NCBI RefSeq assembly: GCF_963921235.1 | Contig: NC_086097.1 | Coordinates: 109,804,001 to 109,868,000, forward strand | Origin: Mobula hypostoma | Taxonomy: Eukaryota | Length of the DNA: 64,000 bases | Direction: 5' to 3' | In this document: piece after piece, positions 1-64,000 of the stretch | Numbering within the stretch: the first letter of the stretch is position 1 | How the letters are laid out: each line of letters begins with the position of its first letter | The notes under the pieces: model-generated | The model's database searches: none | What the model was told of the DNA's origin: nothing | Seen by the model: the letters and a program-made list of their open reading frames with translations, nothing else | Position numbers and translations under genes: made by a program

Positions 1-2589
1 GTTCCCATTCTCCCTGCCTCTGTCTCTAATCCATGCAGGGCATTCCACACGTCCACTACACCCTGTATCAAAAATCTGCTTCTGACATCAGCCCTCCAAA
101 CACCTTAAATGCTCCCAATCTCTCTGCCTCTATCACTAACTCTGGCAGGGCATTCCACACGTCCACTACACCCTGTGTCAAAAATCTACTTCTGACATCA
201 GCCCTCTAAACACCTTAAAAGTTGCCAATCTCTCTGCCTCTATCACTAACCCTGGCAGGGCATTCCACACGTCCACTACACCGTGTCAAAGATCTGCTTC
301 TAACATCAGCCGTGCAAACACTTTAAATCTTCCCAATCTCTCTGCCTCTATCACTAACCCTGGCAGGGCATTCCACACACCCACTACACCCTGCGTCAAA
401 AATCTGCTTCTGACATCAGCCCTCCAAACACCTTAAATGTTCCCAATCTCTCTGCCTCTATCACTAACCCTGGCAGGGCATTCCACACACCCACTACACC
501 CTGTGTCCAAAATCTACTTCTGACATCAGCCCTCCAAACACCTTAAATATTCCCAATCTCTCTGCCTCTATCACAAATCCTTGCAGGGCATTCCACACAC
601 CCACTACACCCTGAGCCAAAATTCTACTTCTGACATCAGACCTGCAAACACCTTAAATGTTCCCAATCTCTCTGCCTCTATCACTAACCCTGGCAGGGCA
701 TTCCACACACCCACTACACCCTGTGTCAAAAATCTACTTCTGACATCAGCCCTCCAAACACCTTAAATGTTCCCAATCTCTCTGCCTCTGTCACAAACCC
801 TGGCAGGGCATTCCACACACCCACTACACCATGCGTCAAAAATCTGCTTCTGACATCAGCCCTCCAAACACCTTAAATATTCCCAATCTCTCTGCCTCTT
901 TCACTAACCCTGGTAGGTCATTTCACACGTCCACTACACCCTGCGTAAACAATCTACTTCTGACATCAGCCCTCCAAACTCCTTAATTCTTCCCAGTCTC
1001 TCTGCCTCTGTCACTAACCCTGGCAGGGCATTCCACACGTCCACTACACCCTGTGTCAAAAATCTGCTTCTGACATCAGTCCTCTAAACACCTTAAATCT
1101 TCCCAATTTCACTACCTCTATCACTAACACTGGCAGGGCATTCCACACACCCACTACACCCTGCTTCAAATATCTACTTCTGACATCAGACCTCCAAACA
1201 CCTTACATTTTCCCAATCTCTCTGCCTCTGTCACTAACCCTGGCAGGGCATTCAACACACCCACTACAACCTAAGTCCAAAATCTACATCTGACATCATC
1301 CCTCCAAACACCTTAAATGTTCCCAATCTCTCTGTCTCTGTCACTAATCCTGGGAGGGCATTCCACACACCCATTACACGCTGTGCCAAAAATCTACATC
1401 TGACACAGTCCTCTAAACACAATAAGTGTTCCCAATCTCTCTGCCTCCATCACTAACCCTGGCAGGGCATTCTACACATCCACTACACCCTGCGTAAAAA
1501 TTCTACTTCTGAAATCAGCCCTCCAAACACCTTAAATGTTCCCAATCTCCCTGCCTCTGTCTGTAATCCATGCAGGGCATTCCACACGTCCACTACACAC
1601 TGTATCAAAAATCTGCTTCTGACATCAGCCCTCCAAACACCTTAAATGCTCCCAATCACTCTGCCTCTATCACTAACCCTTGCAGGGCATTCCACACATC
1701 TACTACACCAGGTGTCAAAAATCTACTTCTGACATCAGCCCTCCAAACACACTTAATCTTCCCAATCTCTCTGCCTCTGGCACTAACTGTGGCAGGGCAT
1801 TCCACACACCCACTACACCCGGTATCCAAAATCTAGTTCTGACATCAGCCCTCCAAATACCTTAAATGTTCCCAATCGCTCTGCCTCTGTCACGAACCCT
1901 GGCAGGGCATTCCACATGTCCACTACACACTGTGTCAAAAATCTGCTTCTGACATCAGACCTCCAAAGACCTTAAATGTTCCCAGTCTCTCTGCTTCTCT
2001 CACTAACCCTGGCAGGGCATTCCACACACCCACTACATCCTGTGTTCAAAATCTACTTCTGACATCAGACTTCCAAACACCTGAAATGTTTCCAATCTCT
2101 CTGCCTCTATCACTAACCCTGGCAGGGCATTCCACACGTCCACTACACAGTGTCAAAAATCTTCTTCTAACATCAGCCCGGCAAACACCTTAAATCTTCC
2201 CAATCTCACTACCTCTATCACGAACCCAGGCAGGGCATTCCACACACCCACTACACCCTGCTTAAAAATTCTACTTCTGAAATCAGCCCTCCAAACACCT
2301 TAAATGTTCCCAATCTCTCTGCCTCCATCACTAACCCTGGCAGGGCATTCCACACGTCCACTACACACTGCGTCAAAAATCTGCTTCTGACATCAGCCCT
2401 CCAAACACCATAAATCTTCTAAATCTCTCTGCCTCTCTCACAAAACCTGGCAGGGCATTTCACACGTCCACTACACCCTGTGTCAAAAATCTGCTTCTGA
2501 CATCAGCCCTCCAAACACCTTAAATCTTCCCAATCTCTCTGCCTCTATCACTAACCCTGGCAGGGCATTCCACACGTCCACTACACACT

Positions 2590-5500
2590 GTATCAAAAAT
2601 CTGCTTCTGACATCAGCCCTCCAAACACCTTAAATGCTACCAATCTCTCTGTCTCTGTCACTAATCCTGGGAGGGCATTCCACACACCCATTACACACTG
2701 TGCCAAAAATCTACATCTGACACAGTCCTCTAAACACAATAAGTGTTCCCAATCTCTCTGCCTCCATCACTAACCCTGGCAGGGCATTCTACATATCCAC
2801 TACACCCTGCGTAAAAATTCTACTTCTGAAATCAGCCCTCCAAACACCTTAAATGCTCCCAATCTCTTTGCCTCTGTCTCTAATCCATGCAGGGCATTCC
2901 ACACGTCCACTACACACTGTATCAAAAATCTACTTCTGACATCAGCCCTCCAAACACCTTAAATCTTCCCAATCTCTCTGCCTCTATCACTAACCCTGGC
3001 AGGGCATTCCACACACCCACTACACCCTGTGTCAAAAATCTGCTTCTGACATCAGCCCTCCAAACACCTTAAATGTTCCCAATCTCTCTGCCTCTATCAC
3101 TAACCCTGGCAGGGCGTTCCACACACCCACTACACCCTGTGTCGACAATGTACTTCTGACATCTGCCCTCCAAACACCTTAAATGTTCCCAATCTCTCTT
3201 CCTCTATCACTAACCCTGGCAGGGCAGTCCACACACCCACTACACCCTGTGTCAAAAATCTACTGCTGACATCAGCGCTGCAAAAACATTAAATGTCCCA
3301 ATCCCTCTGCCTCTGTCACTAACCCTGGCAGGGCGTTCCACACGTCCACTACACCCTGTGTTAAAAATCTACCTCTGACATCACACCTCTAATCACCTTA
3401 AATGTTCCCAATCTCTCCAGCTCTACCACTAACCCTGGCTGCGCATTCCACACGTCCACTACACCCTGCGTAAAAAATCTACTTCTGACATCAGTCCTCC
3501 AAACACGTTAAAAGTTCCCAATCTCTCTGCCTCTGTCACTAACCCTGGCAAGGCATTCCACACATACACTACACCCTGTGTCAAAAATCTCCTTCTTACA
3601 TCAGCCCTCCAAATACCTTAAATGTTCCCAATCTCTCTGCCTCTATAACTAACCCTGGCAGGGCATTCCACAAGTCCACTACACACTGAGTCAAAAATCG
3701 ACTTCTGACATCAGCCCTCCAAACACCTTAAATGTTCCCAATCTCTCTGCCTCTATCACTAACCCAGGCAGGGCGTTCCACACACCCACTGCACCCTGTG
3801 TCCAAAATCTACTTCTGACAACAGTCCTCCAAACACCTTAAATGTTCACAATCTCTCTGCCTATATCACTAGCCCTGGCAGGGCGTTCCACACGTCCACT
3901 ACACCCTGTGTCAAAAATCTACTTCTGACATCAGCCCTCCAAACACCTGAAATGTTCCCAATCTCTCTGCCTCTATCACTAACCCTGGCAGGGCATTCCA
4001 CATGTCCACTACACCCTGTGTCAAAAATCTGCTTCCGACATCAGCCCTACAAACACCTTAAATCTTCCCAATCTCTCTGCCTCTAACCCTAACCCTGGCA
4101 GGACGTTCCAGACACCCACTACACCCTGTGTCCAAAATCTACTTCTGACATCAGCTCTCCAAACACCTTAAATGTTCCCAATCTCTCTGCCTCTATCACT
4201 AACCCTGGCAGGGCATTCCACACGTCCACTACACCCTGTGTCAAAAATCTACTTCTGACATCAGCCCTCCAAACACCTTAAATGTTCCCAATCTCTCTGC
4301 CTCTATCACTAACCCTGGCAGGGCGTTCCACACACCCACTACACCCTGTGTCCAAAATCTACTTCTGACATCAGCCCTCCAAACACCTTAAATGTTCCCA
4401 ATCTCTCCTCCTCTATCACTAACCCTGGCAGGGCATTCCACACGCCCAGTACATCCTGCGTAGAAAATCTACTTCTGACATATGCCCTCCAAACACCTTA
4501 TATCTTCTCAATCTCTCAACCAGTATCACTAGCCCTGGCAGGACATTCCACACCACCACTGCACACTGTGTCAAAAATCTACATCTGACATCAGCTCTCC
4601 AAACACCTTAAATGTTCCCAATCTCTCTGCCTTTATCACTAGCCCTGGCAGGACATTCCACACACCCACTGCACCCTGCGTATAAAATCCACCTCTGACA
4701 TCAGTCCTCCAAACACCTTAAATGTTCCCTATCTCTCTGCCTGTCACTAACACTGGCTGGGCATTCCACACGTCCACTACACCCTGTGACAAAAACTGCT
4801 TCAGACATCAGCCCTCCAAACACCTTAAATCTTCCCAATCTCTCTGCCTCTATCACTAACACTGGCAGGGCATTCCACACACCCACTACACCCAGCTTCA
4901 AATATCTACTTCTGACATCAGACCTCCAAACACCTTACATTTTCCCAATCTCTCTGCCTCTGTCACTAACCCTGGCAGGGCATTCCACACACCCACTACA
5001 ACCTAAGTCCAAAATCGACTTCTGACATCAGCCCTCCAAACACCTTAAATGTTCCCAATCTCTCTGTCTCTGTCACTAATCCTGGGAGGGCAATCCACAC
5101 ACCCATTACACGCTGTGCCAAAAATCTACATCTGACACAGTCCTCTAAACACAATAAGTGTTCCCAATCTCTCTGCCTCCATCACTAACCCTGGCAGGGC
5201 ATTCTACACATCCACTACACTCTGCGTAAAAATTCTACTTCTGAAATCAGCCCTCCAAACACCTTAAATGTTCCCATTCTCCCTGCCTCTGTCTCTAATC
5301 CATGCAGGGCATTCCAAACGTCCACTACACACTGTATCAAAAATCTGCTTCTGACATCAGCCCTCCAAACACCTTAAATGCTACCAATCTCTCTGTCTCT
5401 GTCACTAATCCTGGGAGGGCATTCCACACACCCATTACACACTGTGCCAAAAATCTACATCTGACACAGTCCTCTAAACACAATAAGTGTTCCCAATCTC

Positions 5501-8500
5501 TCTGCCTCCATCACTAAGCCTGGCAGGGCATTCTACACATCCACTACACCCTGCGTAAAAATTCTACTTCTGAAATCAGCCCTCCAAACACCTTAAATGC
5601 TCCCAATCTCCCTGCCTCTGTCTCTAATCCATGCAGGGCATTCCACACGGCCACTACACACTGTATCAAAAATCTGCTTCTGACATCAGCCCTCCAAACA
5701 CCTTAAATGTTCCCAATCTCTCTGCCTCTATCACTAAACCTTGCAGGGCATTACACACATCTACTACACCCGGTGTCAAAAATCTACTTCTGACATCAGC
5801 CCTCTAAACACCTTAAATGTTCCCAATCTCTCTGCCTCTATCACTAACCCTGGCAGGGCGTTCCACACACCAACTACACCCGGTATCCAAAATGTATTTC
5901 TGACATCTGCCCTCCAAACACCTTAAATGTTCCCAATCTCTCTGCCTCTCTCACTAACCCTGGCAGGGCAGTCCACACACCCACTACACCCTGTGTCAAA
6001 AATCTACTGCTGACATCAGCGCTGCAAAAACATTAAATGTCCCAATCCCTCTGCCTCTATCACTAACCCTGGCAGGGCGTTCCACACGTCCACTACACCC
6101 TGTGTTAAAAATCTACCTCTGACATCACACCTCTAATCACCTTAAATGTTCCCAATCTCTCCAGCTCTACCACTAACCCTGGCTGCGCATTCCACACGTC
6201 AACTACACCCTGCGTAAAAAATCTACTTCTGACATCAGTCCTCCAAACACTTTAAAAGTTCCCAATCTCTCTTCCTCTGTCACTAACCCTGGCAGGGCAT
6301 TCCACACATCCACTACACCCTGTGTCAAAAATCTCCTTCTTACATCAGCCCTCCAAATACCTTAAATGTTCCCAATCTCTCTGCCTCTATAACTAACCCT
6401 GGCAGGGCATTCCACAAGTCCACTACACACTGAGTCAAAAATCGACTTCTGACATCAGCCCTACAAACACCTGAAATCTTCCCAATCTCTCTGCCTCTAT
6501 CACTAACCCAGGCAGGGCGTTCCACACACCCACTGCACCCTGTGTCCAAAATCTACTTCTGACATCAGTCCTCCAAACACCTTAAATGTTCACAATCTCT
6601 CTGCCTATATCACTAGCCCTGGCAGGGCGTTCCACACGTCCACTACACTCTGTGTCAAAAATCTACTTCTGACATCAGCCCTCCAAATACCTGAAATGTT
6701 CCCAATCTCTCTGCCTCTATCACTAACCCTGGCAGGGCATTCCACATGTCCACTACACCCTGTGTCAAAAATCTGCTTTTAACATCAGCCCTACAAACAC
6801 CTTAAATCTTCCCAATCTCTCTGCCTCTAACCCTAACCCTGGCAGGACGTTCCAGACACCCACTACACCCTGTGTCCAAAATCTACTTCTGACATCAGCT
6901 CTCCAAACACCTTCAATGTTCCCAATTTCTCCTCCTCTATCACTAACCCTTGCAGGGCATTCCACACGTCCACTACACTCTGAGTCAAAAATCTACTTCT
7001 GACATCAGCCCTCCAAATACCTGAAATGTTTCCAATCTCTCTGCCTCTATCACTAACCCTGGCAGGGCATTCCACACGCCCAGTACATCCTGCGTAGAAA
7101 ATCTACTTCTGACATATGCCCTCCAAACACCTTATATCTTCTCAATCTCTCAACCAGTATCACTAGCCCTGGCAGGACATTCCACACCACCACTGCACAC
7201 TGTGTCAAAAATCTACATCTGACATCAGCTCTCCAAACACCTTAAATGTTCCCAATCTCTCTGCCTTTATCACTAGCCCTGGCAGGACATTCCACACACC
7301 CACTGCACCCTGCGTATAAAATCCACCTCTGACATCAGTCCTCCAAACACCTTAAATGTTCCCTATCTCTCTGCCTGTCACTAACACTGGCTGGGCATTC
7401 CACACGTCCACTACACCCTGTGACAAAAACTGCTTCAGACATCAGCCCTCCAAACACCTTAAATCTTCCCAATCTCACTACCTCTATCACTAACACTGGC
7501 AGGGCATTCCACACACCCATTACACCCAGCTTCAAATATCTACTTCTGTCATCAGCCCTCCAAACACCTTACATTTTCCCAATCTCTCTCCCTCTGTCAC
7601 TAACCCTGGCAGGGCATTCCACACACCCACTACAACCTAAGTCCAAAATCGACTTCTGACATCAGCCCTCCAAACACCTTAAATGTTCCCAATCTCTCTG
7701 TCTCTGTCACTAATCCTGGGAGGGCAATCCACACACCCATTACACGCTGTGCCAAAAATCTACATCTGACACAGTCCTCTAAACACAATAAGTGTTCCCA
7801 ATCTCTCTGCCTCCATCACTAACCCTGGCAGGGCATTCTACACATCCACTACACTCTGCGTAAAAATTCTACTTCTGAAATCAGCCCTCCAAACACCTTA
7901 AATGTTCCCATTCTCCCTGCCTCTGTCTCTAATCCATGCAGGGCATTCCAAACGTCCACTACACACTGTATCAAAAATCTGCTTCTGACATCAGCCCTCC
8001 AAACACCTTAAATGCTACCAATCTCTCTGTCTCTGTCACTAATCCTGGGAGGGCATTCCACACACCCATTACACACTGTGCCAAAAATCTACATCTGACA
8101 CAGTCCTCTAAACACAATAAGTGTTCCCAATCTCTCTGCCTCCATCACTAAGCCTGGCAGGGCATTCTACACATCCACTACACCCTGCGTAAAAATTCTA
8201 CTTCTGAAATCAGCCCTCCAAACACCTTAAATGCTCCCAATCTCCCTGCCTCTGTCTCTAATCCATGCAGGGCATTCCACACGTCCACTACACACTGTAT
8301 CAAAAATCTGCTTCTGACATCAGCCCTCCAAACACCTTAAATGCTCCCAATCACTCTGCCTCTATCACTAAACCTTGCAGGGCATTACACACATCTACTA
8401 CACCCGGTGTCAAAAATCTACTTCTGACATCAGCCCTCTAAACACCTTAAATGTTCCCAATCTCTCTGCCTCTATCACTAACCCTGGCAGGGCGTTCCAC

Positions 8501-10620
8501 ACACCAACTACACCCGGTATCCAAAATGTATTTCTGACATCTGCCCTCCAAACACCTTAAATGTTCCCAATCTCTCTGCCTCTCTCACTAACCCTGGCAG
8601 GGCAGTCCACACACCCACTACACCCTGTGTCAAAAATCTACTGCTGACATCAGCGCTGCAAAAACATTAAATGTCCCAATCCCTCTGCCTCTGTCACTAA
8701 CCCTGGCAGGGCGTTCCACACGTCCACTACACCCTGTGTTAAAAATCTACCTCTGACATCACACCTCTAATCACCTTAAATGTTCCCAATCTCTCCAGCT
8801 CTACCACTAACCCTGGCTGCGCATTCCACACGTCCACTACACCCTGCGTAAAAAATCTACTTCTGACATCAGTCCTCCAAACACTTTAAAAGTTCCCAAT
8901 CTCTCTTCCTCTGTCACTAACCCTGGCAGGGCATTCCACACATCCACTACACCCTGTGTCAAAAATCTCCTTCTTACATCAGCCCTCCAAATACCTTAAA
9001 TGTTCCCAATCTCTCTGCCTCTATAACTAACCCTGGCAGGGCATTCCACAAGTCCACTACACACTGAGTCAAAAATCGACTTCTGACATCAGCCCTACAA
9101 ACAACTGAAATCTTCCCAATCTCTCTGCCTCTATCACTAACCCAGGCAGGGCGTTCCACACACCCACTGCACCCTGTGTCCAAAATCTACTTCTGACAAC
9201 AGTCCTCCAAACACCTTAAATGTTCACAATCTCTCTGCCTATATCACTAGCCCTGGCAGGGCGTTCCACACGTCCACTACACTCTGTGTCAAAAATCTAC
9301 TTCTGACATCAGCCCTCCAAATACCTGAAATGTTCCCAATCTCTCTGCCTCTATCACTAACCCTGGCAGGGCATTCCACATGTCCACTACACCCTGTGTC
9401 AAAAATCTGCTTTTAACATCAGCCCTACAAACACCTTAAATCTTCCCAATCTCTCTGCCTCTAACCCTAACCCTGGCAGGACGTTCCAGACACCCACTAC
9501 ACCCTGTGTCCAAAATCTACTTCTGACATCAGCTCTCCAAACACCTTCAATGTTCCCAATTTCTCCTCCTCTATCACTAACCCTTGCAGGGCATTCCACA
9601 CGTCCACTACACTCTGAGTCAAAAATCTACTTCTGACATCAGCCCTCCAAATACCTGAAATGTTCCCAATCTCTCTGCCTCTATCACTAACCATGGCAGG
9701 GTGTTCCACACACCCAATACACCCTGTGTCAAAATCCTACTTCCGACAACAGCCCTCCAAACAACTTAAACGTTTCCAATCTCTCTGCCTCTATCACTAA
9801 CCCTGGCAGGGCATTCCACACGCCCAGTACATCCTGCGTAGAAAATCTACTTCTGACATATGCCCTCCAAACACCTTATATCTTCTCAATCTCTCAACCA
9901 GTATCACTAGCCCTGGCAGGACATTCCACACCACCACTGCACACTGTGTCAAAAATCTACATCTGACATCAGCTCTCCAAACACCTTAAATGTTCCCAAT
10001 CTCTCTGCCTTTATCACTAGCCCTGGCAGGACATTCCACACACCCACTGCACCCTGCGTATAAAATCCACCTCTGACATCAGTCCTCCAAACACCTTAAA
10101 TGTTCCCTATCTCTCTGCCTGTCACTAACACTGGCTGGGCATTCCACACGTCCACTACACCCTGTGACAAAAACTGCTTCAGACATCAGCCCTCCAAACA
10201 CCTTAAATCTTCCCAATCTCACTACCTCTATCACTAACACTGGCAGGGCATTCCACACACCCATTACACCCAGCTTCAAATATCTACTTCTGTCATCAGC
10301 CCTCCAAACACCTTACATTTTCCCAATCTCTCTCCCTCTGTCACTAACCCTGGCAGGGCATTCCACACACCCACTACAACCTAAGTCCAAAATCGACTTC
10401 TGACATCAGCCCTCCAAACACCTTAAATGTTCCCAATCTCTCTGTCTCTGTCACTAATCCTGGGAGGGCAATCCACACACCCATTACACGCTGTGCCAAA
10501 AATCTACATCTGACACAGTCCTCTAAACACAATAAGTGTTCCCAATCTCTCTGCCTCCATCACTAACCCTGGCAGGGCATTCCACACACCCACTACACCC
10601 TGCGTAAAAATTCTACTTCT
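2590..10620. repeat. Higher-order repeat domain A: ~3 copies of a 25-mer/24-mer (2,744/2,634 bp)
   Basis: Diagnostic variants recur at fixed offsets: TACTGCTGAC at 3,261/6,005/8,639, CTAACCCTAACCCT at 4,083/6,827/9,461, and near-identical ORFs at 4,701/7,335/10,079. Boundaries are approximate. Confidence 0.9.
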
Positions 10621-12399
10621 GAAATCAGCCCTCCAAACACCTTAAATGTTCCCAATCTCTCTGCCTCCATCACTAACCCTGGCAGGGCATTCCACACGTC
10701 CACTACACACTGCGTCAAAAATCTGCTTCTGACATCAGCCCTCCAAACACCATAAATCTTCTAAATCTCTCTACCTCTCTCACAAAACCTGGCAGGGCAT
10801 TTCACACGTCCACTACACCCTGTGTCAAAAATCTGCTTCTGACATCAGCCCTCCAAACACCTTAAATCTTCCCAATCTCTCTGCCTCTATCACTAACCCT
10901 GGCAGGGCATTCCACACACCCACTACAGCCTGTGTCCAAAATCTACTTCTGACATCAGCTCCCCAATCACCTTAAATGTTCCCAATCTCTCTGCTTCTCT
11001 CACTAACCCTGGCAGGGCATTCCACATGTCCACTGCACCCTGCAAAATCAATCTACTTCTGACATCAGCCCTCCAAACTCCTTAATTCTTCCCAGTCTCT
11101 CTGCCTTTGTCACTAACCCCGGCAGGGCATTCCACACGTCCACTACAACGTTTCAAAGATCTGCTTCTAACATCAGCCCTGCAAATACCTTAAGTCTTCC
11201 CAATCTCACTACCTCTATCACTAACACTGGCAGGGCATTCCACACACCCACTACACCCTGCGTCAAATATCTACTTCTGCCATCAGCCCTCCAAACACAT
11301 TACATGTTCCCAACCTCTTTTCCTCCATCACTAACCCTGGCAGGGCATTCCACACACCCACTACAGCCTGTGTCCAAAATCTACTTCTGACATCAGCCCT
11401 CCAAACACCTTAAATATTCCCAATCTCTCTGCCTATATCACAAATCCTTGCAGGGCATTCCACACACCCACTACACCCTGAGCCAAAATTCTACTTCTGA
11501 CATCAGACCTGCAAACACATTAAATGTTCCCAATCTCTCTACCTCTATCACTAACCATGGCAGGGCATTCCACACACCCACTACAGCCTGTGTCAAAAAT
11601 CTACTTCTGACATCAGCCCTCCAAACACCTTAAATGTTCCCAATCTCTCTACCTCTATCACTAACCCTGGCAGGGCATTCCACACACCCTCTACACCCTT
11701 TGTCAAAAATCTGCTTCTGACATCAGCCCTCCAAACACCTTAAATATTCCCAATCTCTCTGTCTCTGTCACTAATCCTGGGAGGGCATTCCACACGTCCA
11801 CTACACCCTGCGTAAACAATCTACTTCTGACATCAGCCCTCCAAACTCCTTAATTCTTCCCAGTCTCTCTGCCTCTGTCACTAACCCCGGCAGGGCATTC
11901 CACACGTCCACTACACTGTGTCAAAAATCTGCTTCTGACATCAGTCCTCTAAACACCTTAAATCTTCCCAATTTCACTACCTCTATCACTAACACTGGCA
12001 GGGCATTCCACACACCCACTACAACCTAAGTCCAAAATAAACATCTGACATCAGCCCTCCAAACACCTTAAATGTTCCCAATCTCTCTGTCTCTGTCACT
12101 AATCCTGGGAGGGCATTCCACACACCCATTTACACGCTGTGCCAAAATCTACATCTGACACAGTCCTCTAAACACAATAAGTGTTCCCAATCTCTCTGCC
12201 TCCATCACTAACCCTGGAAGGGCATTCTACACATCCACTACACCCTGCGTAAAAATTCTACTTCTGAAATCAGCCCTCCAAACACCTTAAATGTTCCCAA
12301 TCTCCCTGCCTCTGTCTGTAATCCATGCAGGGCATTCCACACGTCCACTACACACTGTATCAAAAATCTGCTTCTGACATCAGCCCTCCAAACACCTTA

Positions 12400-15300
12400 A
12401 ATGCTCCCAATCACTCTGCCTCTATCACTAACCCTTGCAGGGCATTCCACACATCTACTACACCAGGTGTCAAAAATCTACTTCTGACATCAGACCTCTA
12501 AACACACTTAAATCTTCCCAATCTCTCTGCCTCTGGCACTAACTGTGGCAGGGCATTCCACACACCCACTACACCCGGTATCCAAAATCTAGTTCTGACA
12601 TCAGCCCTCCAAATACCTTAAATGTTCCCAATCGCTCTGCCTCTGTCACGAACCCTGGCAGGGCATTCCACATGTCCACTACACACTGTGTCAAAAATCT
12701 GCTTCTGACATCAGCCCTCCAAACACCATAAATCTTCCAAATCTCTCTACCTCTATCACTAACACTGGCAGGGCATTTCACACGTCCACTACACCCTGTG
12801 TCAAAAATCTGCTTCTGACATCAGCCCTCCAAAGACCTTAAATGTTGACAATCTCTCTACCTCTATCACTAACCCTGGCAGGGCATTCCACACACCCACC
12901 ACACCCTGCGTCAAATATCTACTTCTGCCATCAGCCCTCCAAACACATTATATGTTCCCAATCTCTCTTCCTCCATCACTAACCCTGGCAGGGCATTCCA
13001 CACATCCACTACACACTGTATCAAAAATCTGCTTCTGACATCAGCCCTCCAAACACCATAAATCTTCCAAATCTCTCTACCTCTATCACTAACACTGGCA
13101 GGGCATTTCACACGTCCACTACACCCTGTGTCAAAAATCTGCTTCTGACATCAGCCCTCCAAACACCATAAATCTTCCAAATCTCTCTACCTCTATCACT
13201 AACACTGGCAGGGCATTTCACACGTCCACTACACCCTGTGTCAAAAATCTGCTTCTGACATCAGCCCTCCAAACACCTTAAATCTTCCCAATCTCTCTGC
13301 CTCTATCACTAACCCTGGCAGGGCATTCCACACACCCACTACACCCTGCGTCAAATATCTACTTCTGCCATCAGACCTCCAAACACATTATATGTTCCCA
13401 ATCTCTCTTCCTCCATCACTAACCCTGGCAGGGCATTCCACACATCCACTACACACTGTATCAAAAATCTGCTTCTGACATCAGCCCCCCAAACACCTTA
13501 AATGTTCCCAATCTCTCTGCCTCCCACCCTAACCCTTGCAGGATATTCCACACATCCACTACACCCTGCGTAAAAATTCTACTTCTGACGTCAGCCCTCC
13601 AAACACCTTAAATGTTCCCAATCTCCCTGCCTCTGGTACTAATCCTGGAAGGGCATTCCACACGTCCACTACACGCTGTGTCAAAAATCTGCTTCTGACA
13701 TCAGCACTCCAAACACCATAAATGTTCCCAATCTCTCTGCCTCCCACCCTAACCCTTGCAGGATATTCCACACATCCACTACACCCTGCGTAAAAATTCT
13801 ACTTCTGACGTCAGCCCTCCAAACACCTTAAATGTTCCCAATCTCCCTGCCTCTGGTACTAATCCTGGAAGGGCATTCCACACGTCCACTACACGCTGTG
13901 TCAAAAATCTGCTTCTGACATCAGCACTCCAAACACCATAAATGTTCCCAATCTCTCTGCGCCGTTGACTAACCCTGGCAGGGCGTTCCACACACGCACT
14001 ACACCCTGTTCTCAAAATCTACTTCTGACATCAGACTTCCAAACACTTGAAATGTTTCCAATCTCTCTGCCTCTATCACGAACCCTGGCAGGGCATTCCA
14101 CACATCCACGACACCCTGTGTCAAAATTCTGCTTCTCACATCAGACTTCCAAACACCATAAATCTTCCAAATCTCTCTACCTCTATCACAAACCCTGGCA
14201 GGGCATTCCACACGTCCACTACACCCTGTGTCAAAAATCTGCTTCTAACATCAGACTTCCAAACACCTTAAAGTTCCCAATCTCTCTGCCTCTGTCAATA
14301 ACCCTGGGAGGGCATTCCACACGTCCACTACACCCTGTGTCAAATATCTGCTTCTGACATCAGCCCTCCAAACACCTGAAATGTTTACAATCTCTCTACC
14401 TCTATCACTAACCCTGGCAGGGCATTCCACACACCCACTACACACTGTGTCAAAAATCTGCTTCTGACATCAGCCCTCCAAGCACCCTTAATCTTCCCAA
14501 TCTCTCTGCCTCTGTCACCCACCCCGGCAGGGCATTCCACACGTCCACTACACCCTGCGTTAAAAATCTACTTCTGACATCAGTACTCCAAACTCCTTAA
14601 ATGTTCCCAATATCTCTGCCTCTATCATTAACCATGGCAGGACATTTCACACACCCATTAAACACTGTGTCAAAAATCTGCTTCTGACATCATCCCTCCA
14701 AACACCCTTAATCTTCCCAATCTCTCTGCCTCTGGCACTAACCCAGGCAGGGCGTTCCACACACCCACGACACCCTTTGTCAAAAATCTACTTCTGACAT
14801 CAGCCCTCCAAACACCTTAATTATTCCCAATCTCTCTGCCTCTTTCACTAACCCTGGTAGGGCATTCCACACGTCCACTACACCCTGCGAACACAATCTA
14901 CTTCTGACATCAGCCCTCCAAACTCCTTAATTCTTCCCAGTCTCTCTGTCTCTGTCACTAACCCCGGCAGGGCATTCCACACGTCCACTACACCGTGTCA
15001 AAGATCTGCTTCTAACATCAGCCGTGCAAACACTTTAAATCTTCCCAATCTCACTACCTCTATCACTAACACTGGCAGGGCATTCCACACACCCACCACA
15101 CCCTGCGTCAAATATCTACTTCTGCCATCAGCCCTCCAAACACATTACATGTTCCCAATCTCTCTTCCTCCGTCACTAACCCTGGCAGGGCATTCCACAC
15201 GTCCACTACACACTGTATCAAAACTCTGCTTCTGACATCAGCCCCCCAAACACCTTAAATGCTCCCAATCTCTCTGCCTCCCACCCTAACCCTTGCAGGA

Positions 15301-18300
15301 TATTCCACACATCCACTACATCCTGCGTAAAAATTCTACTTCTGACGTCAGCCCTCCAAACACCTTAAATGTTGCCAATCTCCCTGCCTCTGGTACTAAT
15401 CCTGGCAGGGCATTCCACACGTCCACTACACGATGTGTCAAAAATCTGCTTCTGACATCAGCCCTCCAAACACCATAAATGTTCCCAATCTCTCTACGCC
15501 GTTGACTAACCCTGGCAGGGCGTTCCACAAACGCCCTACACCCTGTTCTCAAAATCTACTTCTGACATCAGCCCTCCAAACACCTTAAATGTTCCCAATC
15601 TCTCTACCTCTATCACTAACCATGGCAGGGCATTCCACACACCCACTACAGCCTGTGTCCAAAATCTACTTCTGACATCAGCCCCCCAAACACCTTAAAA
15701 GTTTCCAATCTCTCTGCTTCTATCACTAACCGTGGCAGGGCATTCCACACCCCCACTGCACCCTGTGTCAAAAATCTACTTCTGACATCAGCCCTCCAAA
15801 CACCTTAAATGTTCCCAATCTCTTTACTTCTCTCACTAACCCTGGTAGAGCATTCCACACGTCCACTGCACCCTGCGTAAACAATCTACTTCTGACATAA
15901 GCACTGCAAACTCCTTAATTGTTCCCAGTCTCTCTGCCTTTGTCACTAACCCCGGCAGGGCATTCCACACGTCCACTACACTGTGTCAAAAATCTGCTTC
16001 TGACATCAGTGCTCTGAACACCTTAAATCTTCCCAATCTCACTACCTCCTTCACTAACACTGCAGGGCATTCCACACACCCACTACACCCTGCGTCAAAT
16101 ATCTACTTCTGTCATCAGCCCTCCAAACACCTTAGATTTTCCCAATCTCTCTTCCTCCATCACTAACCCTGGCAGGGCATTCCACACATCCACTACACAC
16201 TGTATCAAAAATCTGCTTCTGACATCAGCCCCCCAAACACCTTAAATGTTCCCAATCTCTCTGCCTCCCACCCTAACCCTTGCAGGATATTCCACACATC
16301 CACTACACCCTGCGTAAAAATTCTACTTCTGACGTCAGCCCTCCAAACACCTTAAATGTTCCCAATCTCCCTGCCTCTGGTACTAATCCTGGAAGGGCAT
16401 TCCACACGTCCACTACACGCTGTGTCAAAAATCTGCTTCTGACATCAGCACTCCAAACACCATAAATGTTCCCAATCTCTCTGCGCCGTTGACTAACCCT
16501 GGCAGGGCGTTCCACACACGCACTACACCCTGTTCTCAAAATCTACTTCTGACATCAGACTTCCAAACACTTGAAATGTTTCCAATCTCTCTGCCTCTAT
16601 CACGAACCCTGGCAGGGCATTCCACACATCCACGACACCCTGTGTCAAAATTCTGCTTCTCACATCAGACTTCCAAACACCATAAATCTTCCAAATCTCT
16701 CTACCTCTATCACAAACCCTGGCAGGGCATTCCACACGTCCACTACACCCTGTGTCAAAAATCTGCTTCTAACATCAGACTTCCAAACACCTTAAAGTTC
16801 CCAATCTCTCTGCCTCTGTCAATAACCCTGGGAGGGCATTCCACACGTCCACTACACCCTGTGTCAAATATCTGCTTCTGACATCAGCCCTCCAAACACC
16901 TGAAATGTTTACAATCTCTCTACCTCTATCACTAACCCTGGCAGGGCATTCCACACACCCACTACACACTGTGTCAAAAATCTGCTTCTGACATCAGCCC
17001 TCCAAGCACCCTTAATCTTCCCAATCTCTCTGCCTCTGTCACCCACCCCGGCAGGGCATTCCACACGTCCACTACACCCTGCGTTAAAAATCTACTTCTG
17101 ACATCAGTACTCCAAACTCCTTAAATGTTCCCAATATCTCTGCCTCTATCATTAACCATGGCAGGACATTTCACACACCCATTAAACACTGTGTCAAAAA
17201 TCTGCTTCTGACATCATCCCTCCAAACACCCTTAATCTTCCCAATCTCTCTGCCTCTGGCACTAACCCAGGCAGGGCGTTCCACACACCCACGACACCCT
17301 TTGTCAAAAATCTACTTCTGACATCAGCCCTCCAAACACCTTAATTATTCCCAATCTCTCTGCCTCTTTCACTAACCCTGGTAGGGCATTCCACACGTCC
17401 ACTACACCCTGCGAACACAATCTACTTCTGACATCAGCCCTCCAAACTCCTTAATTCTTCCCAGTCTCTCTGTCTCTGTCACTAACCCCGGCAGGGCATT
17501 CCACACGTCCACTACACCGTGTCAAAGATCTGCTTCTAACATCAGCCGTGCAAACACTTTAAATCTTCCCAATCTCACTACCTCTATCACTAACACTGGC
17601 AGGGCATTCCACACACCCACCACACCCTGCGTCAAATATCTACTTCTGCCATCAGCCCTCCAAACACATTACATGTTCCCAATCTCTCTTCCTCCGTCAC
17701 TAACCCTGGCAGGGCATTCCACACGTCCACTACACACTGTATCAAAACTCTGCTTCTGACATCAGCCCCCCAAACACCTTAAATGCTCCCAATCTCTCTG
17801 CCTCCCACCCTAACCCTTGCAGGATATTCCACACATCCACTACATCCTGCGTAAAAATTCTACTTCTGACGTCAGCCCTCCAAACACCTTAAATGTTGCC
17901 AATCTCCCTGCCTCTGGTACTAATCCTGGCAGGGCATTCCACACGTCCACTACACGATGTGTCAAAAATCTGCTTCTGACATCAGCCCTCCAAACACCAT
18001 AAATGTTCCCAATCTCTCTACGCCGTTGACTAACCCTGGCAGGGCGTTCCACAAACGCCCTACACCCTGTTCTCAAAATCTACTTCTGACATCAGCCCTC
18101 CAAACACCTTAAATGTTCCCAATCTCTCTACCTCTATCACTAACCATGGCAGGGCATTCCACACACCCACTACAGCCTGTGTCCAAAATCTACTTCTGAC
18201 ATCAGCCCCCCAAACACCTTAAAAGTTTCCAATCTCTCTGCTTCTATCACTAACCGTGGCAGGGCATTCCACACCCCCACTGCACCCTGTGTCAAAAATC

Positions 18301-21300
18301 TACTTCTGACATCAGCCCTCCAAACACCTTAAATGTTCCCAATCTCTGTACTTCTCTCACTAACCCTGGTAGAGCATTCCACACGTCCACTGCACCCTGC
18401 GTAAACAATCTACTTCTGACATAAGCACTGCAAACTCCTTAATTGTTCCCAGTCTCTCTGCCTTTGTCACTAACCCCGGCAGGGCATTCCACACGTCCAC
18501 TACACTGTGTCAAAAATCTGCTTCTGACATCAGTGCTCTGAACACCTTAAATCTTCCCAATCTCACTACCTCCTTCACTAACACTGCAGGGCATTCCACA
18601 CACCCACTACACCCTGCGTCAAATATCTACTTCTGTCATCAGCCCTCCAAACACCTTAGATTTTCCCAATCTCTCTTCCTCCATCACTAACCCTGGCAGG
18701 GCATTCCACACGTCCACTACACACTGTATCAAAAATCTGCTTCTGACATCAGCCCTCCAAACACCTTAAATGCTTCCAATCTATCTGCCTCCCTCCCTAA
18801 CCCTAGCAGGGCATTCCACACGTCCACTACACCCTGCGTAAAAATTCTACTTCTGACGTCAGCCCTCCAAACACCTTAAATGTTCCCAATCTCACTGCCT
18901 CTGGTACTAATCCTGGCAGGGCATTCCACACGTCCACTACACCCTGTGTCAAAAATCTACTTCGGACATCAGCCCTCCAAACACCTTAAATGTTCCCAAT
19001 CTCTCTACCTCTATCACTGACCCTGGCAGGGCATTCCACACGTCCACTACACCCTGTGTCAAAAATCTACTTCGGACATCAGCCCTCCAAACACCTTAAA
19101 TGTTCCCAGTCTCTCTGCTTCTCTCACTAACCCTGGCAGGGCATTCCACACACCCACTGCACCCTGTGTTCAAAATCTACTTCTGACATCAGACTTCCAA
19201 ACACCTGAAATGTTTCCAATCTCTCTGCCTCTATCACGAACCCTGGCAGGGCATTCCACACGTCCACGACACCCTGTGTCAAAATTCTGCTTCTCACATC
19301 AGACTTCCAAACACCATAAATCTTCCAAATCTCTCTACCTCTATCACAAACCCTGGCAGGGCATTCCACACGTCCACTACACCCTGTGTCAAAAATCTGC
19401 TTCTGACATCAGAATTCCAAACACCTTAAAGTTCCCAATCTCTCTGCCTCTGTCAATAACCCTGGGAGGGCATTCCACACGTCCACTACACGCTGTGTCA
19501 AAAATCTGCTTCTGACATCAGCCGTCCAAGCACCCTTAAATGTTCCCAATCACTCTGCCTCTAGCACTAACCCTGGCAGGGCGTTCCACACACCCACTAC
19601 AACCTGTGTCCAAAATCTACTTCTGACATCAGCCCCCCAAACACCTTAAATGTTCCCAATCTCTCTGCTTCTATCATTAACCGTGGTGTGGCACTCCACA
19701 CGTCCACTGCACCCTGCGTAAACAATCTACTTCTGACATCAGTACTCCAAACTCCTTAAATGTTCCCAATATCTCTGCCTCTATCGTTAACCATGGCAGG
19801 GCATTTCACACACCCATTAAACACTGTGTCAAAAATCTGCTTCTGACATCATCCCTCCAAACACCCTTAATCTTCCCAATCTCTCTGCCTCTGGCACTAA
19901 CCCAGGCAGGGCGTTCCACACACCCACTACACCCTTTGTCAAAAATCTTCTTCTGACATCAGCCCTCCAAACACCTTAATTATTCCCAGTCTCTCTGCCT
20001 CTTTCACTAACCCTGGTAGGGCATTCCACACGTCCACTACACCCTGCGAACACAATCTACTTCTGACATCAGCCCTCCAAACACCTTAAATGCTCCCAAT
20101 CACTCTGCCTCTATCACTAACCCTTGCAGGGCATTCCACACATCTACTACACCAGGTGTCAAAAATCTACTTCTGACATCAGACCTCTAAACACCTTAAA
20201 TCTTCCCAATCTCTCTGCCTCTGGCACTAACTGTGGCAGGGCATTCCACACACCCACTACACCCGGTATCCAAAATCTAGTTCTGACATCAGCCCTCCAA
20301 ATACCTTAAATGTTCCCAATCGCTCTGCCTCTGTCACGAACCCTGGCAGGGCATTCCACATGTCCACTACACACTGTGTCAAAAATCTGCTTCTGACATC
20401 AGCCCTCCAAACACCATAAATCTTCCAAATCTCTCTACCTCTATCACTAACACTGGCAGGGCATTTCACACGTCCACTACACCCTGTGTCAAAAATCTGC
20501 TTCTGACATCAGCCCTCCAAAGACCTTAAATGTTGACAATCTCTCTACCTCTATCACTAACCCTGGCAGGGCATTCCACACACCCACCACACCCTGCGTC
20601 AAATATCTACTTCTGCCATCAGCCCTCCAAACACCATAAATCTTCCAAATCTCTCTACCTCTATCACTAACACTGGCAGGGCATTTCACACGTCCACTAC
20701 ACCCTGTGTCAAAAATCTGCTTCTGACATCAGCCCTCCAAACACCATAAATCTTCCAAATCTCTCTACCTCTATCACTAACACTGGCAGGGCATTTCACA
20801 CGTCCACTACACCCTGCGTCAAATATCTACTTCTGCCATCAGACCTCCAAACACATTATATGTTCCCAATCTCTCTTCCTCCATCACTAACCCTGGCAGG
20901 GCATTCCACACATCCACTACACACTGTATCAAAAATCTGCTTCTGACATCAGCCCCCCAAACACCTTAAATGTTCCCAATCTCTCTGCCTCCCACCCTAA
21001 CCCTTGCAGGATATTCCACACATCCACTACACCCTGCGTAAAAATTCTACTTCTGACGTCAGCCCTCCAAACACCTTAAATGTTCCCAATCTCCCTGCCT
21101 CTGGTACTAATCCTGGAAGGGCATTCCACACGTCCACTACACGCTGTGTCAAAAATCTGCTTCTGACATCAGCACTCCAAACACCATAAATGTTCCCAAT
21201 CTCTCTGCGCCGTTGACTAACCCTGGCAGGGCGTTCCACACACGCACTACACCCTGTTCTCAAAATCTACTTCTGACATCAGACTTCCAAACACTTGAAA

Positions 21301-24300
21301 TGTTTCCAATCTCTCTGCCTCTATCACGAACCCTGGCAGGGCATTCCACACATCCACGACACACTGTGTCAAAATTCTGCTTCTCACATCAGACTTCCAA
21401 ACACCATAAATCTTCCAAATCTCTCTACCTCTATCACAAACCCTGGCAGGGCATTCCACACGTCCACTACACCCTGTGTCAAAAATCTGCTTCTAACATC
21501 AGACTTCCAAACACCTTAAAGTTCCCAATCTCTCTGCCTCTGTCAATAACCCTGGGAGGGCATTCCACACGTCCACTACACTCTGTGTCAAAAATCTGCT
21601 TCTGACATCAGCCATCCAAGCACCCTTAAATGTTCCCAATCACTCTGCCTCTAGCACTAACCCTGGCAGGGCGTTCCACACACCCACTACAACCTGTGTC
21701 CAAAATCTACTTCTGAGACATCAGCCCCCCAAACACCTTAAATGTTCCCAATCTCTCTGCTTCTATCATTAACCGTGGTGTGGCACTCCACACGTCCACT
21801 GCACCCTGCGTAAACAATCTACTTCTGACATCAGCCCTCCAAACTCCTTAATTGTTCCCAGTCTCTCTGCCTCTGTCACTAACCCCGGCAGGGCATTCCA
21901 CACGTCCACTACACCCTGTGTCAAATATCTGCTTCTGACATCAGCCCTCCAAACACCTGAAATGTTTACAATCTCTCTACCTCTATCACTAACCCTGGCA
22001 GGGCATTCCACACACCCACTACACACTGTGTCAAAAATCTGCTTCTGACATCAGCCCTCCAAGCACCCTTAATCTTCCCAATCTCTCTGCCTCTGTCACC
22101 CACCCCGGCAGGGCATTCCACACGTCCACTACACCTTGCGTTAAAAATCTACTTCTGACATAAGTACTCCAAACTCCTTAAATGTTCCCAATATCTCTGC
22201 CTCTATCATTAACCATGGCAGGACATTTCACACACCCATTAAACACTGTGTCAAAAATCTGCTTCTGACATCATCCCTCCAAACACCCTTAATCTTCCCA
22301 ATCTCTCTGCCTCTGGCACTAACCCAGGCAGGGCGTTCCACACACCCACGACACCCTTTGTCAAAAATCTACTTCTGACATCAGCCCTCCAAACACCTTA
22401 ATTATTCCCAATCTCTCTGCCTCTTTCACTAACCCTGGTAGGGCATTCCACACGTCCACTACACCCTGCGAACACAATCTACTTCTGACATCAGCCCTCC
22501 AAACTCCTTAATTCTTCCCAGTCTCTCTGTCTCTGTCACTAACCCCGGCAGGGCATTCCACACGTCCACTACACCGTGTCAAAGATCTGCTTCTAACATC
22601 AGCCGTGCAAACATTTTAAATCTTCCCAATCTCACTACCTCTATCACTAACACTGGCAGGGCATTCCACACACCCACCACACCCTGCGTCAAATATCTAC
22701 TTCTGCCATCAGCCCTCCAAACACATTACATGTTCCCAATCTCTCTTCCTCCGTCACTAACCCTGGCAGGGCATTCCACACGTCCACTACACGATGTGTC
22801 AAAACTCTGCTTCTGACATCAGCCCCCCAAACACCTTAAATGCTCCCAATCTCTCTGCCTCCCACCCTAACCCTTGCAGGATATTCCACACATCCACTAC
22901 ATCCTGCGTAAAAATTCTACTTCTGACGTCAGCCCTCCAAACACCTTAAATGTTGCCAATCTCCCTGCCTCTGGTACTAATCCTGGCAGGGCATTCCACA
23001 CGTCCACTACACGATGTGTCAAAAATCTGCTTCTGACATCAGCCCTCCAAACACCATAAATGTTCCCAATCTCTCTACGCCGTTGACTAACCCTGGCAGG
23101 GCGTTCCACAAACGCCCTACACCCTGTTCTCAAAATCTACTTCTGACATCAGCCCTCCAAACACCTTAAATGTTCCCAATCTCTCTACCTCTATCACTAA
23201 CCATGGCAGGGCATTCCACACACCCACTACAGCCTGTGTCCAAAATCTACTTCTGACATCAGCCCCCCAAACACCTTAAAAGTTTCCAATCTCTCTGCTT
23301 CTATCACTAACCGTGGCAGGGCATTCCACACCCCCACTGCACCCTGTGTCAAAAATCTACTTCTGACATCAGCCCTCCAAACACCTTAAATGTTCCCAAT
23401 CTCTTTACTTCTCTCACTAACCCTGGTAGAGCATTCCACACGTCCACTGCACCCTGCGTAAACAATCTACTTCTGACATAAGCACTGCAAACTCCTTAAT
23501 TGTTCCCAGTCTCTCTGCCTTTGTCACTAACCCCGGCAGGGCATTCCACACGTCCACTACACTGTGTCAAAAATCTGCTTCTGACATCAGTGCTCTGAAC
23601 ACCTTAAATCTTCCCAATCTCACTACCTCCTTCACTAACACTGCAGGGCATTCCACACACCCACTACACCCTGCGTCAAATATCTACTTCTGTCATCAGC
23701 CCTCCAAACACCTTAGATTTTCCCAATCTCTCTTCCTCCATCACTAACCCTGGCAGGGCATTCCACACGTCCACTACACACTGTATCAAAAATCTGCTTC
23801 TGACATCAGCCCTCCAAACACCTTAAATGCTTCCAATCTATCTGCCTCCCTCCCTAACCCTAGCAGGGCATTCCACACGTCCACTACACCCTGCGTAAAA
23901 ATTCTACTTCTGACGTCAGCCCTCCAAACACCTTAAATGTTCCCAATCTCCCTGCCTCTGGTACTAATCCTGGCAGGGCATTCCACACGTCCACTACACC
24001 CTGTGTCAAAAATCTACTTCGGACATCAGCCCTCCAAACACCTTAAATGTTCCCAATCTCTCTACCTCTATCACTGACCCTGGCAGGGCATTCCACACGT
24101 CCACTACACCCTGTGTCAAAAATCTACTTCGGACATCAGCCCTCCAAACACCTTAAATGTTCCCAGTCTCTCTGCTTCTCTCACTAACCCTGGCAGGGCA
24201 TTCCACACACCCACTGCACCCTGTGTTCAAAATCTACTTCTGACATCAAACTTCCAAACACCTGAAATGTTTCCAATCTCTCTGCCTCTATCACGAACCC

Positions 24301-27300
24301 TGGCAGGGCATTCCACACGTCCACGACACCCTGTGTCAAAATTCTGCTTCTCACATCAGACTTCCAAACACCATAAGTCTTCCAAATCTCTCTACCTCTA
24401 TCACAAACCCTGGCAGGGCATTCCACACGTCCACTACACCCTGTGTCAAAAATCTGCTTCTGACATCAGAATTCCAAACACCTTAAAGTTCCCAATCTCT
24501 CTGCCTCTGTCAATAACCCTGGGAGGGCATTCCACACGTCCACTACACGCTGTGTCAAAAATCTGCTTCTGACATCAGCCGTCCAAGCACCCTTAAATGT
24601 TCCCAATCACTCTGCCTCTAGCACTAACCCTGGCAGGGCGTTCCACACACCCACTACAACCTGTGTCCAAAATCTACTTCTGACATCAGCCCCCCAAACA
24701 CCTTAAATGTTCCCAATCTCTCTGCTTCTATCATTAACCGTGGTGTGGCACTCCACACGTCCACTGCACCCTGCGTAAACAATCTACTTCTGACATCAGT
24801 ACTCCAAACTCCTTAAATGTTCCCAATATCTCTGCCTCTATCGTTAACCATGGCAGGGCATTTCACACACCCATTAAACACTGTGTCAAAAATCTGCTTC
24901 TGACATCATCCCTCCAAACACCCTTAATCTTCCCAATCTCTCTGCCTCTGGCACTAACCCAGGCAGGGCGTTCCACACACCCACGACACCCTTTGTCAAA
25001 AATCTTCTTCTGACATCAGCCCTCCAAACACCTTAATTATTCCCAGTCTCTCTGCCTCTTTCACTAACCCTGGTAGGGCATTCCACACGTCCACTACACC
25101 CTGCGAACACAATCTACTTCTGACATCAGCCCTCCAAACACCTTAAATGCTCCCAATCACTCTGCCTCTATCACTAACCCTTGCAGGGCATTCCACACAT
25201 CTACTACACCAGGTGTCAAAAATCTACTTCTGACATCAGACCTCTAAACACCTTAAATCTTCCCAATCTCTCTGCCTCTGGCACTAACTGTGGCAGGGCA
25301 TTCCACACACCCACTACACCCGGTATCCAAAATCTAGTTCTGACATCAGCCCTCCAAATACCTTAAATGTTCCCAATCGCTCTGCCTCTGTCACGAACCC
25401 TGGCAGGGCATTCCACACACCCACCACACCCTGCGTCAAATATCTACTTCTGCCATCAGCCCTCCAAACACATTATATGTTCCCAATCTCTCTTCCTCCA
25501 TCACTAACCCTGGCAGGGCATTCCACACATCCACTACACACTGTATCAAAAATCTGCTTCTGACATCAGCCCTCCAAACACCATAAATCTTCCAAATCTC
25601 TCTACCTCTATCACTAACACTGGCAGGGCATTTCACACGTCCACTACACCCTGTGTCAAAAATCTGCTTCTGACATCAGCCCTCCAAACACCATAAATCT
25701 TCCAAATCTCTCTACCTCTATCACTAACACTGGCAGGGCATTTCACACGTCCACTACACCCTGCGTCAAATATCTACTTCTGCCATCAGACCTCCAAACA
25801 CATTATATGTTCCCAATCTCTCTTCCTCCATCACTAACCCTGGCAGGGCATTCCACACATCCACTACACACTGTATCAAAAATCTGCTTCTGACATCAGC
25901 CCCCCAAACACCTTAAATGTTCCCAATCTCTCTGCCTCCCACCCTAACCCTTGCAGGATATTCCACACATCCACTACACCCTGCGTAAAAATTCTACTTC
26001 TGACGTCAGCCCTCCAAACACCTTAAATGTTCCTAATCTCCCTGCCTCTGGTACTAATCCTGGAAGGGCATTCCACACGTCCACTACACGCTGTGTCAAA
26101 AATCTGCTTCTGACATCAGCACTCCAAACACCATAAATGTTCCCAATCTCTCTGCGCCGTTGACTAACCCTGGCAGGGCGTTCCACACACGCACTACACC
26201 CTGTTCTCAAAATCTACTTCTGACATCAGACTTCCAAACACTTGAAATGTTTCCAATCTCTCTGCCTCTATCACGAACCCTGGCAGGGCATTCCACACAT
26301 CCACGACACACTGTGTCAAAATTCTGCTTCTCACATCAGACTTCCAAACACCATAAATCTTCCAAATCTCTCTACCTCTATCACAAACCCTGGCAGGGCA
26401 TTCCACACGTCCACTACACCCTGTGTCAAAAATCTGCTTCTAACATCAGACTTCCAAACACCTTAAAGTTCCCAATCTCTCTGCCTCTGTCAATAACCCT
26501 GGGAGGGCATTCCACACGTCCACTACACTCTTTGTCAAAAATCTGCTTCTGACATCAGCCGTCCAAGCACCCTTAAATGTTCCCAATCACTCTGCCTCTA
26601 GCACTAACCCTGGCAGGGCGTTCCACACACCCACTACAACCTGTGTCCAAAATCTACTTCTGACATCAGCCCCCCAAACACCTTAAATGTTCCCAATCTC
26701 TCTGCTTCTATCATTAACCGTGGTGTGGCACTCCACACGTCCACTGCACCCTGCGTAAACAATCTACTTCTGACATCAGCCCTCCAAACTCCTTAATTGT
26801 TCCCAGTCTCTCTGCCTCTGTCACTAACCCCGGCAGGGCATTCCACACGTCCACTACACCCTGTGTCAAATATCTGCTTCTGACATCAGCCCTCCAAACA
26901 CCTGAAATGTTTACAATCTCTCTACCTCTATCACTAACCCTGGCAGGGCATTCCACACACCCACTACACACTGTGTCAAAAATCTGCTTCTGACATCAGC
27001 CCTCCAAGCACCCTTAATCTTCCCAATCTCTCTGCCTCTGTCACCCACCCCGGCAGGGCATTCCACACGTCCACTACACCTTGCGTTAAAAATCTACTTC
27101 TGACATAAGTACTCCAAACTCCTTAAATGTTCCCAATATCTCTGCCTCTATCATTAACCATGGCAGGACATTTCACACACCCATTAAACACTGTGTCAAA
27201 AATCTGCTTCTGACATCATCCCTCCAAACACCCTTAATCTTCCCAATCTCTCTGCCTCTGGCACTAACCCAGGCAGGGCGTTCCACACACCCACGACACC

Positions 27301-30300
27301 CTTTGTCAAAAATCTACTTCTGACATCAGCCCTCCAAACACCTTAATTATTCCCAATCTCTCTGCCTCTTTCACTAACCCTGGTAGGGCATTCCACACGT
27401 CCACTACACCCTGCGAACACAATCTACTTCTGACATCAGCCCTCCAAACTCCTTAATTCTTCCCAGTCTCTCTGTCTCTGTCACTAACCCCGGCAGGGCA
27501 TTCCACACGTCCACTACACCGTGTCAAAGATCTGCTTCTAACATCAGCCGTGCAAACACTTTAAATCTTCCCAATCTCACTACCTCTATCACTAACACTG
27601 GCAGGGCATTCCACACACCCACCACACCCTGCGTCAAATATCTACTTCTGCCATCAGCCCTCCAAACACATTACATGTTCCCAATCTCTCTTCCTCCGTC
27701 ACTAACCCTGGCAGGGCATTCCACACGTCCACTACACACTGTATCAAAACTCTGCTTCTGACATCAGCCCCCCAAACACCTTAAATGCTCCCAATCTCTC
27801 TGCCTCCCACCCTAACCCTTGCAGGATATTCCACACATCCACTACATCCTGCGTAAAAATTCTACTTCTGACGTCAGCCCTCCAAACACCTTAAATGTTC
27901 CCAATCTCCCTGCCTCTGGTACTAATCCTGGCAGGGCATTCCACACGTCCACTACACGATGTGTCAAAAATCTGCTTCTGACATCAGCCCTCCAAACACC
28001 ATAAATGTTCCCAATCTCTCTACGCCGTTGACTAACCCTGGCAGGGCGTTCCACAAACGCCCTACACCCTGTTCTCAAAATCTACTTCTGACATCAGCCC
28101 TCCAAACACCTTAAATGTTCCCAATCTCTCTACCTCTATCACTAACCATGGCAGGGCATTCCACACACCCACTACAGCCTGTGTCCAAAATCTACTTCTG
28201 ACATCAGCCCCCCAAACACCTTAAAAGTTTCCAATCTCTCTGCTTCTATCACTAACCGTGGCAGGGCATTCCACACCCCCACTGCACCCTGTGTCAAAAA
28301 TCTACTTCTGACATCAGCCCTCCAAACACCTTAAATGTTCCCAATCTCTTTACTTCTCTCACTAACCCTGGTAGAGCATTCCACACGTCCACTGCACCCT
28401 GCGTAAACAATCTACTTCTGACATAAGCACTGCAAACTCCTTAATTGTTCCCAGTCTCTCTGCCTTTGTCACTAACCCCGGCAGGGCATTCCACACGTCC
28501 ACTACACTGTGTCAAAAATCTGCTTCTGACATCAGTGCTCTGAACACCTTAAATCTTCCCAATCTCACTACCTCCTTCACTAACACTGCAGGGCATTCCA
28601 CACACCCACTACACCCTGCGTCAAATATCTACTTCTGTCATCAGCCCTCCAAACACCTTAGATTTTCCCAATCTCTCTTCCTCCATCACTAACCCTGGCA
28701 GGGCATTCCACACGTCCACTACACACTGTATCAAAAATCTGCTTCTGACATCAGCCCTCCAAACACCTTAAATGCTTCCAATCTCTCTGCCTCCCTCCCT
28801 AACCCTAGCAGGGCATTCCACACGTCCACTACACCCTGCGTAAAAATTCTACTTCTGACGTCAGCCCTCCAAACACCTTAAATGTTCCCAATCTCCCTGC
28901 CTCTGGTACTAATCCTGGCAGGGCATTCCACACGTCCACTACACCCTGTGTCAAAAATCTACTTCGGACATCAGCCCTCCAAACACCTTAAATGTTCCCA
29001 ATCTCTCTACCTCTATCACTGACCCTGGCAGGGCATTCCACACGTCCACTACACCCTGTGTCAAAAATCTACTTCGGACATCAGCCCTCCAAACACCTTA
29101 AATGTTCCCAGTCTCTCTGCTTCTCTCACTAACCCTGGCAGGGCATTCCACACACCCACTGCACCCTGTGTTCAAAATCTACTTCTGACATCAGACTTCC
29201 AAACACCTGAAATGTTTCCAATCTCTCTGCCTCTATCACGAACCCTGGCAGGGCATTCCACACGTCCACGACACCCTGTGTCAAAATTCTGCTTCTCACA
29301 TCAGACTTCCAAACACCATAAATCTTCCAAATCTCTCTACCTCTATCACAAACCCTGGCAGGGCATTCCACACGTCCACTACACCCTGTGTCAAAAATCT
29401 GCTTCTGACATCAGAATTCCAAACACCTTAAAGTTCCCAATCTCTCTGCCTCTGTCAATAACCCTGGGAGGGCATTCCACACGTCCACTACACGCTGTGT
29501 CAAAAATCTGCTTCTGACATCAGCCGTCCAAGCACCCTTAAATGTTCCCAATCACTCTGCCTCTAGCACTAACCCTGGCAGGGCGTTCCACACACCCACT
29601 ACAACCTGTGTCCAAAATCTACTTCTGACATCAGCCCCCCAAACACCTTTAATGTTCCCAATCTCTCTGCTTCTATCATTAACCGTGGTGTGGCACTCCA
29701 CACGTCCACTGCACCCTGCGTAAACAATCTACTTCTGACATCAGTACTCCAAACTCCTTAAATGTTCCCAATATCTCTGCCTCTATCGTTAACCATGGCA
29801 GGGCATTTCACACACCCATTAAACACTGTGTCAAAAATCTGCTTCTGACATCATCCCTCCAAACACCCTTAATCTTCCCAATCTCTCTGCCTCTGGCACT
29901 AACCCAGGCAGGGCGTTCCACACACCCACGACACCCTTTGTCAAAAATCTTCTTCTGACATCAGCCCTCCAAACACCTTAATTATTCCCAGTCTCTCTGC
30001 CTCTTTCACTAACCCTGGTAGGGCATTCCACACGTCCACTACACCCTGCGAACACAATCTACTTCTGACATCAGCCCTCCAAACTCCTTAATTCTTCCCA
30101 GTCTCTCTCTCTCTGTCACTAACACCGGCAGGGCATTCCACACGTCCACTACACCGTGTCAAAGATCTGCTTCTAACATCAGCCCTGCAAACACCTTAAA
30201 TCTTCCCAATCTCACTACCTCTATCACTAACACTGGCAGGGCATTCCACACACCCACCACACCCTGCGTCAAATATCTACTTCTGCCATCAGCCCTCCAA

Positions 30301-33300
30301 ACACATTACATGTTCCCAATCTCTCTTCCTCCGTCACTAACCCTGGCAGGGCATTCCACACGTCCACTACACACTGTATCAAAACTCTGCTTCTGACATC
30401 AGCCCCCCAAACACCTTAAATGCTCCCAATCTCTCTGCCTCCCACCCTAACCCTTGCAGGATATTCCACACATCCACTACATCCTGCGTAAAAATTCTAC
30501 TTCTGACGTCAGCCCTCCAAACACCTTAAATGTTCCCAATCTCCCTGCCTCTGGTACTAATCCTGGCAGGGCATTCCACACGTCCACTACACGCTGTGTC
30601 AAAAATCTGATTCTGACATCAGCCCTCCAAACACCATAAATGTTCCCAATCTCTCTACGCCGTTGACTAACCCTGGCAGGGCGTTCCACAAACGCCCTAC
30701 ACCCTGTTCTCAAAATCTACTTCTGACATCAGCCCTCCAAACACCTTAAATGTTCCCAATCTCTCTACCTCTATCACTAACCATGGCAGGGCATTCCACA
30801 CACCCACTACAGCCTGTGTCCAAAATCTACTTCTGACATCAGCCCCCCAAACACCTTAAAAGTTTCCAATCTCTCTGCTTCTATCACTAACCGTGGCAGG
30901 GCATTCCACACCCCCACTGCACCCTGTGTCAAAAATCTACTTCTGACATCAGCCCTCCAAACACCTTAAATGTTCCCAATCTCTCTGCCTCTTTCACTAA
31001 CCCTGGCAGGGCATTCCACACGTCCACTACACCCTGTGTCAAAAATCTACTTCTGACATCAGCCCTCTAAACACTTTAAATGTTCCCAGTCTCTCTGCCT
31101 CTATCACTAACCCTGGCAGGGCGTTCCACACACCCACTACACCCGGTGTCCAAAATCTACTTCTGACATCAGCCCTCCAAACTCCTTAAATGTTCCCAAT
31201 CTCTCTGCCTCAATCACTAAACCTGGCAGGGCATTTCACACACCCACTACACCGTGTGTCAAAAATCTGCTTCACACATCAGCCCTCCAAACACCCTTAA
31301 TCTTCCCAATCTCTCTGCCTTTAGCACTAACCCTGGCAGGGCATTCCACACACCCACCACACCCTGCGTCAAATATCTACTTCTGCCATCAGCCCTCCAA
31401 ACACATTACATGTTCAAATCTCTCTTCCTCCATCACTAACCCTGGCAGGGCATTCCACACGTCCACTACACACTGTATCAAAAATCTGCTTCTGACATCA
31501 GCCCTCCAAACACCTTAAATGCTTCCAATCTATCTGCCTCCCTCCCTAACCCTAGCAGGGCATTCCACACGTCCACTACACCCTGCGTAAACAATCTACT
31601 TCTGACATCAGCCCTCCAAACACCTTAAATGTTCCCAATCTCCCTGCCTCTGGTACTAATCCTGGCAGGGCATTCCACACGTCCACTACACGCTGTGTCA
31701 AAAATCTCCTTCTGACATCAGCCCTCCAAATACCTTAAATGTTCCCAATCTCTCTACCTCTATCACTGACCCTGGCAGGGCATTCCACACGTCCGCTACA
31801 CCCTGTGTCAAAAATCTACTTCGGACATCAGCCCTCCAAACACCTTAAATCTTCCCAATCTCACTACCTCCTTCACTAACACTGCAGGGCATTCCACACA
31901 CCCACTACACCCTGCGTCAAATATCTACTTCTGTCATCAGCCCTCCAAACACCTTAGATTTTCCCAATCTCTCTTCCTCCATCACTAACCCTGGCAGGGC
32001 ATTCCACACGTCCACTACACACTGTATCAAAAATCTGCTTCTGACATCAGCCCTCCAAACACCTTAAATGCTTCCAATCTATCTGCCTCCCTCCCTAACC
32101 CTAGCAGGGCATTCCACACGTCCACTACACCCTGCGTAAAAATTCTACTTCTGACGTCAGCCCTCCAAACACCTTAAATGTTCCCAATCTCCCTGCCTCT
32201 ATCACTAACCCTGGCAGGGCATTCCACACGTCCACTACACCCTGTGTCAAAAATCTACTTCTGACATCAGCCCTCCAAACACCTTAAATGTTCCCAATCT
32301 CTCTACCTCTATCACTAACTCTGGCAGGGCATTCCACACGTCCACTACACCCTGTGTCAAAAATCTACTTCGGACATCAGCCCTCCAAACACCTTAAATG
32401 TTCCCAGTCTCTCTGCTTCTCTCACTAACCCTGGCAGGGCATTCCACACACCCACTGCACCCTGTGTTCAAAATCTACTTCTGACATCAGACTTCCAAAC
32501 ACCTGAAATGTTTCCAATCTCTCTGCCTCTATCACGAACCCTGGCAGGGCATTCCACACGTCCACGACACCCTGTGTCAAAATTCTGCTTCTCACATCAG
32601 ACTTCCAAACACCATAAGTCTTCCAAATCTCTCTACCTCTATCACAAACCCTGGCAGGGCATTCCACACGTCCACTACACCCTGTGTCAAAAATCTGCTT
32701 CTGACATCAGAATTCCAAACACCTTAAAGTTCCCAATCTCTCTGCCTCTGTCAATAACCCTGGGAGGGCATTCCACACGTCCACTACACGCTGTGTCAAA
32801 AATCTGCTTCTGACATCAGCCGTCCAAGCACCCTTAAATGTTCCCAATCACTCTGCCTCTAGCACTAACCCTGGCAGGGCGTTCCACACACCCACTACAA
32901 CCTGTGTCCAAAATCTACTTCTGACATCAGCCCCCCAAACACCTTAAATGTTCCCAATCTCTCTGCTTCTATCATTAACCGTGGTGTGGCACTCCACACG
33001 TCCACTGCACCCTGCGTAAACAATCTACTTCTGACATCAGTACTCCAAACTCCTTAAATGTTCCCAATATCTCTGCCTCTATCGTTAACCATGGCAGGGC
33101 ATTTCACACACCCATTAAACACTGTGTCAAAAATCTGCTTCTGACATCATCCCTCCAAACACCCTTAATCTTCCCAATCTCTCTGCCTCTGGCACTAACC
33201 CAGGCAGGGCGTTCCACACACCCACGACACCCTTTGTCAAAAATCTTCTTCTGACATCAGCCCTCCAAACACCTTAATTATTCCCAGTCTCTCTGCCTCT

Positions 33301-36300
33301 TTCACTAACCCTGGTAGGGCATTCCACACGTCCACTACACCCTGCGAACACAATCTACTTCTGACATCAGCCCTCCAAACACCTTAAATGCTCCCAATCA
33401 CTCTGCCTCTATCACTAACCCTTGCAGGGCGTTCCACACGTCCACTACACCCTGTGTCAAAAATCTACTTCTGACATCAGCCCTCCAAACACCTCAAATC
33501 TTCCCAATCTCTCTGCCTCTGGCACTAACTGTGGCAGGGCATTCCACACACCCACTACACCCGGTATCCAAAATCTAGTTCTGACATCAGCCCTCCAAAT
33601 ACCTTAAATGTTCCCAATCGCTCTGCCTCTGTCACGAACCCTGGCAGGGCATTCCACACACCCACCACACCCTGCGTCAAATATCTACTTCTGCCATCAG
33701 CCCTCCAAACACATTATATGTTCCCAATCTCTCTTCCTCCATCACTAACCCTGGCAGGGCATTCCACACATCCACTACACACTGTATCAAAAATCTGCTT
33801 CTGACATCAGCCCTCCAAACACCATAAATCTTCCAAATCTCTCTACCTCTATCACTAACACTGGCAGGGCATTCCACACGTCCACTACACCCTGTGTCAA
33901 AAATCTGCTTCTGACATCAGCCCTCCAAACACCATAAATCTTCCAAATCTCTCTACCTCTATCACTAACACTGGCAGGGCATTTCACACGTCCACTACAC
34001 CCTGCGTCAAATATCTACTTCTGCCATCAGACCTCCAAACACATTATATGTTCCCAATCTCTCTTCCTCCATCACTAACCCTGGCAGGGCATTCCACACA
34101 TCCACTACACACTGTATCAAAAATCTGCTTCTGACATCAGCCCCCCAAACACCTTAAATGTTCCCAATCTCTCTGCCTCCCACCCTAACCCTTGCAGGAT
34201 ATTCCACACATCCACTACACCCTGCGTAAAAATTCTACTTCTGACGTCAGCCCTCCAAACACCTTAAATGTTCCCAATCTCCCTGCCTCTGGTACTAATC
34301 CTGGCAGGGCATTCCACACGTCCACTACACGCTGTGTCAAAAATCTGCTTCTGACATCAGCACTCCAAACACCATAAATGTTCCCAATCTCTCTGCGCCG
34401 TTGACTAACCCTGGCAGGGCGTTCCACACACGCACTACACCCTGTTCTCAAAATCTACTTCTGACATCAGACTTCCAAACACTTGAAATGTTTCCAATCT
34501 CTCTGCCTCTATCACGAACCCTGGCAGGGCATTCCACACATCCACGACACACTGTGTCAAAATTCTGCTTCTCACATCAGACTTCCAAACACCATAAATC
34601 TTCCAAATCTCTCTACCTCTATCACAAACCCTGGCAGGGCATTCCACACGTCCACTACACCCTGTGTCAAAAATCTGCCTCTGACATCAGACCTGCAAAC
34701 ACCTTAAAAGTTCCCAATCTCTCTGCCTGTGTCAATAACCCTGGCAGGGCATTCCACACGTCCACTGCACCCTGTGTCAAAAATCAGCTTCAGTCATCAG
34801 CCCTGCAAACACCTTAAATCTTCCCAATCGCTCTGCCTCTATCACTAACCCTGGCAGGGCGTTCCACACACCCACTACACCCTGTGTCCAAAATCTACTT
34901 CTGACATCAGCCCTCCAAACACCTTAAATGTTCCCAATCTCTCTGCTTCTATCATTAACCGTGGTGTGGCACTCCACACGTCCACTGCACCCTGCGTAAA
35001 CAATCTACTTCTGACATCAGCCCTCCAAACTCCTTAATTGTTCCCAGTCTCTCTGCCTCTGTCACTAACCCCGGCAGGGCATTCCACACGTCCACTACAC
35101 CCTGTGTCAAAAATCTGCTTCTGACATCAGCCCTCCAAACACCTTAAATGTTCCCAATCTCTCTGCCTCTATCACTAACCCTGGCAGGGCATTCCACACA
35201 CCCACTACACACTGTGTCAAAAATCTGCTTCTGACATCAGCCCTCCAAGCACCCTTAATCTTCCCAATCTCTCTGCCTCTGTCACCCACCCCGGCAGGGC
35301 ATTCCACACGTCCACTACACCTTGCGTTAAAAATCTACTTCTGACATAAGTACTCCAAACTCCTTAAATGTTCCCAATATCTCTGCCTCTATCATTAACC
35401 ATGGCAGGACATTTCACACACCCATTAAACACTGTGTCAAAAATCTGCTTCTGACATCATCCCTCCAAACACCCTTAATCTTCCCAATCTCTCTGCCTCT
35501 GGCACTAACCCAGGCAGGGCGTTCCACACACCCACGACACCCTTTGTCAAAAATCTACTTCTGACATCAGCCCTCCAAACACCTTAATTATTCCCAATCT
35601 CTCTGCCTCTTTCACTAACCCTGGTAGGGCATTCCACACGTCCACTACACCCTGCGAACACAATCTACTTCTGACATCAGCCCTCCAAACTCCTTAATTC
35701 TTCCCAGTCTCTCTGTCTCTGTCACTAACCCCGGCAGGGCATTCCACACGTCCACTACACCGTGTCAAAAATCTGCTTCTAACATCAGCCCTGCAAACAC
35801 CTTAAATCTTCCCAATCTCACTACCTCTATCACTAACACTGGCAGGGCATTCCACACACCCACCACACCCTGCGTCAAATATCTACTTCTGCCATCAGCC
35901 CTCCAAACACATTACATGTTCCCAATCTCTCTTCCTCCGTCACTAACCCTGGCAGGGCATTCCACACGTCCACTACACACTGTATCAAAACTCTGCTTCT
36001 GACATCAGCCCCCCAAACACCTTAAATGCTCCCAATCTCTCTGCCTCCCACCCTAACCCTTGCAGGATATTCCACACATCCACTACATCCTGCGTAAAAA
36101 TTCTACTTCTGACGTCAGCCCTCCAAACACCTTAAATGTTCCCAATCTCCCTGCCTCTGGTACTAATCCTGGCAGGGCATTCCACACGTCCACTACACGC
36201 TGTGTCAAAAATCTGCTTCTGACATCAGCCCTCCAAACACCATAAATGTTCCCAATCTCTCTACGCCGTTGACTAACCCTGGCAGGGCGTTCCACAAACG

Positions 36301-39300
36301 CCCTACACCCTGTTCTCAAAATCTACTTCTGACATCAGCCCTCCAAACACCTTAAATGTTCCCAATCTCTCTACCTCTATCACTAACCATGGCAGGGCAT
36401 TCCACACACCCACTACACCCTGTGTCCAAAATCTACTTCTGACATCAGCCCCCCAAACACCTTAAAAGTTTCCAATCTCTCTGCTTCTATCACTAACCGT
36501 GGCAGGGCATTCCACACCCCCACTGCACCCTGTGTCAAAAATCTACTTCTGACATCAGCCCTCCAAACACCTTAAATGTTCCCAATCTCTTTACTTCTCT
36601 CACTAACCCTGGTAGAGCATTCCACACGTCCACTGCACCCTGCGTAAACAATCTACTTCTGACATAAGCACTGCAAACTCCTTAATTGTTCCCAGTCTCT
36701 CTGCCTTTGTCACTAACCCCGGCAGGGCATTCCACACGTCCACTACACTGTGTCAAAAATCTGCTTCTGACATCAGTGCTCTGAACACCTTAAATCTTCC
36801 CAATCTCACTACCTCCTTCACTAACACTGCAGGGCATTCCACACACCCACTACACCCTGCGTCAAATATCTACTTCTGTCATCAGCCCTCCAAACACCTT
36901 AGATTTTCCCAATCTCTCTTCCTCCATCACTAACCCTGGCAGGGCATTCCACACGTCCACTACACACTGTATCAAAAATCTGCTTCTGACATCAGCCCTC
37001 CAAACACCTTAAATGCTTCCAATCTATCTGCCTCCCTCCCTAACCCTAGCAGGGCATTCCACACGTCCACTACACCCTGCGTAAAAATTCTACTTCTGAC
37101 GTCAGCCCTCCAAACACCTTAAATGTTCCCAATCTCCCTGCCTCTGGTACTAATCCTGGCAGGGCATTCCACACGTCCACTACACCCTGTGTCAAAAATC
37201 TACTTCGGACATCAGCCCTCCAAACACCTTAAATGTTCCCAATCTCTCTACCTCTATCACTGACCCTGGCAGGGCATTCCACACGTCCACTACACCCTGT
37301 GTCAAAAATCTACTTCTGACATCAGACATCCAAACACCTTAAATGTTCCCAGTCTCTCTGCTTCTCTCACTAACCCTGGCAGGGCATTCCACACACCCAC
37401 TGCACCCTGTGTTCAAAATCTACTTCTGACATCAGACTTCCAAACACCTGAAATGTTTCCAATCTCTCTGCCTCTATCACGAACCCTGGCAGGGCATTCC
37501 ACACGTCCACGACACCCTGTGTCAAAATTCTGCTTCTCACATCAGACTTCCAAACACCATAAATCTTCCAAATCTCTCTACCTCTATCACAAACCCTGGC
37601 AGGGCATTCCACACGTCCACTACACCCTGTGTCAAAAATCTGCTTCTGACATCAGAATTCCAAACACCTTAAAGTTCCCAATCTCTCTGCCTCTGTCAAT
37701 AACCCTGGGAGGGCATTCCACACGTCCACTACACGCTGTGTCAAAAATCTGCTTCTGACATCAGCCGTCCAAGCACCCTTAAATGTTCCCAATCACTCTG
37801 CCTCTAGCACTAACCCTGGCAGGGCGTTCCACACACCCACTACACCCGGTATCCAAAATCTACTTCTGACATCAGCCCCCCAAACACCTTAATTGTTCCC
37901 ACTCTCTCTGCTTCTATCATTAACCGTGGTGTGGCACTCCACACGTCCACTGCACCCTGCGTAAACAATCTACTTCTGACATCAGTACTCCAAACTCCTT
38001 AAATGTTCCCAATATCTCTGCCTCTATCGTTAACCATGGCAGGGCATTTCACACACCCATTAAACACTGTGTCAAAAATCTGCTTCTGACATCATCCCTC
38101 CAAACACCCTTAATCTTCCCAATCTCTCTGCCTCTGGCACTAACCCAGGCAGGGCGTTCCACACACCCACGACACCCTTTGTCAAAAATCTTCTTCTGAC
38201 ATCAGCCCTCCAAACACCTTAATTATTCCCAGTCTCTCTGCCTCTTTCACTAACCCTGGTAGGGCATTCCACACGTCCACTACACCCTGCGAACACAATC
38301 TACTTCTGACATCAGCCCTCCAAACACCTTAAATCTTCCCAATCTCTCTGCCTCTATCACTAACCCTGGCAGGGCATTCCACACGTCCACTACACCCTGT
38401 GTCAAAAATCTACTTCTGACATCAGCCCTCCAAACACCTTAAATCTTCCCAATCTCTCTGCCTCTATCACTAACCCTGGCAGGGCATTCCACACACCCAC
38501 TACACCCTGCGTCCAAAATCTACTTCTGACATCAGCCCTCCAAACACCTTAAATATTCCCAATCTCTCTGCCTGTGTCAATAACCCTGGCAGGGCATTCC
38601 ACACGTCCACTGCACCCTGTGTCAAAAATCTGCTTCAGACATCAGCCCTCCAAACACCTTAAATGTTCCCAATCCCTCTGCCTCTATCACTAACCCTGGC
38701 AGGGATTTCCACAAGTCCACTACACCCTGTGTCAAAAATCTGCTTCCGACATCAGCCCTCCAAACACCTTAAATGTTCCCAATCTCTCTGCCTCTATCAC
38801 TAACCCTGGCAGGGCATTCCACACACCCACCACACCCTGCGTCAAATATCTACTTCTGCCATCAGCCCTCCAAACACATTATATGTTCCCAATCTCTCTT
38901 CCTCCATCACTAACCCTGGCAGGGCATTCCACACGTCCACTACAGACTGTATCAAAAATCTGCTTCTGACATCAGCCCTCCAAACACCTTAAATCTTCCC
39001 AATCTCTCTGCCTCTATCACTAACCCTGGCAGGGCATTCCACACGTCCACTACACCCTGTGTCAAAAATCTGCTTCTGACATCAGCCCTCCAAACACCAT
39101 AAATCTTCCAAATCTCTCTACCTCTATCACTAACACTGGCAGGGCATTTCACACCCACTACACCCTGCGTCAAATATCTACTTCTGCCATCAGCCCTCCA
39201 AACACATTATATGTTCCCAATCTCTCTTCCTCCATCACTAACCCTGGCAGGGCATTCCACACATCCACTACACACTGTATCAAAAATCTGCTTCTGACAT

Positions 39301-42300
39301 CAGCCCCCCAAACACCTTAAATGTTCCCAATCTCTCTGCCTCCCACCCTAACCCTTGCAGGATATTCCACACATCCACTACACCCTGCGTAAAAATTCTA
39401 CTTCTGACGTCAGCCCTCCAAACACCTTAAATGTTCCCAATCTCCCTGCCTCTGGTACTAATCCTGGCAGGGCATTCCACACGTCCACTACACGCTGTGT
39501 CAAAAATCTGCTTCTGACATCAGCCCTCCAAACACCATAAATGTTCCCAATCTCTCTGTGCCGTTGACTAACCCTGGCAGGGCGTTCCACACACGCACTA
39601 CACCCTGTTCTCAAAATCTACTTCTGACATCAGCCCTCCAAACACCTTAAATCTTCCCAATCTCTCTGCCTCTATCACTAACCCTGGCAGGGCGTTCCAC
39701 ACACCCACTACACCCTGTGTCAAAAATCTACTTCTGACATCAGCCCTCCAAACACCTTAAATGTTCCCAATCTCTCTGCCTCTATCACTAACCCTGGCAG
39801 GGCATTCCACACGTCCACTACACCCTGTGTCAAAAATCTGCTTCTGACATCAGCCCTCAAAACACCTTAAATGTTCCCAATCTCTCTGCCTCTATCACTA
39901 ACTCTGGCAGGGCATTCCACACGTCCACTACACCCTGTGTCAAAAATCTACTTCTGACATCAGCCCTCCAAACACCTTAAATGTTCCCAATCTCTCTACC
40001 TCTATCACAAACCCTGGCAGGGCATTCCACACACCCACTACACCCTGTGTCAAAAATCTGCTTCTGACATCAGCCCTCCAAACACCCTTAAATCTTCCCA
40101 ATCTCTCTGCCTCTGTCACCCACCCCGGCAGGGCATTCCACACGTCCACTACACCTTGCGTTAAAAATCTACTTCTGACATCAGTACTCCAAACTCCTTA
40201 AATGTTCCCAATGTCTCTGCCTCTATCATTAACCATGGCAGGACATTTCCACACACCCATTAAACACTGTGTCAAAAATCTGCTTCTGACATCATCCCTC
40301 CAAACACCCTTAATCTTCCCAATCTCTCTGCCTCTGGCACTAACCCAGGCAGGGCGTTCCACACACCCACGACACCCTTTGTCAAAAATCTATATCTGAC
40401 ATCAGCCCTCCAAACACCTTAATTGCTTCCCAATCTCTCTGCCTCTATCACTAACCCTGGCAGGGCATTCCACACGTCCACTACACCCTGTGTAAAAAGT
40501 CTACTTCTGACATCAGCCCTCCAAACACCTTAAATGTTCCCAATCTCCCTGCCTCTATCACTAAATCTGGCAGGGCATTCCACACGTCCACTACACCCTG
40601 TGTCAAAAATGTACTTCTGACATCAGCCCTCCGAACACCTTAAATGTTCCCACTCTCTCTGCCTCTATCACTGAATCTGGCAGGGCATTCCACACGTCCA
40701 CTACACCCTGTGTCAAAAATCTACTTCTGACATCAGCCCTCCAAACACCTGAAATGTTCCCACTCTCTCTGCCTCTATCACTAATCCTTGCAGGGCATTC
40801 CACACACCCACTGCACCCTGAGCCAAAATTTTACTTCTGACATCAGACTTCCAAACACCTAAATGTTTCCAATCTCTCTGCCTCTATCACGAACCCTGGC
40901 AGGGCATTCCACACGTCCACGACACCCTGTGTCAAAATTCTGCTTCTCACATCAGACTTCCAAACACCATAAATCTTCCAAATCTCTCTACCTCTATCAC
41001 AAACCCTGGCAGGGCATTCCACACGCCCACTACACACTTTCTCAAAAATCTGCTTCTGACATCTGCCCTCCAAACACCTTAAATATTCCCAATCTCTCTG
41101 CCTCTGTCAATAACCCTGGCAGGGCATTCCACACGTCCACTGCACCCTGTGTCAAAAATCAGCTTCAGTCATCAGCCCTCCAAACACCTTAAATCTTCCC
41201 AATCGCTCTGCCTCTATCACTAACCCTGGCAGGGCGTTCCACACACCCACTACACCCTGTGTCCAAAATCTACTTCTGACATCAGCCCTCCAAACACCTT
41301 AAATGTTCCCAATCTCTCTGCCTCTATCACTAACCCTGGCAGGGCATTCCACACGTCCACTACACCCTGTGTCAAAAATCTACTTCTGACATCAGCCCTC
41401 CAAACACCTTAAATGTTCCCAATCTCTCTGCCTCTATCACAAACCCTTGGCAGGGCATTCCACACATCTACTACACCAGGTGTCAAAAATCTACTTCTGA
41501 CATCAGCCCTCCAAACACCTTAAATCTTCCCAATCTCTCTGCCTCTATCACTAACCCTGGCAGGGCATTCCACACACCCACTACACCCTGCGTCCAAAAT
41601 CTACTTCTGACATCAGCCCTCCAAACACCTTAAATGTTCCCAATCTCTCTGCCTCTGTCACAAACCCTGGCAGGGCATTCCACATGTCCACTACACCCTG
41701 TGTCAAAAATCTACTTCTGACATCAGCCCTCCAAACACCTTAAATGTTCCCAATCTCTCTGCCTATATCACTAACCCTGGCAGGGCATTTCACACGTCCA
41801 CTACACCCTGTGTCAAAAATCTGCTTCTGACATCAGCCCTCCAAACACCTTAAATGTTCCCAATCTCTCTGCCTCTATCACTAACCCTGGCAGGGCATTC
41901 CACACACCCACCACACCCTGCGTCAAATATCTACTTCTGCCATCAGCCCTCCAAACACATTATATGTTCCCAATCTCTCTTCCTCCATCACTAACCCTGG
42001 CAGGGCATTCCACACATCCACTACACACTGTATCAAAAATCTGCTTCTGACATCAGCCCTCCAAACACCATAAATCTTCCAAATCTCTCTACCTCTATCA
42101 CTAACACTGGCAGGGCATTTCCACACGTCCACTACACCCTGTGTCAAAAATCTGCTTCTGACATCAGCCCTCCAAACACCATAAATCTTCCAAATCTCTC
42201 TACCTCTATCACTAACACTGGCAGGGCATTTCACACGTCCACTACACCCTGCGTCAAATATCTACTTCTGCCATCAGACCTCCAAACACATTATATGTTC

Positions 42301-45300
42301 CCAATCTCTCTTCCTCCATCACTAACCCTGGCAGGGCATTCCACACATCCACTACACACTGTATCAAAAATCTGCTTCTGACATCAGCCCCCCAAACACC
42401 TTAAATGTTCCCAATCTCTCTGCCTCCCACCCTAACCCTTGCAGGATATTCCACACATCCACTACACCCTGCGTAAAAATTCTACTTCTGACGTCAGCCC
42501 TCCAAACACCTTAAATGTTCCCAATCTCCCTGCCTCTGGTACTAATCCTGGAAGGGTATTCCACACGTCCACTACACGCTGTGTCAAAAATCTGCTTCTG
42601 ACATCAGCACTCCAAACACCATAAATGTTCCCAATCTCTCTGTGCCGTTGACTAACCCTGGCAGGGCGTTCCACACACGCACTACACCCTGTTCTCAAAA
42701 TCTACTTCTGACATCAGACTTCCAAACACTTGAAATGTTTCCAATCTCTCTGCCTCTATCACGAACCCTGGCAGGGCATTCCACACATCCACGACACCCT
42801 GTGTCAAAATTCTGCTTCTCACATCAGACTTCCAAACACCTTAAATCTTCCAAATCTCTCTACCTCTATCACAAACCCTGGCAGGGCATTCCACACGTCC
42901 ACTACACCCTGTGTCAAAAATCTGCTTCTGACATCAGCCCTCCAAACACCTTAAATGTTCCCAATCTCTCTGCCTCTATCACTAACCCTGGCAGGGCATT
43001 CCACACGTCCACTACACCCTGTGTCAAATATCTACTTCTGACATCAGCCCTCCAAACACCTTAGATGTTCCCAATCTCTCTGCCTCTATCACTAACCCTG
43101 GCAGGGCAGTCCACACACCCACTACACACTGTGTCAAAAATCTGCTTCTGACATCAGCCCTCCAAGCACCCTTAATCTTCCCAATCTCTCTGCCTCTGTC
43201 ACCCACCCCGGCAGGGCATTCCACACGTCCACTACACCTTGCGTTAAAAATCTACTTCTGACATCAGTACTCCAAACTCCTTAAATGTTCCCAATGTCTC
43301 TGCCTCTATCATTAACCATGGCAGGACATTTCACACACCCATTAAACACTGTGTCAAAAATCTGCTTCTGACATCATCCCTCCAAACACCCTTAATCTTC
43401 CCAATCTCTCTGCCTCTGGCACTAACCCAGGCAGGGCGTTCCACACACCCACGACACCCTTTGTCAAAAATCTATATCTGACATCAGCCCTCCAAACACC
43501 TTAATTATTCCCAATCTCTCTGCCTCTATCACTAACCCTGGCAGGGCATTCCACACGTCCAGTACATCCTGCGTAGAAAATCTACTTCTGATATCTGCCC
43601 TCCAAACACCTTAAATGTTCCCAATCTCTCTGCCTCTATCACTAATCCTGGCAGGGCATTCCACACGTCCACTACACCCTGTGTCAAAAATCTACTTCTG
43701 ACATCAGCCCTCCAAACACCTTAAATGTTCCCAATCTCTCTACCTCTATCACTGACCCTGGCAGGGCATTCCACACGTCCACTACACCCTGTGTCAAAAA
43801 TCTACTTCGGACATCAGCCCTCCAAACACCTTAAATGTTCCCAGTCTCTCTGCTTCTCTCACTAACCCTGGCAGGGCATTCCACACACCCACTGCACCCT
43901 GTGTTCAAAATCTACTTCTGACATCAGACTTCCAAACACCTAAATGTTTCCAATCTCTCTGCCTCTATCACGAACCCTGGCAGGGCATTCCACACGTCCA
44001 CGACACCCTGTGTCAAAATTCTGCTTCTCACATCAGACTTCCAAACACCATAAATCTTCCAAATCTCTCTACCTCTATCACAAACCCTGGCAGGGCATTC
44101 CACACGTCCACTACACCCTGTGTCAAAAATCTGCTTCTGACATCAGAATTCCAAACACCTTAAAGTTCCCAATCTCTCTGCCTCTGTCAATAACCCTGGG
44201 AGGGCATTCCACACGTCCACTACACGCTGTGTCAAAAATCTGCTTCTGACATCAGCCGTCCAAGCACCCTTAAATGTTCCCAATCACTCTGCCTCTAGCA
44301 CTAACCCTGGCAGGGCGTTCCACACACCCACTACAACCTGTGTCCAAAATCTACTTCTGACATCAGCCCCCCAAACACCTTAAATGTTCCCAATCTCTCT
44401 GCTTCTATCATTAACCGTGGTGTGGCACTCCACACGTCCACTGCACCCTGCGTAAACAATCTACTTCTGACATCAGTACTCCAAACTCCTTAAATGTTCC
44501 CAATATCTCTGCCTCTATCGTTAACCATGGCAGGGCATTTCACACACCCATTAAACACTGTGTCAAAAATCTGCTTCTGACATCATCCCTCCAAACACCC
44601 TTAATCTTCCCAATCTCTCTGCCTCTGGCACTAACCCAGGCAGGGCGTTCCACACACCCACGACACCCTTTGTCAAAAATCTTCTTCTGACATCAGCCCT
44701 CCAAACACCTTAATTATTCCCAATCTCTCTGCCTCTTTCACTAACCCTGGTAGGTCATTCCACACGTCCACTACACCCTGCGAAAACAATCTACTTCTGA
44801 CATCAGCCCTCCAAACACCTTAAATGTTCCCACTCTCTCTGCCTCTATCACTAACCCTGGCAGGGCATTCCACACGTCCACTACACCCTGTGTCAAAAAT
44901 CTACTTCTGACATCAGCCCTCCAAACACCTTAAATCTTCCCAATCTCTCTGCCTCTGGCACTAACTGTGGCAGGGCATTCCACACACCCACTACACCCGG
45001 TATCCAAAATCTAGTTCTGACATCAGCCCTCCAAATACCTTAAATGTTCCCAATCGCTCTGCCTCTGTCACGAACCCTGGCAGGGCATTCCACATGTCCA
45101 CTACACACTGTGTCAAAAATCTGCTTCTGACATCAGCCCTCCAAACACCTTAAATCTTCCCAATCTCTCTGCCTCTATCACTAACCCTGGCAGGGCATTC
45201 CACACGTCCACTACACCCTGTGTCAAAAATCTGCTTCTGACATCAGCCCTCCAAAGACCTTAAATGTTGACAATCTCTCTACCTCTATCACTAACCCTGG

Positions 45301-48300
45301 CAGGGCATTCCACACACCCACCACACCCTGCGTCAAATATCTACTTCTGCCATCAGCCCTCCAAACACATTATATGTTCCCAATCTCTCTTCCTCCATCA
45401 CTAACCCTGGCAGGGCATTCCACACATCCACTACACACTGTATCAAAAATCTGCTTCTGACATCAGCCCTCCAAACACCATAAATCTTCCAAATCTCTCT
45501 ACCTCTATCACTAACACTGGCAGGGCATTTCACACGTCCACTACACCCTGTGTCAAAAATCTGCTTCTGACATCAGCCCTCCAAACACCATAAATCTTCC
45601 AAATCTCTCTACCTCTATCACTAACACTGGCAGGGCATTTCACACGTCCACTACACCCTGCGTCAAATATCTACTTCTGCCATCAGACCTCCAAACACAT
45701 TATATGTTCCCAATCTCTCTTCCTCCATCACTAACCCTGGCAGGGCATTCCACACATCCACTACACACTGTATCAAAAATCTGCTTCTGACATCAGCCCC
45801 CCAAACACCTTAAATGTTCCCAATCTCTCTGCCTCCCACCCTAACCCTTGCAGGATATTCCACACATCCACTACACCCTGCGTAAAAATTCTACTTCTGA
45901 CGTCAGCCCTCCAAACACCTTAAATGTTCCCAATCTCCCTGCCTCTGGTACTAATCCTGGAAGGGCATTCCACACGTCCACTACACGCTGTGTCAAAAAT
46001 CTGCTTCTGACATCAGCACTCCAAACACCATAAATGTTCCCAATCTCTCTGCGCCGTTGACTAACCCTGGCAGGGCGTTCCACACACGCACTACACCCTG
46101 TTCTCAAAATCTACTTCTGACATCAGACTTCCAAACACTTGAAATGTTTCCAATCTCTCTGCCTCTATCACGAACCCTGGCAGGGCATTCCACACATCCA
46201 CGACACCCTGTGTCAAAAATCTGCTTCTGACATCAGCCCTCCAAACACCATAAATCTTCCAAATCTCTCTCCCTCTATCACAAACCCTGGCAGGGCATTC
46301 CACACGTCCACTACACCCTGTGTCAAAAATCTGCTTCTAACATCAGACTTCCAAACACCTTAAAGTTCCCAATCTCTCTGCCTCTGTCAATAACCCTGGG
46401 AGGGCATTCCACACGTCCACTACACTCTTTGTCAAAAATCTGCTTCTGACATCAGCCCTCCAAACACCTTAAATGTTCCCAATCTCTCTGCCTCTATCAC
46501 TAACCCTGGCAGGGCATTCCACACACCCACTACACCCTGTGTCCAAAATCTACTTCTGACATCAGCCCCCCAAACACCTTAAATGTTCCCAATCTCTCTG
46601 CTTCTATCATTAACCGTGGTGTGGCACTCCACACGTCCACTGCACCCTGCGTAAACAATCTACTTCTGACATCAGCCCTCCAAACTCCTTAATTGTTCCC
46701 AGTCTCTCTGTTTCTGTCACTAACCCTGGCTGGGTATTCCACACGTCCACTACACCCTGTGTCAAAAATCTGCTTCAGACATCAGCCCTCCAAACACCTG
46801 AAATGTTTACAATCTCTCTACCTCTATCACTAACCCTGGCAGGGCATTCCACACACCCACTACACACTGTGTCAAAAATCTGCTTCTGACATCAGCCCTC
46901 CAAGCACCCTTAATCTTCCCAATCTCTCTGCCTCTGTCACCCACCCCGGCAGGGCATTCCACACGTCCACTACACCTTGCGTTAAAAATCTACTTCTGAC
47001 ATCAGTACTCCAAACTCCTTAAATGTTCCCAATATCTCTGCCTCTATCATTAACCATGGCAGGGCATTTCACACACCCATTAAACACTGTGTCAAAAATC
47101 TGCTTCTGACATCATCCCTCCAAACACCCTTAATCTTCCCAATCTCTCTGCCTCTGGCACTAACCCAGGCAGGGCGTTCCACACACCCACGACACCCTTT
47201 GTCAAATATCTACTTCTGACATCAGCCCTCCAAACACCTTAATTATTCCCAATCTCTCTGCCTCTTTCACTAACCCTGGTAGGGCATTCCACACGTCCAC
47301 TACACCCTGCGAAAACAATCTACTTCTGACATCAGCCCTCCAAACTCCTTAATTCTTCCCAGTCTCTCTGTCTCTGTCACTAACCCCGGCAGGGCATTCC
47401 ACACGTCCACTACACCGTGTCAAAAATCTGCTTCTAACATCAGCCCTGCAAACACCTTAAATCTTCCCAATCTCACTACCTCTATCACTAACACTGGCAG
47501 GGCATTCCACACACCCACCACACCCTGCGTCAAATATCTACTTCTGCCATCAGCCCTCCAAACACATTACATGTTCCCAATCTCTCTTCCTCCGTCACTA
47601 ACCCTGGCAGGGCATTCCACACGTCCACTACACACTGTATCAAAACTCTGCTTCTGACATCAGCCCCCCAAACACCTTAAATGCTCCCAATCTCTCTGCC
47701 TCCCACCCTAACCCTTGCAGGATATTCCACACATCCACTACATCCTGCGTAAAAATTCTACTTCTGACGTCAGCCCTCCAAACACCTTAAATGTTCCCAA
47801 TCTCCCTGCCTCTGGTACTAATCCTGGCAGGGCATTCCACACGTCCACTACACCCTGTGTCAAAAATCTGCTTCTGACATCAGAATTCCAAACACCTTAA
47901 ATGTTCCCAATCTCTCTACGCCGTTGACTAACCCTGGCAGGGCGTTCCACAAACGCCCTACACCCTGTTCTCAAAATCTACTTCTGACATCAGCCCTCCA
48001 AACACCTTAAATGTTCCCAATCTCTCTACCTCTATCACTAACCATGGCAGGGCATTCCACACACCCACTACAGCCTGTGTCCAAAATCTACTTCTGACAT
48101 CAGCCCCCCAAACACCTTAAAAGTTTCCAATCTCTCTGCTTCTATCACTAACCGTGGCAGGGCATTCCACACCCCCACTACACCCTGTGTCAAAAATCTA
48201 CTTCTGACATCAGCCCTCCAAACACCTTAAATGTTCCCAATCTCTCTGCCTCTATCACTAACCCTGGCAGGGCATTCCACACGTCCACTACACCCTGTGT

Positions 48301-51300
48301 AAAAAGTCTACTTCTGACATCAGCCCTCCAAACTCCTTAATTGTTCCCAGTCTCTCTGCCTTTGTCACTAACCCCGGCAGGGCATTCCACACGTCCACTA
48401 CACTGTGTCAAAAATCTGCTTCTGACATCAGCCCTCCAAACACCTTAAATCTTCCCAATCTCTCTGCCTCCTTCACTAACCCTGGCAGGGCGTTCCACAC
48501 ACCCACTACACCCTGCGTCAAATATCTACTTCTGTCATCAGCCCTCCAAACACCTTAGATTTTCCCAATCTCTCTTCCTCCATCACTAACCCTGGCAGGG
48601 CATTCCACACGTCCACTACACACTGTATCAAAAATCTGCTTCTGACATCAGCCCTCCAAACACCTTAAATGCTTCCAATCTATCTGCCTCCCTCCCTAAC
48701 CCTAGCAGGGCATTCCACACGTCCACTACACCCTGCGTAAAAATTCTACTTCTGACGTCAGCCCTCCAAACACCTTAAATGTTCCCAATCTCCCTGCCTC
48801 TGGTACTAATCCTGGCAGGGCATTCCACACGTCCACTACACCCTGTGTCAAAAATCTACTTCGGACATCAGCCCTCCAAACACCTTAAATGTTCCCAATC
48901 TCTCTACCTCTATCACTGACCCTGGCAGGGCATTCCACACGTCCACTACACCCTGTGTCAAAAATCTACTTCGGACATCAGCCCTCCAAACACCTTAAAT
49001 GTTCCCAGTCTCTCTGCTTCTCTCACTAACCCTGGCAGGGCATTCCACACACCCACTGCACCCTGTGTTCAAAATCTACTTCTGACATCAGACTTCCAAA
49101 CACCTGAAATGTTTCCAATCTCTCTGCCTCTATCACGAACCCTGGCAGGGCATTCCACACGTCCACGACACCCTGTGTCAAAATTCTGCTTCTCACATCA
49201 GACTTCCAAACACCATAAATCTTCCAAATCTCTCTACCTCTATCACAAACCCTGGCAGGGCATTCCACACGTCCACTACACCCTGTGTCAAAAATCTGCT
49301 TCTGACATCAGAATTCCAAACACCTTAAAGTTCCCAATCTCTCTGCCTCTGTCAATAACCCTGGGAGGGCATTCCACACGTCCACTACACGCTGTGTCAA
49401 AAATCTGCTTCTGACATCAGCCGTCCAAGCACCCTTAAATGTTCCCAATCACTCTGCCTCTAGCACTAAGCCTGGCAGGGCGTTCCACACACCCACTACA
49501 CCCGGTATCCAAAATCTACTTCTGACATCAGCCCCCCAAACACCTTAAATGTTCCCAATCTCTCTGCTTCTATCATTAACCGTGGTGTGGCACTCCACAC
49601 GTCCACTGCACCCTGCGTAAACAATCTACTTCTGACATCAGTACTCCAAACTCCTTAAATGTTCCCAATATCTCTGCCTCTATCGTTAACCATGGCAGGG
49701 CATTTCACACACCCATTAAACACTGTGTCAAAAATCTGCTTCTGACATCATCCCTCCAAACACCCTTAATCTTCCCAATCTCTCTGCCTCTGGCACTAAC
49801 CCAGGCAGGGCGTTCCACACACCCACGACACCCTTTGTCAAAAATCTTCTTCTGACATCAGCCCTCCAAACACCTTAATTATTCCCAGTCTCTCTGCCTC
49901 TTTCACTAACCCTGGTAGGGCATTCCACACGTCCACTACACCCTGCGAACACAATCTACTTCTGACATCAGCCCTTCAAACACCTTAAATGCTCCCAATC
50001 ACTCTGCCTCTATCACTAACCCTTGCAGGGCATTCCACACATCTACTACACCAGGTGTCAAAAATCTACTTCTGACATCAGACCTCTAAACACCTTAAAT
50101 CTTCCCAATCTCTCTGCCTCTGGCACTAACTGTGGCAGGGCATTCCACACACCCACTACACCCGGTATCCAAAATCTAGTTCTGACATCAGCCCTCCAAA
50201 TACCTTAAATATTCCCAATCTCTCTGCCTGTGTCAATAACCCTGGCAGGGCATTCCACATGTCCACTACACCCTGTGTCAAAAATCTGCTTCTGACATCT
50301 GCCCTCCAAACACCTTAAATGTTCCCAATCTCTCTACCTCTATCACTAACCCTGGCAGGGCATTCCACACGTCCACTACACCCTGTGTCAAAAATCTGCT
50401 TCTGACATCAGCCCTCCAAACACCTTAAATGTTCCCAATCTCTCTGCCTCTATCACAAACCCTGGCAGGGCATTCCACACACCCACTACACCCTGTGTCA
50501 AAAATCTACTTCTGACATCAGCCCTCCAAACACCTTAAATGTTCCCAATCTCTCTGCCTCTATCACTAACCCTGGCAGGGCATTCCACACGTCCACTACA
50601 CACTGTATCAAAAATCTGCTTCTGACATCAGCCCTCCAAACACCTTAAATCTTCCCAATCTCTCTGCCTCTATCACTAACCCTGGCAGGGCATTCCACAC
50701 GTCCACTACACCCTGTGTCAAAAATCTGCTTCTGACATCAGCCCTACTAACACCTTAAATCTTCCCAATCTCTCTGCCTCTATCACAAACCCTGGCAGGG
50801 CATTCCACACGTCCACTACACCCTGCGTCAAAAATCTACTTCTGACATCAGCCCTCCAAACACATTATATGTTCCCAATCTCTCTTCCTCCATCACTAAC
50901 CCTGGCAGGGCATTCCACACATCCACTACACACTGTATCAAAAATCTGCTTCTGACATCAGCCCCCCAAACACCTTAAATGTTCCCAATCTCTCTGCCTC
51001 CCACCCTAACCCTTGCAGGATATTCCACACATCCACTACACCCTGCGTAAAAATTCTACTTCTGACGTCAGCCCTCCAAACACCTTAAATGTTCCCAATC
51101 TCCCTGCCTCTGGTACTAATCCTGGAAGGGCATTCCACACGTCCACTACACGCTGTGTCAAAAATCTGCTTCTGACATCAGCACTCCAAACACCATAAAT
51201 GTTCCCAATCTCTCTGCGCCGTTGACTAACCCTGGCAGGGCGTTCCACACACGCACTACACCCTGTTCTCAAAATCTACTTCTGACATCAGACTTCCAAA

Positions 51301-54300
51301 CACCTGAAATGTTTCCAATCTCTCTGCCTCTATCACGAACCCTGGCAGGGCATTCCACACATCCACGACACCCTGTGTCAAAATTCTGCTTCTCACATCA
51401 GACTTCCAAACACCATAAATCTTCCAAATCTCTCTACCTCTATCACAAACCCTGGCAGGGCATTCCACACGTCCACTACACCCTGTGTCAAAAATCTGCT
51501 TCTAACATCAGACTTCCAAACACCTTAAAGTTCCCAATCTCTCTGCCTCTGTCAATAACCCTGGGAGGGCATTCCACACGTCCACTACACTCTTTGTCAA
51601 AAATCTGCTTCTGACATCAGCCGTCCAAGCACCCTTAAATGTTCCCAATCACTCTGCCTCTAGCACTAACCCTGGCAGGGCGTTCCACACACCCACTACA
51701 ACCTGTGTCCAAAATCTACTTCTGACATCAGCCCCCCAAACACCTTAAATGTTCCCAATCTCTCTGCTTCTATCATTAACCGTGGTGTGGCACTCCACAC
51801 GTCCACTGCACCCTGCGTAAACAATCTACTTCTGACATCAGCCCTCCAAACACCTTAAATGTTCCCAATCTCTCTGCCTCTGTCACTAACCCTGGCAGGG
51901 CATTCCACACGTCCACTACACCCTGTGTCAAAAATCTGCTTCTGACATCAGCCCTCCAAACACCTTAAATGTTCCCAATCTCTCTGCCTCTATCACTAAC
52001 CCTGGCAGGGCATTCCACACACCCACTACACACTGTGTCAAAAATCTGCTTCTGACATCAGCCCTCCAAGCACCCTTAATCTTCCCAATCTCTCTGCCTC
52101 TGTCACCCACCCCGGCAGGGCATTCCACACGTCCACTACACCTTGCGTTAAAAATCTACTTCTGACATCAGTACTCCAAACTCCTTAAATGTTCCCAATA
52201 TCTCTGCCTCTATCATTAACCATGGCAGGACATTTCACACACCCATTAAACACTGTGTCAAAAATCTGCTTCTGACATCATCCCTCCAAACACCCTTAAT
52301 CTTCCCAATCTCTCTGCCTCTGGCACTAACCCAGGCAGGGCGTTCCACACACCCACGACACCCTTTGTCAAAAATCTACTTCTGACATCAGCCCTCCAAA
52401 CACCTTAATTATTCCCAATCTCTCTGCCTCTTTCACTAACCCTGGTAGGTCATTTCACACGTCCACTACACCCTGCGTAAACAATCTACTTCTGACATCA
52501 GCCCTCCAAACTCCTTAATTCTTCCCAGTCTCTCTGCCTCTGTCACTAACCCCGGCAGGGCATTCCACACGTCCACTACACCGTGTCAAAGATCTGCTTC
52601 TAACATCAGCCCTGCAAACACCTTAAATCTTCCCAATCTCACTACCTCTATCACTAACACTGGCAGGGCATTCCACACACCCACCACACCCTGCGTCAAA
52701 TATCTACTTCTGCCATCAGCCCTCCAAACACATTACATGTTCCCAATCTCTCTTCCTCCGTCACTAACCCTGGCAGGGCATTCCACACGTCCACTACACA
52801 CTGTATCAAAACTCTGCTTCTGACATCAGCCCCCCAAACACCTTAAATGCTCCCAATCTCTCTGCCTCCCACCCTAACCCTTGCAGGATATTCCACACAT
52901 CCACTACATCCTGCGTAAAAATTCTACTTCTGACGTCAGCCCTCCAAACACCTTAAATGTTCCCAATCTCCCTGCCTCTGGTACTAATCCTGGCAGGGCA
53001 TTCCACACGTCCACTACACGCTGTGTCAAAAATCTGCTTCTGACATCAGCCCTCCAAACACCATAAATGTTCCCAATCTCTCTACGCCGTTGACTAACCC
53101 TGGCAGGGCGTTCCACAAACGCCCTACACCCTGTTCTCAAAATCTACTTCTGACATCAGCCCTCCAAACACCTTAAATGTTCCCAATCTCTCTACCTCTA
53201 TCACTAACCATGGCAGGGCATTCCACACACCCACTACAGCCTGTGTCCAAAATCTACTTCTGACATCAGCCCCCCAAACACCTTAAAAGTTTCCAATCTC
53301 TCTGCTTCTATCACTAACCGTGGCAGGGCATTCCACACCCCCACTGCACCCTGTGTCAAAAATCTACTTCTGACATCAGCCCTCCAAACACCTTAAATGT
53401 TCCCAATCTCTTTACTTCACTCACTAACCCTGGTAGAGCATTCCACACGTCCACTGCACCCTGCATAAACAATCTACTTCTGACATAAGCACTGCAAACT
53501 CCTTAATTGTTCCCAGTCTCTCTGCCTTTGTCACTAACCCCGGCAGGGCATTCCACACGTCCACTACACTGTGTCAAAAATCTGCTTCTGACATCAGTCC
53601 TCTGAACACCTTAAATCTTCCCAATCTCACTACCTCCTTCACTAACACTGCAGGGCATTCCACACACCCACTACACCCTGCGTCAAATATCTACATCTGT
53701 CATCAGCCCTCCAAACACCTTAGATTTTCCCAATCTCTCTGCCTCTGTCACTAACCCCGGCAGGGTATTCCACACGTCCACTACACCGTGTCAAAAATCT
53801 GCTTCTGACATCAGCCCTCCAAACACCTTAAATATTCCCAATCTCTCTGCCTCTATCACTAACCCTGGCAGGGCATTCCACACGTCCACTACACCCTGCG
53901 TAAAAATTCTACTTCTGACGTCAGCCCTCCAAACACCTTAAATGTTCCCAATCTCCCTGCCTCTGGTACTAATCCTGGCAGGGCATTCCACACGTCCACT
54001 ACACCCTGTGTCAAAAATCTACTTCGGACATCAGCCCTCCAAACACCTTAAATGTTCCCAATCTCTCTACCTCTATCACTGACCCTGGCAGGGCATTCCA
54101 CACGTCCACTACACCCTGTGTCAAAAATCTACTTCGGACATCAGCCCTCCAAACACCTTAAATGTTCCCAGTCTCTCTGCTTCTCTCACTAACCCTGGCA
54201 GGGCATTCCACACACCCACTGCACCCTGTGTTCAAAATCTACTTCTGACATCAGACCCCCAAACACCTGAAATGTTTCCAATCTCTCTGCCTCTATCACG

Positions 54301-54470
54301 AACCCTGGCAGGGCATTCCACACGTCCACTACACCCTGTGTCAAAAATCTGCTTCTCACATCAGACTTCCAAACACCATAAATCTTCCAAATCTCTCTAC
54401 CTCTATCACAAACCCTGGCAGGGCATTCCACACGTCCACTACACCCTGTGTCAAAAATCTGCTTCTGACA
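12400..54470. repeat. Higher-order repeat domain B: mainly ~45-47-mer units (4,945-5,166 bp) with truncated 23-31-mer variants
   Basis: Marker ORF spacings from the track: 17,817-22,874 (5,057), 22,874-27,819 (4,945), 21,004-25,951 (4,947), 32,425-37,370 (4,945), 34,192-39,355 (5,163), 45,848-51,013 (5,165), 47,715-52,881 (5,166). Shorter spacings: 13,756-16,280 (2,524), 27,819-30,454 (2,635), 39,355-42,439 (3,084), 42,439-45,848 (3,409). Boundaries are approximate. Confidence 0.88.
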
Positions 54471-54479
54471 TCAGCCCTG

Positions 54480-57400
54480 CAAACACCTTAAATCTTCCCA
54501 ATCTCTCTTCCTCCATCACTAACCCTGGCAGGGCATTCCACACGTCCACTACAGACTGTATCAAAAATCTGCTTCTGACATCAGCCCTCCAAACACCTTA
54601 AATGCTCCCAATCACTCTGCCTCTATCACTAACCCTTGCGGGACATTCCACACATCTACTAAACCCTGTGTCAAAAATCTACTTCTGACATCAGCCCTCT
54701 AAACACCTTAAATGTTCCCAATCTCTCTGCCTCTTTCACTAACCCTGGCAGGGCATTCCACACGTCCACTACACCCTGTGTCAAAAATCTACTTCTGACA
54801 TCAGCCCTCTAAACACTTTAAATGTTCCCAGTCTCTCTGCCTCTATCACTAACCCTGGCAGGGCGTTCCACACACCCACTACACCCGGTGTCCAAAATCT
54901 ACTTCTGACATCAGCCCTCCAAACTCCTTAAATGTTCCCAATCTCTCTGCCTCAATCACTAAACCTGGCAGGGCATTTCACACACCCACTACACCGTGTG
55001 TCAAAAATCTGCTTCACACATCAGCCCTCCAAACACCCTTAATCTTCCCAATCTCTCTGCCTTTAGCACTAACCCTGGCAGGGCATTCCACACACCCACC
55101 ACACCCTGCGTCAAATATCTACTTCTGCCATCAGCCCTCCAAACACATTACATGTTCAAATCTCTCTTCCTCCATCACTAACCCTGGCAGGGCATTCCAC
55201 ACGTCCACTACACACTGTATCAAAAATCTGCTTCTGACATCAGCCCTCCAAACACCTTAAATGCTTCCAATCTATCTGCCTCCCTCCCTAACCCTAGCAG
55301 GGCATTCCACACGTCCACTACACCCTGCGTAAACAATCTACTTCTGACATCAGCCCTCCAAACACCTTAAATGTTCCCAATCTCCCTGCCTCTGGTACTA
55401 ATCCTGGCAGGGCATTCCACACGTCCACTACACGCTGTGTCAAAAATCTCCTTCTGACATCAGCCCTCCAAACACCTTAAATGTTCCCAATCTCTCTACC
55501 TCTATCACTAACTCTGGCAGGGCATTCCACACGTCCACTACACCCTGTGTCAAAAATCTACTTCTGACATCAGCCCTCCAAACACCTTAAATGTTCCCAG
55601 TCTCTCTGCCTCTATCACTAACCCCGGCAGGGCATTCCACACACCCACTGCACCCTGTGTTCAAAATCTATTTCTGACATCAGACTTCCAAACACCTGAA
55701 ATGTTTCCAATCTCTCTGCCTCTATCACGAACCCTGGCAGGGCATTCCACACGTCCACGACACCCTGTATCAAAATTCTGCGTCTCATATCAGACTTCCA
55801 AACACCATAAATCTTCCAAATCTCTCTACCTCTATCACAAACCCTGGCAGGGCATTCCACACGTCCACTACACCCTGTGTCAAAAATCTGCTTCTGACAT
55901 CAGACTTCCAAACACCTTAAAGTTCCCAATCTCTCTGCCTCTGTCAATAACCCTGGGAGGGCATTCCACACGTCCACTGCACCCTGTGTCAAAAATCAGC
56001 TTCAGTCATCAGCCCTGCAAACACCTTAAATCTTCCCAATCTCTCTGCCTCTATCACTAACCCTGGCAGGGCGTTCCACACACCCACTACACCCTGTGTC
56101 CAAAATCTACTTCTGACATCAGCCCTCCAAACACCTTAAATGTTCCCAATCTCTCTGCTTCTATCATTAACCCTGGCAGGGCATTCCACACGTCCACTAC
56201 ACCCTGCGTAAAAAATCTACTTCTGACATCAGTCCTCCAAACACTTTAAATGTTCCCAATTTCTCTGCCTCTATCAATAAACCTGGCAGGGCATTTCACA
56301 CACCCACTACACCGTGTGTCAAAAATCTGCTTCACACATCAGCCCTCCAAACACCCTTAATCTTCCCAATCTCTCTGCCTTTAGCACTAACCCTGGCAGG
56401 GCATTCCACACACCCACCACACCCTGCGTCAAATATCTACTTCTGCCATCAGCCCTCCAAACACATTACATGTTCAAATCTCTCTTCCTCCATCACTAAC
56501 CCTGGCAGGGCATTCCACACGTCCACTACACACTGTATCAAAAATCTGCTTCTGACATCAGCCCTCCAAACACCTTAAATGCTTCCAATCTATCTGCCTC
56601 CCTCCCTAACCCTAGCAGGGCATTCCACACGTCCACTACACCCTGCGTAAACAATCTACTTCTGACATCAGCCCTCCAAACACCTTAAATGTTCCCAATC
56701 TCCCTGCCTCTGGTACTAATCCTGGCAGGGCATTCCACACGTCCACTACACGCTGTGTCAAAAATCTCCTTCTGACATCAGCCCTCCAAATACCTTAAAT
56801 GTTCCCAATCTCTCTACCTCTATCACTGACCCTGGCAGGGCATTCCACACGTCCGCTACACCCTGTGTCAAAAATCTACTTCGGACATCAGCCCTCCAAA
56901 CACCTTAAATGTTCCCAGTCTCTCTGCTTCTCTCACTAACCCTGGCAGGGCATTCCACACACCCACTGCACCCTGTGTTCAAAATCTACTTCTGACATCA
57001 GACTTCCAAACACCTGAAATGTTTCCAATCTCTCTGCCTCTATCACGAACCCTGGCAGGGCATTCCACACGTCCACGACACCCTGTGTCAAAATTCTGCG
57101 TCTCACATCAGACTTCCAAACACCATAAATCTTCCAAATCTCTCTACCTCTATCACAAACCCTGGCAGGGCATTCCACACGTCCACTACACCCTGTGTCA
57201 AAAATCTGCTTCTGACATCAGACTTCCAAACACCTTAAAGTTCCCAATCTCTCTGCCTCTGTCAATAACCCTGGGAGGGCATTCCACACGTCCACTACAC
57301 GCTGTGTCAAAAATCTGCTTCTGACATCAGCCGTCCAAGCACCCTTAAATGTTCCCAATCACTCTGCCTCTAGCACTAACCCTGGCAGGGCGTTCCACAC

Positions 57401-58070
57401 ACCCACTACAACCTGTGTCCAAAATCTACTTCTGACATCAGCCCCCCAAACACCTTAAATGTTCCCAATCTCTCTGCTTCTATCATTAACCGTGGTGTGG
57501 CACTCCACACGTCCACTGCACCCTGCGTAAACAATCTACTTCTGACATCAGCCCTCCAAACTCCTTAAATGTTCCCAATCTCTCTGCCTCAATCACTAAA
57601 CCTGGCAGGGCATTTCACACACCCACTACACCGTGTGTCAAAAATCTGCTTCACACATCAGCCCTCCAAACACCCTTAATCTTCCCAATCTCTCTGCCTT
57701 TAGCACTAACCCTGGCAGGGCATTCCACACACCCACCACACCCTGCGTCAAATATCTACTTCTGCCATCAGCCCTCCAAACACATTACATGTTCAAATCT
57801 CTCTTCCTCCATCACTAACCCTGGCAGGGCATTCCACACGTCCACTACACACTGTATCAAAAATCTGCTTCTGACATCAGCCCTCCAAACACCTTAAATG
57901 CTTCCAATCTATCTGCCTCCCTCCCTAACCCTAGCAGGGCATTCCACACGTCCACTACACCCTGCGTAAAAATTCTACTTCTGACGTCAGCCCTCCAAAC
58001 ACCTTAAATGTTCCCAATCTCCCTGCCTCTGGTACTAATCCTGGCAGGGCATTCCACACGTCCACTACAC
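54480..58070. repeat. Higher-order repeat domain C: ~2.5-3 copies of a 12-mer (1,318-1,319 bp)
   Basis: Identical ORFs at 54,996/56,314/57,633 and a related pair at 55,618/56,936. The copies share the variants TTCACACATC, CTTTAGCACT and the 1-bp-deleted CATGTTCAAATC. Confidence 0.85.
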
Positions 58071-60751
58071 GCTGTGTCAAAAATCTCCTTCTGACATCAG
58101 CCCTCCAAACTCCTTAATTGTTCCCAGTCTCTTTGCCTCTGTCACTAACCCCGGCAGGGCATTCCACACGTCCACTACACCCTGTGTCAAATATCTGCTT
58201 CTGACATCAGCCCTCCAAACACCTGAAATGTTTACAATCTCTCTACCTCTATCACTAACCCTGGCAGGGCATTCCATACACCCACTACACACTGTGTCAA
58301 AAATCTGCTTCTGACATCAGCCCTCCAAACACCATAAATCTTCCAAATCTCTCTACCTCTATCACAAACCCTGGCAGGGCATTCCACACACCCACTACAC
58401 CCTGTGTCAAAAATCTGCTTCTGACATCAGCCCTCCAAGCACCCTTAATCTTCCCAATCTCTCTGCCTCTTTCACGAACCCCGGCAGGGCATTCCACACG
58501 TCCACTACACCTTGCGTTAAAAATCTACTTCTGACATCAGTACTCCAAACTCCTTAAATGTTCCCAATATCTCTGCCTCTATCATTAACCATGGCAGGGC
58601 ATTTCACACACCCATTAAACACTGTGTCAAAAATCTGCTTCTGACATCATCCTTCCAAACACCCTTAATCTTCCCAATCTCTCTGCCTCTGGCACTAACC
58701 CAGGCAGGGCGTTCCACACACCCACGACACCCTTTGTCAAAAATCTACTTCTGACATCAGCCCTCCAAACACCTTAATTATTCCCAATCTCTCTGCCTCT
58801 TTCACTAACCCTGGTAGGGCATTCCACACGTCCACTACACCCTGCGAACACAATCTACTTCTGACATCAGTCCTCCAAACTCCTTAATTCTTCCCAGTCT
58901 CTCTGTCTCTGACACTAACCCCGGCAGGGCATTCCACACGTCCACTACACCGTGTCAAAGATCTGCTTCTAACATCAGCCCTGCAAACACCTTAAATCTT
59001 CCCAATCTCACTACCTCTATCACTAACACTGGCAGGGCATTCCACACACCCACCACACCCTGCATCAAATATCTACTTCTGCCATCAGCCCTCCAAACAC
59101 ATTACATGTTCCCAATCTCTCTTCCTCCGTCACTAACCCTGGCAGGGCGTTCCACACACCCACTACAGCCTGTGTCCAAAATCTACTTCTGACATCAGCC
59201 CCCCAAACACCTTAAAAGTTTCCAATCTCTCTGCTTCTATCACTAACCGTGGCAGGGCATTCCACACCCCCACTGCACCCTGTGTCAAATATCTACTTCT
59301 GACATCAGCCCTCCAAACACCTTAAATGTTCCCAATCTCTTTACTTCTCTCACTAACCCTGGTAGAGCATTCCACACGTCCACTGCACCCTGCGTAAACA
59401 ATCTACTTCTGACATAAGCACTGCAAACTCCTTATTTGTTCCCAGTCTCTCTGCCTTTGTCACTAACCCCGGCAGGGCATTCCACACGTCCACTACACTG
59501 TGTCAAAAATCTGCTTCTGACATCAGTCCTCTGAACACCTTAAATCTTCCCAATCTCACTACCTCCTTCACTAACACTGCAGGGCATTCCACACACCCAC
59601 CACACCCTGCGTCAAATATCTACTTCTGTCATCAGCCCTCCAAACACCTTAGATTTTCCCAATCTCTCTCCCTCTGTCACTAACCCTGGCAGGGCATTCC
59701 ACACGTCCACTACACCCTGTGTCAAAAATCTGCTTCTAACATCAGCCCTGCAAACACCTTAATCTTCCCAATCTCACAACCTCTATCACTAACACTGGCA
59801 GGGCATTCCACACACCCACCACACCCTGAGTCAAATATCTACTTCTGACATCAGCCCTCCAAACACCTTAAATGCTCCCAATCACTCTGCCTCTATCACT
59901 AACCCTTGCGGGACATTCCACACATCTACTAAACCCTGTGTCAAAAATCTACTTCTGACATCAGCCCTCTAAACACCTTAAATGTTCCCAATCTCTCTGC
60001 CTCTGTCAATAACCCTGGGAGGGCATTCCACACGTCCACTACACGCTGTGTCAAAAATCTGCTTCTGACATCAGCCGTCCAAGCACCTTTAATCTTCCCA
60101 ATCTCTCTGCCTCTAGCACTAACCCTGGCAGGGGTTCCACACACCCACTACAGCCTGTGTCCAAAATCTACTTCTGACATCAGCCCCCCAAACACCTTAA
60201 ATGTTCCCAATCTCTCTGCCTCTGTCACTCACACTGGCAGGGCATTCCACACGTCCACTACACCCTGTGTCAAAAATCTGCTTCTAACATCAGCCCTGCA
60301 AACACCTTAAATCTTCCCAATCTCACTACCTCTATCACTAACACTGGCAGGGCATTCCACACACCCACCACACCCTGCGTCAAATATCTACTTCTGACAT
60401 CAGCCCTCCAAACACATTACATGTTCCCAATCTCTCTTCCTCCATCACTAACCCTTGCAGGGAATTCCACACATCTACTACACCTTGTGTCAAAAATCTG
60501 CTTCTGACATCAACCCTCTAAACACCTTAAATGTTCCCAATCTCTCTGCTTCTCTCACTAACCCTGGTAGAGCATTCCACACGTCCACTGCAACCTGCGT
60601 AAACAATCTACTTCTGACATAAGCACTGCAAACTCCTTAATTGTTCCCAGTCTCTCTTCCTCCATCACTGACCCTGGCAGGGCATTCCACACGTCCACTA
60701 CAACCTGTGTCAAAAATCTGTTTCTGACATCATCCCTCCAAACAGCTTATA

Positions 60752-61430
60752 TTTATGCTCCTCATATTAACTATTTCTGCCCTGCTGAAACATCTCTGGC
60801 TGTCCACTCCATCATTTTGCACACATCTATCAGTTCACCATTCATCCTTCTCTCCAAAGAGAAAAGCCCAAGCTCTCTTAATCTATCCTCATAAGATATG
60901 CTTTCAAATCTAGGTAGCATCCTGGTAAAGCTCCTCTGCACCTTTGCTAAAGCTCTCCACATCCCTCCTATAATGAGGCAACCAGATACGTGCACAATAT
61001 TTCAAGTATGGCATAACCAGAGTGTTATAGAGCTACAACATTACCCCCTGGCTCTTGAATTTGATCCTCCGATTACTGAAAGCTTTCACACCATACAATT
61101 TATTCACCGTCTTATCAATTTGTGTTCCGATTTTGAGGGATTTATGGACATCGACTCCACAATATCTCTGTTCCTCCTCACAGTTAAAATTCTGCCTTTA
61201 ACTCCGCATTTTTCCTTCAATCCAAAGTAAATCATTTCGCACTGTTTTATAATGAAATTCATTCGCCACTTCTCAGTTCTGCTCTGCATCCAATCAATGT
61301 CTCGCTGAAATCGATGACAATTTTCCACACTACTCGCAGTACCACCAACCTTCATGTTATCTGCAAACTTACTAATGCACCCTACCACTTCCTCATTCAC
61401 ATCACTATTAAAACTCACAAAGAGCAGGGC
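60752..61430 (-). mobile_element. Decayed, 5'-truncated CR1-type non-LTR retrotransposon, ORF2 (end of RT domain and C-terminal region), contiguous with the satellite
   Basis: Minus-strand translation across frameshifts and a stop gives ALLFVSFNSDVNEEVVGCISKFADNMKVGG (RT motif FADD decayed to FADN, 61,356-61,367). It continues FQRDIDWMQSRTEKW, EEQRYCGVDVHKSLK, VML*LYNTLVMPYLKYCARIWLPHYRRDVE, KVQRSFTRMLPRFESISYEDRLRELGLFSLERR and VDSQRCFSRAEIVNMR. These are CR1-clade ORF2 blocks in the expected order. Confidence 0.93.
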
Positions 61431-61439
61431 AACCTGGTA

Positions 61440-61550
61440 CCGGAAATCTGAAAGAAAAGCTGAACTGATAAAAGGATATCCGACTGCAAAAACTCCCCGT
61501 AGACGCTGCTTGACCTGCTGAGTATATCTAGTGTTTCTGGTTTGTAATTT
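61440..61550. mobile_element. Short remnant of a Penelope-like terminal repeat
   Basis: 61,500-61,545 TAGACGCTGCTTGACCTGCTGAGTATATCTAGTG aligns by eye with 63,292-63,326 TAGATGGGGCCTGGCCTGCTGAGTTCCTCCAGCA. It lies where similarity to the first CR1 stops. Confidence 0.5.
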
Positions 61551-61636
61551 GGAAGGGAGGACCATCATTTTTGATGAAACTCCTGAGTTAGTTGAAAAGG
61601 AAGTAGCGATGTTATCTGCATGTGTTCGTATCTAAC

Positions 61637-62186
61637 CATAGAGTCACATAGTCATGGACTCAGACAGCATGGAACAGCCCTTTTGGCCGAATGTGCCTAT
61701 ACTGATTAAGGTTCCACTGAAGCTCGGTGCCCATTTAATTTGCCCACAGTTGGCCCAAGTCCCTCTAGATCATTCCTGTTTATTTACTTAGCTAAATGTC
61801 TTTAAAATGTTGTTATAACATCTGCCTCAACTACTTTCTCTGGCAGCTCATTCGAAATATGCACCACCACTCTCTGCATGAAGAAAAGACTGGTGGGGCA
61901 TATTTGGAATGAAAGTACCCTCTATTTTCATCTTAAACCCCTGTCCTCTCATTTTTGGTTCCCTTTCCCGAGGAGTGCATACCCACTATCTATGGTGCTG
62001 GTGATTTTATATGCTTCTTTAAGGTCACCCCTTAGTGTTCCACGCTCCAAAGAATTAAGTCCTAGCCAGCCCAATTTCCCTATAGCTCAGGCACTCCCAG
62101 CAGTGCTTTTTTTGCAGCCTTTCCAGCTGAATTATATTTTCCATATAGCAGTGTGACCAAAACTCTACACAACGCTCCAAGTGAGG
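61637..62186 (-). mobile_element. Second decayed CR1-type LINE, 3' part (ORF2 C-terminus, 3' UTR and short-repeat tail)
   Basis: The minus strand starts PHLERCVEFWSH at 62,186 and passes GLNSLERGTLRGDL and RGQGFK. It then crosses a segment homologous to the satellite monomer (61,801-61,887) and ends GGCCAAAAGGGCTGTTCCATGCTG...GACTATGTGACTCTATG, which resembles a CR1 3' end with a decayed (CTCTATGA)n-like tail. Confidence 0.82.
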
Positions 62187-62244
62187 AACACACTAAATGC
62201 TGGGGAGCTCAGTAAGCCAGGCAGCATCCATTGAAAAGAGTAAA

Positions 62245-62282
62245 CAGTCGGCGATTCGGGCCAAGACCCTTCGTCGGGACTG
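62245..62282 (-). ncRNA. Degenerate copy of the same hammerhead motif in the inverted arm
   Basis: Minus strand CAGTC-CCGACGA-A-GGGT(CTTG)GCCC-GAAT-C-GCC-GACTG. Stems I and II are intact but three core positions are mutated, so it is probably inactive. Confidence 0.65.
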
Positions 62283-62546
62283 GGAAAGAAAATGAAGAGT
62301 TAGAGCAAGAAGGTGTTTGGGTGGGGGTTGTCAGGGAGAGGAAGCACAAGGCGATAGGTGAAGCTGGGTGAGGGACGAGGTGCAGGGGCAGGTATGGCAC
62401 CTGCTCAGCATGCAAGATAAGCAGCTGGAGGGAAATCAATGGGGAGAGATGAATGGACAAGGGAGTTGCGGAGGGAGTGATTGCTGTGAAAAGCAGAAAG
62501 TTGGGGGGTGGTTGGGGAGGGAAAGACCCACCATCAGGCACCATCA

Positions 62547-62956
62547 CCTTACCCTTGCAAGTGGAACAAATGCCACACTTGCACCTACATCTCCTTCCTC
62601 ACTACCATTCAGGGACCCAAATAGTCCTTCCAGGTGAGGAGGCACTTCACCTGTGAGTTTGTTGGGGTCGTGTGCCATGTTCAGTTCTCCCAGTGTGGCC
62701 TCCTGTATATCAGTGAGACCTGACATAGATTGGGAGACCACTTCACTGAGCACCCACACTCCATCCATCGGGAAAAGCGTGATCTCCCGGTGGTAACCCA
62801 CTTCAATTCTATTTCCCATTCTCATTCTGACATGTCAGTCCATGGCCTCCTCTACTGCTGTGATGAGGCCACACTCAAGTTGGAGGAGAAACACCTTATA
62901 TTCCATCCGGGTAGCGTCCAAACTGATGACATGAAACTCGAGTTCTCAACTTCTGA
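62547..62956 (+). pseudogene. Penelope-type GIY-YIG endonuclease remnant
   Basis: One frame reads PYPCKWNKCHTCTYISFLTTIQGPK*SFQVRRHFTCEFVGVVCHVQFSQCGLLYISET*HRLGDHFTEHPHSIHREKRDLPVVTHFNSISHSHSD...LEEKHLIFHPGSVQTDDMK. This shows a Cys-rich linker, a decayed VIY..CxxC..YIGET..L..R..EH motif, the HF motif and the conserved Glu. In-frame stops lie at 62,622 and 62,721. Confidence 0.85.
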
Positions 62957-63239
62957 TAATTGCCTCCCCTTCAACATTCTCATTCACGATTCCCTCTCTC
63001 ACCTCATCTCCTAATTTTCCCAACACCTCCCTCTGGTGCTCTGCCCCCTTCCCTTTCTTCTATGGTCTTCTACCCTCTCCTATCAGATTCCCCCTTCTCC
63101 AGTTCTTTATCTCTGTCATCTATCAGCCTCCTAGCCCTTTACTTCAACCCTCCCTCTCTCTCAGGTTCACCAATCACCTACCACCTTGTACTTCTTCATC
63201 CCCTCCCCCCACCTTCTTGCTCTGACCTCTTCTTTTTTC

Positions 63240-63277
63240 CAGTCCTGAAGAAGGGTCTCGGCCCGAAACGTCAACTG
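63240..63277 (+). ncRNA. Minimal type I hammerhead ribozyme motif (Penelope pseudo-LTR type), catalytic core intact
   Basis: CAGTC-CTGAAGA-A-GGGT(CTCG)GCCC-GAAA-C-GTC-AACTG. It has the CUGANGA and GAAA core boxes, a 4-bp stem II, a palindromic ACGU in place of stem III and a GUC cleavage triplet at 63,270-63,272. Stem I is CAGUC/AACUG with one mismatch. Confidence 0.8.
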
Positions 63278-63378
63278 TTTACTCTTTTCCATAGATGGGG
63301 CCTGGCCTGCTGAGTTCCTCCAGCATCTTGTGTGTGCTGTTTTAATTTTCATCATCTGCAGATGTTCTCATCTTTGTG

Positions 63379-64000
63379 CTACTCCCGAAGCAGCCTCACC
63401 AATTCCGTGTACAGTTGCAACGTAACATCTCAACTCTTGTACTCAGGGCCTTGATTGATGAAGACCAATAGGTCAAAAACCTTCTTCACCATCCTGTCTA
63501 CCTGTGACATTACTTTCAGGGAAACATTCACCTTACTTTTAAGTTCCTCTATTCTACAGCACCCTGCTAGGTACTACCATTCACTGTATAATTTCTACCT
63601 TGGTTAAACTTACCAAAATGCATCTTAGCTGGATTGGACACCATTTACCAGTCCTTTGCCCACTTACCTAACTGATCAGAACTGGCTTGTAATTTTTGAT
63701 ATTTTTCTTCACTTATTATCACCAGCATATATACTAGCCATGCCTCGTACATTTTCATTAAGTCATTTATATAAATAACATACAACAATGTTTCCACCAC
63801 AGACCACCAGACACAGGCCTCCAGTCGAGGAAATAACTTTCCACTATAAACTTCTGCCTCATAACATCAATTACGAATCCAGTTAGCTAGTTCCTCCCAG
63901 ATGTCTCGCAATATTATCTCCAGACTAGCCTACCATTTGGGCCTTTTTGGGGATTTTTGCTAATGCTCACCATAACAACACCCGCTGCTCAGCGCCTTGG
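63379..64000 (-). mobile_element. Second decayed CR1-type LINE, upstream part (RT domain), continues off the right edge
   Basis: Minus-strand fragments ELANWIR, RQKFIVESYFLDWRPVSG, SVVETLLYVIYINDL, MASIYAGDNK (decayed Y/FADD) and SLKVMSQVDRMVKKVFDLLVFINQGPEYKS*DVTLQLYTELVR. The last block joins PHLERCVEFWS on the other side of the Penelope insertion. Confidence 0.85.

What the first reader, a model, noticed from the sequence alone, without database searches (positions are those of the whole stretch)
60400..61430. A >60-kb satellite runs seamlessly out of a CR1 LINE copy: candidate in-situ birthplace of a LINE-derived satellite
Seen: read on the minus strand, the decayed CR1 ORF2 proceeds ...LGLFSLERR..VDSQRCFSRAEIVNMR-HKYKLFGG-DVRNRFLTQVVVDVWNALPGSVMEEERLGT. 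At that point it loops back to (F/I)K..FGG-DVR and repeats about 550 times. There is no spacer, inversion or change of register at the junction (~60,752). Established: RGH.FK..G....DVR..FFTQRVV..WN.LP..VVEA..L..FK is the conserved C-terminal tail of CR1-clade ORF2, and it directly follows the LFSLERRR block. Inference: the array is a massive tandem amplification of an internal 110-bp piece of this very LINE copy. TE-derived satellites are known in general, but a junction preserving the parent element in register is unusual, and I do not recognise this satellite family.
Basis: partly seen in the sequence, partly recalled or inferred. Interest (0 to 1): 0.85.

Follow-up and report, generated by a model that had tools for sequence, protein, structure and literature searches.

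The report
Satellite grown inside one CR1 LINE
A 101-kb block of about 920 copies of a 110-base repeat sits between the two halves of an old CR1-type jumping gene, at exactly the spot its unit comes from, so it most likely grew in place there: an unusually clean example of a known way satellite DNA is born.

Summary
The array is 110 bp x 553 in the window and about 919 copies over 101 kb in total. Its far end, 40 kb left of the window, resumes the LINE in the same orientation: last ORF2 codons, stop, 3' UTR and tail. The unit is the stretch between two TTTAAG words of the LINE, shortened by about 10 bp. Unit-specific patterns hit only this array (128 of 128; 609 of 609). It grew partly by multi-kilobase block duplications. 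A related species (about 2.7% diverged) also carries the amplified repeat; two more distant ones showed none. Caveats: a 200-N assembly gap near the far end, no read bridging a junction, and CR1 clade assigned without Dfam or Repbase. Arrays flanked by both ends of the parent element are in print for SINEs (PMC10702118). Unchecked scan notes report three similar arrays in this genome and a CR1-derived one in another. New member of a known kind.

The parts
60753..61445 (-). 5' part (693 bp) of a decayed, 5'-truncated CR1-type LINE copy: C-terminal half of the reverse transcriptase region of ORF2, up to the first TTTAAG-like word
   Evidence: tblastn to ORF2 of family copy L066, E 6e-43; 70-74% DNA identity to the 39 other scored copies; 5' end of homology at 61445
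60643..60752 (-). Boundary unit (unit 1), continuous with the flank; begins at the 5' microhomology word (60752-60746) and already has the ~10-bp deletion that all units share
   Evidence: its variants are shared mostly with units in the right half of the array
1..60749 (-). Window part (553 copies) of the 110-bp tandem array. The whole array is G000:C1:109763629-109864749 (916.3 + 2.6 copies either side of a 200-N gap). Beyond its far end, outside the window, lie the last ORF2 codons and stop (about C1:109763590), the 3' UTR and the tail (C1:109763491-109763503), 138 bp in all
   Evidence: TRF; sequence; tblastn residues 379-442, E 9e-17; coordinates
61445..61450 (-). Candidate target-site duplication (CAGATT); the same 6-mer lies 3 bp beyond the tail at the far end. 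Suggestive only
   Evidence: chance 256-849 of 20000 for 12-15 nt windows chosen after seeing the match

Best explanation
A 101-kb array of a 110-bp unit lies between the 5' and 3' parts of a truncated CR1-type LINE, in order and orientation, and most likely arose there by tandem duplication of that piece of the LINE itself. Steps: (1) shown: a ~940-bp 5'-truncated copy (693 + 110 + 138 bp) would result if the array were one unit. (2) Inferred: long after insertion, and after a ~10-bp deletion, slippage or microhomology-mediated repair between the two TTTAAG words that bound this segment in the family made a dimer. (3) Inferred from the shown block structure: unequal exchange or break repair between misaligned units grew it, first unit by unit and recently in blocks of 23-75 or more units. 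(4) Shown for the assembly: it never spread to another locus. It likely has no coding function and is a neutral, single-locus satellite.
For: Both ends in register with ORF2. TTTAAG-like words at both unit ends in 20 of 27 usable family copies (43 examined), spaced 118-121 bp in 16 of 19 young copies. Single locus: 128 of 128 exact 33-mer hits and 609 of 609 one-mismatch 21-mer hits lie in the array. Diagnostic columns, old/young/neither: flank 29/7/3, central unit 11/2/0, last unit 10/1/2, 3' remainder 15/0/3. Continuity across the gap: all 38 units with one two-base marker lie in the left 40% of the array, including a unit beyond the gap. 497 of 917 units sit in duplicated blocks of 5 or more units, against 0 in each of 5 order shuffles. 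Candidate TSD. Summed contig depth on the unit is hundreds of times single-copy depth in organisms A and B, and B shows a 'goes back 110' joint.
Against: A 200-N gap separates the main array from the last 2.6 units and the 3' remainder. No listed contig bridges the right junction by 31 or more letters on each side; the best reaches 13 letters in and is probably the assembly's own sample. Unit 1 is ambiguous in the subfamily test (7/5/1), and the 'old' group is only 7 of 26 kept copies (68 examined), 4 of them picked by likeness to unit or tail. Flank and unit do not overlap, so 'same copy' cannot be shown by shared mutations. Units differ from each other by 14.7% on average, more than the flank differs from organism D (59 of 817, 7.2%) or C (76 of 631, 12.0%), in which no amplification was seen; this is unexplained. 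Two patterns for the same loop-back in other copies found nothing, so the microhomology step is not shown to recur.
Confidence: 0.85

Rival explanations
1. The satellite arose elsewhere from another CR1 copy and entered this copy by ectopic recombination or gene conversion through homology.
For: Homologous recombination would also give in-register ends. The assembly may omit arrays, and contig depth laid at 82% likeness to boundary units undercounts. An unchecked note (e1-7790172) describes a CR1-embedded array in another genome that proved genome-wide.
Against: No unit-specific hit outside this array in 3.48 Gb (128 of 128; 609 of 609). The best dispersed matches to the unit are 75-85% over part of it. 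Summed depth in X1 at 60721 (5189 against 5.7-10.1 for single-copy contigs) does not exceed what about 919 copies would give, though the tool warns that this is no copy number.
Confidence: 0.05
2. The two ends come from two neighbouring CR1 copies. Recombination between them made the seed dimer, or the scaffolder joined unrelated ends across the gap.
For: CR1-type copies are dense here: further copies lie about 0.3 kb beyond the 5' end and about 11 kb beyond the 3' end. The gap is real.
Against: Marker continuity across the gap (38 of 38). Array units lie on both sides of the gap in the same orientation. Both parts fall in the same subfamily group. Candidate TSD shared by the two outer flanks.
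Confidence: 0.07
3. The seed duplication was made at insertion, by the reverse transcriptase jumping back between the TTTAAG words, and the array is as old as the copy, later homogenised.
For: The microhomology fits template jumping as well as DNA slippage. High unit diversity (14.7%) points to an old array.
Against: All units share the deletion and other changes from the family, and a central unit is about as far from the old-group majority (89 of 110) as the flank is (428 of 545). The extant units therefore descend from an already decayed segment, unless homogenisation erased the record. Organisms C and D hold the flank but show no amplified unit.
Confidence: 0.08

Closest known systems
SINE-derived satellites (sSats) of squamates, variant with both SINE termini (Vassetzky, Kosushkin, Ryskov 2023, PMC10702118; parts 1, 3 and 4 of 5 of the text read, no supplements)
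   Same: Unit is a sub-portion of the element; array still attached to parental sequence; the paper describes loci of up to 1000 units and an uncommon variant with both termini.
   Different: Here the parent is the ORF2 of a LINE. The array is at one locus, mid-contig (109.8 of 256.4 Mb) rather than subtelomeric and multi-locus.
Ogre-derived satellites of Lathyrus sativus (Vondrak et al., PMC7004042; passages read)
   Same: Arrays embedded in retrotransposon copies that occasionally expand to long arrays.
   Different: There the short arrays are part of the mobile LTR element's 3' UTR and travel with it. Here none of the family copies examined carries the tandem, so the seed is inferred to have formed in one dead copy.
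Chicken HinfI (SCR1) repeat with CR1 ORF2/3' UTR, cetacean L1-derived satellite, PROsat and Pvc20 (all seen only as cited in the review PMC9659126; passages read)
   Same: Satellite units that contain 3' ORF2 or 3' UTR sequence of a LINE, including CR1.
   Different: The passages read describe sequence similarity of the monomer, not a parent copy still bracketing the array. I did not see the original papers.

Membership tests
CR1-clade LINE (parent copy) | ORF2 with a reverse transcriptase domain | tested here: met
   Family copies L044 and L066 hit Pfam RVT_1; this copy aligns to L066 ORF2 at E 6e-43 and 9e-17
CR1-clade LINE (parent copy) | 3' microsatellite tail (ATTCTRTG in most birds; PMC8665684, passages) | tested here: inconclusive
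   Family copies end in a related 7-mer repeat (TTCTATG) and this copy has one full and one degenerate unit: similar, not the amniote 8-mer
CR1-clade LINE (parent copy) | 5' truncation with intact 3' end | tested here: met
   Homology starts at window 61445 inside the RT region and runs to the tail
CR1-clade LINE (parent copy) | Endonuclease domain and 3' hairpin | not tested
   The copy is truncated downstream of the endonuclease; the hairpin was not folded
CR1-clade LINE (parent copy) | Placement among named CR1 versus L2 references | not testable with these tools
   No Dfam or Repbase here. The label CR1 rests on the recalled C-terminal motif and on the tail
Satellite DNA | Long head-to-tail array of similar monomers | tested here: met
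   About 919 units, 101 kb, one orientation
Satellite DNA | Homogenisation / concerted evolution | tested here: inconclusive
   458 of 917 units have an identical twin, but mean pairwise difference is 14.7% and there is no single regular higher-order repeat
Satellite DNA | Heterochromatic or centromeric location | not testable with these tools
   No chromatin data. 35 samples (115 kb) within about 3 Mb on either side showed no other long array
TE-born in-situ satellite (sSat-like, both termini) | Both parts of the parent flank the array in order | tested here: met
   caveat of the 200-N gap
sSat in the strict sense | Parent is a SINE; many loci; subtelomeric bias | tested here: not met
   Parent is a LINE ORF2; single locus; mid-contig

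The most novel reading that the evidence does not exclude
This genome repeatedly turns a short internal piece of a single dead retroelement into a 10-100-kb single-locus satellite that never disperses, leaving the parent's halves in place. This array, the 47-bp array 11 kb away and the three arrays in unchecked scan notes (in a SINE, a Penelope-like element and a retrotransposon's 5' end) would form a natural series of satellite births with known parents and seeds, datable across related species. The units being more diverged from each other than orthologous flanks of species lacking the array would then measure an elevated mutation rate inside a growing array.
Probability: 0.4. Interest if true: 0.7.

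Novelty: new member of a known kind. Interest (0 to 1): 0.45.

Why it matters
How satellites start is usually inferred from monomer similarity alone, after the birthplace has been erased. Here the parent copy, the exact seed boundaries (a 6-bp microhomology), the whole array and relatives with and apparently without the amplification are all available. Seed mechanism, growth mode and mutation rate can therefore be tested directly. It does not reveal a new biological function, and the kind of event is already in print.

Tried and rejected
Independent loop-back duplications at the same microhomology in other copies: two exact patterns, one per subfamily group, gave 0 hits each; exact patterns miss decayed cases. 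DNA search with two units did not return the array itself and scored only 37 of 327 candidates, so it says nothing on copy number; patterns were used instead. A direct Pfam scan of the decayed flank failed on stop codons. Idea that the two outer flanks rejoin the end of an older SINE-like element: inconclusive, because the 5' letters also align to the LINE itself. Coding function of the array: rejected (period not a multiple of 3). Centromere-like neighbourhood: no other long array in 35 samples; this neither shows nor excludes a centromere. Frequency of LINE-embedded tandem repeats: 0 of 5 tandem rows in 18 arbitrarily placed 10-kb samples lay inside detectable CR1; the sample is too small for a rate, and the same test also missed the 47-bp case. 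Expression: no RNA holder listed. Look-alikes among scan notes of other genomes: none. Literature: nine counted searches found no description of this repeat or of a CR1-bracketed array in cartilaginous fishes. PMC11406177 and PMC11835228 (passages) had nothing on it; PMC5381603 (passages) only states that CR1 and L2 prevail in the elephant shark. The library lacks most subscription papers and no supplements were read, so a catalogue entry for this satellite could have been missed.

Full report
Observation. The window is almost entirely one tandem array: period 110, window 1-60749, 553.0 copies, 85% matches, with a strong and constant strand skew. On the minus strand the sequence from 61445 down to the array is a decayed LINE ORF2. 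Together with the first unit it aligns to residues 152-427 of the ORF2 of a younger family copy from the same genome (E 6e-43), and that copy carries Pfam RVT_1. The junction has no spacer or inversion.

The other end. The window is G000:C1:109804001-109868000. Walking left, the array runs to C1:109763629: 916.3 copies, a 200-N gap, then 2.6 more copies, about 101 kb in all. The last unit continues without a break into the last ORF2 codons and stop (residues 379-442, E 9e-17), then the 3' UTR and the short repeat tail that family copies end with. With the array reduced to one unit the element would be 693 + 110 + 138 bp. This is what in-situ origin predicts. The gap is the weak point. Against a false join, units beyond the gap are in the same orientation and share local variants: a two-base marker occurs in 38 of 917 units, all in the left 40% of the array, one of them beyond the gap. 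A 6-mer next to the 5' end recurs 3 bp after the tail and may be a target-site duplication. Its chance level is 256-849 of 20000 for 12-15-nt windows that I chose after seeing it, so it is only suggestive.

The unit. In family copies the segment is bounded by TTTAAG at both ends. Both words are present with at most one mismatch in 20 of 27 usable copies of 43 examined (spacings in that set are scattered, mode 120). The spacing is 118-121 bp in 16 of 19 young copies. The satellite unit is this segment with about 10 bp deleted near its start, and every loop-back passes through the word. A microhomology-mediated duplication is therefore the simplest seed (inference; the review PMC9659126, passages, lists microhomology-mediated end joining and unequal recombination as routes). 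Patterns for the same loop-back in other copies gave 0 hits.

Same parent? Among 26 family copies with both flank and tail homology (68 examined), 19 form a young group and 7 an older, looser group. At columns that separate the groups, the old/young/neither counts are 29/7/3 for the flank, 11/2/0 for a central unit, 10/1/2 for the last unit, 15/0/3 for the 3' remainder and 7/5/1 for unit 1. This agrees with one parent but is coarse: the old group is small and partly chosen by likeness to the pieces.

Single locus. An exact 33-mer across the loop-back has 128 hits in 3.48 Gb, all in this array. A 21-mer across the deletion, with one mismatch allowed, has 609 hits, all in this array. The assembly may be incomplete.

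Growth. 917 aligned units (one was dropped for the gap) are 8.7% from their majority and 14.7% from each other; 581 are distinct and 458 have an identical twin. The longest repeated runs are 40, 32, 32 and 31 units at offsets of 45, 46, 120 and 75 units, with under 1% difference. 497 of 917 units lie in duplicated blocks of 5 or more, against 0 in each of 5 order shuffles. Neighbouring units are no more alike than distant ones (about 16 differences at offsets from 1 to 600). Average-linkage clustering leaves 342 clusters at 2.7% and 144 at 7.3%. This suggests an old, diverse array enlarged recently by multi-kilobase duplications, with no single regular higher-order repeat.

Other organisms. 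A run search listed 24 runs; I laid 4 of them, all contigs. X1 (organism A) matches the flank without differences and is probably the assembly's own sample, so it is not independent. X6 (organism B) differs at 35 of 1311 flank positions (2.7%). It shows a 'goes back 110' joint, and a summed depth of 44282 at 60721 against 39-54 for its single-copy flank contigs; X1 shows 5189 against 5.7-10.1. The tool warns that summed depth is no copy number, but the contrast is plain. X9 (organism C) and X13 (organism D) hold flank pieces at 12.0% (76 of 631) and 7.2% (59 of 817) difference, yet have depth 8.4 and 2.5 in the bin 60560-60628 where A and B have 1331 and 8584. I read this as an amplification shared by A and B and not detected in C and D. 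It is not proof of absence, since the laid units are themselves 9-14% from the array majority and the cut-off was 82%. That B's array is at the same locus is inferred; no listed contig bridges a junction by the tool's 31-letter rule. Unexplained: units differ from one another more than A differs from C or D. Either the array is older and was small or lost in C and D, or it mutates faster than its flanks.

Context. An array of 47 bp x 20.6 at C1:109751416-109752382 lies inside another, more decayed copy whose flanks align across it to ORF2 residues 242-420 (E 2e-14). In-place expansion inside such copies is therefore not unique even locally. Scan notes, which I did not check, report 74-kb, 115-kb and 13.5-kb arrays born inside other retroelements in this genome and a CR1-derived 14-kb array in another genome. 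They also call this a cartilaginous-fish genome, which fits my recall of these repeats but comes from no test here. No other long array was seen in 35 samples within about 3 Mb.

Comparison with what is known. TE-derived satellites, including CR1- and L1-derived ones, are reviewed in PMC9659126 (passages). Expansion of arrays embedded in retrotransposons is shown in PMC7004042 (passages). PMC10702118 (three of five parts read) describes SINE-derived arrays of up to 1000 units and an uncommon variant with both termini of the parent. This finding works like that variant but is not a member in the strict sense, since the parent is a LINE ORF2 and the array is single-locus and interstitial. CR1 membership of the parent is likely but rests on a recalled motif, RT homology and a tail that resembles, without equalling, the amniote 8-mer (PMC8665684, passages). 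Nine searches found no description of this repeat (listed under Tried and rejected); supplements were not read.

Verdict. Real, well supported, and an unusually complete example of a known process: new member of a known kind, interest 0.45, confidence 0.85 in the in-situ origin.

Noticed in passing
L031:7416-8382 (G000:C1:109751416-109752382): 47-bp x 20.6 array (92% matches) inside another decayed CR1-type copy on the plus strand; the flanks align across it to ORF2 residues 242-420. A second, small in-place expansion about 11 kb from the big array.
   Followed up: partly
window about 61790-63810, minus strand: Another decayed CR1-type copy just upstream in the same orientation (ORF2 residues 147-430, E 9e-23 and 1e-12), split by about 1.2 kb of inserted sequence that looks SINE-like (label recalled; very high contig depth at 62216-62284 and 62423-62491).
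   Followed up: partly
window 61450-61560: Fragment of a short dispersed repeat next to the LINE's 5' end; 3 other partial matches scored.
   Followed up: partly
L044, L047, L052, L065, L066, L070 and others: A young subfamily of the same LINE: 19 copies 96-99% like their majority, with stop-free ORF2 stretches of up to 634 codons within the fetched loci. Suggests recent activity.
   Followed up: no
window about 270 to C1:109787800 (array units about 550-700): A zone of about 150-200 units with almost no duplicated blocks (0, 0, 0, 1 of 50) between two zones rich in them: the array has domains with different recent histories.
   Followed up: no
L111:7140-7658 (G000:C9:140007140-140007658): 66-bp x 7.8 array at 98% matches, not in detectable CR1.
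   Followed up: no
G000:C1:109763921-109764120: 200-N run inside the array; the true array length may exceed 101 kb.
   Followed up: partly
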